DNA of 62,014 bases, filler included. It is 12 parts of 12 records of this genome, joined end to end, with 100 filler letters (N's around TTAATTAATTAA, not from the genome) between each part and the next. Parts side by side here need not be neighbours in the genome. Positions count along the whole stretch, not along the records: positions 7,614 to 12,519 come from SRR7504441_23542; positions 12,620 to 19,849 come from SRR7504441_23563; positions 19,950 to 24,028 come from SRR7504441_23570; 9 more parts are not named here. One strand, given 5' to 3'. Below the pieces are notes generated by a model, which did no database searches, was not told the DNA's origin, and worked only from the letters and a program-made list of their open reading frames with translations. Of the stretch, positions 1 through 62,014 are shown piece after piece. The stretch's first letter is position 1, and every line of letters starts with the position of its first letter. Made by a program: the position numbers and the translations under genes.

Positions 1-226
1 ATTAATCATTAAAACGATTTACAACTCTCTAGCTACTCAATCAACTAATTAATTCAGAGGACCTGGTGGAACTCCAGGCACTCCCGTCGGAATCTCCGGC
101 AGCTCAAAGAGCACCATCGCTCAGGCCGAGTTTCCAACCGACGCATCTCGGCTCGGGGCAGTGAGGTCTGTGAGCCCGCAGGACTTCGGCGAGCCCCCCG
201 TGGAACCGCGGCCGCGGCTCGCCAGG

Positions 227-2229
227 ATGGCCGAGGGGGAAGGCGGGGCGCCGCACGACTGGACCTCGCTGCCGGAGGACGCGCTGATCGCGCTCCGTTC
301 GCACCTGGACCGGAACAGCGTGGCGGTGCTCGGATGTAAGTCCTGGCGCCGGGTCTCAGGCCCCCCGCTGTACGCGGAGGTCACCAAGCCGGCCTCCGGC
401 CCGCCAGTGGGCGACTGGAGTGCGCTGCCGCCGAGTGCACTGCAGCGGATCATCGCCAACCAGGAGACGGCCTGGGAACACGAGCCGGTCCGCAGCCTGC
501 TCAGGCCGGCCGCCACCTGCCGGAGCTGGGCGAGCGCCACCGCCAGCAGCGTGTCCAAGCTGCAGGACGTCGAGTTCAACGTGCTTGAGCCCCGGCTGTG
601 CGAGAGCTCGGACGAGTGGTTCGTGGGCTTTCTGGCCCGGTGCGGCAAGATGGACCGGCTGCACCTGGAGGCCTGTCCGCGAGTGCACCTCGGGGCGGCT
701 GAGAGCATCTTGCGGCTGCCCTCGATGCAGGCGGTCAGGTTCATAGAGCTGGTCGACCTGCCGCTCGAGGGCAAACTCGACTTCTCGAGCCTGCCCCAGC
801 TCATGTCACTCACAATCGCTAACTGCGGCCCGCCCGATCCGGAAGCGGCCGCTCTCTCGGTGGTGGCCCGTTGCAACCATCTGCGCTTCCTGCTCATAAG
901 AGGTGCCCGGCGCGAGGCCCCGCGCTCGATGGTCCGGCGAGCCACTTGGATCCGGGAGGCGCTGGCTAGTCCGGCCTTGTGCTTGAGTGCGGGCAGGTGT
1001 GCTTGATGTGCTGGGGGCTGGAGCAGCTATGCCTGGAGCGGCTGGCCCAGATCGACCGGCTCTGCGTCGAGGCCCCGAGCCCGTCGCTCACCGTGCTCAA
1101 GGTGGAGGAGCTCAAGCGGGTGGGTTACCCCGAGTTGCACCCGTGAGCGGTGCGCGAGGTGCCCCGGAGGGACTTCGATGCTGCGATGCTCAAGCTGAGC
1201 GCGGCCGGGCTGCACCAACTCACCCAGCTCAGCCTCAGCCGGTCCGCAGTGGCCAGCACCGAGCTCAGCCTCCAGCTGCTCCAGCGGTCCGCCCCCGCTG
1301 AGCCTTTGTCGATCAGCCCCGGCAGCACCGACCGGCTCAAGCTCCGGACGGCGAGGTTTGACGGATGCCCACACGTGTCGCTCGACCAGCTCAACCGATG
1401 CTTGCCCCAGGCATGCCGGCCCGCGCTGGGCTCAGCCTGTCGGCCAGACCTTCTTTGAGCGCTGGCGTGGGCTCGGTGACAGGCTCACTGCTCTGGTCAG
1501 CCCGCCCGCTAGCCCAGCCGCCCCACGCAAGCCTCCGACCAGCCCACCCGCAAAACCCAGTTTGGAGGCCAGGCTGGAGGCTCTCGGCCGGGCGTCCGGG
1601 CGGCGGGCGGGTGGGTCGGCCCCGGCGCTAGAGTGGCTGCGGCAGCGGCTGGGCGGCACCAAACCGAGCAGGAGCCGGCTCTGCCCGATCTGGCTCCGGT
1701 GAGCGCCTGGCCGAATCCGGGCCGAGCGATCGGGCCAGCAAAGGCCGCTGCAGCATGGCGGCCCAGTGCCGATTCGCACACGGAACCGAGCAGCTGATGC
1801 GGCCGAGCAGCGCAGTGCGGCGCGAGCGGAGCTTCAAGACCCAGCTGTGCCACACGTTCATCAGGCTGGGCTCATGCGCGCGCAAAAAGTGCAAGGTGGC
1901 AGCTCGAGGTGCATGATGATATTAACTTAATCTTGCAGTTTGCGCATGGCTTGGGAGAACTTCGAACGCCGCACGGAATACCGGGACAGCTTGCCAACGC
2001 CCAGCACAGACTATTCGGTCAGCGCAATACCAAACCTAGAAGAACGAAACAAGACCCCATGCAAGAGCCGGGCACTAGCAATCGAGGCTATTGTAGGCGG
2101 TGTGGCCAGTACTATGGCGCTCACCCGCATGCGCATATTTGCAATGTCAAAACCAAGGTTAGCAGAACATCGAGAGGAAAAGTTAGTAACACAACGTTGA
2201 CAGTCCCCAACACTAGTCACAATCAATGA
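227..2229 (+). CDS. Multi-exon F-box-like / LRR protein with C-terminal tandem CCCH zinc fingers
   Basis: F-box-like starts HDWTSLPEDALIAL and GDWSALPPSALQRII are followed by LxxLxL repeats. Removing small introns (e.g. 959-996 GC-AG, 1120-1158, 1699-1738, 1896-1938) restores CPIWLRKGRCSMAAQCRFAH (C-x8-C-x5-C-x3-H) and FKTQLCHTFIRLGSCARKKCKFAHG. Stop at 2229. Confidence 0.7.
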
Positions 2230-2279
2230 TGGGCCCTCTTCGTATAATAATATTTATTTACACGGCCCACGTCGCCACG

Positions 2280-5200
2280 TTAGTTGGCCTCAGCGATGCT
2301 CGCTTGAAGTATTTGCATCGCGCTTTCGGAAGCACTCATGAAAACTACTTGACTGCCCTCCTCCTGGGAGACTTCGCCTTTTCGGTTATCGTGGATATCG
2401 CAGCTACAAACCAGAATGAGCAAAATGCTTGGTGCGGAACTAAGCCAATTACAATGGCGCCATGTATCACCCACCTTTCGACGATCCCAGCTGAGCTCGA
2501 GTCACAGCAGATTCCGAAGCCATTAGCATCGTAGACACGGCATCTCTCGAGGCATACATTTGCTTGGAGTTTCAAGGTGATGTTGTTGCCTGCAGGCTTT
2601 TCTTAGTGATTAAGTCACAAAATGTCAGCCGACCTCTGTTACTATGCAAAGATGAGTCCAACACAGTGGGACTGCTCTGTATGTCCGCATGAAGTCCGTC
2701 AACAAAGCTGTCAAAGATTTCACACTGCACAAGGCTCGGTGCTCCTCCTAAGCTACCTCACATTCGGTGTACAGCCCACGGCCGTCGCTACATACCACAA
2801 TGCCTTCCCCGCTGTCAAAAATGACACACCGAGAGAGAGCTGGCTGGGCTGAGTCACTAACCGCCATGGCACTCTCCAGATGGTCAAATATTTCACAGCG
2901 CTCAAACCGTGGCCGAGATTGGCCAGTGACTGTGATTCCGGTAATCTGTTTAGGTGTGGCCACAACCCCACTCGGGTGCCCCCCAAAGATGGTGCACCTA
3001 TCCAATTGTGGCTGTGACCCTCCAGCAACTACAATACCACTCCCCTGATTATTATATATCTCGCATTGAGTGAGTTTGCCTTTTCCTTTCGCATCTGTCA
3101 GTAGCCCTCCTGCTTCTCCATCGAAGATTGCACACTGTAAAAACGATGGATTCGCCATTGAGCAGACCTTGACATTACTCTGTGTATTGGAATGAATGCT
3201 GCACTGCTCCAAATTTCCCTGACTGCTGTCATCGGCCAATACGCCGTGCTCCTTGGCGAGTGAAATCACGCATTTGAGCATATCAGGGTTGGCACTCGAG
3301 GCAAGCACAACATTGTTTCTCGCACGAATAATCCGACAATCTTCGAATAGGCCAGCACCACCCTCGCAGACAACCAGTCCATCTCCCAGCTCATCCTTGA
3401 TGTCACACTCAAACATGGACGGATTGGCCTTCCCACTTACCAGTACTCCACACTTTCCGCTGTTATCAAATATTCTGCAGTGCGATAAGAGTCCTGAAGC
3501 TGACTCTCTAATCACAATTCCCTCAGCCTCGCTGCGGTAGACACTACACCGTGAGAGCACTAGTTTGGACGCCGCATGCTCAACCAATACGTTTGCCTGC
3601 TTGTTTAGACGAATGTGACAGTTTTCTAAATGCCCTCCGCCCCCTGCCTGAACGCGCACTCCGTGCTCTCCACTGCGCTCGAGTGTACACTCTGCGAGTG
3701 CAGGGTCTGCTCCACTTTTAATCTGTTGCACCCAATCAAATCAGATCAAGTATAGCTGGATGTCAGTACTAGACTAAGCATTAGACAACAGCAACGCATA
3801 GTACCTCGAGAGCTGGGCCTTCGTGTCTGCTCAGCGTGCATCGAAACAAACTGCCTCGACTGCCTGTGGTGGCTATCATGCCCTTGCCTGCATGCGCCGT
3901 GGGCAGCACTGGATGTCGAATCTTTCCCAGGCCAAGATGACAGTCAAGGACTGTTGGGGCACCGCCATCGCTTAGCACCAGCGCTCCGGCTACAGCGGAG
4001 TATACCTCACAGCTCTGAAACGTCCCAAGCCCACCCTGTCGGACCACAATTCCAGGGCCTGTGCACCATCGCACCCCACAGTGGATAAGTGTTGGATTGG
4101 CTGCGTCCTGCAGCACCACTCCAGTCTGATTCCGATGGAACGCGCAGTCTTCAAATGAGCCTCCCCCTCCAGCACCCCAGAGACCAGCTTGGCTATTGTC
4201 TGCCACCAAGCAGCTGTCCAGCTCCAACTCAGCATCATCAGCAGTCACCACCCCGTGCCGAGCATTCTGGCTAATCAGGCATCGATAAAGACTTCCACCG
4301 CCACCCAGGCATTGTACACCATCGCCCTTAGAACAATGGAGCTCGCACAGGCTGAGCATTGGAGCCACCTCCTCCCTCAGGCATAGGCAGCTCTGGTGAG
4401 CCCGGGCCATCACACAGCGGTGCAGTTTAGGACAGGCTCCGGTCCGGACATCCACTGCGTGCTGCCCACCAGAGACTAGGCACCATTCCATGCTGCTGCA
4501 GCACCGGCTGCCGATCACCACCACGGCCGCTGGCGCCGCTGGGTGCTCTGCCCTCATCTCAAGCTCACTCACCAGCGCGTTAGGAGCTGTGATTGTCAGC
4601 GGGGGCAATGGGCCAGAGCACTTAATCACGGGTAGCTTGCGTAGCGCCAGCTTTTGCTCACAATCTTGCATATCTGCTAGCGTGCGGCTGAGTTGAGTCA
4701 GGACCGAAACGGGGAAATTCAAGTAGAGCGGCACACCATCCTGATCTCGAGGGATTGTCTGCTTCACAAAACCGGTCCGGATCATCGCGGTCGTCATCAC
4801 CGCTACCAACTGGCATTTCACTGCTTTGGAGCACTGCGCGAAAAAGTGGCCCTTGGGCTCGGCCACGGGTGCCCCTCGCAGCGTGACGTCCCGGTTGAGG
4901 GTGACCGGCTCGTTGTACTCGCCGGGAGCCAGCAGCACTTGCCCGCCCTTGGCGCAGCACTGGATTGCTGCGTTGATCGACTGGCAGTCCTCCGGCACCC
5001 GCACCTCGGTCATCTGATGCAGCGTATCTGACCTCGGATCCAGCCGGTTTCTACTGAGCTGCCGGCGCATTCCAGGCGAGAGCAGCCCTCCCGCCAGACC
5101 AGGCGGGCCCACCGAATCGGCCAGCCGCGACAGCTCGTCGTTGAGCTCGGCTGAGCGCACCAGGGAGGACACCGCCTGATCCAACTCGGCTGAGGCGCTG

Positions 5201-5297
5201 GCGACAGTCTTGAAACGCAGCTCGGCCTGCCCCCAGGCACCTGTGAGCACAGCGGCGCAGGCGTCCACACCTGTGCCCGCGCGTGCTGCACCTCCAT
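2280..5297 (-). CDS. Right-handed parallel beta-helix repeat protein (pectin-lyase-like / FBXO11-type repeats), multi-exon
   Basis: ORFs 3781-5268, 2748-3731 and 2345-2575 carry SINAAIQCCAKGGQVLLAPGEYNEPVTLNRDVTLRG and many ~23-aa 'CxIxxNxxxGvxv' repeats. Both ends are approximate. Confidence 0.7.
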
Positions 5298-5531
5298 CAG
5301 GACCGCACTGCCGCTCGCAAGCTGTCCCAAGCTGGCCAGGTGCAATGTGTGGCTTCGAGTTGTGGCACTGGCCCGGCTATCACGCTGCTCCGCCCAGCAG
5401 CACGGGGCCCCTATTGAATAAGAATAAGAAAAAAAACAATTCATTCAATAAAATATTCGGGCCAGTTCCGTAACGGGCACGGACGGCCTGGCCGGCACCA
5501 AGGGCGGAATACAGTCGCACTATCAGGCGGC

Positions 5532-5562
5532 CGAACCACCTACGAACCACCTACGAACCACC
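5532..5562. repeat. Short intergenic tandem repeat (CGAACCACCTA x ~2.8)
   Basis: Directly visible 11-nt unit. Confidence 0.7.
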
Positions 5563-5856
5563 GGCCCGGCCACCTAGAGCAAAGCAGCATTTCGCATTAG
5601 CATTGATTATCCTCTTCAGGGAGACCCTAACTAGGGAGGGCCCACGGCGTTGATGTAGTCGAGCCGCCGAGCTTGAGGTGCTCTAGAGGTGCTCTGGACA
5701 GATGGTACCGTAATGCTCTGGCCGTTCGGCTACAATTCACCTTGTGCGCCTGAAGAATCATTCACAATGAATTCGTATAGAATTCGTGTTTAAAATTCCG
5801 ACGACTATATCTAGATCTAGACTTGTCGAATGGTCTTAGAATGGTCTAGATCGGGG

Positions 5857-7513
5857 TCATCGCCAGGTGGTGCTTGGGAAGATCCTTTTACGATGAGGTG
5901 AGGTCACACCGCTTGTGGGGCTGATAAGTACAGCCGGCCCTTCAATCGCATCCCCATATGTGGCGAGCCGGTGCCGCTGCCACTCGGTTCGGCTGATTAG
6001 CCCGTCGCCGTCCTTGTCAATCAGTTCGAACAGAGCATCGATCGCGTTGCGATCAGGCACAGGCCGCAGCTCGCTCTGAAGTTCTCTCACCAGCCCAGCA
6101 GCCGCAGCCTCCTGTCAGCCCCAGCCTCCATCACAAAAGCCAGCAAGGCGGGCAGCTACATTCCCGAGAGGGCTTGCGAGCGCCTCCAGCCATTCAGCGG
6201 CTGTGCCGGTGTGGAGCCTTTCGGTTGCATCCCAGATCATCATTGCGCGCTCCCTGCCCACACCGGAGCTCGCAATCTCGAGGCAGCGCGCCATCCTCTG
6301 GTCTGGATCCTGCGCCACAAACTCGGCCTGGGCTTCCCACTGCTCCAGCCCGATCGAGCCCTCGAGCGCGCTCCCGTCGATCAGCTCGAGCGCCACAGTC
6401 ACCTGGGCCCCACTCGCCCCCCCCTCCAGGCGGGCACCTGGCTGCTGCCCGACTGGCGGAGCTCGATCAGGTCCCAGCTCTCAGCCATTCGCCGGTCGGC
6501 CACGAAGCTGTCGGCCACGTGCTCCGGGGTCAGCCGACGAGGGAAGGCCAGCACGGCCGACGCGATCGCCCACCTGCCGGGCTTGCTCAGCCTGGAGGCG
6601 TGCACGGCTGCCTGGAGCTCCGCTGGGCGGCCCGGGTCGAGCTCGGGGTGCTTGAGCCCTTGTCGGCCTCGGTGAGCAGCGGCAGCCCGGCCTTGACCCG
6701 GGCAAGGTCGCCGTACAGCAGCGCGTGCCGGGCCATCAGATCTCGGGCCAGCCAGACGGCCGCATGCGCCGCGTCGTGCCAGCAGACGGCTTCACGGACC
6801 AGCCCACGAAGCGGCTGCCAGCCCTGGGCTGCGGCCTGGCCTGCCTGCTCGTGCGAGAGCACGGCAGACGGCAGGAACTCGTGGTCAACCGCCCCGAGCA
6901 CGGCTTGCCTCACTGTGCTCACCGCAGTCATGGCACACCAGCCGACCACTCCGGCGTTCTTAGCGAGCGATGCGCCCGCCGCCCTGTGCTCGGCCGTGGC
7001 GAGCGCCCAACGGACCGCCCCCGGCCCGAGCCCGACCAGCCTGGCTCCCGCAGCAGTCGCCGCCAGGCACGACTGGAGAGCAACTGAGCCCTGCGCGCTG
7101 GTGAGTCCGGTCCGGGCCGGGACTACCTGGGCCCATCCGGCGAGCTGCTGGCCCAGGCAGTAGCAATCGAGCACCAGCCGGCCAGGCTGCCCCGGGGCTC
7201 AGCCCAGGCCGCAGCAGCCGGCACCGTGCTCGGCTCGGCCAGAGTGTACAAGGTCACGAACACGGCAGCCGACACGGTTCCCCAGTCCGAGGCCAGGCCG
7301 GGCCCGGGCTCGAGCGGGCTGTGCGCCGGGAGCAGAGCGTCCATGTGGCTGCCACACCCGAGTGCCACACCGACCGAGCTGCAGCGGCCTGTGGCCCGCC
7401 GTGAGCCGCGCCAGACAGCAGCCAGACCGCCGCCCCAGAAGAGCCGACAGGGGCTGAGCTCCCGGCTGTACTCTGCCAGCGCGAGCTTGGTGGCCTGCTG
7501 CACCGCTGGCAGC
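5857..7513 (-). CDS. Degenerate MmgE/PrpD-fold protein with C-terminal EF-hand, 5'-truncated, multi-exon
   Basis: Spliced segments PGRLVLDCYCLGQQLAGW, ATAAGARLVGLGPGAVRWALATA and WAIASAVLAFPRRLTPEHVADSFVADRRM follow the MmgE/PrpD segment order. A 48-nt GT-AG intron (~6112-6159) joins them to LFELIDKDGDGLISRTEW. Confidence 0.55.
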
Positions 7514-7613
7514 NNNNNNNNNNNNNNNNNNNNNNNNNNNNNNNNNNNNNNNNNNNNTTAATTAATTAANNNNNNNNNNNNNNNNNNNNNNNNNNNNNNN
7601 NNNNNNNNNNNNN
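7514..7613. other. Artificial contig linker (N44-TTAATTAATTAA-N44)
   Basis: Six-frame stop 12-mer flanked by Ns. The same linker recurs 11 times. Confidence 0.98.
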
Positions 7614-7643
7614 AACCCGTCCGACCACGTATCGGTACCAGCT

Positions 7644-9880
7644 TTAGTATAAGCTGCGGTTGATCTCACCGAGCCCCCGGCTGTCCCGGCTGCGCCGCAC
7701 GAACCCAGCCCGTTCGGCCAGCTGTTTCCCCTCAACAGGGCCAGAGCTACCGTAGGTGTACTTGGGCGGAGGTGTTTTGCTCGCCTCGAGCTGATGCAAC
7801 AAGGGTGACCAGATCCGCCACGACTCAAGCAGCTCATCGCTCCGCACAAACGTGGCTTGCTTGCCCCTGACACTGTCCAGTATCAGCCGGGTGTACGCGT
7901 CTGGCGAGTAAGTATCTGAGAACCTGCACCAGAGGTGATCAAGCGCCTGCATGATAGCTGTGTGCAAGACGGGGCCTACCGTTGCTTGTACGTGAGGTCG
8001 AGCTCGCTCGTGGTGGCCTCGGTCCGCAGCCCGGGGGCCTTGGTGTTGCATTTGAGATATATCGCCTCGTTCGGTTGAATGCGCAGCACTAGTTCATTCC
8101 TAGAGAAACCCTCATTCCCTTGGAACAAAAAGTCCAGCGCCGGTGCCTCCTTGAACTGGATCCTAACCTCGGCCTGCCAGTGGTTAGCGGCAACCGCCCA
8201 GCTTTGCACCTTCCGCTCGTCCAGCGCTTTGCCCGCTGTCATGATGAAAGGCACGCCGTCCCACCTCCTGTTCTGCACATGCAGCACCGCCACAGCATAA
8301 GTTGGGCAGACAGAATCGTTCGGCACTGTCTCGTCGTCCAGATAACTGCCAAGCCTGATCAGCCCAGCGCTGTCTCGGCTGCTTGCCCTTCATTGCCTTT
8401 GTCATCCGCCACATATTGCCCGACTGCAACGTCCTCCAGCCTCACCTCTGGCATTGACTTGAGCAATTGCACCTGCAGATGAGCTCAACGGGGGAGCCGC
8501 AACCGAGCCCGACCTTGGCGTTGCGGATATGGTTGCCCGAGACGCCCGTTCCCGCCACCTGGGGGCACGATCAAGTGAGACAGCGCGATGGTCTGCTGTC
8601 TCACTGTGACTGGAGCCTCCATTGCAACTAGTGTGAGCACTTGCATCAAATGGTTCTGTGGCCCACTGGTGAACCAAATAGCCAGCGAGCAGCTAGCCTG
8701 CATGATGTCCCGGATGATCCCGTAATTGTCAAAGTATCCGCCCCTGCCCTGTGTCCCAAAATTCTCCTTGAACGTGATCGACACTGAGCTCACAAAATCT
8801 CTACACAGCAGTGGCTCCAGGAACGTGTTACCAAACCTGCCGACCTCTTATCTGAACCCAGGACAGGTCTGAAGGCACCGGAGCATGAGCATGCTCTGCA
8901 CAATCTCCTTGCCTAAATAATGATCAATGCGGTAAATTTGATCCTCCTGGAGACAAGAATTCATCTGACACCCGAGGCTCATCCCGATTCGGACCGGCGG
9001 CGGTGCCTCTTGAACCAGTTGGCTCGCTGAGGCCAAGTCGTGTCCAAAAGGTTTCTCGATGATCACTCTATTCCAGCCAGATCCGGAGAAAGCGACCGCC
9101 TACCGCGCCGCTCAGCACCAGAGGAGCGCCTGACCAGGCCAGGGGCATGCCTGTATCGCTTGCGCGTTCGGCAGGAAAACATTGGGCGGGATCGCAAAGT
9201 AGAACAGTCGGTTGGCCTCCGGTCCTGCCGGCTGCTGCTCCTCCCACTCGCTCAGCTCTCGCGCGAGCTTGCTGAACGACTCGTGGTCGCCGTACGGGCC
9301 TTGCCGGTAAAAGCAACGCCCGAGGAAGACGGCCTTGAGTGCCTCCTGCTCCGGCCCGGCCGCCTTCAGGTATCCAGACATCTGTTCCCTAAACTCATCA
9401 TCGGTCTTGGCCGAGCGCGCGTAGCCGCAAATGGTGAGGTGCGCCTGCACCAGCGAGGTGAATGTGGCAGCACTGGGGGGTACCGGCAGCAGCTTGTGCA
9501 GGTACAGGTCCCAGAGCGACGGGTACGTCTTCTTCTTGGCGAGGTCCCCCGAGGCGCCAAGCACCACGATCGATAGCTTCTGGCCCATGAACGGCTCCTC
9601 CGACGCGTGCGTCTGGGCCGAGCACGAGCGGCTAAGCTGCTCTGGCTGCACTTGTCCGTTGCTCTGCGGCCCTCCAGCTCGGGGTGCCGGCCGCAGTCGG
9701 GCAGTCACCTCGAAGAATGCTCGCACTTGTGCCGCCGTCCAACCCGCGGCCTCCGGCGGGGCCGAGAGCCCGGATAGGGTCTGAGCCTCAAGCTCTGCCG
9801 CCCCGCACGCTGGCCGCCAGCCCAACCAGCCAAATGTCACCGTCGATCAAGGCCTTAACCTCGGCGTCCGCATTCATCAT
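7644..9880 (-). CDS. G6PD: Glucose-6-phosphate 1-dehydrogenase (~12 small introns)
   Basis: Motifs [86 protein letters not shown] and DAYTRLILD. Confidence 0.97.
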
Positions 9881-9933
9881 GGTAACACTTCCCCGGGTGG
9901 GGCGTAAACCTACCGGTACTGTACCTATAGATC

Positions 9934-9952
9934 TACAGTAGAGTCTACTGTA
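9934..9952. promoter_or_regulatory. Perfect 9-bp inverted repeat in the divergent intergenic region upstream of G6PD
   Basis: TACAGTAGA-G-TCTACTGTA lies between the ATG at 9880 (-) and the ATG at 10058 (+). A regulatory function is inferred only. Confidence 0.35.
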
Positions 9953-10057
9953 CGTGTAGTTTATCGACGGGGATATAAAACTGGATAATAAAACTAGTGT
10001 ACAGTACAGTACCAGGTTACCAGTGCTGCGATGCGCTGGCCGATGCCTGCATTCTGA

Positions 10058-11440
10058 ATGCGACGGCTGCTGGTGCTGGCCACGCTTCTCGCCACCGGGG
10101 CACCGACCGACAGCCCGTCGGCTGCAGAGCTGCGCGCAAAGTTGGCGACCTCCCCCAACGATTTCGGGATCAACTGGCAGCTGGCTGGTGCGCCGTACCA
10201 GTGGGGCCGGCGAGACTCAGCCGGCAGGCGAGCTGGCGCGGGTGGGCGAGCACCGGCAGGCCGCCCGGCACGTTGCGGTATCAGACCGCCGGGGCTAGGG
10301 AGGGCGAGAAGGCTGACGTGGACGGGGGGGGCGCAGGCGTGTCTGCGGCAGCGGCCGGGGGACGATGCCGTGTGGGCCGAACACAGGTGCCATCCCAGGC
10401 ATCAGTAGCTCACCGGCGGGCGGTAGGCGACTGGAGGGGCTGATCGAGCATAAACTAACGGAACCCAATGGAACCGATCCGTGGGCGCCTCCGGATGCGA
10501 TGGCTGGGGCGGACTGGCTACCGGACGCGGCGGTCTGCCCAACGATAATAGTGCCCCAGCGGCGATACCCCGGGCTAACTGCTTATAGTGGCCCTGGTCC
10601 CTGCTCCACTGTGTAAGGGCTGTATCGGCAGGCGTTTGAGGCTTTGTATAGAGACAAGCGCTGCCGCTGTCACGAGTCTGCCAGGCCTGGATCGAACTTG
10701 CATCGAGCCTGAATCCGGGGTCAGGGCTGCGCTTCGGGGCTACCAGGGCTTCTTTGAGCACGTGCCGTTTGATGCTGAGCGTTGCGCCTGAGTTTGAATC
10801 TTGGCAGATCTCGCTTCGGCGGGGCTGGCGCTCTGTGCCGTACGGACTAGAAGACCTGAACCACATCTTCCAGGCATTTTTATTTGATTTTAACCACCCG
10901 GGGTGCGAGTGACCCAGCAGCGGGGGCTCAAACATGGATTGATCCACTCAGTTGCAGGTGGCAGCTGAGGTGGTCGGGCTAGTCCGGACCTGGCTAGATG
11001 CGTCAAGCCCAGGCTTAACCCTCCGCCAGGCGGGGAGCGGCCCGATCCGAATCGACGGATGTTGGCAGGTGGAGGGCAGTTCGCACGAGATGCTCTGGAA
11101 GCTCGACAGGAACCCTCGTGTGGACCTGCCAGGTGAGCTTGATCTGTTTGTTGTGAGCGGCTGAGGCGTAATAATCATAGAATGCTGTTTAGCTTGCTTA
11201 CTGCTCTGTGTGTGCAGGTCAGGATCCTCGGTACGCTGGCCCGGCCAGCATGTTGGATGTCTCTGATAAGTGTGGACAGATACGTTGTTGAGACGTTGGA
11301 GAGATTGGTGACGGCGACGCTCTCGGATGCACACGGACTTGTCGAGGGACTGGAAAGCAAGCGAGTATTGCAGTGAGATGCCAGGCCTAATCAATCTTTT
11401 CTTTGGTAGAAGATCTAGCCAATACTCGGTGGCGCCTATC
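10058..11440 (+). CDS. Hypothetical secreted protein with N-terminal TPR-like motif, multi-exon
   Basis: Signal-like MRRLLVLATLLATGA. The spliced product NDFGINWQLAGELARVGEHRQAARHVAACLRQRPGDDAVW looks TPR-like. The 3' exon structure is uncertain. Confidence 0.45.
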
Positions 11441-11726
11441 TGAGGTGTCGACAGGTGTGTCCACGCCCATCCGTTCATCCAAAAGCTCGACCAACTGAGT
11501 GCCCGAAAGGACAAGGCTGATGACAGTGCGGCGAGCTTGTTTTGAAGCCCCTCGCAATAGTTTTCGAATAATGCGCAATAAGGATATGCTCAAGACAAAT
11601 TGTACGATTCAAGGTAGCTTAGCGCGGAATAGCGTCGGTAGCAGCGCCGTATCAGCACCGGTACAGTACATGTATGCGCGTAGCTCCTTTCTTTTTTCTT
11701 TGCGGGACGACGGTCGTGCAACAGGC

Positions 11727-12212
11727 ATGGCCTGGCTGGGGCGGGTGGCTGCGGGCTGGCTGGGTGGGGCCGGGCGGCGTGGTTGCATCACCGCAGCCAC
11801 GTCCAACCCGGCACCGACTCCAGTCGGCGAGGTTGTCTATCGGTACGGTCTGCAGCCGCAGGAGCCCGAGCAGCTGAGACTCGGGCCGGCCGCACTCAAA
11901 GTGATCGACTTGCGCAACGCCTCCCGGGCCGAACTGAGCAAGATGGAGCGGCAGCGAATCCGGGCCCATTTCCAGCGGCGCAGGGGCGACACTGGCTCCC
12001 CGGAGGTGCAGGTGGCTCTGCTCAGCGCGCGGATCCAGGCGCTGGCCGGGCACATCAGGGCGCACCACAAGGACAAAGCGTCCAAGCGGGGCCTGATGGC
12101 GCTGGTGCAGCAGCGCAAGAAGATGATGGCGTACATGCGCCGGAGCGGGGCCGAGGAAAGATACCTTGAACTCAACAAGTCGCTGCCAAGCTCAGGGCTG
12201 TTCCGACCTTAG
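11727..12212 (+). CDS. MRPS15: Organellar (probably mitochondrial) ribosomal protein uS15
   Basis: [51 protein letters not shown], preceded by an Arg/Ala-rich transit-like N-terminus. Confidence 0.9.
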
Positions 12213-12395
12213 CCAACCTGACTTGTATTCGGTGTACGAGTATCATCTCGATAGATCTTTGAGCAATAAAGCATCCACGGGCTAAATACATTCACCTACG
12301 ATTTCTATGCACATGCATTGCCCAACTAAAAATGTATTGTTAGTGCGAGTGCGTAGCAACAACTAAGCAACTTCGATATGTTTCGTATTTGGTGA

Positions 12396-12519
12396 CTAAA
12401 CTCGGACAACTTTGTCGAGCAGCTCCTTCTTCACCTCACCATATGGGTAGGACGAGGGCGCCTTCGCCGTAGGTTTGAGCGAGACGTTTCCAGCCTTGAT
12501 CTCTGACTTCACATCGCCA
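12396..12519 (-). CDS. 3' fragment of a gene with a WH2/actin-binding-like motif
   Basis: Reads GDVKSEIKAGNVSLKPTAKAPSSYPYGEVKKELLDKVVRV* up to the contig edge. Confidence 0.35.
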
Positions 12520-12619
12520 NNNNNNNNNNNNNNNNNNNNNNNNNNNNNNNNNNNNNNNNNNNNTTAATTAATTAANNNNNNNNNNNNNNNNNNNNNNNNN
12601 NNNNNNNNNNNNNNNNNNN
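12520..12619. other. Artificial contig linker
   Basis: N44-TTAATTAATTAA-N44. Confidence 0.98.
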
Positions 12620-13390
12620 CCACAGTCGGATTTACATCGGCTACGTAGGTGGGTGGCCCGTCTGGGTGCATTGGCCCATGACAACAGTTGACGCGGCTGG
12701 CGGCGTTCTGGACCAGCCCTGCTCGAGTCTGACAAGAGTGCCAACAGGGGTGTCGAATTGGCATTTTGCTCTCACTTGCCAACCACTGGCCGTGCCTTAT
12801 TATGCAGTCAAAATATGCTCATCAGTGATATTGAGTACACTTGAGGGCCCTTAGCTCCAGTGCACAAATTGTCGTACGGCTTCATACTGGCGTGACTCGT
12901 TACTTCAGGTGGTAACTCAATACAATCGTAACTGTAGTGTCTGTCGTCTTCGTTACCACATTCGGCACTGACCTCGAAAGCCTGAAGGCCAGTGTTACAA
13001 CGTTGTCCCACAAAGTGATCTTTCAAAAGGTCGATCCCACTTTTGAGCGGTTTGCGCCACACCAGCAGTCTTTCAGTCGCTCGTAGCCTAAGCTGTCAGC
13101 GCATTTCCCACCCGTGGCTGCAAATCAAGGTTAAGGATCAGTCCGGCCGAGAATGGCTTGTCTACCTTTGCATTGCTCATTATTACATCATCTTCAGCTC
13201 CTCCACCAGCCCAGGCTCCTCCTCAGAGCTGTCTGACCCACTGTCCTGCAGCCCATCCTCTGGGTACAGGTCACTGACTGCATCCAACACAGCCCTGGCC
13301 AGCGGGCCTCCCGGCTGCCGACTATGCAGTCTAACTGCAGTCCGAGCAAAGCAACGAGGCTACTGTAGGCGCATCGCGTGCGCATGCGCA
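12620..13390 (-). CDS. Possible hypothetical gene, 3'-truncated
   Basis: Coding-like acidic segment (LYPEDGLQDSGSDSSEEEPG) plus ORF 12808-13062, divergent from cyclophilin. No family recognised. Confidence 0.25.
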
Positions 13391-13439
13391 TGCCGTTGTC
13401 CGCCAATAACGTCAAATCGGCCAAGCCCGCGCCGCCGCT

Positions 13440-14228
13440 ATGGGTTTTCTCAGCTCTGTGCTCGGGGCCGGCGGCGAGGCCGGCCCTGCACCCAAGCCGG
13501 ACCCGGCACAGGACGAGCGCTACAACCCGCCGCTCGGGGCCCTCGGCCCAGCCAACACCAAGGCACCTTGCGGGGCCGGCGGCGGTTTGAGTGGCGCCCC
13601 AGGTGTTCTTCGACATGACGGTGGGCGGGGCCCCGTGCGGCCGGATCACGATCGAGCTGCGGGAGGACGTGGCGCCCAAGACCTGCGAGAACTTCAAGGC
13701 GCTCTGGTGCCCGCCGGCCGGCCCGTCCTGGGCTTAGCTCTCCGGCAGCACCGGAGAGAAAGGCTTTGGGTACAAGGGGTCGCCGTTCCATAGAGTGATC
13801 CCGCAGTTCATGTGCCAGGGCGGCGACTTCACCGCCCAGAACGGGACCGGTGGCTGGGCTGGCTGGCTCGGCTGACGGGCCGCAGGCGGCAAGTCAATTT
13901 TCGGGGAGAAGTTTGAAGATGAGAATTTCCACCTGCAGCATCTGGGGCCCGGGGTGCTGTCGATGGCCAACGCGGGGCCCAACACCAACGGATCCCAGTT
14001 CTTCATCTGCACTGTGCGCACCTCGCACCTTGACGGCAAGCACGTGGTTTTTGGACAGGCGCGGCGCGAGTGCGGCTTTGGGTGAAGGGATGCTGGCAGG
14101 TAGTGGACGGCTTCTCTGTGGTCAAGGCGATCGAGAGCGTTGGTAGCTCCGGAGGGAAGACGAGCATGCCGGTGGTGGTCGCCGACTGCGGTGTGGTGAC
14201 AAAGGACTCAAACGACGATGAAGTTTAG
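13440..14228 (+). CDS. Cyclophilin-type peptidyl-prolyl cis-trans isomerase (4 introns)
   Basis: Introns 13563-13602 (GC-AG), 13707-13748, 13850-13885 and 14059-14099 (GC-AG) restore [45 protein letters not shown] and [18 protein letters not shown]...[11 protein letters not shown]. Confidence 0.97.
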
Positions 14229-14382
14229 GCCATCGATCGATAGCTCGCCAATTGGACTAATGTTACTCCGTCCATGCGAATAAGTGTACGTAGACATAAA
14301 CCTAATATGTTGCCGGAGCCGCACTCAATTTTTTTTTTATTGATGCATCATTGTACGTGGTTGTTGTCGTAAGCGCTTCGAG

Positions 14383-15628
14383 TTATGAACTATTCGTGCA
14401 TGCACCCTCTCGGATTGCAGGCTCGAGCACCACCTCACCTGGCCCTAGCTCAGCCCCACTTCCTCGGATGCGCACCGATATGCATCGCGAGTTGATCCTC
14501 CGCGCTGTAAAACCCCGTGTCATACTGCCTCCCGTCCCAAAACAGCTGATCCAGCACCTCGACAGTCATCCCAGCCTCCTCATACACGGGGTTCTGGTAG
14601 ATCTCCTGCACCCGGTTGATCGCCACCGCCGAGGCTGAAGCCCTAGAGGGACATGCCCCCAGCGCGCTCTGTGCAAGCGGTCAGCTGCTGGCCCACTGCC
14701 GGTAGAGGACCTTAAAGCTCTCGGGGCATTTTCCGTTGATGATCATCTGCATCCCAGATGCCTCGAGCGTGTTGGGATGAGCGATCCCCTGCAGCCGGCT
14801 CAGCGTGCACACTGGCTGCTGGTACCTTTTCGCCGCATTCTCGGCATATTACTTCTACCATGTCCTTCACGTCCTCCCTGTCCGCACTCCAACCCGGTGC
14901 CTGCGCCCGGGTACCGGCGGTAGACAGTGGAGGATAGGTCCCACGGATAGTTCCACTCTAGCGCCGCCTGCCCCACCGACTAGCACACCATGGGCGGCGC
15001 CCGGCGGACCATCAGCCTGATCCAGGTCACACTGTGGTCGGCTACCGGCATCAGCGCGGCCGGCGGGGTGGATGGCTTGCCCTGGCCTCGGGTGAGCCAG
15101 CCCCGGGCAGCGTGCCGGCCTGCGGGTGGCAGAACTGTAGGCGCGGGTGCAGCATCAGATGGTACGACACCACCTGCTCGTTCGCGAGCACCGCGGACAC
15201 ATCGCTGCCCGCCCATCATGCCCAGCTTCGTGCGGCAGGTCGCCTCAGCTGGACGTGGCGGTAGTACAGGCTGTCGTCGCAGCAGAGCATCACCATCTCG
15301 TCGGCCCGCTCGAGCAGCCCCCGCAGCTGGTCCCCAAAGCTCTGCTCCCGGTGGAAGCTCACCCCTGGGAACTGCGCCTGCCGCCTAGACTCGGCCCGCC
15401 GACCCCTCTCGGCCCGCCTGTATCTGAGCGTACGACCGCTCGAACTCGGGCCGGACCGTGTAGAGGACGTGTACCGACAGCCGGCCGAGCACGAACCTGT
15501 GGAGCGTGCGGAGGCATTCCCGGAGCTGCGACCGGGTGGGCGGTGCCCGTGGTGCCCGGCCGCACCTGGAACGACCGGTCCTTGGAGAAGCAGATCACCG
15601 TCAGCTGCACCTCAGCTGCGGCGGCCAT
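14383..15628 (-). CDS. Putative GT-A fold glycosyltransferase (FSKDR...DD type), multi-exon
   Basis: Spliced product VICFSKDRSFQLRECLRTL...VHVLY...VMLCCDDSLYY...PNTLE...MHIGEVVL resembles GT2-like proteins. Confidence 0.55.
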
Positions 15629-15700
15629 AACCTCCCACCCCCGCGCAAGGGCCAGGTAACTCCGGAGTAACGGAATTTGTGAGGCCCCCGGACGACAGGC

Positions 15701-17460
15701 ATGTCGGTGGCACCGCTTGAGCTCAACAGGATGCTGGTCCGGTACCTGGACGAGGGGCAGTTCGAGCGGGCGGCCGCGCTGTGCGACGAGCCGGAGGCTG
15801 AGGTGCTGGCCGGGGCGGACCAGTGGCAGATGACCGGCAGCCAGCCCGCAGCCGCCCGACCGTGAGCCGGTGGGCAGCGCTGCACCACGCCTGCGAAACG
15901 AGCGAGCGGGTGGCGCTCAAGCTGCTCGGTATGGACGGGGTCGAGCAGCTGGTCAATCGGTGCGATCTGGACGGCCGCACCCCCCTCCACTGCGCGTGCG
16001 ATGCCGGCTTCCAGGATGCGGCGGCAGCGTTGCTGGCCGGTGGGGCTCGGCCTGATGTGAGGAACGGACTGGGGTGCGCTGATGGGCTGGTCAGGCGGTG
16101 GACGACCAGGAGGGCCAGACGCCGCTCCACTGCGCGGTGCTCGGGCGATATCCTGAGCTGGTGGTGGAGCTGTGCCACTGGTCGGCGCCACTTTTGCTTA
16201 GGGTGCTGATGGATCTGGTCGCAGGAAAGTGCCTGTTGCAATTTGTGACAACATGGGGCGATCCGCAGCGCACTGGTGCGAGTTGTTTTCTAGGCCGCAC
16301 GGCTGAGACACTTTGGGTGTGTGCAGGGCCGTTGCGCAGGGAGATGAGCAGACCGCAGACAGGCTCCTGGATCTGATGGACCAGCACGATGTGCACTCTC
16401 CAGACCAGCAGGGTTACACGCTGGTCATGCTTGCGGTTGAGCAGGGACTAGAGGGACTGGCCTGCCGGTGAGCAAGAGGGTCACGGGCAGGGGCTGGCTC
16501 ATTGGCGGAGCAGGCTACTGGAACTGGGAGCAATACCTACTCAAAGCCTTCCGTCTGGGGACACTCTTTTAGCATTTGCGTGCCGTTCTGCGCACTATGG
16601 CCTCGTTAGTAAGGTGTGTGGCTCACAGCTGCTAATGACCGCGCCCGTTAGCTGCTCCCCCATTATGCCCTGGATATCCTGGAGCAAACGCGAACAAGAG
16701 ATGGCCGCACTGTAGCGCATGACACAGCATCTGGGGGATCGGTTGCCCTTATGGTATTTTGCTATGGTTGATTCACTGTGGCAGTTTGAGATTTCTCAAT
16801 TGCTCATGGATGTGGGCGTGGATTTTAATCGAAAGGATGACAGGGGAATGACACCATTGCACTTGGCAGCTATAGGCGGTCATGGCCAGCTGGCCAGCGG
16901 AATCATTGCACATGGTGTTGAGCTCGAGGCAACTAGCACCGATCAGAAACGACAAAGGACAGCGTTGCATTATGCAGCCTGGTATGGGCGAGATAGATTG
17001 TGTTGCAGCCTGGTTGCGGCTAAGGCGGACCTTGCTAGATTCGACGGAGGAGGTGGCCAATTTACCCTCGTAGCCGCTTATCAGTGATGGTAGGTCTACC
17101 TGCACTGCATCTCGCAGCGCGAAATGGTCACCTGGCCGCCGTGGTTGCCATGCGGACCGCCTACTACGATTTGACCAGTTCTGAGGTGAACACATAAAAC
17201 TCCTGCCCATGAGCTAGTGACACCTCCTTCAGGCTTCCCTTGATCAGCAGGATGGTAGTGGTTCAACTATGCTTCATCACGCATGCAGTCACGGCCGAGA
17301 AAAAATGGCTGCTTGGCTGCTCACAAATGGTGCAAGTCCCCACATCAAGAGCTCCAATAATCAGACAGCGTCCCAGTTAGCACTCGAAACCGGTCACGGT
17401 GAATTGTGGCAAGGCTTGTCAAACATGGGGTTGACTCAAATGCACGTAAAAGGCCCTTGA
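15701..17460 (+). CDS. Ankyrin-repeat protein, multi-exon
   Basis: Repeats DLDGRTPLHCAC, DQEGQTPLHCAV, DDRGMTPLHLAA, RTALHYAA and STMLHHAC. Confidence 0.85.
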
Positions 17461-17614
17461 AACGCTGGTCGGTTGAGACTTCAGCTACACTTTGTAGTAC
17501 ACATTATATACATATAAGTAGTACTAGAACAGATAGAGACAATGTAGAGACAATACATCTGATGTATTAATTTTATTGATAGAATAATTAAGTCTGATGT
17601 TAGAGCTCTACACA

Positions 17615-19849
17615 TTACCACAACGGCGTCATCAAGTCGGTGACAATCGATTTTTCACTAGCTGCGCGCTTTAACGCTTTCTGCCTATCGGAGCTATGGT
17701 TTTGGCTTCGATCGCGCATCTCGCGCTCGTGTTGTGCCACTGTTTGCTCTATCAAGTCGCTCCCATCGTGGTCTGTGTCTGGTTCGGTGGGAGTTGCAGC
17801 CACATGCTCGTGTGCCTTGGAAGTACAGCTCACATATTTGAGAATGCACCAGACATCCGCCATGATACAGCTAATCATGTGCTTAGGCTTCGCGGCAAAC
17901 GGACATTGCTGTCCTCTAAATCTGCTCAAGGGGTGGTGTTCACTGAGCGGTACCTGCATACGATCATCATGAGAGGTGGCCGTCAAAGCTCAAACACACC
18001 TCAGGATCCAGGTCATCCACGCGAAGATACTTGGCCAAATTCGCCGAATCGCTCTCGAGCTTCCTCTGAGCTTCCAGCAACTGTTCTGAAGCCTTTGTAT
18101 ATCGCTTCAGCCCACCAGCCACCTGTTATGATCAGGTTACACCTGCGACACCCTGATGCTAGACAGACCGCCTGTGGAAACATGTCTTCAACGAGCGAAG
18201 CGGTTGCAAAGGGAACAACCTAACAAAATCAAAGCGTCAGTCACATGTCCAGACTGGGTTGTACATTGTCTGCGGCTGTGATCACGTGGTTCGCCTCATC
18301 GAGGATCGTGTCAATGCTTGACTGGACGCGCCACACCTACCAAACCCCAATACCATGGGCCGTATGGATGTCAGCACCTCGATATGGGAGACTGACTCAA
18401 TGTCTGTAATCAGCTGGTCAACTTTCTTGTCAAAATTGGGTTTGTCATCAGCCCAGCTTTTGCAGAGCCGTAAGATGATATGCACTGTCGCGCTGATGAA
18501 CTGTCGATGCTCCGTCTTGAAATTGTCGTCGGTGTAGTAGTCTACCATCGCTTTGAAGCCAGGGTATCCGCTTGTCATCAGCAAGCCGAAGGCTTCAATT
18601 GGTTGAGCTTGTCGAGACAGAATTGTAGATTTAAACATCTCAGCTGGGGTGCTCGATCTGGGCCAGTGGTTGACAAAGTTACCAAATGCGACCGTAGTGG
18701 TTAGAATCTCGGCAAGAATAGGACTTTTGATTATGCTGCAGCATGTTGTCCCAAGCTGCGATAGGAAGGTGAGCAACTTGGCCGCGTGCCCCTCATATCG
18801 TGGGAGCTGGTTGAGCGCCCGAAACGCCTTGATGCGTAGATCATAACTTGGGATCTCACGGAATACCAAAAGATACCGCTCAATCAAGGGAGGGTACGGT
18901 CGAAGCTTATCATAAGATTCAATCGAAAAATCGGATGGCCAGCGTTCCAAGGATTCAAAGTCGTCGTATTGAATCGTGCCCTTGTCAACCTTCATTGGAT
19001 GCAGGTTTTCTGCCCCGGCGGTCAGACCCGGCGGCGGCCGGTCGGTGTCGCACCGTACATGTCAATCAGACGCATCGATTGGATGATGTCTGCATCTGCC
19101 CTCGCCAGCTTATCTCTGAGATAAATGCAAAACGAATCCTCCGGACTCATCTGCGGGTTGGTTCTGAGGATCCAGCTCGAGACTTCATCCACGTCGGCAG
19201 TTCCACGGTGTTTCTGGTCGATAGCCTTGATCGTGGCCACGGCTTCCTTAATATCCATGCCACCTATTGCAATATCTGGATGCGCACACAACTTCACCAT
19301 GCCATCGGCCCCAAGCTCGCCATTCGAAGCACATGCGTTGAACACTGCCAGCACAGTTTCGCGGCGGGACTCAAAGCTGGGCATTTTGACAAGCCGATGG
19401 AATAGAGTGATGATCATTTCCAATGAATGCTGGCGGTGCGCGTTCAATACGGAGTCAAACTCCATCGAGGTAGGTGCCTGTGTTGTCGAGGAGGGCAACT
19501 TGTCGCCTGGCACTTGTTGTGCTTCTGTCCGCTGAGCGTCTAGTTCTAGAAGATCAAGGAGCTGTGTATCAGATGCCATTGCATCATACACATCCAGCGT
19601 GTATTGTTCACCGCACCTGTTCCACGCGTCCTGCTGGTCACTTGGTAGGTACGTCTGGAAGTCTTTCCCCCAGATTCCGACTGTCGTAATCTCCCCAGTC
19701 AGAGGCACCTGAGTTGTGAGCAGCTGAAACGGGTGCATCCTCCGTCCAGAAGGCCATCGTATTAGACTGCCTGCAGATCCCTTCCCCTTACCGCGGGCAG
19801 GCGGACCGGCTCCTCGGCATGGAGGCCCGCCTTTGCCTTTGCCTTTGCC
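17615..19849 (-). CDS. Divergent formin (FH1-like Gly/Lys/Pro stretch + FH2) with EF-hand-like insertion, 5'-truncated
   Basis: GKGKGKGGPP, lasso-like GIWG, VLNAHRQHSLEMII, ERYLLVFREIPSYDLRIKA and SIIKSPILAEILTTTVAFGNFVN (FH2 GNxMN-like motif). Confidence 0.65.
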
Positions 19850-19949
19850 NNNNNNNNNNNNNNNNNNNNNNNNNNNNNNNNNNNNNNNNNNNNTTAATTA
19901 ATTAANNNNNNNNNNNNNNNNNNNNNNNNNNNNNNNNNNNNNNNNNNNN
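19850..19949. other. Artificial contig linker
   Basis: N44-TTAATTAATTAA-N44. Confidence 0.98.
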
Positions 19950-20167
19950 CTGGAATGATCGACTGAATCATGCGCCTACTGCTTTCAACGGAGACGATTG
20001 GGCGCTCAAGTCGCAGAAGCATCGGTTTATCACGATTGATCTAAAGAGAGAGGAACTCAATAACCCGAACCATTTCACGATCAGCAAATCGACTTGACGT
20101 GAATAAAACGAATAAAATGGCTCGATCGTACGAGTACCCTACATGCATTTCATGTATTTGTATCGAT

Positions 20168-21039
20168 CTAAAGCGCCGAGTTCATGTGCGCGCCATCCAC
20201 GACTATGACAGTGCCCGACATATAGCTACTAGCATCCGAGCACAACAGTAGCAAGGCTCCGTCGAGCTCGTGCAGCTGTCCCAGCCGCCGGAACGGTATC
20301 CTCTTGAGCATCGCTTTACCCACAGGATTCTCCTTGCCGTCCACTCGATCAAACATAACTCGGTTGATGTCGGTGTGGAAGTAGCCCGGCGCGATCGCAT
20401 TGACGCGGATCCGTGACTTGGCCCACTCGAGAGAGAGTTGGCGGGTGAGGTGGTGGATGGCCGCCTTACTGCTCGTGTACTCTGGAGAAAAATGGTCCAC
20501 GCGGAGCCCCAGGATCGAGCCCACATTGATCTGACTCCCGCCAGGCGGGCTCTGGGCCATCATCACTTTGGCTACCGCCTGCGACAGCAGCCAGGGCCCC
20601 TTTAGGTTGACGGCGAGCACCGCGTCCCAGTCCTGCTCTGTGTGATCTAGAGCCGGAGACGGCGGGCCTGCCGCGCCCGCATTGTTCACTAGAACATCTA
20701 TCCGACCCCATTTAAGCACGGCAGCCTGTCCGGCACTCGGCTGAGCCGGTGGAGCTGGCACCTGCACGAAATGTTGGATCGAACTGAGCTGCGTCACGTC
20801 GAGCGGCACGGCCAGCAGCGCCAGTCCGCTGCCCTCGCCCTCCACCAGCGCCGCGAGCTGGGCCCGACGGGTCAGCGCGCCGAATCGGCGGGGGTCGCCT
20901 TATCGGCACGGCGGGCTCCGACCAGCACGCGGGCCCCGCGCCGGGCCAGAGTGAGCGCGAAGTGACGGCCGATTCCGGAGGAGGCGCCAGTCACCAGGAT
21001 TACCTTGCCTTCCACCGAGAATGGATCAGGCTGCGACAT
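20168..21039 (-). CDS. Classical short-chain dehydrogenase/reductase (2 introns)
   Basis: TGASSGIG, DVLVNNAG, YTSSK (YxxxK) and RVNAIAPG. One 41-nt GC-AG intron and one 36-nt GT-AG intron. Confidence 0.93.
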
Positions 21040-21462
21040 TGCAGAGCGAGTTGCCGGAGCCGGTGATCTCCGGTGTTTAACGGCATGCTCGGCAACGGTG
21101 CATAGGGCCATCGTTTCGCACACGCTGCACACAAGGTGCTTCGGCCTGCCTCTCATCCAGATCTTGTTCCCTGTCAATCTGTGCACCCTGTGCCCGCACC
21201 TGGTTGCCGCTTCCTGTGGCCTATGCTCACTGTTGGCGTTGATATCTATCTCCTCGATATCAGCCGCTCTGCATTCGCTGTGTTCGCTCTGTGCTGAGCT
21301 CGATCAGAGCATGCCCGTGGTCCCCATCTTGCGTCTCTTGATCACGGTGTTGCTGTCTTTAGGCTCGATACTGTACATCCTATGTCTTTTCTTGGAAACC
21401 GTGGCAGAGGCGTGCTCAAGCGCAGAAAGGAAGTAGCGGGAGTCGATAAGAATAGCTTCCCG

Positions 21463-22045
21463 ATGCGGCTATGTGGTGAGTGCATTCAATGGCTCACTCA
21501 AGCATGCACTTTGCTCATTGAATGTGCTGTGGACCAGGCCCGTCGACCGAGCAAGGGCTCATGAATGTGTACTTTGACTGGCATGAGTGGTCCTTTGAGG
21601 AGGATAACACTCTGGGCGATATGGTGGCTGCATTGATGCTCCAGCAGTCTGAGCTCAGTGGGATGACGGACGAGCAGCTCGAACAGTGGCTAGGCGAGAT
21701 CACGGGATACAGCATCCTTGACCCACGCGGGCCCCGGGCAGCTAGGGTGCGTCAGCTCTCACTATTCAGACTGGCCACTTGTGTCACTTGTTACACAACT
21801 TGTCCACTGAGTGTGTGTGTTTGTTCCAGACTGAAGGTCTCCAGGGTGCCCTGCACAAGACAGTGCAGCAGCTGCGGGAACCGGCTGTGGTGAAACGCAG
21901 CGAGTTTGGGCCTGGGGAAGACCCTGTGCTGCGTGTTGAGGTCCACACGGCCCAAGAGTTGGCCGGATGGACCACACCTTCTGCGGCTGACTATAACACC
22001 CAGCAGAATGAGGAAAAGGAAGCGTGCGGCTGTGCCATCTCGTAG
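21463..22045 (+). CDS. Small hypothetical protein ending in a CaaX motif (CGCAIS*)
   Basis: ORF pieces 21522-21893 and 21779-22045 can be joined by introns. The C-terminus is EEKEACGCAIS. Confidence 0.45.
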
Positions 22046-22347
22046 AACATAATGCGGAACTGGAACGGGAATTGTTCGGTCTGGAACTAGAACTGGGTCC
22101 AGGGTCATTGGTCGATTACGTTCGGTCGATCAATAACCGGTCGATCAACAAGTGCTACAATATATGGTACACATCATTTTAACGAGGAATGGGATTGAGC
22201 ATGCATGTTGAGCCGTAATAGAACTACATATCATGGTAAGGTACAATCAGAGCGTCTTAGCTTGGAACCGATTAATATTATGATGAGCCGGTTGAAGATA
22301 CGTACAGCCATGCACAACTCAAACCATCCATTCTTGTATCAATCAAC

Positions 22348-24028
22348 CTACTCGTCGTCGTCGTCGTCGTCCTTCTTCTTCTTCTTCTTCTTCTCGGATT
22401 TGTCCTTCTTCTCCTTCTTCTCAGACTTGTCCTTCTTCTTCTTTTTCTTCTCGCTAGCCTCCTCGGGCTCATCCTCGTCCTCAGCCTTGCGCTTCTTTGT
22501 CTTCTCCACCGGCGTGGCCACAGCAGCCTCGGCCACCGCGGTGTCGTCGACCTCCATCTCTGCCTTGCTTGGATCCTGGTCCGAATGCATCTTGGCGTAA
22601 TCAGCTGGGGTGCTCTCTGTCAGCTTTCCGTGCTTGGTCAGCTTGCCTTCTGCTATCAACTTCTTCTTCTGCTGCGCCATCGGCCCGAGCCCCCACTTCC
22701 GCGGGTAAGTATCCCTTTCCATGATACACCGCTTAATCTTTGCGACTACGCCGTGATCGACTGTGGCCATCACAGCGGTCGGCATTTCAGCAATGCCAAG
22801 CGCAATGGCCTCTCCCTTGGTGGTCATCAGCACCACCTCCTCATTCGCTTCGATATCTGAAGCGAAACGGAGCAGCCCGGGGATCATCAGTTTGGCGCCG
22901 TAGCAGATTGCGTTCACAGCACTGTCCTTGACTACGATTCGCTTATACGTGGTGAGCAGAGACTCGAGAGGTTTGATCACTCGCCGGAGGTAGCTCTCGT
23001 CCTTGTCGTTCTCGTACACGTACTGGGCGTCTAGAATGTCGTGCATGGTCACCATGTTGTCCTGCTCTCCATTGATTCCCGAGCGACACCGCCTGCCATG
23101 CACAGTTGGCCCGCCGCGACCCGTTGCGCGCACCGGAGCTCTTGCATGTGTCCGCCCACGCCGAGCAGCAGCCCGAGGTGAGTGCACAGGGTCCGGATGT
23201 AGGTGCCGGCCTCGCACTTGACGTGGAACACTGCGAGGTTGCGCTCCTTGTCGAACTCAAGAAGCTTCGAATCGTACACTGTCCGCACCTGCACTCGGGC
23301 TCAGCCGACACCGAGGCCCGCCGGACCCGCAGCTGGCGCTTGACTGCCGAGATGAGTGGCGGCCGCTGAAAGAGGGCTCCGGTGAGCTGTTCGATAGCTG
23401 ATTTGAGCTTCTGCGAACTGGACACGGTGTCGTGAAGCCGCAGCACTGAGATGTATTCCTTGCCTGCCCGACATTAGCGGCTGACCCCCCGCCGGACACA
23501 CCGGCGCCCTGCTGCGATTTGACCAGCCGAGTGGCCCGCTCGACGCAGACGATCAGACAACCGGTCACCTACTCCGCGAGTGAGCCGGCTGGGCCGGCGA
23601 GTCCCGGTGCCTTCGGGTCGAGCGTGCCGCTGTGGCCGGTCTTCTCGACCTTGAGGATCCGACGGATCCAAGCCACCACCTCGTGCGAGGACGGATTGGC
23701 CGGCTTGTCCAGGTTGATCACGCCCGACCTGCCGCCCGCTCTGGCCGGCCCCCTCGCCCGCCGGGCACCGGACGTAGTCGTACAGTGATCGCTTGAGCGG
23801 GGAGCAGCCCGCGTTAATCGGCGTGTAGTGCCCGGTCCGGACGTTGAGCTTGTCGTAGTTCTGTCCAGGCGGCTCGGCCGGGTGGCGGGAGCCGGGGCCC
23901 TGCCTTGAGCAAGAGCGGCCACTTGGAGGTATCCAGAGTTGGGGTGGTCTTCTCAGGTTCGATCTGGAAGTCCTCCGTGAGCTGGGCCTCCCCCACATCC
24001 TTCTTCTTCTCCTTCTTCTTCTTCTTCT
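22348..24028 (-). CDS. DKC1: H/ACA RNP pseudouridine synthase dyskerin/Cbf5, 5'-truncated, 6 introns
   Basis: [63 protein letters not shown], a PUA domain and a KKE/D-rich tail. Confidence 0.98.
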
Positions 24029-24128
24029 NNNNNNNNNNNNNNNNNNNNNNNNNNNNNNNNNNNNNNNNNNNNTTAATTAATTAANNNNNNNNNNNNNNNN
24101 NNNNNNNNNNNNNNNNNNNNNNNNNNNN
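24029..24128. other. Artificial contig linker
   Basis: N44-TTAATTAATTAA-N44. Confidence 0.98.
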
Positions 24129-25220
24129 GAGGACAAGCCCAAGAAGAAGAACCGGCCGATCATGTGGCCGATCAAGCACTGCACCCACCGCAGACTCTCG
24201 TGGAGCTTTTACTTCCTCCGTGCCCGCCGGGCGCGTGAGGCCGCTGCGAGGGCCACGCTTCAGCGAGGCGCGGCAGGCTGGGCCCAGATGCAGATGATGC
24301 GAATGGCCGGTGTCCTGCGGGCGGTCGCGCGCCGCTCGGCGGCTGTCCGCACGCTGATTGGAACAGCGGTCGCGCATGCAGCATCGGTGGGTTGCCAGCG
24401 AGCTTGGGGCACCTGGCGGCGTGTCCACCGCCGGGTGGTCGCAGCCAGACGTGCTGGGGGTTCTGGATCTACGCACTGGGCAGCACGCCGCAGCATGCTG
24501 GCAGTTATGGCCTGGAGGGCGGCGGCTGTGTCAGCGACGGTTGACATGGCCTCACTGCGAGTGGGCATCCTCCAGCTGCTGCGCACAGCTTCGCGATGGT
24601 GGCGGCGGCGCCAGGCGGTGCGCTCTGCGATGGCTGAGGCGGCCATGACCGGGCGGGCGATGTGGGACAAGCGTGCGGCTCGAAGCGGCTTCCAGCTGAT
24701 GAGGCGGAGCGGGGCTTGCAAGGCCGGGCTGCAGGCGAGACATGGCGCTGCGTCCGGTCTGGTGTGCCAACGGCACTCTCGACGCTCTCTGGCCCATTGG
24801 CATACCGTCGCCTGCAATCTGGGCTCGCGGCGGGCAGCGCTCGGGAGGGGGGCGGCGCACTGGCTGAGGGCGACAAAGCTCTGCCTAGTGGCACTGCACT
24901 CGTGGCAAAGGGCTGCTCGAGCCAAGGGTGCGGCTGGGGCCAGGATGGAGCGAGCTGTGGGGCACTGGGCCCGACGCGAGGTAGGAGGCCTTGCGGGGAC
25001 CTTGCTTAACTTGGGGGGCAGTTGGGTTCGGAGGAGTTGCGAGCCGCGCTCTGGCAGTGGCTGGGTAGGAGACGGCTCGGGCTGCAGGCGGCGAGGGGCA
25101 CTATCAAGCAGTTTATTGCTAGGTGGCGCCGGGCTAAGCAGTGGCCGTGCTGACAAGGCCGGGCAGGTCCATTCAACGGAGGGTGCATTCGTGCTTTCGG
25201 TTCTGGAGGTGCGATTATAG
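24129..25220 (+). CDS. Sfi1-like Trp/Arg helical repeat protein, 3' fragment
   Basis: Periodic segments RAWGTWRR, AVMAWRAA, SLAHWHT and ALHSWQR. Confidence 0.5.
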   Translation, partial: EDKPKKKNRPIMWPIKHCTHRRLSWSFYFLRARRAREAAARATLQRGAAGWAQMQMMRMAGVLRAVARRSAAVRTLIGTAVAHAASVGCQRAWGTWRRVHRRVVAARRAGGSGSTHWAARRSMLAVMAWRAAAVSATVDMASLRVGILQLLRTASRWWRRRQAVRSAMAEAAMTGRAMWDKRAARSGFQLMRRSGACKAGLQARHGAASGLVCQRHSRRSLAHWHTVACNLGSRRAALGRGAAHWLRATKLCLVALHSWQRAARAKGAAGARMERAVGHWARREVGGLAGTLLNLGGSWVRRSCEPRSGSGWVGDGSGCRRRGALSSSLLLGGAGLSSGRADKAGQVHSTEGAFVLSVLEVRL

Positions 25221-25519
25221 GAACAAGCTGAAGCAGTGTGCCCTACACCGGGCCACAATCGAGAGAGCCGCCCGGCTCGGTCTCTTCTAACTTGTACAGT
25301 ACATTCTTGATTTTATGATCCTACTTTACTGGAAAGTCAGGTTTGAATGTAAAAACATCAGTTTTAAAGCATGGCCCGCGCGCAACAACTCGCGCACAAC
25401 CCTTCACTTTTGGCGGGTTGCCCCCCCAAGGCAACCCGCCAAAATAACGGCACTCGAAATGCCCGAATCGCCGGAGCTCGGAGAATTCTTGCGGGCAGGC
25501 GCACACACCTTCCGCGCAC

Positions 25520-26746
25520 ATGGATCGTCAGCTGGCCCTCGCCCTCCTCATCTCATCACTGGCCACCGGGCTGCCGCTCGCCCAGCGCACCCAGACCTTC
25601 TTCTCCCAACCTCTCGCGCTCCGTCCCGCCGGGATTGGCTTCGTCGAGCACACACCGCTAGAGTTCCCGCCGGGCCGGATTGCCATCTCCAGCGTGACCT
25701 CCGACTTCGTGGACGAGCACGGCCAGTCGGTCCCGCTCGACCGGGCCTACATGCATCATTGGTTTGTCCACGCCCTCGACAACAACAATACGGTGGTGGC
25801 CGCGTTCGGGGCTGGATCCGAGTTCCGCCGGGTACCGGAGACGTTTGATGCCCCGTACGCGATGCTGATGGAGGGCACCGAGCGGTGGTCGGCTCAGCTC
25901 CACGCGATCGACCTCCGGACCCTGAATGACGAAGACAGGCTTCCCTGCGTCGAGTGCCGCCGGCGGGTTGACTGTCGGGACGGCTCCTGCCTGTCACCGG
26001 CGGTGGAGCCGGATCTGGGCAACTACACCGGTGGGGTGTATGCGTGCAACTGGGACGAGGCCAACTCGACTGCGGGCTCGGCCCTGTGTGCTGCTCCGAA
26101 GCCAGGGGAGGCCGTGGCTAGCTACCGTCTCAAGTACACTGTGACCTACAGCTCGTTAGACGGCCCACAGGCGCGCCCTTGGACTAAAATGTACTCAACT
26201 ACGCTCAAAGCGGAAGCCCCGTACGCGGAGTATGAGGTGCCGACCTGTGCCGCCGATGGGTCGAATCCAATGTGCACTCACGTTCAGCAGTCCCAGTGGA
26301 TTTGGTCCAACGGCAAGATCAAATGCACCTCGTGCCCAGTGTTCAACCCGCGGGTGGCCCCGGGTAACCCGTATGATTTGGAGCACGCCTTCCCTGCGAC
26401 CAAACTGGGGCTGATCTGGGCCACCGGGCACCAACACGACGGAGCTCAGGGGCTCGAGCTTTGGGTGAAGCAACCAGGCGGCAATGAGAGCATGGTATTC
26501 GAGAGCTTGCCAGCCTACGGCAGCCAGCCCGGGGTGCCGGGCAATGAGCTTGGTTTTGTGGTCGGGTTTTCTATTGGCCGGTGGAGCGAGCCGTTGGAGA
26601 TCAAGGAAGGAGCGACCTTGAGGGTTGTGAGCAAGTACGAGGCACACGCTCCAGTATTCAACACGGATGGGTTCCATGCCGGGCCGGAGGTGGCAAGGAC
26701 GGGTGTGATGGGATACATGCGGCTTAGATTTGTTATGCTCGATTAA
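25520..26746 (+). CDS. Secreted stress-up-regulated Nod19 (SURNod19)-family protein, intronless
   Basis: Signal peptide followed by VDEHGQSVPLDRAYMHHW, GAGSEFR, HAIDLR...CVECR, GHQHDG, YG...GNELGFVVG and TGVMG. Confidence 0.8.
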   Translation: MDRQLALALLISSLATGLPLAQRTQTFFSQPLALRPAGIGFVEHTPLEFPPGRIAISSVTSDFVDEHGQSVPLDRAYMHHWFVHALDNNNTVVAAFGAGSEFRRVPETFDAPYAMLMEGTERWSAQLHAIDLRTLNDEDRLPCVECRRRVDCRDGSCLSPAVEPDLGNYTGGVYACNWDEANSTAGSALCAAPKPGEAVASYRLKYTVTYSSLDGPQARPWTKMYSTTLKAEAPYAEYEVPTCAADGSNPMCTHVQQSQWIWSNGKIKCTSCPVFNPRVAPGNPYDLEHAFPATKLGLIWATGHQHDGAQGLELWVKQPGGNESMVFESLPAYGSQPGVPGNELGFVVGFSIGRWSEPLEIKEGATLRVVSKYEAHAPVFNTDGFHAGPEVARTGVMGYMRLRFVMLD

Positions 26747-27119
26747 TTGGCATTTCGCGTTATCGTGCGAATAATTCAAACAACACTCATGACAGCACTA
26801 CTGGTACAAATGTTGAATCTTTCTTATTCTTTATCAGTTCACATTCATCTTTGTGTCTTCATCGCGGAGCTGTGTTCTATAATCAGAAGGTAAGCACCTC
26901 TCAAAGTAACAAGGATTGAGTTTCTGTGAGCGGCCTTGGTTTCATTTCCCCGGCGAGGGTACTGGAGTCAACCATTCCCTTTCATCATTTGGAAGAACAC
27001 AGAAGAATATTATCGTGAAGAAGGCTATTCGTGGCCGAGCGGAGGTCTATCAACGTAGCAATCGCGCTGTTGTGGGAGCCACAACTATTAGGCGTTACCG
27101 GTATGAAGATGCCGGCCTG

Positions 27120-28680
27120 ATGAAGGTAGCTCTGGCGCAGCGGCTGCTGACCGAGTTCATCGGGACGGGGTTCCTTTGCCTGACCGTGACCCTCTCGGTC
27201 GGCCAGTCCATGCCGCTCAGGGCGGTCGGAATTGGTGCGGTTCTGACCAGCATGGTTTATATGGGCGGACCGCTGTCCGGGGCGCATTACAACCCTGCCG
27301 TGACGCTAGCCGTCTGGGTGCGGGCTGGCTTGCCGGGGATCGACGCACTGCTCTATGCCCTAACCCAGCTGGCGGCTGGCGCAGCATTCGGTGGACTGGC
27401 TTTTGTGTGGGAGCCGCAGATGCCGCATGCACTCGGCTACCCGGCTCGAGGCAGCGGGGTCTCATGGGGCGCGGCGCTGGCCTGCGAAATCGTCCTGACG
27501 CTGATGCTGGCGCACACGGTGCTGCATACAGCTACCGCTGAAGAGGCGGACGGCAAGCAGTATTTTGGGCTGGCGATCGGATTTGCAGTGCTCAGCGGCG
27601 CGATCAGCGTGGGAGGCATCAGCGGTGGGTGCTTCAACCCGGCGGTCTCGATGCTGTGCCTGGTAAACGGCCAGTACGACGATCTTTGGATCTATTGGCT
27701 GGGCCCTCTGGTGGGAGGTCTGCTCGCAGGCGGGGTGTTCAATGCGATTGTCCGGATGCGGGCCAAGAACGAGTGCATACTGCTCAGCAGCTGCGCTGTA
27801 GAGTTTGTGGGCACCTTCATGCTTTGTTTCACCGTCGCAACCGCAGCTGCGTCGAGCAACAGCCACGGCTACATCGGAGGCGGTCCGGTCGGTTCGGGCC
27901 ACGGCGGATCCGTCAGCGATCCGTTGGCTTCGCTTTCAATCGGAGCAGCGCTGGTGTCCATGGTTTACGCCGGAGGTTACGGCGCGAGCTTTAATCCTGC
28001 CGTTTCGATTGGGTGCTTTTTCCGGAGGTTGAGCTGCAGGGGATTCAAAGAGGAGCTAAGGCCGGAGTCACTGCTGCTGTGCAGCCATGTAGTCACGCAG
28101 GCGGTAGCGGTTTTCGGGGCGGGCTATGCGGCCCGGGCGAGCGTCCCTGGCACGATTGGTTACCCTTACCCGGAGCCCGGAGTGAGTGTGGCCGCTGCGT
28201 TCCTGGCTGAGCTGCTTGCCACGTTTGGTCTGGTGCTGACTGTATTAAATGTGGCGACTGCCAAGGCGACCTCTGAAAACAGCTACTTTGGCCTGGCAAT
28301 CGGCTTATTAGGTCCGGCCGCCCTATCTGCGAGCGTGCACTGATGGTTGGCATGCAGTGACTGCAATGTCGTTAGCGTTCGGGCTCATTTCAGGAGGTTG
28401 TTTCAATCCGGCTGTTGGGCTGCTTGCAATCACCTCGGGGACCAACGAGCTGGCACGCATCTGGATCTACTGGACGGCCTGCCCAGTTGGCGCAGTGCTG
28501 GCCGCCTTAGTGTTCCGGCTGTTGAATGGTGTCGAGTATGCCCCTGTGCAGACTGAAGAGGAGGAGGGTGAGATCAACAAGTTTAGGTCGCCGGCTGGAA
28601 TGTACGGGGATGTGCACGGCGCCGAGTTCGATTTCGACAAGTCAGACTACGGCGCCACTCCACGCTCGCCTATACTCTGA
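27120..28680 (+). CDS. Tandem (two-channel) aquaporin/MIP protein, one intron 28312-28357
   Basis: Four NPA boxes (HYNPAVT, CFNPAVS, SFNPAVS, CFNPAVG) and two EFxGTF-type first helices. Confidence 0.88.
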
Positions 28681-28712
28681 CGAGTGCTCAATGCTACACT
28701 TGTAGAAGTGTG

Positions 28713-28812
28713 NNNNNNNNNNNNNNNNNNNNNNNNNNNNNNNNNNNNNNNNNNNNTTAATTAATTAANNNNNNNNNNNNNNNNNNNNNNNNNNNNNNNN
28801 NNNNNNNNNNNN
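28713..28812. other. Artificial contig linker
   Basis: N44-TTAATTAATTAA-N44. Confidence 0.98.
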
Positions 28813-28873
28813 TCCGTTGGGCTATGTGGCAAAGTGTGTATTAAGGTTTCCGTTATTCTTCACTGCCGCTCCG

Positions 28874-29287
28874 ATGGGTGAGCCTCCCCCGGCTGGGTCC
28901 CGGCTGGATCGGTACCTGGCCGAGCGCAACCTCTCGGCCCGGGACGCGCCGGCCGCGCTGGTCGTGCACGAGGCCATAGGGCTCGGCCTGCTGCTCGGCA
29001 TCTGGGCCGGCTGCTACACCCTCCGCCCGTCCGCCCGGCTGGCCGGGCCTGCCGCCGCCGCCTGGCCGCAGACGGCGGCGCGGGCACGGGCGCAGTGGGG
29101 GCCGGCGATGGGCAGGGCCGAGCGGTACGTGGCCCGATGGCTCCCGCGGGCGGCGGAGCCCGGGCGGCTGGCTCTGTCTTTGGGCGAGTCGTTTGTGGTG
29201 CGGAACTTGATGCGACCGGTGACGATCCCGCTCAAGCTGTGGCTAGCCTGGCAGGCGATGCTCGTGCTCAAACGGCCCGGGGACTAG
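28874..29287 (+). CDS. Small membrane hypothetical protein (possibly DUF1279/FAM210-like)
   Basis: ALVVHEAIGLGLLLGIWAGCY and LGESFVVRNLMRPVTIPLKLWLA. Confidence 0.5.
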   Translation: MGEPPPAGSRLDRYLAERNLSARDAPAALVVHEAIGLGLLLGIWAGCYTLRPSARLAGPAAAAWPQTAARARAQWGPAMGRAERYVARWLPRAAEPGRLALSLGESFVVRNLMRPVTIPLKLWLAWQAMLVLKRPGD

Positions 29288-29615
29288 CGCCGGCTGCATG
29301 CCGATACAATTAAACAAACAATGATATAAAACTTGATACTGTATAGCTACATATCAGTTACGACGAGATTGCAATTGCCGCGTACTGACGTACTGTACTC
29401 GTACGTACGAGTACTCAAATTCCAAGGTTTAAATCAGGCTAAGCCTTAAGCTTTAGCTAGCTTAGTCTCGCTCTTTCGCCGTTGACGATTCAATTGAGCT
29501 GTACAACCGAATGCAGCGAGGGCGCTTCACCAAAACTTCATCCGCAGCCGCCACAACCACAAGACGAGTTTATAATTAGCACCTATTATTATTCAAAAGC
29601 TGTACAATTACGTAT

Positions 29616-32600
29616 CTAGTCGACCGCTGGCACAAGCGTGCCATCGGCCGTAGCCTGCACATCAATCGCCTGCCCCTGGGCTGCGTTGAGCGCGTCCTCC
29701 AGCGTGTGGACCGTCCCATGCCGCCGCTCAAACCTTAGCCTCTCCTCGAGAAGCCCTACTAAACTAGCCGCGTGCCGCAGCCCAGGGGTGGTAGCCTCCT
29801 TGTACAGCCGACGAGCCTCGACAGTCCGCCCCTGTCGGGATGAACATTAACGCCACTGTACTATGCTCACATTATACTATACTACTATTATACTATACTA
29901 CTTGTACTATTATACTAGCTCGGACCTGGAGCACTTCGAGAGCGATCGCCAGCTGCCAGCATGCCTCGTTAAACGGCATGGTGCACACCCCTGGCAGCCC
30001 AGCCTCAGCCTGATTGCGGTTTAACCCACAGATACCGAGCTCGAGTTGCTGCCGAGCCCCGTCGATGTCGCCTGCGATGAGCCGCAGATGGACCAAACTG
30101 CGCAAGTAGCATGTGGTATGCAACGGCAGACAAACGGCACCTGAGCAGCGCGGAGGGGTTGTCCGGCATGCGTGCGACTGCGTCCTCTAGAATCTGACCC
30201 AAAGGCCTCTGTGCCGGGGTAAGCTGGCTGCGGCACCGTTGAGAGGAGCAGAGGGGATGTCCGCAGCCTTTTAGTTATTATCGAGATGGCCGTGCTATGG
30301 AAGGCATGCTCGTGAACGGAGCTCAGCCCACGGGCGTCAGCAAGCCTGCATCCGTCCTCACAATCCGGCCACAGTTTTGAGAGCACCGCTGGTGCACAGC
30401 GCCGTGGTCGATCTCCTCGAGTCCGCCATCGGCCGGGCACAAAACCTCGGCTGGCAGTCTGAGGCAGTGCCTTGCCACCTGCAGCCCATCACACGCTCAT
30501 CATCGGCTAGCCACACACCTCCTCGAACGCTTGAGCCGACCCGACTTGCGAGGTGTAGCGCAGCCACTCGAGCAAGATCTTCCGAGCCGCCTGCCAGGCC
30601 ACCCTCAGCCGCTTGTGAGCCGCCAACTCTACCAGAGCTCCGAAACGAGCCATCGCACCCACCCCCTGGCGGTACGTCTGCATCGCGAGCTCGTGCTCAG
30701 ATCGGATCACGTGCAAAAGCCCAAGTTGCATCCACGCCGCTTCGACGGACTGCTTGCTCACGTGAGCGCCTCGCGCGACCGCCAGCTCTTGCAGTGCCGT
30801 GCGTGCCTCACCGACGTCGGCCGCGTCGACACTTTCTAGTATCGCCCGGACTGCTGAATCCGCCCCAACCGATGCCGGATTCTGCATGTCGAATGAACGG
30901 ATGCATCGAGCCTTGAGGTGGTCCAGCCACAGCATGGGTCGATTGGTCTTAGACTTCTGTTCAGTCGCAGGGATGCAATCTTCGTCCAGCCACCTCGATG
31001 TGATATCCCCCATGACCCGTTTCACATTAGCAGCTACAGCCTCAGCTCTCGAGACAGACGGTGCGACCTCCATAGCCGCTGTAGCCATGAGCCTCATGCT
31101 ATCTAGCCATTGCTGCTGGGGCCATGGGTCCCTGTTAGGCATCGCGTCATCCAGCAGTTTCACGGCCGCCACACGGTCGCCTTCCGCTGCCAGCCTCCGG
31201 GCCTCCGCTACAAGGACCACGTCAGGCACGGCTCTTAAATCTCCAGCCGATTGAGTCAGACAAGAACAGTAAACACGGTGCGCTAGCCCGTGCTCTTCCG
31301 GGGTGCAGACAGCTACAGCTGTCCAGTCGAACGCCACGTGCGACGAATTGACGTTGAGCAGAGCGCTGACTGGTCCGCGCGGGAACGGGATCTTATGGTG
31401 CAGAGCTAAGTGCATGGCAACAAGCCAGAGCACTGGGGCCGGAGCAGACTGGGTGCACAACCAGTCAGTCAGTGTGACCACAGCGCTGGCGACTCCGTGC
31501 AGGTCCAGAGTCATCTGCGTGTGCTGCACCATCAAGTGCGTGGTCTGGCGCCGACACAGCTCAGTCTGGCCAGTCGAGCTAGCACACAGCGCGTCGGCAG
31601 CAGATAGCGTGAGGACAAGCCTCTCAGGCAGCCGCGACTCAGCTTCTATTACGATGCACCACAGCCAAAACGAATCGCTGTTGCATTCCACAGCAGTACG
31701 GCAGAGACCAGCCAAATCAGACTCTGTCGCATGCCTCTGGTAGCAATGCAGGTAAAGCGCCCATAGCACCACTCCAGTCGGTGCGGCCTCAAGCGCCCGC
31801 GCCAGCACCTGCAGCATGGCGGTCTGTGAGTACTGGAGAAACGCCAACTCTAGCCAACTGTTCTGGTCCTGCTGGTCAACAGCCAGCCTTGCCTCCAGCT
31901 CCACCGCTGTGCTGCCTGTATCCTCCTCGAAGTACCTTCTGTCCTCCCGGGCATCGATCGGCTCGCTCTCTGGTTCGTCATCGGAGTCCGAACCAAACGG
32001 AATCATCTCAATTTCGTCCAACCTATCCACTGCCATTGCTTGCTCCTCTGTCTCAGCCACCGGTACCACCACCGGTTTACTCAAAAGATAGCGTATCTGA
32101 ACACTCTCATCTTGATCCTCGGGTCTCCATCTGGCCTTCTTGCGCCACTTGGATTCTACAACCGTATTGGAACGCTGCTTCGCGCGGGCCAGGAAATCCA
32201 ACCCTTCAGGCATTCCCTCTAGATCCTTGTTGGCATCAGCACCGACCGCTTCGTAGTCTCTTCGGTGCTGCGCCTTGCACTCATCATCGTTGCACACTCC
32301 GTGCAGCTCAAACCTGCACAGCTCTCTCGACGGGTCCAGCCGGAGCACAGTCCCGTTACTCTTCTCTGACTGGTAGCTCCTGAAGATCTCCAACGGACTC
32401 TCGTATTGCCCGCCTCGCATCAGCGTCGGTTGGGCCGATCCGCCACTGTGTGATTCGATCGGAGACTCGAATAGCTTAGCGTCGTCTGCGTCGTTGCCGA
32501 GTTCAAAGTCTTGAGAGTTCGGGAGTAGCAACGTATCAATTCCAAGCATGTAGCCGCTCTCGTGAGCACTCGGCCCAGCATGAACCAGCTTGCCCAAGGC

Positions 32601-33750
32601 CGCTTCAGCAGCCGCCACCAGCTGGTAGGAGAGCTTGGCTTCGGGGGGTTGGAGCGCCGGCTGCTCCTCCTGCAGCAGCGCCGTGAGCAGTTTATCCTCG
32701 TCTGAACTTGCAATCTGGTGTCCGACCATAGCTGCGCGCCGTATCGCCAGACCATACGACTCAAGGTGCTCCAGCTCACACACCTGCCCCCACAACTGAT
32801 CATCCGGCCTGCCCCGTCCACACCTCAAGCGCGTCTGTCTCCGCCTGTCTGCGGGCAGTCCTCAGCTCCTCCAACGAACGCAGGGTGAGTGAAGCAGCTG
32901 TCGACACTTCGGCTGCCGCTTCAGCGTCGCGCGTCTCCTGGTCACACACAAGCGCGTCCACCATTCGCTTCTGTTCTGCCAGCAGCTTCTGCCTTAGTTG
33001 GAGCACCTGTGTCTTATCAAACCAAGGCCCAGCCCCTCGTCCACCTTCATCCGAGCTCGGCTCTCTCGGCTGCGCATGTCCGCATCAAGCTGGCTGGCCA
33101 GCGCTGCCTCGTACCGAGACGTGAGCGCATCCACTCGCACCTGCCCGGTGCTCAGCCAGTCCTGTGATTCTGATTCCTGGCACCTGACTCTCGAGAGCGC
33201 CTCTTACGAACCGATCGTGTACGCACTTATCCAGCCACGCGCGCTCAGGAGGCATAGCGTGCTGGGTGGGCAATCCAGAGCTCGGGGCAAGCGGTGAGGC
33301 GGCCACTGTGGCCGGCCCGAGCCTGGCTGGCTTGCTGGTGGCATGACCGAGCTGGTTCTGCCGTTCTGCGATTGCAATCTTGAGCTTTAATATTTCGACC
33401 TACGGTGCAAGTCAGCCTGGCCGGCCTATGCAGGCACCTCGCGCGAGTTGTTCCTGAGGGCCGGCGGGATTCGGGGTTTGCTTTTGGGCGAGCTGATCCT
33501 AGGGGTGAGCCCGCCCTTGGACGCGAGGACTGCTGAGTCGCAGTCCGAGCTGAAGCTCGATGAGTCGTCGTCTCGGATGATCAGAGGGGACGCTCCGGAC
33601 CGCACAGGCACGCCCGCCTCCATTTCGAGCAGTTTGGCCATGTCGTTCAGCATGCCGTGTGTGATGCTGGGCGGCTTGCCAGCAGAGGTGCTCACCAGTG
33701 TTTCGGGCTCATTAGTCACTCGAATCTCGTTAGCTGCTGGTTTGATCTCC
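29616..33750 (-). CDS. ZFC3H1: ZFC3H1/Red1-like zinc-finger + HAT-repeat protein, 5'-truncated
   Basis: YESPLEIFRSY...LDPSRELCRFELHGVCNDDECKAQHRRDY is followed by helical HAT-like repeats (VLARALEAAPTGVVLWALYL). Confidence 0.78.
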
Positions 33751-33850
33751 NNNNNNNNNNNNNNNNNNNNNNNNNNNNNNNNNNNNNNNNNNNNTTAATT
33801 AATTAANNNNNNNNNNNNNNNNNNNNNNNNNNNNNNNNNNNNNNNNNNNN
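33751..33850. other. Artificial contig linker
   Basis: N44-TTAATTAATTAA-N44. Confidence 0.98.
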
Positions 33851-34114
33851 AGGCTTTGCTGACCGGCGCACGGACTGTGAGTACTTCAACGGAGCGCTGC
33901 TTGATAATCTGTAGATCAAGGGTTTTCATGAATTAATCCATTCTATATCATTGCAAGGGCGCTCTGCATGCTACTGATGCTAGTTTAATACTTGTTACAT
34001 GCAACGTTACAACGTTGTGTAATTGACATCTAAACAAACAATGATTATATGGATTTAAGGGAAGAGGTGCCTGTATGCGGGTAGGTCTAAAGTACGTACG
34101 TGTTACAATCATAA

Positions 34115-34933
34115 TTAAACACACCGGCCCGTGTGGACATCCACACAGGTGCAAAACCCTGACCGGGCACAACGAGTGCACCTCACAAATCCTAGGCAAT
34201 CATCATCTACGCTGCAGCTGGGGCCACGCCGATTAGGCTCGCAGCTGGCTTGGGAGCGGGCAGGAGTAAGCAGCTCGGCTGATGACGCGCCACTACAAGC
34301 TGTTTTGAAATCGGCCGGTGCTTTGAGCACCCATTCGGCTTGGCTGCCACGGGAGCAGGCAGATAGGTAGATCTGAGAGTGCGCTGTGTCATCCGTCCGC
34401 CACACATGGTAGCCGTGCTGTGCTACAGCTGTGGCCATGGCCTGGAGTGACCCCCCACGCTCCCTCACGTTGCGCATCAGCTCAAGCGGCTGAGCGGCCA
34501 GCGCACAGATCTGCGCAAAGTAGCTGCGTGCGTCTTTCTGACCGGCACACACACCGTGTCGCTTCCACTCATGACGTTCGAACCATTCAGCCGACGCGCC
34601 ATTGCCAGTATAACAGCTGGCGCTCCGACCGCTCCAGCGCCGGCTAGAAGGCGCTATACAGCTGCTGCTGCCATACTGGCCAGTCTCGGGCCACAGCCCG
34701 TGCACTGCCGGCTTTGAGTGCTTGTAACGGCCTCTACCGAGGCCGGTCTCGAGGACTAGCACCCCACACAGCGCCGCACCATCACAGTCCATGTACCGGC
34801 GGCCGGGCGAGATCATCAGCGGCGTGTCGATGCTGTATGGCGCAGAGGAGAGCGAGAAGACCTCTGCCCGCTGCTGAGGCTGGCTCGCAACAGTGGCCGC
34901 AGCATACAAGTACAGCCTGAGCTGGAGCCACAT
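34115..34933 (-). CDS. Secreted ribonuclease T2-family protein with Cys-rich C-terminus
   Basis: CAS I VHGLWPE and CAS II FERHEWKRHGVC, with signal-like MWLQLRLYLYAAATVAS. The upstream part of the 472-aa ORF is antisense to the neighbouring gene. Confidence 0.88.
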   Translation of the reverse strand: MWLQLRLYLYAAATVASQPQQRAEVFSLSSAPYSIDTPLMISPGRRYMDCDGAALCGVLVLETGLGRGRYKHSKPAVHGLWPETGQYGSSSCIAPSSRRWSGRSASCYTGNGASAEWFERHEWKRHGVCAGQKDARSYFAQICALAAQPLELMRNVRERGGSLQAMATAVAQHGYHVWRTDDTAHSQIYLSACSRGSQAEWVLKAPADFKTACSGASSAELLTPARSQASCEPNRRGPSCSVDDDCLGFVRCTRCARSGFCTCVDVHTGRCV

Positions 34934-35182
34934 TGAGCACGCGGTTTTGGCCTGTGGCCACCTGCAGCTACATGGCGCAGCACGTAGCAGGGCCTGCCTG
35001 GCTGGCCTCGGCCTGCTCCTAGGGCGTCGATCGTTGGGGAGAGATTGTGGGCAGGGGCTATTGCCACGAGCAAGGACGTGCTCGGACTGCCCTGTCCACA
35101 CCTCCCAGAACGCGCTGTAACCCTGAATAAGGGCAGCCACAGCACCGGTAGGCGAATAACGGAATAACTCTCCGAGGGCACC

Positions 35183-36315
35183 ATGCCGCTGTTGCACGTG
35201 GCTGCGAGCGAGGAGCGGCTGACAGTGGACGAGGCGGCAGGCTGGCTGATGGACGACGCGAAGGAACTGTTTGCGATCTACTTCCGCGAGATCGGGCACG
35301 AGAAGCCCGGCTCGTGGCAAGGCGAGCCACCCAAACTGGTGGAGGACTTCGAGCGCTGGACCTACCTGGAGATGCGCGAGCACATGCCGCACTTCCTTCG
35401 GATCAGCAACGAGGGCCAGGTGTGGTCGGGGGGGCACCCGCACGGGCTGAAGGGTGGACAGATCTTTCGGATCTTTATCGGGGACGATTTCATCTGCCTG
35501 AACAACGTCGAGTACAGGAAGGAGCTGGAGCAACAGGGCTACACCCAGCCGTGCTGCTCGTGGGTGCCAGCCCCGGGCGGGACCGGCTGACCGGCTGGCA
35601 GAACGAGCTGTTCAAGATGCTGGTGGACGTGGGCGGGTATCGGATCTACCACAATTTCCCCGAGGGCAACGACCCAGCCGGCTACCCGCTGGGCGGCAAC
35701 TGCTACTTGCGTATCCCGGAGTATTTCGAGCGGCCGGAGCATCTCGCGTTCGAGAAGACAGAGAAGGCCCGGCACGCCAGGCAGATGCGCAACATCGTGA
35801 GGCAGAGGAAGCGTGAGAAGGGCGAGACAGTGAGTGAGGACGAGGAGGAGCCGGAGCCGTACTCTGACAGGCAGCTGTACAAGAAGGGGCTGATTGCGTC
35901 GGCGGAGGACTTCACCCAGAAGCTGCACACGGTGCGGATGAAGAAGGAGGCCAAGGACAAGGTGAAGGCGATCCTGGCCAAGGCGTTCAGCGAGGGCGAA
36001 GAGCAACGGCTGTCCAAGTTTGAGCTCCAGCAGTGGGCCGACTCACCCGGCGGAGAGAGCGGCAAGGCCATGTTCGATGAGATCGGGGCAGTTTGGCCCA
36101 GCACGTGGCAAGCGCTTGACCAGGACCCGGCGGCTGCGTTCAGTGCGGCGGAGCTCAAGACGGCTTATGTAGAGGCGTATGTGGCACAGTCTAAGGTGGA
36201 GCTGTGGGAGGAGCGCGACCAGCTCAAGCGACAGGAGGACGAGTCCGACCCGCTGCCGCCCCAGTTCAGGAACCTCGGAGGGACGGACGCGCCGCTGCAC
36301 GCCAACAAGCTGTAG
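35183..36315 (+). CDS. Hypothetical protein (2 exons)
   Basis: Strong GC3 codon bias. ORFs 35183-35590 and 35314-36315 can be joined by a ~40-nt intron near 35561-35601. Confidence 0.6.
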
Positions 36316-36421
36316 ATGTTGTGCACACTAATGACTTGCGATAGTACTCGGGCCGGATGGCCATAATTATTTGATTTATCTAATACACGAATTGCAATTT
36401 CATACAAGTATGAAGTAAAGC

Positions 36422-37483
36422 TTATTCTCCCTGGGCCATGTGGGGGTCGTTGGGCGCCACAAAGCCGTTATCAAGCACCCTGAACCTCGGCGCAGCGCCT
36501 GGCTGGATGTTGGCCGGAATCCCTAACGCGTAAGTTGACAAGCACTCCGCCGGCTGGTCGGTATGCGGCACTTCGGCCAACCGCGAGCTGGTTGCCCCGG
36601 GGCAGCGAATCTGGGGGTACCGTGGGTCTTCCAGGCACTTAGCCGAGCTCTCTTTCAAGCCCTTGTGTGCTTGCTGTACTAACGGATCGACTGACTCGAC
36701 CTTCAACACCTCCGGGCGCAACGCGTCCACAATCCGCTGCAGGCCCGCTGCCGTTCCGTTGAGGTCCTTCACCTCCAAGCAGAGCAGGCTGGCAGGGCAG
36801 TCTGTGGCCGCAAAGGCAGAAAACATGTCCGGGCAGCAGCAGCTAGCGGCCAGCGTGTGGGTCCAACCCTCGCAGCTGTCGCGAGTGGCCACCGCCGTGA
36901 TTCGGGTCAGTTGATCGGGCAGCTGGGTCGGGTCTATCACAGTGACCGAGATTGCCACACGCGTATGCGCCGCCTGCTGGTCCTCGCCCCACTGCGTGTG
37001 CCTGCTGCCTCGCGAGAGCATCAACCGCGCATACGCATCGAGCCCGGCCTGCCGCTCGGCCTCCCTAGTCCGGTTCACGAAGCTCTGATTGGTCCAAGCC
37101 ATAGTCTCCCACACGCTGCCGTTAGCCAGGCAAACCACCATCGACCGCACCCCGAGAGTCCTCCTCAGCGCGTCTGCCAGCCACAGCTCGCCGGCGGCCT
37201 CGGTCGCGAGCGGGTCGGCAATACTCGCCTGGCTGGTCCGCCAGGCGGTGTGCAGCCAGCTGGCCTGGAGCAGCAGGTGCCCGTGCAGCCAGTCTACTTC
37301 GACTACCTGAGCCGACTTGCCCCGCGACAGGCAGTGCTGGATGGTCGGGTTGGACGGCACGGCCGGCCATGGGGCGGACCAGTCGGTCGGCACCGGCAGC
37401 CGGCTGCCAGCCAGGCCCACAGCGGCTCCGAGCGTCCCGGAGGCCGAGGCCAGCAGCGCTAGGTGGCCGGCAGCCGGCACCAT
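36422..37483 (-). CDS. Hypothetical protein with hydrophobic N-terminus
   Basis: 353-aa ORF ending at AT-rich intergenic DNA. No family recognised and the start is uncertain. Confidence 0.45.
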   Translation of the reverse strand: MVPAAGHLALLASASGTLGAAVGLAGSRLPVPTDWSAPWPAVPSNPTIQHCLSRGKSAQVVEVDWLHGHLLLQASWLHTAWRTSQASIADPLATEAAGELWLADALRRTLGVRSMVVCLANGSVWETMAWTNQSFVNRTREAERQAGLDAYARLMLSRGSRHTQWGEDQQAAHTRVAISVTVIDPTQLPDQLTRITAVATRDSCEGWTHTLAASCCCPDMFSAFAATDCPASLLCLEVKDLNGTAAGLQRIVDALRPEVLKVESVDPLVQQAHKGLKESSAKCLEDPRYPQIRCPGATSSRLAEVPHTDQPAECLSTYALGIPANIQPGAAPRFRVLDNGFVAPNDPHMAQGE

Positions 37484-37712
37484 GAATCCTTCCGTAGCCC
37501 TCCGCCAGCTGCCTCAGCTCCGCTACATTTCCTTCGTCCTCCATGATTTCCGGCGATAGTGAAGCCATAACGATTTTACGTCCGGCATCCCTCTCCTGTT
37601 CATCAGCAATGCGCGCGCTTGCGCACATGCTCCCTGCGTTGTTCCTCTTCTTCCTGCAGGCGCAAACTGACAGAGGCCTTCTCTTTTCCGCGCCTGTTGA
37701 TTACAACGGGCT

Positions 37713-37812
37713 NNNNNNNNNNNNNNNNNNNNNNNNNNNNNNNNNNNNNNNNNNNNTTAATTAATTAANNNNNNNNNNNNNNNNNNNNNNNNNNNNNNNN
37801 NNNNNNNNNNNN
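37713..37812. other. Artificial contig linker
   Basis: N44-TTAATTAATTAA-N44. Confidence 0.98.
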
Positions 37813-39132
37813 CCGCCCGAGAGTGACCGAAACCGCAAGTCTCCGTACTCAAACTGGCCGGCAACACTGAACAGCATCTTGCGTCGCCCACCCGACACTC
37901 GAATGGGGAGCCCGGTCGACTGGGTTTTGCCCACGGTAAGGGTGCTGCCGGAGCTAAGCACGCTGCAGACGGGCGACCTGCTCCTGTTCGCCTCCACCTG
38001 GCCCGTCACCCTGCCGGTCCCTCCGTTCCGCCCGGCGGGCTGACCGCGCGGCAGCTGCGGATCGCGCTCAAGACCAACTTTTCGCACTGCGGGCTGGTGG
38101 TCCGGCGGCCGGCCGGGCTGTTCGTGCTCGAGGCCATGCCCGTCGCCGGGGTCACGCTCTACCCGCTCCACCAGCGTGAGCTTGGCCCCCGCCGCCCTCC
38201 GACCGGCCGGCAGGCGCCCGGGAGCTCGGGTTGTGGTGCCCGCTGCTCTGCAGCCGCCGGCTGCTGGTGGGCAGGCCCAGGCGTGGCAGCTCAGCCGGCG
38301 GGTAGGCGGCCGCCGATGCGGACGGTTCGATGCGTGCGCGTCTGTCGGAGTGGGTCGATTCGATCGTGGGCCGGGGCTACGAGTGGAACCTGCCCAAGCT
38401 GGCCACCTCGCTCCTCCTCCGCCAGTGGCAGGCGCCCCGGCCCGGCCGGCCGGTCCGAGCTGGTCGGTGCAGGAGCAGACTGGGTTCGAGCTGCCGCTGC
38501 TCCGGGCCCCGGCCGTGGACGACGCAGTCTCATGCTCGGAGCTAGGTGGGTCCCCTCCGGCTCAGCTGAGCGTGGGGCAGTGGCCATGGCCTACCAGGCG
38601 GTGGGGCTTCTCCCGGCCGGCCCACAGGCCCAGCAGTACCACCCGGCCCATTTCCTGGCCCAGCCGCTCCAGCCGCCGGCCAGGCTGGGCCCTCAGTTCC
38701 CTGTAGCCTACCACAGCCATGTGGTACCTGCACTCGTCTCCCAGCCACGCGGCATCCAGCCGGACGTGCTGTACGCGGCCGGCCTGGCCACCGCTGTGGT
38801 CTCGGCGGGGCTGGCGGCCCACCAGTGGCTGAGCATCTTCCAGTCGGCCCGGACGCTCTGTTCGAGAGGCCACAGACTGCTCAGAGCCAGGCTGTAGTGC
38901 CCTGCAGGTCGCGGCCGGCTCAGATCGGCTTCCAGTGCACTCGGGCCGCGTGAGTGAACGCTTGGTTGGGATCGAGGCAGCAACACCAACTCGGCCTCCG
39001 GGGCTGCTCGTCCCATCTGGCACCGCGCACAAATCGACCGCCGCTGGGCGATCCCGGCAACCCGGTGGGCAGCCTGTGATGTGGCAATCTGGACATAGCG
39101 GCGCTATTGCGGCACCGCATGGACACCGCTAG
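37813..39132 (+). CDS. Circularly permuted NlpC/P60 (YiiX/YebB-like papain-fold amidase) protein, multi-exon
   Basis: Spliced motifs occur in family order: LQTGDLLLF, FSHCGLVV, VLEA, GRGYE and SCSELVAMAYQAVGLL (His before Cys). Both ends are approximate. Confidence 0.65.
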
Positions 39133-39329
39133 CCAATTTGCGTCGTTGAGCATGCCCAGCGCCAACGGAACTCCTGTCCACACAGACTCCGTGCAAACAC
39201 CTAAGAAGATGAAGTTATGAAGAGTAGGAAAAGAAAAGGAATCGAGGCCGACATAGGGTCTGTTCCTGTTCGTTGTCATTAATTAATTATTTTAATCGAT
39301 AGTAACCTAACAGTCGAAACGGTGATTTA

Positions 39330-41963
39330 TTACACTTGAGAGGCAGCTGCACTCGCTGGGTCGTCGCCGGCAATTTCTATCTGCATTGCGTCATCTGCTT
39401 GGCCCTCGGGCCCTGCCCCTCCTAGCTCTGTTATAGCAAGTGGGTCCACTGCGAGCGCAGCAGGGTCTGGCACCACCACCTCTCTTATGAAGTCTTGAAA
39501 CCTCTGAGCGTAGTCGTCTGGCGGCACGGCCGAGATGTGGAACGGGTCGTACACCAGCGACTTGGCCACGTGCTCCGCGGCCTTCCTGGCGCTATACGGT
39601 ATCAGAATGTCGATGATTCCAACAAAGTAGACAAACCGTCCGGGCGAGCCGTCTGGGTTGACTGAACGTATCCCGCCGGAGTCGCGCTCGAAGCAGGGCG
39701 CACTCGGGTCGTGGATCAGCTCGCAGTCGGGCGGGTCGAGCTCGTGGATCCCGAGCAGCAGTGAGTAGTCCATGATCTTCATCTGGGCCAGCAGATCCGA
39801 GTCCTGCACCACCGTCCGGAGCAGCTCCTCCCGCACCCGATCCGGGAGCATGAGCTTGTCGGCCGGGCTATCTATGAAGTCCAAGTCCTTGAGCGCGACC
39901 GAGTTCTCCTGTCGCTCCTCCAGAGTGGAGATCCGGCCCTGGGTCGAGCCCTTGAGATCATACCGCCGGTGCGGGGGCCGATCAGTGTAAAACAAGTTGT
40001 TCATCACGAAGAAGAAGCAGCGCTGGACCGAGTTGTTAAGGGTGTCGGTGATCTTGAGCTTGTACAGCCCGAGCAGGCGGGAGAGCAGGGTGTTGGGGTG
40101 CTCAGTCACGTGTTTGTGGTACATCGGGAGCACCTGCCGGAACTTGAAGAACTCCTCCATGCTGATCGTCTTGACCATGAACCGCATGTCGTGAGAAAAG
40201 TAAAAGAACGAGCCGCTCTTGCCCTCAGACATGATCTCGGACAGCGAGCACAGGTTACCGAGCAGCAGACTGCTCATCAGCCCTTCCGGGCCGAGGCTGG
40301 CGACATACTCGTCTGGTGAGATGTTGAAAGCCTCTCTGATCTGGGCAAACGCCATCCCGCCATAGTCGCAGAACTCGTACAGCGTGCTCAGCTGCTCTTC
40401 CTGCTCGTCCGACATGTGCGGCGGGAGCTCCTGGGACGGCAAGGCAATCACCCGCTTTTGCTCAAAGTCTTGGGTGGTGAGCGGCCTGTGGTTGTCTTTT
40501 GTTATAACCGACTTCTTTATCCCGAGCATCATCTTGAGCATCATATGCCAGCTCCGGCTCATAAACCCGACCGACACCCCCTTCCGCGCCACCTGCAGCT
40601 TCTTCTGGCTCGAATCGGCGAATCCGAGCCTCTTGACGATCTCTGGCGAGCTCATCATCCCGTTGATGAACTGCTGCTTGTCGATCTCGTTCCCCTGGTG
40701 CAGCTCCGAGAAGACCTGCCGCATGCTCGGCAGCACCATGCTCGAGGAGGTCAGGTGCATCGATACAAACTCGCGGTCCATCTCTGCGAACAGCTGGTTG
40801 ACTTCGTCCTCGGAGATGGTGCCGTTCCCGTCGATGTCGTACATGTCAAACGCAAACGCCAGCTTGTCCTCCACGCTCCCTTGCATCATGATGTACATGG
40901 CGGTCAGGAACTGCGAGATGGTGATCCTGTTCTGGCCTGTCCCGGCGAACTGGTCGAACAGCCGGTTGGCGATCAGCGACTCCTGCATCCCGACCACATC
41001 AAACGCCTGCATGAACGCGGCCCTGGTCAGCCACTCGCCGCCCTCGCTCATGTCCAGGAACTGCTCGTGCAGCGCCCCGAGCTCCTTTAGCGAGAACTTG
41101 GGGAACTGCTGCTTGAACTTCTGAATCACCTTGTCTTCCCGGGCGGCCTTTGACAGACAGCACGCCTTCAGAACGGTCCCAGGCGTTTTAATGATCCCTG
41201 CGGCTGTGTACACAAACCACTGGACCACACCGATGGCCGGCCGGGCCGCCAGCCCGAACAGCCCCTTGGCCAGCCCCTTGAGCAGCCCGGCCGCCCCGTA
41301 GACCTTGGTGTTGATGTAAGGGTCCCAGCACAGCCCTATCAGCGCGTACGCAAACGCCCGGAGCAGGTGCTTGCCGCCCAGCCAGGCCCCGTCACAGATG
41401 TGCCGCGGCCCGATCCGGCGGGCGTGCACCAGGGTGCATTTGATGTCCATGGCCAGCATGGGGCCCTCCTCCTCCAGCTCGGTCAGGGGCAGCTCCACCC
41501 TGAGCTTGGTGTTGAACGGGTGCAGATGCTCCACCAAGTTCATCGCCGTGTCGCATAAGAGCCGCCCGGCGATGTGCCCCCCTTGCACCGTCCCGTGGTT
41601 CGACACCTGCACCGTCGGCCCGGACCGGACCGGGGTGCTGAAGCTGCCGGCCGGGCCCAGGTCGGACTGCTTTAGCCGCAGCTGCAGGATCTTTGGGTCG
41701 TACTCCTGCCCGCGCCGGCGGGCCGGGCTGCCGGCTGGCTGCGGGGCTGCCTTCTCGTACAGGGTGGTGTGCAGCACTACGGTGTGGTTGAACATGGCGG
41801 TCCCGAGCTCGTCGGCCACCCTGGCCTTGGTCTTGGAGTTCTGCCGCTTGTAGTTGAACTTCAAGTAATGCGGCAGCCCAGGGGTCACGTTATCTACCCG
41901 CTCCAGGAAGATCACCACCACCGCCGGGTGCGCCTCCCCCGAGTGCCTAATGTGCAGCGGCAT
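39330..41963 (-). CDS. Phosphatidylinositol-phosphate kinase (PIP5K) fused to NT-C2-like, ATG2/VPS13-C-like and calcineurin-B/NCS-type EF-hand regions; intronless
   Basis: Kinase motifs GKSGSFFYFSHDMRFMVKTI, YDLKGS, KDLDF, IMDYSLLLGIH and GIIDIL. EF-hand AFDMYDIDGNGTISEDE. Confidence 0.9.
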   Translation of the reverse strand: MPLHIRHSGEAHPAVVVIFLERVDNVTPGLPHYLKFNYKRQNSKTKARVADELGTAMFNHTVVLHTTLYEKAAPQPAGSPARRRGQEYDPKILQLRLKQSDLGPAGSFSTPVRSGPTVQVSNHGTVQGGHIAGRLLCDTAMNLVEHLHPFNTKLRVELPLTELEEEGPMLAMDIKCTLVHARRIGPRHICDGAWLGGKHLLRAFAYALIGLCWDPYINTKVYGAAGLLKGLAKGLFGLAARPAIGVVQWFVYTAAGIIKTPGTVLKACCLSKAAREDKVIQKFKQQFPKFSLKELGALHEQFLDMSEGGEWLTRAAFMQAFDVVGMQESLIANRLFDQFAGTGQNRITISQFLTAMYIMMQGSVEDKLAFAFDMYDIDGNGTISEDEVNQLFAEMDREFVSMHLTSSSMVLPSMRQVFSELHQGNEIDKQQFINGMMSSPEIVKRLGFADSSQKKLQVARKGVSVGFMSRSWHMMLKMMLGIKKSVITKDNHRPLTTQDFEQKRVIALPSQELPPHMSDEQEEQLSTLYEFCDYGGMAFAQIREAFNISPDEYVASLGPEGLMSSLLLGNLCSLSEIMSEGKSGSFFYFSHDMRFMVKTISMEEFFKFRQVLPMYHKHVTEHPNTLLSRLLGLYKLKITDTLNNSVQRCFFFVMNNLFYTDRPPHRRYDLKGSTQGRISTLEERQENSVALKDLDFIDSPADKLMLPDRVREELLRTVVQDSDLLAQMKIMDYSLLLGIHELDPPDCELIHDPSAPCFERDSGGIRSVNPDGSPGRFVYFVGIIDILIPYSARKAAEHVAKSLVYDPFHISAVPPDDYAQRFQDFIREVVVPDPAALAVDPLAITELGGAGPEGQADDAMQIEIAGDDPASAAASQV

Positions 41964-41995
41964 TTGGCGTTCACTCGGCCCGCGATGAGGCCCCC

Positions 41996-42095
41996 NNNNN
42001 NNNNNNNNNNNNNNNNNNNNNNNNNNNNNNNNNNNNNNNTTAATTAATTAANNNNNNNNNNNNNNNNNNNNNNNNNNNNNNNNNNNNNNNNNNNN
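41996..42095. other. Artificial contig linker
   Basis: N44-TTAATTAATTAA-N44. Confidence 0.98.
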
Positions 42096-42252
42096 TGAGT
42101 TGCCACATCGCGTTAGTTACACTGCGATTAAAATTTACATGCACTTGAGCATGATTGAGTCTCGTATTCATAATTAATTTACATGTACATGTCCATGTAC
42201 AGACTCGTACACGTAGACTCGTACGTATGAATCTCGTGAGAATCTATGACAA

Positions 42253-43866
42253 TCAATCCCACAACACAGGGGCACCGAGCCGTTGATGCTTGCGGCACCC
42301 GGTTTCATTCTCTTGACTGTGCGCGACTGAGGCGAGGAAGTCGTTCATCAGCTTGCTCATCCTTTCGAACTGGTCTGGCTCGGCCTGCGACAAGTCGTGC
42401 AACTCATGGTAATCCTCGTCCAAATTAAACAGGAGAGTGGCTGTAGACAAGTTCTTCCACGAATCATACGGCGGCTGTGCCGAGCACTGGCCAATCCCCG
42501 GGTTGTGCACAAGCTTCCAGTTGTTGTCGATCAGCGCGTGCTGCCCTCCCGTGCAGTCAAACCCCAGAGGCTTGGGCCGAAGCACAGTCGACTGGGCGGA
42601 GCTTGCCTGTACGATTCCACCCGGCGCGAGCAGATCGAGCCCATCCATGATCCAGTCCGGGTTATCCGATTCCACACCGAGCAAGCCCATGATGGTGGGC
42701 AGGAAATCGGCCGTGGTGGCTGGCGTGCTGATGTTCTTGTTTTGCAAGATTTGGCGCGGGTAGTGCACCAAGCCTGGCACGCGGATGCCGCCTTCAAACA
42801 CTGACGCTTTGCACTGGCGGAGAAAGTTGGTCGACCAGTGTATATCGGTCCGCTCTTGGCCTTGGTGCGGCCCGTTGTCCGCTGTGTAGAATATGGCTGT
42901 GTCGTCTGCCACACCCGAGTCTTTGAGCAGCTTGAGCAGCCGTCCGACCTGGCTGTCCCACATGGTGAGTGCGCCTAGATAGTCGGGGTCCTTCGAATAC
43001 ATGTCGTAGAACTTGGGCATTGCCGGGTGCGGCTCGTGTATCGCGTGGAAGCAAATATGTGCGAGCCATGAATTGTTCTGCTGTCTGTGAAGGAATTGCT
43101 CAAACTGATCCACAAGGAACTCTGAGTCGTCTCCTTGCACCTTGCTCGGCAGTGCACTGACCGTACGCGGGTCGCTGGCGTTCGGGTAGTAATAGTTGGT
43201 GCACGGATAGCACCAGTCTGAAGCCCGGCCGCCCCCCAGCACGCATCGGTCTCCCTCCGGTAAGATGTTGCTATACCCACTAGGCGGCCGCGGGCCCGGA
43301 TCGGCGTGATGCTCGGGGAAGCAGCCGCAGTTCGGCATAGAGTTGGAGGCCTCGGCTTGGGTGGTCATCCACTCGTCGAATCCGTGGTCGGCCGGCGAGG
43401 ACACGGACCACTTGCTCGGGCTCATCCCGGGCAGCTTCTTGTCCCAAAGGTCGCCCAGGTGCCATTTGCCCAGGTGGATCGTGGCCATCCCCCGCTTCTT
43501 CGCCGCGTCCGCCACTGTGAACTCGCTCCAGGGCAGCCCGCCCTCCCGGCCCATGCTGCAAGTCGGCGCTGGATCTTCGCTGCAGCACGGGAGCGCCGAG
43601 TCGATGCAATCGCGGTTGTTGGTCCGGCCGGTCAGCAGCGCGGCTCGTGTCGGTGAGCACACCGAGGCGGCGGCGTAGAACCTGTGGAAGAGCGCGGTGT
43701 GCTGGGAGGCCTGCAGCTCGGCCAGGTTGGGAGTCCGGGCGCAGAGCCCTGTAGAGTTTTCGCAGTTGTACTCCGTGTCGCCCCAGCCCTGGTCGTCGGT
43801 CAGCAGGATCAGGATGTTGGGCGGGCGGCGCGCAGCAGCTGCAGCCACCACCATGAGCAGCGCCAC
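42253..43866 (-). CDS. Formylglycine-dependent sulfatase, intronless
   Basis: PNILILLTDDQG, CSPTRAALLTGR, GKWHLG, ADNG and EGGIRVP. Confidence 0.95.
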   Translation of the reverse strand: MALLMVVAAAAARRPPNILILLTDDQGWGDTEYNCENSTGLCARTPNLAELQASQHTALFHRFYAAASVCSPTRAALLTGRTNNRDCIDSALPCCSEDPAPTCSMGREGGLPWSEFTVADAAKKRGMATIHLGKWHLGDLWDKKLPGMSPSKWSVSSPADHGFDEWMTTQAEASNSMPNCGCFPEHHADPGPRPPSGYSNILPEGDRCVLGGGRASDWCYPCTNYYYPNASDPRTVSALPSKVQGDDSEFLVDQFEQFLHRQQNNSWLAHICFHAIHEPHPAMPKFYDMYSKDPDYLGALTMWDSQVGRLLKLLKDSGVADDTAIFYTADNGPHQGQERTDIHWSTNFLRQCKASVFEGGIRVPGLVHYPRQILQNKNISTPATTADFLPTIMGLLGVESDNPDWIMDGLDLLAPGGIVQASSAQSTVLRPKPLGFDCTGGQHALIDNNWKLVHNPGIGQCSAQPPYDSWKNLSTATLLFNLDEDYHELHDLSQAEPDQFERMSKLMNDFLASVAHSQENETGCRKHQRLGAPVLWD

Positions 43867-43881
43867 AGGCCGCCATTCAAG

Positions 43882-43903
43882 ATTATAACGGCATTATAAC
43901 GGC
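43882..43903. promoter_or_regulatory. Tandem 11-mer ATTATAACGGC x2 in the tiny divergent spacer between the sulfatase and SET genes
   Basis: The exact direct repeat containing TATAA is visible. A promoter role is inferred. Confidence 0.4.
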
Positions 43904-43913
43904 AGGCCCCGCG

Positions 43914-45215
43914 ATGGAGAGCCACGTGGGTGGCTGGGACTGCCCACGGTGCACCAAAACCAACCCGGAGGGGACCGAGTGCTGTGCCGTCTGCCAGGAG
44001 ACCAATCCGGCAGTGCTCCAGCAAATAGCGGCCGGCGATCTTCGCGAGCACAAGATCCTGGCCGGCCGGCGGGAGCACGACAACAGGCTGGCCCTGGAGA
44101 AGAACGAGGAGTTCATCGCCCAAATCCAACAGGCCGAGCAGCCCCGCACTCTGCGCGACCGCAGGACAGCCGCCTCGCCGTCACAGAACGATCCGCCGGT
44201 CGGCGCAGCGAGCGAAGCGGCAGCCCAGGAGCAAAGCGGCGGCAAAGCAACCGCAAAGCGGAAACCTGATCCCAGCAGCGCCAAGGAGCCCGCACAACCG
44301 CCGGCCGAGAAGCGGCAGCGGCCCAGGGAGGCAAAGCCACCGGCCAGACGGCAGGCGGCCAGACGGTCAGCCAAACCGGCGAGCGACCGGACGCGGGAGT
44401 CCAACTGGGAACTGGAGGATACTAGAGCCGGGGTGCTGCGGACTGACGTACAGTTGCACCTGGACGAGCAGCTCCGGGAGCTATACTTGAGCAGAGAGCG
44501 GGGCAGGGACGAGTATTGGGAGCCGGAGCCTCCCAGGGGCTGGCAGGAGAGCGTGCGCGCCGTGATTGGCGCCGGGTGCCACCCTGCAATTTGCGTCAGG
44601 AAGTGCCCCGAGGGCCACCCCCTCGGAAGCGACCATTTCGGGGTATACGCCACTGAAGAGATACGGGCAGGCGCGCTAATTAATGAATATACTGGCGAGG
44701 TTTGCCTCAACCGCGCGGAGGCTGGCGATCAGGCGCATTCGCCGGCCGCTCCACTCGAAATGAGCATATTGAAAGAGCAGCGGGCCAAGCTTGAGGAGAA
44801 GTGGTCGATGGGACTCAAATTTGAGGGTTTGGACATGCTGGACAACGTGAGTATGGTGGTCAAGGCATCGCTCTTCAGGAACGAGATGGCGCTGATCAAC
44901 GACAAGAAGGAGCTGGCCGACTCGCACAATTGTGAGTACGTCACGGTGGTTTGGGACGGATGGCCTCGCATCTTGGTGCGGGCCACTGCCAACATAGCGC
45001 GGGGCGACGAGCTTTTGGCCGATTACGGCCCAGAATATTGGGACGAGCTTGCCAATGCTGAGCGGGCCAATGCTGAAGGGATAGAGTGCCAGAAGGCATG
45101 GGAGCATCAAGGTATGTCCAAGCAGCTGGCTAGGCTCCGCGAAGGAGGAATGCTCACGAAAGATCAATACGAGGAGGAGATTCGAAAGCTAGGCCCCGTA
45201 GTATTAGATAACTAA
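43914..45215 (+). CDS. RanBP2-type zinc finger + SET domain + SHOCT-like C-terminal protein, intronless
   Basis: WDCPRCTKTN...CAVC, then FGVYATEEIRAGALINEYTGEV...LIND...HNC...IARGDELLADYGPEYW, then LARLREGGMLTKDQYEEEIRKL. Confidence 0.85.
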   Translation: MESHVGGWDCPRCTKTNPEGTECCAVCQETNPAVLQQIAAGDLREHKILAGRREHDNRLALEKNEEFIAQIQQAEQPRTLRDRRTAASPSQNDPPVGAASEAAAQEQSGGKATAKRKPDPSSAKEPAQPPAEKRQRPREAKPPARRQAARRSAKPASDRTRESNWELEDTRAGVLRTDVQLHLDEQLRELYLSRERGRDEYWEPEPPRGWQESVRAVIGAGCHPAICVRKCPEGHPLGSDHFGVYATEEIRAGALINEYTGEVCLNRAEAGDQAHSPAAPLEMSILKEQRAKLEEKWSMGLKFEGLDMLDNVSMVVKASLFRNEMALINDKKELADSHNCEYVTVVWDGWPRILVRATANIARGDELLADYGPEYWDELANAERANAEGIECQKAWEHQGMSKQLARLREGGMLTKDQYEEEIRKLGPVVLDN

Positions 45216-45281
45216 TTATTGTTAGACTATAGACTATGTGCACATAAAGCCTCTGTATTTGCTTCAAACTCTTAAGTTCCA

Positions 45282-46301
45282 TCATATGCCCCAGCCTCTT
45301 CTTCTTTGATCTTCAACCAGTGACTCAACTCTTGGTGCCCACACAACCGCGCCTTGTCCGAGGCCCGGTGCCCCACCTGCCAACCCCACACTCCAGCTGT
45401 ACATAAATGTAAACAATCGTACATTTGTGGCGGTCTGGAGCAACGCTTTGTGCTCCACCAGCAACTGGCAGATGGGCAAGCTGTTCTGCGCGGCTGCCAG
45501 CATCAGCGGTGTCCGCAGCCAGGTGCTGCATGCGTTTGGCTCGGCCTTGGCCTCGAGCAGCAGCTGCACCGCCTGCAGCTGATTCCCAGACACCTGCCGC
45601 AGCTCAAGCCTGCAGCTATGATTCTTGAGCACCGCCCAGTGCAGAGGGGTCCTCTGCCGCGTGTCGCCAACCGCGCTGTAGTTTACATCAGCTCCTGCGG
45701 CCAGCGCCTCTACCATCTTGTTGTATGACCTATGATACGATGCCCAATACAGTTCCACACTCGCCCTTTCTGAGCTCACCTCCAGCGGCACCACGATCTC
45801 TTCCACTAGAGCTGTGTTCCCTCTCAGAATTCCCACCGCCGGAGAGCATGGCTTACTACCGGCCAACTCCCCCGTCTGAGCTCTCTGGCTGGTATCTTCA
45901 GCGGGCGCTGCCTGTGTCGAGCTCACCTCGTTCGCAGCAGCTGTGGACTGTCTCCTCAGACGAACCTCATCAGACTGGTCCAGATCTATCTCGAAGCCTG
46001 TTTCCATCTTCTCTAATAGCGACAGCAACTTCCGGTGGTCCGAGTGTGGCGACAGCCAGCGTGGCGCCAGTGTCTTCTGCTCCACATATCCCATCCGAGG
46101 CGCCAGCATGTGTGCCACGTCTATCGGGCGGCGGCCCTGTATGTCAGCCAGGTTTATATCTGCCCCGCCTCTGAGCAGCAAGTCCCACTCGGTGTCGTAG
46201 AAGGCTGCCACGTGCAACGGACTGACGGAGTCCATCGTAGTGACACAATTGACTAGCGCGTCGGCCTGAAGCAGCATCCGCACCAGCTGAGCTCGCTGCT
46301 C
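45282..46301 (-). CDS. Ankyrin-repeat protein, 5'-truncated
   Basis: SVSPLHVAAFY, RTPLHWAV and RTPLMLAA. Confidence 0.8.
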   Translation of the reverse strand, partial: EQRAQLVRMLLQADALVNCVTTMDSVSPLHVAAFYDTEWDLLLRGGADINLADIQGRRPIDVAHMLAPRMGYVEQKTLAPRWLSPHSDHRKLLSLLEKMETGFEIDLDQSDEVRLRRQSTAAANEVSSTQAAPAEDTSQRAQTGELAGSKPCSPAVGILRGNTALVEEIVVPLEVSSERASVELYWASYHRSYNKMVEALAAGADVNYSAVGDTRQRTPLHWAVLKNHSCRLELRQVSGNQLQAVQLLLEAKAEPNACSTWLRTPLMLAAAQNSLPICQLLVEHKALLQTATNVRLFTFMYSWSVGLAGGAPGLGQGAVVWAPRVESLVEDQRRRGWGI

Positions 46302-46401
46302 NNNNNNNNNNNNNNNNNNNNNNNNNNNNNNNNNNNNNNNNNNNNTTAATTAATTAANNNNNNNNNNNNNNNNNNNNNNNNNNNNNNNNNNNNNNNNNNN
46401 N
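46302..46401. other. Artificial contig linker
   Basis: N44-TTAATTAATTAA-N44. Confidence 0.98.
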
Positions 46402-46469
46402 GCACTGATCGTTTTTAAAATATTTTCAAGATTCATCTCTTTTTAATTGACAAATGGGTCCACGCGGTC

Positions 46470-49400
46470 TCAAATCCGCGTAGTCTCGGTCTCGAGCGGA
46501 TTGATCGGAACCGTGATAGAAGTGCAAACGTACTCAGCGGGCGAACCGTCCCACCGAGTGCTCGATGGCAAGTTCTCGGCCTTCATTAGGAGTGAGAGGT
46601 GTCCGACAACCACTCTATCGCCAATAGTCGTGAACGCAAGGAGCGAGGTGTCCACCCCAATGCTGCAATCGTCTCCGATCACAATAGGAGCAAACTGCAG
46701 CATGCCTCGGTCGTTTGCGTGCGGGACAAAGGTCCTGCCCATCCCCGTGAGCAATGGCCACAGCTGTAGGCGCACTGTCTGGCCAATTGAATGGCACAGT
46801 TGTCCCCAATTGAGATCACGTCGAGTTCAGCAGGAAGGAGACTGTCATAGAAGACTCCCGAACCGACACTCGCGCCCATTGTTCGCATCCACCCAGGCAG
46901 AATACATGTGCCCTGTCACGTCACAAGTCACATTTGATCATGGTGCAGGCGCACCTGAAACAGCCATAGCATAGTTTCGTTGACAGTTTGCATCACGCTG
47001 CTAAACAGGGCCCAAGCGAGAAACTTCAAAGAGAAGAATGGGGTGCGCCCACTGAACGTTCGACAGCAGAACGCCTTGAGCACGGAGATGATCCCGAGCA
47101 ATATGGCCAGGCTGCCAATTAGTCCTATAGCGAAAGAAACAAGCAAGCTCAAGAGAAACAGCATGGTGCATCCAGGCCCGTCCCCACAGCTGTCCGCTCC
47201 TATCGCTTCACTGATCAGTTTGGCTAGCAGTTGAATCCCTATGGCGAATCCTCCAAACGCCAGTAACGAGAGCGGAGATGCCAGAGCGAGGATTGCCTTC
47301 GTAAATGTGGGGTAGACGCCTTGCACTTGCACCTCGGAATCTTCGGTCCCCTCACCATGGACAAGCTCTTGCAACCGGCGTGTCTCACTCTCATCCTGCA
47401 TGGCTGTACGGCCTCGACCAATCAGAATCGGGGGTGAGCCGATCCACGTTTCGGTGTCTTGCACTGTTTGAGAGATGAGGCCAGTCATTGTGCCTACCTG
47501 AGAAAAGTCACCGAAAACACTGTTTGGACCGATGATAACAGAGTTTCCGAGGATCGCCGTATCGCCCACCTTAATCGCGCCGAAGCGAATCGAGCTGCCC
47601 CCTACCCCGTCGTGCAGCCCTGCCTGCAGAGCCGAGGTGAACATGATGCAGTCGCCTCCGACAAAGCAGCCGCTCCCTATTTCAACCATGTCCAGTCCAC
47701 TACAGAAGCAAGGACCAGCTATGTAGTTTTCCTTGCCAATTCGCACACCGAGCAGCCTCAGAAAAAGGATTTGGGTCAGAGTCTCATCCAACAAAGACAT
47801 TATTGCAAGCTGGGTGCCCATATTCAACAGCATAACGTCGACCATCCATGTACGGCAGAAACTGCATGCTGTGATTTCATAGTCGCCTGGTTCATGTCTG
47901 GGACCGAATGTCCACTTCACCAAAACAGTCATGATTAGGAAGAACAGTAGTATTGGTATGAGCACGAACGTGATGATTATGGTGTTAGACCAGAACTCGC
48001 CTATTGCGCTACTGAGAGCTTTCCGTCCTTCTAACATTGCATATAGTACACAAGCGATGAGTGCGCAGATGAGCAGAACTTCGAAAAACTGTATGGTGCG
48101 CGCAGCCCAGGATAGCGGCGGGCTATGGCCTGTGGTCTTGCAGGATTCCACCAGAACGGGTGGGCAGCCAGCCCAGACCTGGTTGGGGGCCATCTTTGTG
48201 GTGTCCATCTCCATTCCCATTCGAGTCAGGGGATACAAGGTTAGGTCTTCGCTCAGCTGCGCGCCCATCGCAACGAAGCATCGTGGGCCTAGCTTGCAGC
48301 CCGACCCAATTCGCATAGGCGTGGCGATGATCAGGTCAAACTCGACCGTGTGCGCAATCAAAGCACATCCTTCGTCAAAGTCTGCGTTGCACCCAACCTG
48401 GACCAGAAAACTCAGCTCTTGGGCTCACTTCTTATATATTCGAACCTCTATCAAGTCGTGATCCTGAACTTGCGCACCCGAGAAGTTTGTTCCTGAGCCG
48501 ATAGTGGCTCCAAGGAGATTATAAAACAGGCTCGGGGCTGGGGTTCTTCGGAGGAAGCTCAGGACTAGTATGACCGGAAGTCCGTTGGTGATGTGACAAA
48601 TGATCCACCACCGAATAAAGAACCAACCGTGCATCCGCCTATTGCCTGGTCGCTGCTTACACAGGATTAGCCACTTGAGCAGCACCACGCAGCAGCACAT
48701 CAGTAAGAGCAGGGCGAGCAGCACGACCGGGGCCACTGCTGCCACCACATACAGGTCCACCACATCGATCAGGAAAAGCACGCCAAAAACCACAGACCCA
48801 ATCGGCAAGCCGGTGGTAACAGAGACTGCGAAGCTCATCCCGATAATCTGACACGCACGGCTCAATCCCCACCCGGGCCTGCTCTCGGCTGCCTGGAGCG
48901 TTGTCTCTATGCACACGTTCACCCTCCCCTCGCCCGGCACGCTAGGCTCTTGTGCAATCTGGGGCTTTGGGCTCAACGGAGCCTCCTCTTCCAAACTAGG
49001 TCCATCTTTGTCGGGCTTTGGCTGCAGCCCCGGCATAACCGCGTGGTCCGGCGGCGCGTCCTCCTGCTCCTCGCGCTTCCCCGGCACAGTGCGTGCGAGC
49101 GCCACTCGTGCTTCCGCAGGTTGAGCCAGGAACTCGGCCAGTTCACCGAGCCTGGTGTGGCTGTACAGCTCCCGGACCTGCCAGCCGGGTGCCCTCCGGC
49201 AGCGACCCCGACGCACCGACGCGCTTGGGTAGCCGCCCTTGCGGATGGTGTTCACCAGCATCACAGCAGTGAGCGAAGTGCCACCTATAGCTAAGAAGTC
49301 GTCCTGCGGGCCAGGGTCAGCGCTCAGGCCGAGCTTCTTGACCGCAGACAGGACTGCCCGCCCGGTCAGCCTGCAGCTGCAGCGAGCGGGGCGCCTGTGC

Positions 49401-49728
49401 TGAGCGCCTGGAGCACCTCGGGATCCTCGATCGCGCACGAGCTGGCGGCGGCCGGCCCGGGCTTGTTCTGAGTATCGGGCTGTTCAGCGAGGGGGTTTGG
49501 AGAGATCAGGCTGACGTCCTCCGGAGGCACCAGCAGCCCGCACTTGGGGGCGGCTTGAAAGTACCGCTGGCCTTTGATCGTCCCGTCGTTCTTTCCGCGC
49601 GGCTGGTCCAGCTCCACCCCGACGAACATGCCCTCTTTGTAGTGCACCGTCCCGAGGTAGCGCACCGTCCCGTGCAGGCGGTCGTCCACCTGCACGCGCG
49701 CACCCAGCGCCAGCGCCTCGGTCGTCAT
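46470..49728 (-). CDS. CAP-Gly + phosphopantetheine carrier + Pls-type (NRPS terminal) membrane/LbH protein lacking an adenylation domain (~1000 aa, at least 6 introns)
   Basis: CAP-Gly GVELDQPRGKNDGTIKGQRYF. Carrier domain DDFLAIGGTSLTA...VRELYSHTRLGELAEFL. Three TM-pair + hexapeptide blocks end in LSLLMKAENLPSSTRWDGSPA. Confidence 0.85.
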
Positions 49729-49750
49729 GCTGCTCAGCCCAGCCTACTCC

Positions 49751-50338
49751 ATGCATTCATCGCCAAAGCTTGCAGGTCAAGATTCGTTCTCAGTCCCAAC
49801 GGCTGCACAGCCCAAGAGCTTCAGGAGGGACGCTGCGCGGAGCCCACGAAGCCCTGGAGGTCCCGGGGCTGGCCGAGCGGCTGGCCGAGCTGGAGCTCCG
49901 GCTGCAGCTGGCCGAGGCCCAGCTGCCCCGGCGGCCGTTTGTCCCCGCTGACTACCGGAGCGCTGGCTGCGACGCCCACAAGTGCCGGCACGAGGGCTTC
50001 TCGGCCCGGGACTGCCGAGTGGCGGGATACTCGGCGGCCGAGTGCTGGGCGGCCGGATACTCGTCCAGGGACTGCCGGGCGGCCGGGTTTGGGGTCGCCG
50101 AGTGCCTGGAGGCAGGGGCTGTGGCTAGCGCGCGCGACTGCCGAGTGGCCGGGTGAGCCCGGCACCGGAAGCACGGCAGACCGCGGGGGGGGGGGGCAGG
50201 TTCGGAGCGGTGGACTGCCGAGTGGCCGGGTTTAGCGCGGGCGACTGCAACGAGGCTGGTTACAGCGTGCAGGACTGCCGGGACGGGGGCTATTCAGCCA
50301 AGGAGTGTAGGGTGGGAGGATTTGAACACTGGGGCTGA
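49751..50338 (+). CDS. Small protein with Cys-containing 10-aa repeats (AG[FY]SAx[DE]CRx)
   Basis: GFSARDCRVAGYSAAECWAAGYSSRDCRAAGFGVAECLEAG, continued after intron 50153-50199. The start codon is inferred via a putative intron at ~49776-49824. Confidence 0.6.
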
Positions 50339-50691
50339 TTAGCGTGCACTGCAAGCTCGATGAAGGGGCTCTGGGCGGATGGATTCTGTAGCTACACTAG
50401 GCCGACTAGGCCATTGTCAAGTAGGGAGTAGGCAATGACGTAAATCTGCACGGCAGTGCTATTCTTGCGCTCAGTTTGTATCAGTCTCGAGCAGTCTCGA
50501 GGTGAGCAAAATTACGTACAATAACACAACACAACAACACAACGACACAATAGAATTTTGTAGGTTCCTTTAATGTGATTGAACAGCGTGTTCTTAAAAT
50601 TATGTACAAGTAGAAGCTAGGCCCGAATGATTCGGCTAGTAGCTCTACAAGATGCATGATGTAAACTTTTTGCACATCCCCGACCCATGTG

Positions 50692-51587
50692 CTACCTCCG
50701 TAGAGGCCTCAATTGTGTGTCAGTCTCCTCTGCCCACGTCTCAGTGGCGTCATTTAACACCTCCTTCTCGTAGGACGTGAGCCTGGTTTGTTTCTTTGTA
50801 ATGTCGTTGACCAGGTCACTATCCTGCAGCTGTTTATCTAGCTGCGCCTGGTACGGAGCTGGTCTTGCGCGTGAGGGCGAGCTTCGGGGAGGCGACTGTG
50901 ACCGAGCCCTGTTCCCTGCTACTTCAGGCGACCCTGCGTTGACTCTCCCACCACCAGCCTGCCAGTTGAGCACCAATACTTCAGTACACGGATCCGAGCA
51001 CAATAATTGAAGCACAATTACTGGTCGGGGTGTACTGCATTAGTGGCACTCAACCTGCTCTAGTATTTGGGATCTAGGTCAGGGTTAGGGTTAGTGTGGC
51101 GCTGCACCTGTTCTGGTGTCTTGGATCTACCCCTTGGTTGAGTTGGCGTTGCTTGTCCGAGCCTTCGTAGGATAGCGCTCTCCTTGGATCCGTTGGCTCT
51201 GTCATGTTCTCTGTCTGCTCCCAGAGTCCGGCTCTGCGCAGAATTGCGGTGCTTTGGCGAAGCCCCAGCTGACCTTCAGGATTAAACACCAAGAATTCAG
51301 AACCAGGTCTCAAAACCCGCTAAATCGGGTTTTGCAAAACAAGTTCTGGATTGCTGGGGTTCAGTCCAAACAGCAGATAGCCCCAAGGGACGGACTATAA
51401 TATAACTAGACATTTAGATGACAAGTGGATAGCTACCTGGCTGCGTTGGGGCTGAACCGTCGTGTCGGCGCACGCTGCAGTGCCTGTAATCGCATCACTA
51501 GATTATCCGAATCGTCAAGCTGTTTTTTCAGTTGTTGGTTCTTGCTTTCCAGCTCGACAGCATTGTTGTCCCGCCCATGTTGCATTT
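50692..51587 (-). CDS. Hypothetical gene, 3' fragment
   Basis: Coding-like pieces 50692-51015 and 51074-51313, with a coiled-coil-like start at the contig edge. Confidence 0.3.
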
Positions 51588-51687
51588 NNNNNNNNNNNNN
51601 NNNNNNNNNNNNNNNNNNNNNNNNNNNNNNNTTAATTAATTAANNNNNNNNNNNNNNNNNNNNNNNNNNNNNNNNNNNNNNNNNNNN
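51588..51687. other. Artificial contig linker
   Basis: N44-TTAATTAATTAA-N44. Confidence 0.98.
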
Positions 51688-51872
51688 GCAACGTCAATGT
51701 GTAAGTCTAGCGATAAAATAATTATTGTTATGTACTGTACACAACATACACAACATTATTCCTCGAGATCTACGTACCGTATATCCTGAAGATGTGCCGG
51801 GTGACCGACATTGCTTTAGTTAATTACCGAGTTTCTGGATCCACTGTTAATCCACTGTGGTCCCCGCCTCAA

Positions 51873-52751
51873 TCATGCAATCAGACTTAGTTGGTCCGCT
51901 TTAGCAAAGTACACCACGAGCTGCAAATGGAGTACAGCAACAGCAATTGCGCCCACTGCAAACCACTCCCCCATGTAGCCTTCCCGTACCATATACAACA
52001 CAACACAAACCAGGTAGAGCAGAGCGGCAGACCATCGAGTCAGCCTACAGAGCCAGATTGCTAGAGCAGACCACTGCTCGAGCGGCTTTTCTCGGACAGA
52101 TGCCGGCTGCTCGAGCTCCTCTGGTTGGGTATCAGGCAAACAGCTGCTCTCGCAGCGAGCGCTGCAGTTGAGGATACAGACAAGCACGAACCCTCCTCCG
52201 AAGAAGAAGGCCGCTCCTATTCCATGGAGGACAACCACCCAGCACATTTGGAAAATAGCCAGCGTTGCGAGCCCAAACGCTGTTGCGGCGAGCGAGATAG
52301 AGATAGCTATCGACGCCGACCAGCGGGGGCAGCAACAGCAGCGGCCGAAGCTCAGTGGACGCTCCTGGAACAACAGTGGGCAGCCCATGAGGCAGAGCAG
52401 TCCAGTGACGGTCATGCCCGCACCCGATATGGCCCACTCAGCGTGGCAACACATCTGGTTACTGATCTGATGCCCGTAGTCGTCGCGCGCCTTCCGCTCG
52501 TCGTGGCAGCCGCCTTGTGTATAGTACACAATCTCCATCGCCAGCACCGTGGCAGAGCCCACGACGATCCCCCAAAGCAGCCAGTACCGATGGCCGGCCA
52601 GCCGCTCGAACCAGCCTCGCTCCGCCAGCCCTGGCTCGGCCTCCACTTCAACGGCCTGCACCTCGGACAGGGCGGCTGCCGACTTGCTCGGCTCCGCGGA
52701 CCAGGCGCCGCTAAGCTCACCATGCACCGCCTCCCCTCGTTCCTCTGACAT
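51873..52751 (-). CDS. Multi-pass membrane protein, Frag1/DRAM/Sfk1-like
   Basis: About 6 hydrophobic helices, with LHGIGAAFFFGG and the terminal-helix EW motif. Confidence 0.55.
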   Translation of the reverse strand: MSEERGEAVHGELSGAWSAEPSKSAAALSEVQAVEVEAEPGLAERGWFERLAGHRYWLLWGIVVGSATVLAMEIVYYTQGGCHDERKARDDYGHQISNQMCCHAEWAISGAGMTVTGLLCLMGCPLLFQERPLSFGRCCCCPRWSASIAISISLAATAFGLATLAIFQMCWVVVLHGIGAAFFFGGGFVLVCILNCSARCESSCLPDTQPEELEQPASVREKPLEQWSALAIWLCRLTRWSAALLYLVCVVLYMVREGYMGEWFAVGAIAVAVLHLQLVVYFAKADQLSLIA

Positions 52752-52864
52752 TCGGCGGATTCCGCGCGGTTTCTTCCGGCCACACCGATTGATCATTGAT
52801 GAGACGGGCCAGAATCGAATAATACATTGATGTGAAGCAAGGCTATATAGATGAGTCTTTAGTT

Positions 52865-53743
52865 TTAACAACTAAGCAAGTACGATTGCCAGCTCTGTGC
52901 CTGCTGGTCCACCTCGGTGTTGTCTGAGAACGTATACGAATGTTGGCCCTCAGGCGTTAGTGTGTCAATCTCGAACGTGATCGACTTACAGCGCGGACTT
53001 TCTGCCAGGCAAAAGTGCTTCGCCTCCGGCAGCGAGCTCATATTCCGGGCATCGATTTGTCCGCCGACCACTCGGCCTGGCTTGTGCTCGAAGTTGCTGC
53101 CATCGCCGCTCGCATTCCCCAAAAAGTTCAGCTCGCCCAGCGCCCCGCCGGCCTCCTTCCAAGCCATCGGGTGCTGCGCCGCCCACTGGCGCAGCTTGAG
53201 CTCCTCCAAGCACACAGTCCGCTCCCGGTAGAGCGTATCGAACCGGTCGGCCTCCAGCTTCATCTTAGCCTCGGCCTTTTGCTCAGACTCGCGCTGGGCC
53301 TTGTAGCCGAGCAGCTGGTTCTCGGTCTTCTCCAGCTCCTCGAGCCCAGCACGCTCTTCGTCGAGCGCCGCCTGCAGCTGGTCGTCCGCCTGCTCAAGGT
53401 CGGCTTCGGCCGCCGTCTCCTTGTCAAGCGACCGGACGGTGGCGTTGGCCTGCCGCCAGAAGCGCTGCCGCTCGGCCGAGAGTGCCTGACGACCCGCCTG
53501 CAGCTTGCTCGCCCCGGCGGAGGACTGGTCGAGCAGGTAGAGCCCCAGGCAGATCAGCAGGTATACACCGAGCGCTGCCACTCCCGCCAGGAGCAGCCAG
53601 CGCCAGAGCCCTGGCGGTAGGATACGCTGGGCCGGGCGGCGCGGCTGGGCCCGCGGGCTGCTGCTGCGTGGGCTGTAGCCCGGCTCGCCCAGCCGAATCA
53701 ACACCGGGGTGCTCTCATCCACCTCGTCTTCGGCGAGCTCCAT
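52865..53743 (-). CDS. Type II membrane coiled-coil protein with a small Cys-containing C-terminal module
   Basis: One TM (WLLLAGVAALGVYLLICLGLYLL), a Glu-rich coiled coil and EAKHFCLAESPRCKSITF. Confidence 0.6.
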   Translation of the reverse strand: MELAEDEVDESTPVLIRLGEPGYSPRSSSPRAQPRRPAQRILPPGLWRWLLLAGVAALGVYLLICLGLYLLDQSSAGASKLQAGRQALSAERQRFWRQANATVRSLDKETAAEADLEQADDQLQAALDEERAGLEELEKTENQLLGYKAQRESEQKAEAKMKLEADRFDTLYRERTVCLEELKLRQWAAQHPMAWKEAGGALGELNFLGNASGDGSNFEHKPGRVVGGQIDARNMSSLPEAKHFCLAESPRCKSITFEIDTLTPEGQHSYTFSDNTEVDQQAQSWQSYLLSC

Positions 53744-53871
53744 CCTGTCGCCCGCAGGCGTTCGATGCACACCAGAGAGGCGCAAACGGCTGATTTTTTC
53801 ATTCTTGCAAACGGCGATGCATGGCGCTCTGAATAGCCTCGCGGGTTGGCGCTGAGAGAGCAGGCCGCGTG

Positions 53872-56800
53872 ATGGTGGGTCGGCCGCCAGACCCGCGGTG
53901 CGCTGCCGCCCGCTGCGCCTCCCTCACCGCCGCTGCTGCAGCCCACTCCCGCCGCTCCCAGCCAGCCCGACTGACCAGGTTGGCCGTAACCGCCGCGCTG
54001 CATAACTGGGCCGCAGGCGTTCGACGCGATGGACACCAACAGCGACGTGGGGGCGGGCCTGGGGCTGGCCGACTGTCGGGCGCAGGGCGTGATCGACTAC
54101 GGCGAGTTCGTTGCCGCTCATCGCAAGCCGTACGACCGCACCGCACCTGCTGACCCGGTGCCTCTCTCACGGTCAGCCGGCCGCTCACCTCGCGGGACAG
54201 AACTACGCGTCGCCGTCCGGGCCGCGCGGCGGGGAGGTGCCCCCATCCGGCTGGCAGCTGCCCATCCGGCCCGGACAGAGCGTGTCACCCCAAGGTCGGC
54301 GGAGCCCGATGCGCACTGGCTTCGGATTGCCCAGCGACCAGTTCGCCGCGTTTGGTCGGCCGGCCAAGGTGCTGCACAGGGCTGAAGCCGAGCAGGAGCT
54401 GTCAGCCAAGGGGTGCGCCGGCCCGCGGGCCGGGCGATCGACAGAATGCAGGTACGAGGCTGTTCCTAGCAAGTGGCGATACCCTACCAACGACTGGTCC
54501 GAGGAGCTCCACCAGCACCCGCACGGGAACGACCAGCGGGGCAAGCAGATCGAGGCCATCTTCCACGCCCGCCACCCGTCCCCGGAGCCGGCGGACGAGC
54601 CGGATGCGGGTGAGAATTCGAGCAGTGCACGGGACGGGCCGGGTGGGCCGCTGGCTGCCAAGAGTATGGCCCCGGAGCGGGTGATGCGACGCGTGCACGA
54701 CTGGGAAGGGCAGCATAACCTGAGCTCCGAGCGACACCACCAGGTGGGCGGCTGCGCGGCACTGTTTTAAGCTCGGGCACAGGTGATGGTAGGGCAATTA
54801 CTGCCCAGGACAGCCAATCCTATGGCCTCCCAAGAGTGGGAGCGCGCCCCGGCCGAGGCGCTAATGGAGCTGCCCATCCCGCCGCTCGGCCAGTCCAGAG
54901 AGGATGGGAGCCCGACCCGCTGGCGGCTGGCTGGCGTGGACCACGTGGGCCCGGAGCCAGTCCACAGCTTCTTCCTGTGGATGCAGCTCCAGATTGGAAC
55001 GCAGAACCAGCTCGGACAGGCCCGTCGCGGGATCGCCGAGTGGCTCGAGTTGCAGCCCGAGTGCGTCGAGCTCTCAGTGTCGCGGGCCCGGGCGGCCCAG
55101 CTGCCAGGCGCGGGGACGGCTGCAGACGTGCGGATCATGGTGCCGACCCTGCCAGCCTCGGTGCCGCGGTCTCTTGCCCAGCGGTGAGTCGCCGACCGGT
55201 GGTGGGCTGAGCGCGGGCGCAGGCTGGAGGCGCTCAGGCAAGCGGTGCTCGGAGGAGGGCTCGAGCTGGGTGGTGTGGCGGTGACTAAAGTATCGCAAAT
55301 CCAGGAGATGGCGAGCTCCGCCGCTGCTGGGGTCCCTCGGCGCGTCAGAGAGGCAGCGGCACCGCTCAGTGTCAAGACCGGAGAGGAAGGGCACGCGTGG
55401 CGTGAATTCGAGCGGTTTGTCTCCAAGCCAGCAGTGCCAGACTCTCGCCCGCTGTCGCATCAGGTGCTCTGTGCCAACAACTTGGCCATTCAGTGCGGGG
55501 CAGGCTGTGCAGGGCTGGATGCACTACCACGCTGTCGAGAGGCGAGTGCTGCACGCTGCGTCGCAGCGCTGGAGGGTCACTGCGCTCAAAAAGTGCAACA
55601 GCTCCCTGGTCGCTGGCTCACTTGGCTGGGCAGGAATTTTAATGGATGGCGCAATGCGCAGTTCACCAAGGCGACCACCTGGTTTAGATCGGTGCTCCAA
55701 CTCAGAATCACACGCTCCAGGCTGTGGCGTCACTGGCGGTGCACTGCTGCGGAGCTCAAGCACACACGAGGCAATATGCGCACTGCGCTCCGCCGAATCA
55801 CGACTGACGTCGCGCGGTCGGCGCTGAATGTGTGGCGGCTGGGCCGGGCGCAGGGCACATATAAGCAGAAGATGGTGGGTGCTGCGGTGCTGCAGTGGGC
55901 AACGGGCCGAGTGGCGTTCGCTCTCTCTGCCCTTAAGTCGGACTCGTCAGTGTCGCGGCATACCAACAACCGGCTGGTGGCTGCTGTGCGGACGCTGAAA
56001 TACAGGCAGCAGACCATTGCGCTGCAGCAGTGGTGGGCACTCAAGCTTAGGAGTTCGAGGCTCGAAAGTGTAGCTAAACGGGCAATGAGGCGGATCATGC
56101 TGCGTGGGGTGAGCAAGGCTTGGGTCAGCTGGCTGGATTCAGCTCGCGAGCAGGGGAGAATGAAACGGGCGATGCGTGCGTGTGTACTGAGATTGATCAA
56201 CCGTGAGATGAGCAAAGCATTCTACACATGGCGGGTCGCAGTTGCCACACACCACCGAATTCTACTGCTGGGTAAGAAGGTCCTAGTGCGGATGCTACAA
56301 GGGGCGCTTGTTCGGGCTTTAGGTACATGGCGAGCCAACACCACCCAGAATGAAGCGCTGAAGACCGTACGGCAGGCCGTGATGCGGATGCTAAACTCCA
56401 AGCTGACTGCCGCCTTCAATACCTGGAGGGAGCATGCATCGCAACAGAAGGATGAATTACTGAAGGTCGGCGGGGCGTTGCGTCGATTGGTAAGCCAGGC
56501 GCTCTGTGCGGGCTGGAACACATGGCGCACCAATGCTAGCGATCGTAAAGCACAGGAGAAGGCCGTACGGAGGGGGCTGATGCGAATAGTCAATGCCAAG
56601 CTGGCGGCTTGCTTTGGTACGTGGAGGGAAAACGCAGCCCAGCTGATAGAGGAGACGCGGATACTTGGGGGTGCTGTCCGTCGCCTGCTGAATCATGCGC
56701 TATCAGGGGCCTGGAACACTTTGTGGGAAAATACAGTAGGCGCCAAGCAGCAGGGACAAGCGCTCCGTAGAGGGCTGATGCGGATGTTTCAAGGCAACCT

Positions 56801-58067
56801 TGGCGCTGGCTTCAACAGTTGGAGGGAGAATGCGGCCCAGCAGGCTTATGAAATTCACACCATGGGCGGAGCTATCCGCAGACTGGTAAATCGTCTGCTC
56901 TCTGCAGCATGGGAACAATGGCAAGGGACTGCATCTGGAAACCGTAAGGGGAGGCAACAGCTCAACCATGCCGCCTGCAACCTGGCCAATCGGCTGCTAG
57001 GAATGGCCTGGCGTACTTGGCAGGAGAATGCCAACGAGCTGAGAGAGTATCAAGCTAGAATCATGTCAGTGGTGCGCAAGTGGCAGTCGCGTGACGTGTT
57101 CCGCGCATTTGACACCTGGCGTGAGACGGCTGAGGAGGCCAGAATGACCTCGCTGGGGCTGGCCACAGCACATTGGGCTGTGCGGGCTACTGTGACTGCG
57201 TTCATGTCCTGGCGGATCCTTGCGGCTCAGACGATGGTGGTCACAGGCTGGTGGGGCCAGAACGGGGTCAAATCAGCATTTGGCAAATGGAACACCAGGG
57301 CTGGGTCGCTGCACCTGTTCGATCCGACTATGCATCTGATGGGTGGTGACCCAGAGGTTAAGAGCGCGTATACCGGCTGGCTCTCAACCTTGCGGTTTGG
57401 CCGCGAGCGAGGGCTGCTGGTGATGTGGGCCGCTGTCTGGTGGTCCATCACCCAGCTGCGAGTCAACCTTGTTCGGTGGGTGTGTGCTGCCAGGAATCAC
57501 TCGGACGCCGGCCAGATAATCACTTATGCTGCTCGGTTCTGGGCTGACCGCCAGATGCACGCTTGCTTGTATGCTTGGCGCATCTGGGCACGGCCTCTAG
57601 GAGAAGTTGGCCGGCTGTCAATCATTGCGCAGGGCAAGAGCCACAAGCATGATCGGACCAAGCTCAGCGATGCGATGCGACAGTGGCGCTGGCACGCGGC
57701 TGGGAGCGAGATGGAGAGGCTCGCCGAAACGCGAGTCCAGCAATACGGGATGCTGCGCCCCCAGAGGGTGGCCGCTTTCCGACAGTGGCGAGTGTCAATC
57801 AGGAATGCTGCAAGAGTGCAGAAGTCACTGGCCAAGTTAGAGGGGAACAACATCTCCAAGCTGCCAAACTGGGCCAAGCACCGACTCAACTGGGGGCTGG
57901 AGGTTTGGCGCAAGAGGGCGCCTCGTGGGGTGGGCGGGCTGGCCTACTCATCGGCCACCCTTGCGGCGGGAGAAAGGTCAGACTGGGCGGATACAATGTC
58001 CCAGTTTTATCTCGGGCTGCGGTCGCCGGCTGCTTACCGGCGGATGACGCGCAGGTCCAATAAGTAA
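53872..58067 (+). CDS. Large Sfi1-like (centrin-binding-type) 33-aa repeat protein with N-terminal EF-hand, multi-exon
   Basis: Spliced EF-hand AFDAMDTNSDGVIDYGEFV. Small introns near 54744-54782 and 55184-55222 link the ORFs into 55245-58067, which has 33-aa periodic L..A[FW]..W repeats. The start is approximate. Confidence 0.7.
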
Positions 58068-58103
58068 GGGGGTAAAGTACATGTAGGGGCGTGCTGCTTA
58101 GTT

Positions 58104-58203
58104 NNNNNNNNNNNNNNNNNNNNNNNNNNNNNNNNNNNNNNNNNNNNTTAATTAATTAANNNNNNNNNNNNNNNNNNNNNNNNNNNNNNNNNNNNNNNNN
58201 NNN
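58104..58203. other. Artificial contig linker
   Basis: N44-TTAATTAATTAA-N44. Confidence 0.98.
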
Positions 58204-61200
58204 CCAGCCGGCCCGCCTGAGCTGACTGGCCGGGCAGCTCACCGCCGCGCTCGAGTGGCTCTCGCCCGGGGCTGAGTCCCTGCGTCGCCAGGCGGCCGGA
58301 CTGATCCTTGACCAGCTGGCCTGCGCTGCACCCACGATCTTCCACGGTCAGATCAGCACGTTCTGCTCTCGAATCTGGTGTGGACTGTGCGACGACCGGC
58401 GTGAGACCAGGCTGAGTGCCGCTTCGGCGCTCGGCTCGTGCGTGAGGCTGCTCTCAGCTCGGGAGGAGCCGCAGTCAATACGGTGCCGGGTGCGGGCTGC
58501 GGCGCTGAGGGCGTGCAGTCGGTGCGACGAGATTCTAAGTCACGCCGAGCGGCTGATCGAAGCCTCGAGCGGCAACTCGGACGGGGCGCTGCTGGCGCTG
58601 CGGGAGCTGCTAGCCCACAGCCCGCCAGAGTTCATGAAGGCAACTAGCGCCCTAGTGCTCGCTTAGCCCAATGCAGGCGCGTGTCAAGCGAGTGCTGCCG
58701 CCGCTGCACAGCGCCAGCCGGTCACGCAGCCTCGAGACCCGCCGGACCGGCTTTTCTCTGCTCCCGTTTGTGTGTCGGCACAAGCCAGTGGTCCGGTCCG
58801 GGGACATTGCAGGTGGCTTGCGGCTCTGCTGGGTCTGAGCCGCTGCCAGAGCCAATGGGTGCGCTGTTCAAAGCTGTAGACGAGTGGACCGGTCCCGAGA
58901 AGAGCGAGGGGCTCAACGTGGTGGCGGCCGTCTGCCAAGAGCTAGGCCGGAGCTTTCAGCCATGGGCAGCCACAGCGCTGACCAAGGCCAAGCATGCTCT
59001 CCGGAAGGGCAAGCGCCGCAAGGGCAAGGAGGTGCGTGGGCCGGCCGACCGGCTGGCCGAGGCGGCGGGCAGGTGTGCGAGGCGGCGTTGAGGCTGGTGG
59101 GGGCGGTGGCGAGTGGGCTGGGTGGGGCTGTGCAGGAGCTGCTCCTGGAGCAAGGGCTGCTCGAGCTGATGCTGGACACCGGGCTGTCCGACGCGCTCAC
59201 TGTGGCGCTGGGCCAGTTGGTGGAGGCGCTCCCGCCGCTGCTGAGGCCGATGCAGCTCCAGATGCTTGAGGAGATAGCGATCCGGCTGCAGGCGACTGAA
59301 CCCGAGTTGATAGAACCCGCGCTGCACTGCCTGGGCAAATTTGAGTGGACCGGCCAGCAGCTCGCCGAGCTGGTGCACCAAGCGGTGCTCCCACTGGTCG
59401 AGGCCGGCCCGTCCAAGTCGATCCGTCTTGCCGCTGCCACCGCCAGCTGCCACGCGCTGCTGCCACCGGATCTGCCGCTCCGGAGGGGCAAGCTGGCCGA
59501 GTTGACATCCAAGGTGCTCGGGCGGCTGATTGCAGTGGCGGTGAGCGACGGCGACCCTGCCATCCGGCTGGCGCTGCTCAACACGCTGGACAGTCGGTTT
59601 GATCGGTTGCTCAGCCAGCCTGAGCAGCTTCACAAGCTGTTTGTGTTGCTTTCAGACGCCGAGCTCGAAGTGAGGCAGGCTGCCATCCGACTGCTCGAGC
59701 GGCTGGTCCCGATAAATACTGCCATAATCATGCCAGGCTTCCGCCGGCTTCTAATCCAGCTGCTGCTCCAGATCCAAAACGCGGTCCCAAACAGCCAACT
59801 GTCGGTGGAGTCCACAATCCTGGTGGCATGCTTGATCAAGGCAGCCGGCTCGCTCATTGGGCCGTACGTGCGCACAATCGCCCGAGTGATCAGCCCCCAG
59901 CTCTCGTCGCCGCAGCCAAGAGTGGCCATGCGCGCGCTTGAGGTTGTGCAGCGGCTGGGCGCGGTGTGTGGGACTGAGCTGGATCCAGCGCTGCTCATCC
60001 CTCCAATAATCGACTCGCTGGCCGACCAGCACGAGACCAAGCGGCGGCTGGTGCTGCACACGCTCGGGGTGCTGCTCCAGGCCTCCGGGCACGTTGTTCG
60101 GCCGCTGTTTGAGCAACCCAGGCTGCTGGAATTGTTACTCTCGTCGCTCTCGGCCTCGCAGCAGCCGCTCGAGGTCCGAATCGAGGCGATCAAGGTATTC
60201 GGTATCCTAGGCGCTGTCGACCCTCTGCTCTACCGGATGCACCACGCCAGCACCGGCAGCGCGCAGGCTGACGTGCCGGTGCCAGCTGACACAGTGACAG
60301 TGCAGTGGAAGCGGTCGACTACGGCTGCGGCTGGCCCAGACGCTGACTCAGAGGAGCTGGAGCTGCTGGCCAACGTACGCCCATCCCAGCCCGAGTACTA
60401 TCCGTCGGTGGCAGTGCTTACTGTCCGCAGAGTGCTCCGGGACCCAACTCTATCTAAGCAGCCGCATGCCTTGGCCCAGGCCATGCACGCGCTCCGATTC
60501 ATTTTCAAGTCCCTTGGAACCAAGTCACAACAGTACCTGAGCCTGACCCTACCGGCCATCTACTCGTTGGTCTCAAGCTCCGCCGTGCCGGTTCAGAAAC
60601 TGCTGGTGACTGAGATAGTCCAGATAGCCTCAATCGCCAAGCAGCACGTGCGGCCATATGTGGCCTCGCTTATGTGGCTCACGTTCGAGTATTGGTCAGT
60701 GCCTGAACTGCTCTCGCCGTTGGTGCTGCTGGTGGAGCAGCTAGCACTTGCACTGCAGCATGAATTTGAGCCAGAGATGCGCCGACTGCTGCCCCAGCTG
60801 CTTCAGCTGCTCCACCCGTCCAGCTTTGACGCTGAAGGTGATGGACCTGGGGCCACTGAGTCGCTCAGGGTTCTGGCCGCGTACAGCCCACACCTGGGGG
60901 ACTCGCTGTTGGTGGTGCTGCCTGTGCTGGTCAACCTCTTCGCATGCAAGCGTGTATCGCCCAAGCTGCGCAGTCAGGCAGTCGAGATGCTCACTCAGCT
61001 CGGGCTGCAGCGGTCGATGCACAGCTTCAGCTCACAGCTGATGCACCCTCTAATGCGGTTACTGGAGGAGCCACACCCCGAGCTCATTTTGGCGGCACTC
61101 GAGCTGCTTACGAACATGGTCCGGTCGCTTGGGCCACAGTTCGGCGTGTTCCTGGGTAGTTGCCAGCGTGTTCTCGAGCGCCAACAGATTTGCCACCCAG

Positions 61201-62014
61201 CATTCGATGAGGCTGTGCTACGCATGAATGATAACGAGTGGCGGCGGACCCGGCAGCAGTCGGCCCTGCAAGCGCTCAAGAAGCCGGCAGACGAAAACGG
61301 CAAGGACCCTGGGAGCAAGCTGCAAGTCAACCAGAGCATCTTGAAGAAGGCATGGGACACTTCAGAGTGCAGCTCGGCTGCTGACTGGCAGTACTGGTTC
61401 GAGCGGCTGTGCTCCGAGCTGCTGAACCAGTCATCCTCACCAGCGCTCCGGGCGTGCGTCGGGCTGGTACAGGTGAACAAAATGCTCCCGCGCGAGCTGT
61501 TCAACACCAGCTTTGCTTCGTGCTGGGTGGAGCTGTTTCAGCCCTATCAGGACGCGCTGGTCAGCGCGCTTGAAGAGGCGCTGCTGGCGCCAAACGTGCC
61601 ATTAGACATCTTGCAGTGCATCCTTGGACTAGCTGAATTCATGGAACACGACGACGTCCCGATCCCAATCGATATAGGCCAGCTGGGCGAAGTAGCTGAG
61701 CAGTGCCACGTGTATGCCAAGGCGCTCCACTACAAGGAGAGCCAGTTCATGGCCAGCCCATGTGCTGGGCTGGTGGAGCCGCTCATCTCGATCAACACCC
61801 AGCTGATGCAGCAGGAGGCGGCGCTTGGGATCCTGATCTATGGCCAGCAGCACCTGGAGGTCAATCCACGCACTTCGTGGTATCAGAAGCTACAGCGCTG
61901 GGACGAGGCACTCGAGGCGTATGAGTTGTCGCCTGAGCCAATGGGCGAGGAGGCGCTGCTTGGCCGGGTGCAGTGTCTGCAGGCTTTGCTCAAGTGGGAC
62001 GCTGTGATGGCGCT
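58204..62014 (+). CDS. TOR: TOR kinase (HEAT repeats to start of FAT domain), truncated at both ends
   Basis: ALEWL...RRQAAGLILDQLA, LKKAWD...DWQYWFERLCSELLNQSSSPALRAC, LFNTSFASCWVEL, LAEFMEHD, YAKALHYKE, LISINTQL and WYQKLQRWDEAL. The frame stays open from ~59073 to the window end, so it is missing from the ORF track. Confidence 0.95.

Follow-up and report, generated by a model that had tools for sequence, protein, structure and literature searches.

GC-AG introns make up 1.3% of introns overall (PMC3033335), and their rarity outside a few protist lineages, assumed in the preliminary description of the DNA analysed here, agrees with PMC3033335, PMC4028052 and bioRxiv 10.1101/2024.10.30.620910. 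In the haptophyte Emiliania huxleyi, whose genome is 65% GC, 241 curated junctions comprise 135 GC donors (56%), 95 GT and 11 GA, with AG as the acceptor (PMC4028052). Shares of 39.6% and 22.2% are given for Aureococcus anophagefferens and Micromonas pusilla, respectively (PMC3033335), and figures of ~14–17% and ~14% are also given for the group of Aureococcus, Pelagomonas calceolata and Micromonas (bioRxiv 10.1101/2024.10.30.620910); both sources name genomic GC content as the cause of these exceptional shares. Very small introns are known from elsewhere: the diplonemids Diplonema japonicum and Sulcionema specki have median intron lengths of 41–42 nt, a short 5' motif, a weak branch motif and a 3' CAG (PMC12621601). 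Abundant GC-AG introns (Emiliania, Aureococcus, Micromonas pusilla, Pelagomonas) and introns of ~41 nt (some diplonemids) are thus each documented, and our literature search found no published report of the two traits together.

The window examined here, a 62,014-nt stretch of DNA, consists of 12 contigs joined by N linkers. These may derive from more than one source organism; the verified introns, which lie on three contigs, resemble one another. The host is a GC-rich microbial eukaryote, probably a marine one. It shares GC richness, abundant GC donors and the AG acceptor with Emiliania huxleyi, which differs in having GA donors, found in none of the 20 verified introns here. Introns of E. 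huxleyi are also far longer than ~41 nt. As in the analysed DNA, exceptional GC-AG shares occur in Aureococcus, Pelagomonas and Micromonas, which are GC-rich marine picoplankton, but pelagophyte introns average 103–177 bp (bioRxiv 10.1101/2024.10.30.620910), compared with a median of 41 nt here. The diplonemid introns resemble ours in size and in all three motifs listed above but are 98.3–98.4% GT-AG (PMC12621601), compared with 60% here, and nothing points to a euglenozoan origin. In homolog searches with G6PD, dyskerin and cyclophilin, the closest relatives were environmental sequences from the JGI and 'merc' collections; the best 120 matches included no named haptophyte protein, and no protein named from Aureococcus, Pelagomonas or Micromonas was among the best matches. 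Dyskerin was placed within a clade of environmental sequences throughout.

Three conserved genes carry very small introns, many with GC donors

Introns were placed by spliced protein-to-genome alignment (BLOSUM62; intron length 20–150 nt; three phases), using retrieved homologs as queries. This yielded 20 introns, 10 in G6PD, six in dyskerin and four in cyclophilin, all with G[T/C]...AG ends and 36–56 nt long (median 41). GC donors account for 8 of the 20 homology-placed introns (exact 95% interval 19–64%), or for 9 of 21 across four genes once an obligate intron in an SDR gene, described below, is added. The preliminary description had counted 8 GC donors among 22 introns; all eight GC donors and 20 of the introns were recovered by spliced alignment, the two further G6PD introns lie beyond the homolog-covered part and are candidates only, and the denominator is now 20. 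The central observation, very small introns (~41 nt) with ~40% GC donors, is confirmed.

The homolog-covered part of the G6PD gene (Pfam G6PD_N and G6PD_C; spliced alignment) spans 7646–9630 on the minus strand, with a TAA stop at 7646–7648 and a coding region that extends upstream of the Met at 9588; the N-terminal stretch is conserved in P0362. Identity to environmental proteins is 72–80% in the spliced alignments, and the 10 introns are placed identically with three of three homologs and also with P0362. GT-AG introns were found at 9445–9483 (intron 1, 39 nt, phase 0), 8837–8878 (intron 4, 42 nt, phase 2), 8559–8604 (intron 6, 46 nt), 8473–8513 (intron 7, 41 nt), 8174–8209 (intron 9, 36 nt) and 7924–7979 (intron 10, 56 nt). 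The four GC-AG introns are intron 2 (9100–9150, 51 nt), which contains in-frame stops and whose loss of GC costs 42–46 alignment units; intron 3 (8965–9006, 42 nt); intron 5 (8656–8697, 42 nt), which lies inside the conserved RDIMQ|NHLMQ and loses 52 units when GC is forbidden; and intron 8 (8346–8386, 41 nt; agg|GCAAGC), which shifts the frame if kept and loses 33–96. Intron 3 is the weakest GC case, with a 30-nt GT alternative at 8994–8965 that adds four residues and costs only 12–20 units. Of the 12 G6PD introns originally described, 10 hold, as do the size range of 36–56 nt and the four GC donors, and the other two are absent from the homolog-covered part. Two upstream candidates on the same strand, a 46-nt GT-AG intron at 9795–9840 and a 42-nt GC-AG intron following CCG at 9646–9687, are beyond the reach of every homolog and were called by an ab initio model alone.

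The dyskerin (Cbf5) gene (Pfam DKCLD, TruB_N, TruB_C_2 and PUA; spliced alignment) occupies 22350–24028 on the minus strand; its 5' end is lost at the contig end and its TAG stop lies at 22350–22352. It aligns to P0121 and P0127 at 87–92% identity, and its six introns of 38–43 nt, two with GC donors, are placed the same with four of four homologs, exactly as first described. The GC-AG introns are intron 1 (23861–23903, 43 nt), for which forbidding GC costs 97–141 units, and intron 3 (23569–23610, 42 nt), which has an in-frame TAG at its end and loses 92; the GT-AG introns are at 23729–23768 (intron 2, 40 nt), 23464–23501 (intron 4, 38 nt), 23289–23326 (intron 5, 38 nt) and 23093–23133 (intron 6, 41 nt). 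A seventh call of 27 nt in the Lys-rich tail came from P0122 alone among the four homologs and was rejected as spurious.

The cyclophilin gene, with an N-terminal extension (Pfam Pro_isomerase; spliced alignment), runs from 13416 to 14228 on the plus strand, ends in a TAG at 14226–14228, and is 77–80% identical to P0296 and P0297. Spliced alignment agrees with the earlier count of four introns, two with GC donors. Intron 1 (13563–13602, GC..CAG, 40 nt; loss of 77–86 units with GC forbidden), apparently the first intron of the preliminary description, has a second possible placement at 13546–13591 (GC..GAG, 46 nt), with a GC donor in both. Introns 2 (13707–13748, GT-AG, 42 nt), 3 (13850–13885, GT-AG, 36 nt) and 4 (14059–14099, GC-AG, 41 nt; loss of 23 units) are firm; a GT alternative for intron 4 was rejected, as it would wreck the HVVFGQ motif.

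GC donors are preferred over GT-only models and decoy dinucleotides

We compared these placements with models in which donors or acceptors were constrained differently. With GT donors only, scores fell from 1685 to 1476 for G6PD, from 1977 to 1732 for dyskerin and from 812 to 712 for cyclophilin (losses of 209, 245 and 100, summing to 554 units), and conserved motifs were broken. Barring GC donors around each GC intron individually cost 12–141 units. When the splice-site constraint was dropped altogether, the introns remained the same in place and length, for a gain of only 15 (G6PD), 7 (dyskerin) and 2 (cyclophilin) units. Among 15 dinucleotides tried as a second donor besides GT, GC was best, with a total score of 4474, followed by GG at 4363, compared with 3920 for GT alone; adding any acceptor dinucleotide other than AG gained at most 7 units.

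These results bear on whether the GC donors are artefacts of model drawing, with the true donors at nearby GTs or with some segments being unspliced coding insertions. Four of the nine introns of multiple-of-three length lack an in-frame stop, leaving read-through possible in principle, and the GT alternative for G6PD intron 3 is cheap. Against this stand the GT-only losses and broken motifs, the defeat of every decoy dinucleotide by GC, and the absence of the inserted segments from every homolog in spliced alignments at 72–92% identity; those homologs ('merc' and JGI environmental records on 1–2 kb contigs) are probably transcript-derived. Read-through is impossible for 16 of the 20 introns, 11 of which shift the frame and five of which, among the nine in-frame ones, contain an in-frame stop, and for seven of the nine GC-AG introns including that of SDR. 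An artefact is already largely refuted and, in our estimation, highly improbable.

Further GC donors occur elsewhere in the window

The preliminary description also reported GC donors in SDR and TOR genes. The SDR intron (20858–20898, minus strand; GC-AG, 41 nt; aag|GCGACC...GCTGAC...CCCAG), identified from Pfam/PDB coverage of two frames and candidate enumeration, is obligate because the reading frame changes. The TOR intron (58640–58676, plus strand; GC-AG, 37 nt; aag|GCAACT), which contains stops and changes the frame, is probable: it was chosen with four of eight TOR homologs, which are only ~38% identical, and by the ab initio model. A GAG acceptor at 1158, also proposed earlier, is plausible. 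There, an LRR-like reading frame in an F-box/LRR gene is split by an in-frame TGA at ~1143–1145, which is removed by a probable 39-nt GT..GAG intron at 1120–1158 on the plus strand, the best candidate by frame and codon-score analysis with candidate enumeration rather than by homology; each AG within ~55 nt downstream follows a G or an A.

The ab initio model, which combines a weak codon model with leave-one-gene-out splice-site matrices, recovered 15 of the 20 known introns with one extra call, using a codon table trained with the test genes included. Across the window it predicted 75 introns, 47 with GT and 28 with GC donors. When all 16 donor dinucleotides were allowed, the new introns comprised 23 GT and 17 GC, with 4–9 for each decoy and none above 9; allowing GA yielded a single GA call.

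The introns have invariant ends and little other information

The introns are GC-rich and lack a pyrimidine tract, as the preliminary description held: their G+C content is 57–88% (pooled, 70.5%), compared with 77.5% at third codon positions, and their last 15 nt are 48% pyrimidine, versus 45% in coding sequence. The CTGA/CTAA/CTCA-type motif described 10–15 nt before the AG is borne out in the form of a branch-like YTNAB in 15 of 20 introns, versus 376 of 1589 (24%) 42-nt stretches ending in CAG; its A lies 7–17 nt from the 3' end, mostly at 12, and the motif is absent from the other five introns. The acceptor reads (G)CAG|G, with C at −3 in 18 of 20 introns and T in two; G occupies −4 in 15 of 20, and exon position +1 likewise in 15 of 20.

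Could these instead be non-conventional introns like those of euglenozoans or Amoebophrya, or mobile introner copies, whose removal is aided by pairing of their ends instead of depending on a splice-site consensus? Some diplonemids have introns of this size, with medians of 37–42 nt (PMC12621601), and the environmental affinities of the genes are compatible with such a lineage. However, the invariance of the G[T/C]...AG ends largely refutes this reading; diplonemids with canonical introns have >97% GT-AG, and the non-canonical counterparts lack conserved ends (PMC12621601). Folding energies are no different from those of shuffled sequence (mean z −0.5), and a comparison of 78 introns, verified and predicted, showed no shared 11-mer, the one exception being a prediction that overlaps at the same locus. 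We regard this as the least probable of the explanations considered.

GC donors sit in a better context than GT donors

GC-AG introns of other eukaryotes have a stronger donor consensus. The same holds here within the set of 21: A occupies −2 in eight of nine GC donors, compared with two of the 12 with GT (Fisher p = 0.002), and +3 in six of nine, compared with two of 12 (p = 0.03), and mean matches to CAG|GTAAGT outside +1/+2 number 3.9 for GC donors versus 2.75 for GT donors (p = 0.004). Every GC donor is preceded by exonic AG (eight) or GG (one), as originally noted. The better match at −2, −1 and +3 likens these donors to GC sites of animals and plants, which make up ~1% of introns rather than the ~40% seen here; compensatory signals at human GC 5' splice sites are the topic of PMC3167603. 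This context fits the familiar compensation for a weakened donor through snRNA pairing, rather than a sign that +2 is no longer read, on evidence that is a correlation across 21 introns from four genes.

A different possibility, in line with the preliminary description, is that the spliceosome itself is altered, for instance in the U1 5' end, the U6 ACAGAGA box or Prp8, with C and T at +2 read nearly alike and introns gauged by their length. The GC share, far above the usual ~1%, a donor consensus that is weak beyond GY, the missing pyrimidine tract and the very narrow size range would all suit such a change. Yet C makes up 0.66 of C+T within introns and only 0.40 at +2, where T is over-represented (60% vs 34%); T is therefore apparently still preferred. 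GC donors also need a better context, as unchanged machinery predicts, and the putative U1 RNAs of Aureococcus and Micromonas pusilla were judged an unlikely cause of GC-AG abundance (PMC3033335). A search of the window for snRNA genes gave no Rfam matches. Overall, we consider an altered spliceosome unlikely.

Intron definition and GC pressure may account for the intron set

Most probably, these are ordinary U2-type introns near the minimal workable size, and the genome that carries them, that of a GC-rich microbial eukaryote, is under GC pressure. Each would consist of a short, weak 5' site (G-Y-R-C), ~25–29 nt up to YTNAB, and then ~12 nt without a pyrimidine tract leading to the (G)CAG|G acceptor. 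Because these sites carry so little information, both ends are probably recognized as a pair, across the intron, and such intron definition would explain the narrow range of 36–56 nt. The mechanism first proposed, which combined intron length, exon-side U1/U5 pairing and relaxed +2 recognition, survives in part and is half supported: the exon-side consensus is strong for GC donors only, T apparently remains favoured at +2, and the one argument for definition by length is the narrow size range. GC-biased mutation or conversion pressure likely keeps turning T at +2 into C, giving ~40% GC donors, and C at +2 would survive where other donor positions (A at −2, G at −1, A at +3) pair better with snRNAs. 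What the sequence shows directly is where the introns lie, how long they are and which dinucleotides end them, along with the motif statistics and the GT/GC contrast at −2 and +3; splicing by a standard spliceosome, recognition across the intron, and GC pressure with compensation as the source of the GC share are what we infer.

Spliced alignment places short introns with GC donors in conserved genes

Comparison of G6PD homologs with the window by tblastn gave matches interrupted by regularly spaced frame jumps and in-frame "insertions" of 12–17 residues. Introns were placed with a custom spliced protein-to-DNA aligner, which compared each gene with more than one homolog. For G6PD, ten introns, four of them with GC donors (introns starting GC), were identical with all three homologs and with a fourth, closer one; for dyskerin, the same six introns, two with GC donors, were found with four of four homologs. 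A seventh dyskerin intron (27 nt, in the Lys-rich tail) came from one homolog, P0122, and was rejected as spurious. Cyclophilin has four introns, two with GC donors. Its N-terminal intron can be placed at 13563–13602 or at 13546–13591, with a GC donor in both placements, the first having the usual CAG acceptor, an AAG/GC donor (the slash marks the exon-intron boundary) and a length within the size range of the preliminary description. The 20 introns measure 36–56 nt (median 41, mean 41.9), and eight are GC-AG. Splicing them out leaves a continuous reading frame, conserved relative to the homologs, in all three genes, and the spliced products are 72–80% (G6PD), 87–92% (dyskerin) and 77–80% (cyclophilin) identical to their best homologs over 198–510 aligned residues. 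These best homologs are environmental proteins from the JGI and "merc" collections, on contigs of 1–2 kb or with none listed; from the form of their records, rather than from annotation, they look like assembled transcripts.

The SDR gene supplies a further intron, as its Rossmann-fold exon and catalytic exon lie in different frames. The sole candidate that preserves the conserved second beta strand, at 20898–20858, is a 41-nt GC-AG intron that has an AAG/GC donor, contains the motif GCTGAC and ends at a CAG acceptor. Its inclusion brings GC donors to 9 of 21 (95% interval 22–66%; binomial p = 3e-13 against an expectation of 1%), and all nine follow exonic AG (eight) or GG (one), in agreement with the preliminary description. 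That description had also counted 22 introns in the three genes, eight with GC donors; spliced alignment returned 20 of them, including eight GC-AG introns, and the two extra G6PD introns fall outside the region covered by homologs. G6PD coding continues upstream of the Met at 9588, since a 12-residue stretch there aligns with TAATQASEEAFM of the G6PD homolog P0362 (76% identical), and an ab initio model proposes candidate upstream introns on the minus strand at 9840–9795 (GT) and 9687–9646 (GC after CCG).

Probable introns were also found in two other genes. At the TOR N-terminus, where homologs are ~38% identical, eight distant homologs gave discordant models, and a 37-nt GC-AG intron at 58640–58676, which changes frame, alone recurred (with four of the eight). 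In the F-box/LRR gene, a probable 39-nt intron at 1120–1158 on the plus strand would remove an in-frame TGA and has a GTGAG motif 12 nt before its end. A GAG acceptor had been suggested at 1158, and the sequence favours it: every usable AG downstream of the TGA is preceded by G or A, so a GAG or AAG acceptor is needed, and the GT..GAG model at 1120–1158 is the best candidate, drawn from the reading frame rather than from homology.

Conserved reading frames support the GC donors

Mis-drawn gene models as the source of the GC donors are rejected on the basis of alignment controls. Allowing GT donors only lowered the alignment score from 1685 to 1476 for G6PD, from 1977 to 1732 for dyskerin and from 812 to 712 for cyclophilin, and broke conserved stretches, while leaving intron ends unconstrained kept positions and lengths unchanged and brought the scores to just 1700, 1984 and 814, respectively. 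When GT was combined with one other donor, GC was the best of the 15 (total 4474 for the three genes), followed by GG (4363) and CC (4352), as against 3920 for GT alone; a second acceptor besides AG gained at most 7 units, whichever dinucleotide was allowed, so none is needed. Forbidding a GC donor near each GC intron individually cost 12–141 units. The weak cases were G6PD 9006–8965, where a 30-nt GT alternative leaves four extra residues, and cyclophilin 14059–14099, where a GT alternative turns the conserved HVVFGQ into HVGCWQ.

The same introns might instead be insertions that are never spliced and are simply translated, a reading we reject given the 16 of 20 that permit no read-through: eleven would shift the frame, their lengths not being divisible by three, and five of the nine in-frame ones carry an in-frame stop. 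The four stop-free in-frame introns, all on the minus strand (9445–9483, 8965–9006, 8656–8697 and 8174–8209), would, if retained, lengthen the protein by 12–14 residues and leave the frame open. Introns divisible by three in length are not under-represented (9/20). Tiny ciliate introns have been reported to differ as to multiples of three and in-frame stops.

Intron anatomy and the sequence context of GC donors

All 20 introns open with GT or GC and close with AG. Their composition is A 13%, C 32%, G 38% and T 17%, and the coding sequence has an overall G+C content of 59%, with 77.5% in third codon positions. GT donors mostly read CCG/GTGC, and GC donors (A/C)AG/GCA. At the acceptor, position −3 is C in 18 introns and T in two, −4 is G in 15 of 20, and the first exon base is G in 15 of 20. 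The branch-like motif YTNAB occurs in 15 introns and is absent from five (background 24%), with its A 7–17 nt from the 3′ end (commonest 12) and mostly 25–29 nt from the 5′ end. Pyrimidines make up 48% of the last 15 nt versus 45% in coding sequence, and the longest pyrimidine runs are 2–7 nt, indicating that there is no tract, a feature that U2-type introns usually but not always have.

These features fit standard U2-type introns close to the minimum workable length, presumably removed by the spliceosome, as the homologs that are probably transcript-derived indirectly suggest. Non-conventional introns of the euglenozoan or Amoebophrya type, which have variable end dinucleotides and pairing between their ends, are rejected on the invariant ends and on the folding of the introns here, which show no excess secondary structure (mean folding z −0.5 versus shuffles). 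Two other classes were judged on the 78 verified and predicted introns taken together: none carries U12-type signals (5′ [AG]TATCC, branch CCTTRAY), on which we reject U12 introns, and none shares an 11-mer with another, save for a single prediction that overlaps another at its own locus, on which we reject introners.

GC donors sit in a different context from GT donors. A is found at −2 in 8/9 GC donors versus 2/12 GT donors (Fisher p = 0.002) and at +3 in 6/9 versus 2/12 (p = 0.03), and matches to CAG/GTAAGT outside +1/+2 average 3.9 for GC and 2.75 for GT donors (Mann-Whitney p = 0.004). Because C/(C+T) is 66% inside introns and only 40% at +2, T still appears to be preferred there. We favour an explanation in which intron ends are probably recognised across the intron and the genome is under strong GC pressure; such pressure would keep turning the donor +2 T into C, and the C would persist where neighbouring donor positions pair better with snRNAs. 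A less likely alternative is that the spliceosome machinery itself has changed; the window contains no snRNA or splicing-factor gene. The mechanism first proposed, a spliceosome that defines introns by length and exon-side U1/U5 pairing with relaxed +2 recognition, is borne out only in part, given the residual preference for T at +2 and the better context of GC donors.

Ab initio estimate across the window

For an estimate over the window, we combined codon log-odds with splice-site matrices that are neutral between T and C at +2. At the chosen penalty, this model recovered 15 of the 20 verified introns exactly, with one extra call, when the splice-site matrices were trained leave-one-gene-out and the codon table with the verified genes included. 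Its predictions for the whole window amount to 75 introns (47 GT and 28 GC) spread over 25 gene chains, and 58 of these introns are new (36 GT and 22 GC). When all 16 donors were allowed, the new calls were GT 23, GC 17, CC 9, CA 7, CT 7, TG 7, CG 6, AG 5, TT 4, GG 4, AA 3, AC 3, AT 2 and TA 1. GT and GC thus exceed a decoy level of roughly 4–9, and after subtraction the GC share is ~1/3, a rough estimate because the codon signal is weak. The branch motif is not a discriminating check on predicted introns: 23 of 58 decoy-donor calls carry it as well, because their 3′ ends are those of real introns.

Intron density is very uneven. The 1.46-kb coding sequence of G6PD (7646–9630, minus strand) is interrupted by ten introns, and the locus densest in introns by the ab initio model, a gene with no Pfam match at 14483–15658 (minus strand), has eight predicted introns of 33–54 nt, five of them with GC donors. 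Frames are uninterrupted or nearly so in TOR (58839–62012, plus strand, 3.2 kb), PIP5K (39333–41993, minus strand, 2.7 kb) and the sulfatase (42256–43893, minus strand, 1.6 kb). In dyskerin, all six introns are confined to the 5′ half of the gene and are followed by a last exon of 730 nt.

Gene content and relatives

The window consists of 12 pieces of 3.8–7.5 kb separated by eleven identical linkers, N44-TTAATTAATTAA-N44, in which TTAATTAATTAA places stops in all frames (7514–7613, 12520–12619, 19850–19949, 24029–24128, 28713–28812, 33751–33850, 37713–37812, 41996–42095, 46302–46401, 51588–51687 and 58104–58203). The range 7644–24028 is therefore three separate contigs (7614–12519, 12620–19849 and 19950–24028), and features must not be read across the joins. 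G+C varies from 0.50 to 0.675 per 2 kb, and searches of the window for Rfam families, snRNA genes and tRNA genes were negative.

Pfam scans of reading frames identified, in that range, G6PD (7646 to ~9630 and beyond, minus strand), a ribosomal S15 protein (11499–12209, plus), cyclophilin (~13416–14228, plus), the SDR (20171–21303, minus) and dyskerin/Cbf5 (22350–24028, minus, truncated at the contig end), together with ankyrin-repeat genes and an FH2-like frame. Outside it are the F-box/LRR gene, beta-helix proteins, SURNod19, aquaporins, an EF-hand PIP5K, a sulfatase, a SET protein, a CAP-Gly protein and TOR. Scanning 107 short reading frames for further small conserved exons added almost nothing. 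Two MIP (aquaporin) frames stand in tandem on the plus strand, at 26910–28340 and 28312–28677, the second running toward the contig end; since the whole Pfam profile is already spanned by the first, a tandem duplication seems likelier than a single gene with two exons. The CAP-Gly frame (49369–49743, minus) overlaps plus-strand frames at 49578–50335 that match the Pfam "Decapeptide repeat region".

Named relatives are distant. The best named G6PD matches are Telonema subtile (63%) and Tribonema, Paraphysomonas, Sphaeroforma and Aphanomyces (58–60%), and cluster look-ups returned only Telonema, Tribonema, Paraphysomonas, Cladocopium, Polykrikos and Pelagodinium. Haptophyte, pelagophyte and Micromonas names were absent from the best 120 matches of the G6PD, dyskerin and cyclophilin searches, in a database where about a quarter of proteins are named. 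In the dyskerin tree, the window falls in an all-environmental clade of nine members (SH-aLRT 99), adjoining a second environmental clade of eight and outside the diatom, oomycete, green and fungal groups included; a search of the dyskerin exon against genome contigs gave one match, an irrelevant bacterial TruB locus. In PIP5K, an 887-residue uninterrupted frame, the EF-hand precedes the kinase domain, and the nearest Atlas clusters, mostly from Ciliophora, have the same architecture at scores of only 0.76–0.77, which makes the ciliate match a weak taxonomic lead. The source is probably marine. A partial cyclophilin, P0300, from a MAG labelled "Candidatus Hodarchaeales archaeon", matches the cyclophilin exon of the window at 85% identity; it may represent either a eukaryote-like gene of an Asgard archaeon or eukaryotic sequence placed in the Hodarchaeales bin.

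Comparison with known GC-AG-rich genomes

Abundant GC-AG introns in GC-rich marine protists are already known; here they are joined with near-minimal intron size. In one survey of ~2.46 million introns, GC-AG makes up 1.3% overall, with shares of 39.6% for Aureococcus anophagefferens, 22.2% for Micromonas pusilla and 7.7% for a Chlorella; its authors tied abundant GC-AG to high G+C, judged U1 RNA sequence differences an unlikely cause and in 2011 called the origin an "enigma" (PMC3033335). Other sources give 135 of 241 curated junctions (56%) as GC-AG in Emiliania huxleyi, whose genome is 65% G+C (PMC4028052), and ~14–17% in Aureococcus and ~14% in Pelagomonas, with average introns of 103–177 bp (preprint 10.1101/2024.10.30.620910). 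The window, with 8/20 or 9/21, resembles Emiliania, Aureococcus, Pelagomonas and Micromonas pusilla in high G+C and in a GC-AG share of at least 10%, whereas its median of 41 nt sets it apart from the pelagophyte introns of that preprint. Diplonemids match it in intron size (medians of 41 nt in D. japonicum, 42 in S. specki and 37 in A. motanka), but D. japonicum and S. specki are more than 98% GT-AG, and hemistasiids have no conserved ends (PMC12621601); in Amoebophrya, more than 60% of introns are non-canonical and lack an end signature (PMC7789003). Among the titles, opening lines of abstracts and passages surveyed, we found no report joining ~40-nt introns with at least 30% GC donors; the per-species table of PMC3033335 may hold more GC-AG-rich species.

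In practical terms, such genomes will be mis-annotated by gene finders tuned to GT donors and to introns longer than ~50 nt. With GT-only models, motifs that are conserved in G6PD, dyskerin and cyclophilin are corrupted here, a point that is relevant to eukaryotic genomes from environmental samples. Introns of minimal length whose donor dinucleotide is being eroded by GC pressure would offer a useful test of the information that a spliceosome needs, and of whether GC-AG abundance reflects base composition plus compensation or changed machinery. It is possible, though we think it unlikely, that the window represents an uncultured, probably marine protist lineage in which introns of ~41 nt with no pyrimidine tract and ~40% GC donors are genome-wide and the spliceosome has adapted, for example because U2AF-type 3′ recognition has been lost or altered and donor +2 is read differently. 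If so, the lineage would be a natural system for determining how far splice-site information erodes under GC pressure.

Follow-up and report, generated by a model that had tools for sequence, protein, structure and literature searches.

The contig analysed here carries a six-exon gene on the minus strand (49728-46470; open reading frames combined with splice modelling), the ~1015-aa spliced product of which is read in the order CAP-Gly domain, linker, carrier (T) domain, linker and three repeats of a transmembrane (TM) pair plus a left-handed beta-helix (LbH) block. With slightly more confidence than doubt, it is taken to be a single nuclear gene, spliced and expressed, in an uncultured marine protist of high GC content, and to encode a polytopic membrane protein that has no adenylation (A) domain. 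That the CAP-Gly and T-Pls portions form a single protein is likely, and, given one protein, it is very likely that the gene is truly A-less. The union of CAP-Gly with a Pls-type architecture is probably real and one variant within a known family. The contig (46402-51587, 5.2 kb) is one of the 12 short contigs that N44-TTAATTAATTAA-N44 linkers connect into the 62-kb stretch of DNA that was analysed (the window). A preliminary description of this DNA called the contig continuous, which is true within 46402-51587 but not of the window itself. It also placed CAP-Gly, T and three TM-LbH blocks in one gene, which the architecture fits; the features of its spliced frame are present, but four further introns (39, 48, 42, and 41 nt) had been missed. 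The features of the contig are as follows.

Exon 1, 49395-49728, minus strand: ATG at 49728, CAP-Gly at ~49513-49707, Pro/Ala-rich linker and start of the T-domain region.
Candidate intron 1, 49354-49394, minus strand: 41 nt, GC..AG; both splice models leave one open frame.
Exon 2, 49217-49353, minus strand: T core with GGTSL, from Pfam PP-binding and alignment with the T domains of 11 relatives.
Intron 2, 49178-49216, minus strand: 39 nt, GT..AG, in frame; gain in PCP-profile match.
Exon 3, 48446-49177, minus strand: last part of the T domain, a linker rich in acidic residues and Pro, TM pair 1 and start of LbH block 1.
Intron 3, 48398-48445, minus strand: 48 nt, GT..AG; conserved motif restored by splicing.
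Exon 4, 46955-48397, minus strand: 481 codons with LbH block 1, TM pair 2, LbH block 2 and TM pair 3.
Intron 4, 46913-46954, minus strand: 42 nt, GT..AG; joint present in an RNA contig.
Exon 5, 46776-46912, minus strand: start of LbH block 3 (QGT..R..G...G, E911, D913), conserved family columns kept.
Intron 5, 46735-46775, minus strand: 41 nt, GT..AG; spacing as in relative P0003.
Exon 6, 46470-46734, minus strand: remainder of LbH block 3, with the His933 codon at 46719-46721, LMKAE, RWDGSPA and stop TGA at 46470-46472.
Divergent Decapeptide-repeat gene, 49727-50338, plus strand: two candidate start codons (49727 and 49751) and small introns.
Separate upstream gene, 50580-51587, minus strand: ORF stop at 50692, 163-nt GT..AG intron at 51272-51434, running off the contig end.

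The five introns of the model are all 39-48 nt long, and four have independent support, in one case through an RNA contig; the exception is intron 1, at the CAP-Gly/T junction. Removal of intron 3 restores a conserved DL..(I/V)G motif with spacing identical to that in P0003 and P0160, P0003 being the best match to the protein (922 aa, E 5e-40, 28% identity). With intron 5 removed, the distance from GD.C to FVPH is 16 residues, equal to that in P0003; a 49-nt GC-AG candidate for this intron broke the frame and was discarded, while the 41-nt GT-AG intron fits. In each of three marine metatranscriptome runs (X1, X2, and X3), 5-10% of the sampled words of the contig were matched. A contig from X3, a polyA run, joins 46911 to 46954 with 42 nt skipped (CT..AC on the plus strand) and has 50 nt on the shorter side of this intron 4 joint. 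RNA contigs at least 99% alike to exons 4-6 were found at 46561-46711, 46862-46911, 46954-47037, and 47096-47237. RNA contig coverage comprises 46561-47237 and 50580-51514, with none on 49082-50579, the part that holds the CAP-Gly/T junction and the 5' end. A 34-nt RNA piece at 49048-49081, with 3 mismatches, was too weak for use.

The membrane portion was recognised by TIGR02353, the NCBIfam 'Pls/PosA family' model, in three ORF pieces (E 7e-10, 8.4e-29, and 4.3e-12; 37.9 + 100.4 + 45.2 bits). The match in exon 4, which also matched Pfam Hexapep, covers profile positions 2-339, and the last piece reaches position 695/695 at ...RWDGSPA. The pieces, which were scanned unspliced only, sum to 183.5 bits against a curated 423.1. 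The spliced model gave a single 402.9-bit match (profile 54-746/813, residues 262-1000) to a profile built from 97 family C-terminal domains (training minimum 446 bits, median 877); its coverage equals that of P0003, P0154, and P0162, and its score is below that of the lowest training member. Scores under both the curated and the training levels indicate a divergent family member. Three hydrophobic pairs occupy residues 273-333, 498-567, and 769-850 of the spliced model (~48650-48832, ~47900-48109, and ~47051-47296, respectively), and together with the TIGR02353 pieces and the 695/695 end they bear out the three blocks of TM pair and left-handed beta-helix described earlier. The consensus residue is kept in 54 of the 85 columns conserved at 80% or more among the 97 relatives, among them KW325-326, R346, W348, E911, D913, H933, K979, and E981, as it is in most columns conserved at 95% or more; the position of His933 is His in 97% of the 97 relatives, and exon 3 holds conserved KW, G, R, and W columns. 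A representative search with exon 4 returned 521 relatives at E ≤ 0.001, and a word-indexed search of longer proteins returned two matches, both canonical A-T-Pls. The ESM Atlas yielded unnamed Hexapep clusters only, no Pls-type domain was among the solved structures in the PDB, and a literature search gave no cryo-EM structure of poly-L-lysine synthetase.

The T domain directly precedes the membrane domain. Pfam PP-binding was matched (E 6.7e-5) in the unspliced ORF 48425-49438, and the serine codon of GGTSL was read at 49276-49274, where the preliminary description had located it. Removal of intron 2 raises the match to a PCP profile built for this study from 26.4 to 39.9 bits and lengthens its span from profile positions 29-63 to 30-84, and the T domain then aligns end to end with its relatives.

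How the CAP-Gly and T frames are joined depends on intron 1. The 41-nt candidate (49394-49354, GC..AG) contains CTGAC, located 13-17 nt before its 3' end, and restores the frame; an alternative of 62 nt (49438-49377, GT..AG) restores it as well, and CAP-Gly and T are fused under both models. The 41-nt intron had been proposed before: its stretch, its CTGAC and its frame are present, but the splice itself is a model that has a fitting 62-nt rival. The donor of the 41-nt intron is GC, against GT at the other donors of the contig (five GTGCG/GTTCG-like), and the donor of the 62-nt alternative is a perfect GTGCGC. By codon usage, the 41-nt intron is the better model, as 49437-49396 (14 codons) codes in the CAP-Gly frame with +7.08 bits versus -4.98 and -10.45 in the other frames. 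The PCP profile failed to separate the two models (39.8 bits for 41 nt, 39.0 for 62 nt), and a MAFFT alignment placed helix 1 better under the 41-nt model, as an alignment impression only.

The fusion could instead be a modelling artefact, in which a small CAP-Gly protein of 120 aa, ending at the stop at 49366, would stand alone and T-Pls would follow directly downstream as a gene of its own. This arrangement is quite unlikely, even though the CAP-Gly ORF does end in its own in-frame stop and the junction intron, itself without independent support, requires a GC donor in the favoured model. The 3' part of the CAP-Gly ORF and the T-domain frame overlap; the latter opens only at 49438, where a stop closes it above, and has no ATG ahead of the serine, so that T-Pls as a gene of its own would be unable to produce the conserved, intact T domain. 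Two genes would also have no intergenic space, with 15 nt from the stop to T helix 1, and GC3 and codon usage are continuous across the junction.

A further rival is an assembly artefact, with the contig chimeric or collapsed near 49400, or with the genuine 5' exons, an A domain among them, on another contig. The assembly is highly fragmented (contigs of 4-7 kb) and GC content differs between the 5' part (0.62-0.69) and the 3' part (0.43-0.57) of the gene, yet an assembly artefact is judged very unlikely. GC3, which is 0.82-0.95 in exon 1, declines smoothly from 0.95 to 0.55 without a step at 49400, forming a gradient that peaks at the junction with the divergent gene, and none of the 14-mers of 49250-49520 is repeated elsewhere in the window. 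Neither a GC3 step nor a recurring junction 14-mer points to the chimera at ~49400 that had been named beforehand as an outcome that would overturn the fusion. A chance join would, moreover, need to keep a spliceable frame. RNA contigs from both contig ends occur in run X3, which is a weak point against an artefact. Among the relatives found by protein search, the best is 28% identical and no orthologue displays the fusion a second time.

The space upstream of the gene bears on both the artefact and the missing A domain. A divergent gene with Decapeptide repeats (PF25296, cut-off 45 bits; 55.5 bits, and 42.6 bits in a second ORF) starts within ~25 nt, in line with the earlier report of an opposite-strand gene within tens of nucleotides, and beyond it lies the separate minus-strand gene, for which RNA contigs were found in X1, X2, and X3 with the joint 51271 to 51435 in X1. 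These two Pfam- or RNA-supported genes occupy the 1.86 kb upstream, which argues against exons lost to assembly and agrees with the earlier statement that there is no apparent space for an A domain upstream. The divergent start codons are, however, only 0-23 nt apart, such that ordinary promoter or 5'UTR space is almost absent, a point in favour of the artefact that makes an unseen upstream exon possible. AG acceptors precede the ATG by 5 and 15 nt, and the 16th-18th upstream bases are an in-frame TAG stop. Pfam detected no AMP-binding domain in the four ORF pieces, and tblastn with four A-domain queries gave nothing below E 0.36 in the 62-kb window. The domain scan (Pfam and TIGR02353 on ORF pieces) thus returned the outcome predicted in the preliminary description, namely CAP_GLY, PP-binding, and TIGR02353 matches without AMP-binding. 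Neither loaders (A, AT, KS) nor a PPTase were found within the window, and without an A domain no specificity code is readable for a diamino-acid product. The window also includes an mTOR fragment; none of the long proteins retrieved with it exceeded 34% identity, at 91-93% query coverage.

The CAP-Gly domain was matched over its full length in ORF 49366-49728 on the minus strand (PF01302, 1-65/65, 90.4 bits with a cut-off of 26.5, E 6.8e-26), and GKNDG followed by RYF is readable in the translation; the domain is therefore as intact as first described. Its best solved relatives are the CAP-Gly domains of CLIP-115/CLIP-170 (E 1e-16; CLIP-115, 2cp3, E 1.4e-16). CAP-Gly domains with GKNDG bind the EEY/F C-terminal tails of alpha-tubulin or EB proteins, and their usual hosts are linker, motor-associated, and tubulin-chaperone proteins. 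A CAP-Gly domain was found in none of 165 Pls/PosA family proteins compared and in none of 53 related metagenome loci (tblastn, E ≤ 1), which were drawn with a 3-sequence alignment, have 20-30% identity, and include no close orthologue. By these sequence comparisons, the CAP-Gly partner is unique among the Pls-family proteins and loci compared, and the architecture is not an already common one. A literature search, the scope of which did not extend to the supplementary eukaryotic-homologue lists of PMC10522769, found no description of CAP-Gly with a poly-L-lysine synthetase architecture, and a search for CAP-Gly with nonribosomal peptides returned only matches that were unrelated as judged by title and abstract opening. 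The preliminary description had likewise known of no such report.

Knowledge of the family allows a working model to be outlined. Each TM hairpin would bring the chain back across the membrane to where it started, which would leave CAP-Gly, T, and all three LbH blocks cytoplasmic. The LbH pseudo-trimer would move an acyl or aminoacyl group from the T thioester to an amine acceptor, the product being an amide or isopeptide bond, possibly formed iteratively, and this product would probably exit via the TM bundle. Carrier-dependent amide formation of this type is, by analogy, moderately probable. On weaker grounds, T may be loaded in trans, by a separately encoded A domain or a different loader, a requirement that the A-less relatives would share, and CAP-Gly may dock the enzyme and its membrane or vesicle on EEY/F tails of alpha-tubulin or EB proteins, which would place synthesis along microtubules or at microtubule ends. 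Such microtubule tethering, again argued by analogy, is plausible but tentative. As far as the authors are aware, products of TM/LbH domains are known only for a few bacterial and fungal cationic homopolymers.

In the same protein, T could instead be vestigial or regulatory and the LbH blocks could draw on soluble acyl-CoA, as hexapeptide acyltransferases ordinarily do; the enzyme would then acylate a lipid, sugar, or protein at a microtubule-positioned membrane. Among solved structures, sequence relatives are confined to galactoside/maltose-type O-acetyltransferases (E ~2e-4), T-less family members such as SDR-Pls P0126 exist, and the window holds no loader, all of which would suit an acyl-CoA enzyme. 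That T keeps its serine and full-length similarity, that it is conserved in A-less relatives, which argues for its use, and that the family-specific columns H933, E911, and D913 are retained make this unlikely. Returning to a carrier-dependent enzyme, two further possibilities are highly speculative: CAP-Gly could present an alpha-tubulin/EB-like acidic tail as acceptor or primer to the LbH sites, or a microtubule-guided polymerase could extrude a cationic isopeptide polymer. The former may represent a carrier-protein-dependent membrane enzyme that modifies cytoskeletal tails independently of TTLL enzymes; the latter may target a specific vesicle or surface site set by microtubule ends. Should the fusion prove real, a membrane amide synthase of the thiotemplate type would be wired to the eukaryotic cytoskeleton, offering a new means of localising natural-product or polymer synthesis in the cell and a new kind of client protein for CAP-Gly domains.

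Pls of Streptomyces albulus (epsilon-poly-L-lysine) and PosA of Acinetobacter baumannii (delta-poly-L-ornithine) have the architecture A-T-(TM2-C1)(TM2-C2)(TM2-C3). The protein described here resembles them in having a T domain ahead of three TM pairs (six helices) and three LbH blocks, in a C terminus that coincides with the final profile position, and in most highly conserved columns; in the family, the LbH block after each TM pair is ~180 aa long. It differs in the lack of an A domain, in the N-terminal CAP-Gly, and in being encoded by a nuclear gene with introns; identity to Pls/PosA relatives is only 22-28%, and the HLFEDRVMK-like motif of Pls/PosA reads HANDRGMLQ, as in eukaryote-like relatives. 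The family, its mechanism, and a predicted pseudo-threefold LbH fold are among the subjects of PMC10522769, and a preprint mentions an 'NRPS_term_dom' gene of the dinoflagellate Cladocopium, to which no function is assigned (bioRxiv 10.64898/2026.09.08.749829).

A-less, T-first relatives without CAP-Gly were identified (P0003, P0074, P0076, P0097, P0106, P0139, and P0144). P0003, P0074, P0076, P0097, P0106, and P0144 are uncharacterised and from metagenomes or metatranscriptomes, their A-less status being read from protein sequences alone; in these six, a Met start is followed by T within the first ~13-50 residues and by the three-block domain, and P0003 shares the LQELVHG and FVPH..DRGMLQFAP motifs with the protein here. 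Since such relatives exist, CAP-Gly is more plausibly an addition to a form that already lacked A than, as had been proposed, a substitute standing where the A domain should be. CAP-Gly domains of CLIP-115, CLIP-170, CLIPR-59, and p150Glued are, like the one here, full-length with GKNDG and RYF; CLIP-type and p150Glued domains are carried on a coiled-coil linker or motor-associated protein, whereas here the domain heads a polytopic membrane enzyme. Other non-A architectures in the family are KS...ACP-Pls (P0162), ACP-Pls-AT (P0139), Pls-AT (P0138), and SDR-Pls (P0126), and the finding of T-only, KS-ACP, AT, and SDR partners suggests that the TM/LbH 'terminal domain' may serve protists and bacteria generally as a portable acyl-acceptor module. 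The partners in P0162, P0139, P0138, and P0126 are biosynthetic, whereas CAP-Gly is a cytoskeleton-binding module.

The window chains 12 contigs of ~4-7 kb each, joined at 11 sites (window 7514-58203) by N44-TTAATTAATTAA-N44, a linker with stops in all six frames, and between-contig distances and gene order therefore carry no meaning. The contig bearing the CAP-Gly/carrier/Pls-type gene spans 46402-51587 (5186 bp), and RNA contigs matching it originate in marine metatranscriptomes. Eukaryotic genes (mTOR, PIP5K, SET, ankyrin, aquaporin, and sulfatase) are encoded on the remaining contigs. An N-terminal fragment of mTOR, a single 1043-codon open frame at 58884-62012 on the plus strand, shares no more than 34% identity (91-93% of the query aligned) with any long protein found, indicating that the source is a poorly sampled protist; no close relative was present in the collection searched with this fragment. 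Two neighbouring minus-strand ORFs at 2748-5268 encode right-handed beta-helix repeats (PF13229, NosD-like; E-values of 1e-42 and 4e-22).

A six-exon model of the gene, assembled from coordinates on the minus strand, yields a product of 1015 amino acids.

Exons of the CAP-Gly/carrier/Pls-type gene
49728-49395, minus strand, exon 1
49353-49217, minus strand, exon 2
49177-48446, minus strand, exon 3
48397-46955, minus strand, exon 4
46912-46776, minus strand, exon 5
46734-46470, minus strand, exon 6

The introns are tiny (41, 39, 48, 42, and 41 nt for introns 1 to 5), and four of the five (introns 2, 3, 4, and 5) have independent support. Against a carrier-domain profile made from 21 relatives, removal of intron 2 raises the match from 26.4 to 39.9 bits, with the match now reaching the last helices; splicing out introns 3 and 5 rebuilds conserved motifs spaced exactly as in the nearest relatives (database proteins P0003 and P0160). 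For intron 4 the evidence is direct: a contig from a polyA metatranscriptome skips these 42 nt, with GT..AG ends.

Matches to Pfam and to TIGR02353, the profile of the Pls/PosA C-terminal domain, recovered all features listed in the preliminary description, namely the CAP-Gly domain, the GGTSL carrier domain, and the Pls-type blocks. The minus-strand ORF at 49366-49728 is a complete CAP-Gly domain (PF01302 positions 1-65 of 65, 90.4 bits) whose nearest solved relatives are those of CLIP-115 and CLIP-170 (E-value of 1e-16). The following ORF has a PP-binding match containing GGTSL (Ser codon 49276-49274), and the final TIGR02353 match of the gene reaches profile position 695 of 695. Against a profile built from 97 C-terminal domains of the family, residues 262-1000 of the spliced protein gave a single continuous match (402.9 bits). 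The protein has three hydrophobic pairs and keeps the consensus at 54 of the 85 columns that are ≥80% conserved, among them His933, which is 97% conserved in the family.

The CAP-Gly and carrier-Pls parts are probably fused in one protein via candidate intron 1. The carrier frame, open only from 49438 and overlapping the CAP-Gly ORF at its end, lacks an ATG ahead of the serine; it is therefore untranslatable by itself. Either the 41-nt GC-AG intron of the preliminary description or a 62-nt GT-AG intron (49438-49377) joins the frames, and a one-base assembly error would likewise result in fusion. The 14 codons unique to the 41-nt model have a coding score of +7.08 bits in the frame of the CAP-Gly domain versus -4.98 and -10.45 in the others, and the 7 unique to the 62-nt model score -0.99 bits. 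Also in favour of fusion, GC3 starts at 0.95 at the ATG and declines gradually to ~0.55, showing no break at 49400. This 5'-to-3' gradient is strong for one gene (46470-49728, minus strand), with its maximum where the divergent genes meet and across the neighbour (GC 0.75), and it resembles a GC island centred on a promoter more than a join. Counting against fusion, the favoured 41-nt intron has a GC donor, whereas all other donors read on the contig are GT, and the carrier-domain profile does not separate the two models.

The earlier claim of no apparent space upstream for an adenylation (A) domain was supported, as two other genes lie there.

Genes upstream of the CAP-Gly gene
49727-50338, plus strand, Decapeptide-repeat gene (PF25296, 55.5 bits), head-to-head with the CAP-Gly gene, candidate ATGs at 49727 and 49751
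50580-51587, minus strand, separate coiled-coil-like gene with its own stop at 50692, present in RNA contigs

The candidate Decapeptide-repeat ATGs overlap that of the CAP-Gly gene (49728-49726) or stand 23 nt away, such that the 5' ends of the two divergent genes must overlap. This neighbour has an apparent 43-nt intron and another of ~48 nt with a run of 13 G. The coiled-coil-like gene matched no Pfam family, and one RNA contig shows its 163-nt GT..AG intron (51272-51434). The RNA contigs of two studies stop at 50580/50609, where the sequence is AT-rich (GC 0.39). Queries with A-domain, PPTase, KS, and AT sequences had no significant match within the 62-kb window, and an A-domain exon beyond the two upstream genes is unlikely.

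CAP-Gly domains bind microtubule or EB tails. The Pls-family C-terminal domain is described as required for polymerisation and predicted to form a pseudo-threefold bundle, with three left-handed beta-helix (LbH) units above six membrane helices (PMC10522769). Since each transmembrane pair brings the chain back to the same side, the CAP-Gly, carrier, and LbH blocks should all be cytoplasmic. In the favoured reading, the carrier would be loaded in trans, the LbH assembly would pass the thioester-bound group to an amine, and the CAP-Gly domain may hold the enzyme, together with its membrane, at microtubule or EB tails.

When exon 4 was searched exhaustively with HMMER against 1.84 billion representatives, 521 proteins reached E≤0.001, and P0003 ranked first (28% identity). 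A total of 165 family sequences (150 among the matches listed, 2 from another search, and 13 cluster members) were compared. Some Pls-type domains are fused to a PKS ketosynthase and ACP (P0162), a malonyl-type acyltransferase (P0139 and P0138), or a short-chain dehydrogenase (P0126), architectures that suggest donors other than amino acids. CAP-Gly was found in none of the 165 proteins and none of 53 metagenome loci, and the literature search found no description linking it to this enzyme family, in agreement with the earlier claim of an undescribed architecture; the one paper found to use the domain's name, a preprint (bioRxiv 10.64898/2026.09.08.749829), treats it as "of unknown function" in a dinoflagellate. 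The combined architecture, a single occurrence on one short metagenomic contig via a putative junction, is curious and testable. An A domain, whole or truncated, is present in 99 of the 165 sequences and absent from 66, many of them fragments; P0154, from the cluster of the second-best match, retains the A-domain end. Because several of the 66 are complete-looking and carrier-first, with Met directly before the carrier domain (P0003, P0074, P0076, P0097, P0106, P0139, and P0144), the A-less state is recurrent in the family. Thus, of the proposed adenylation-less Pls with CAP-Gly, the A-less part is not peculiar; judged by these sequence comparisons, the singular element is the CAP-Gly domain.
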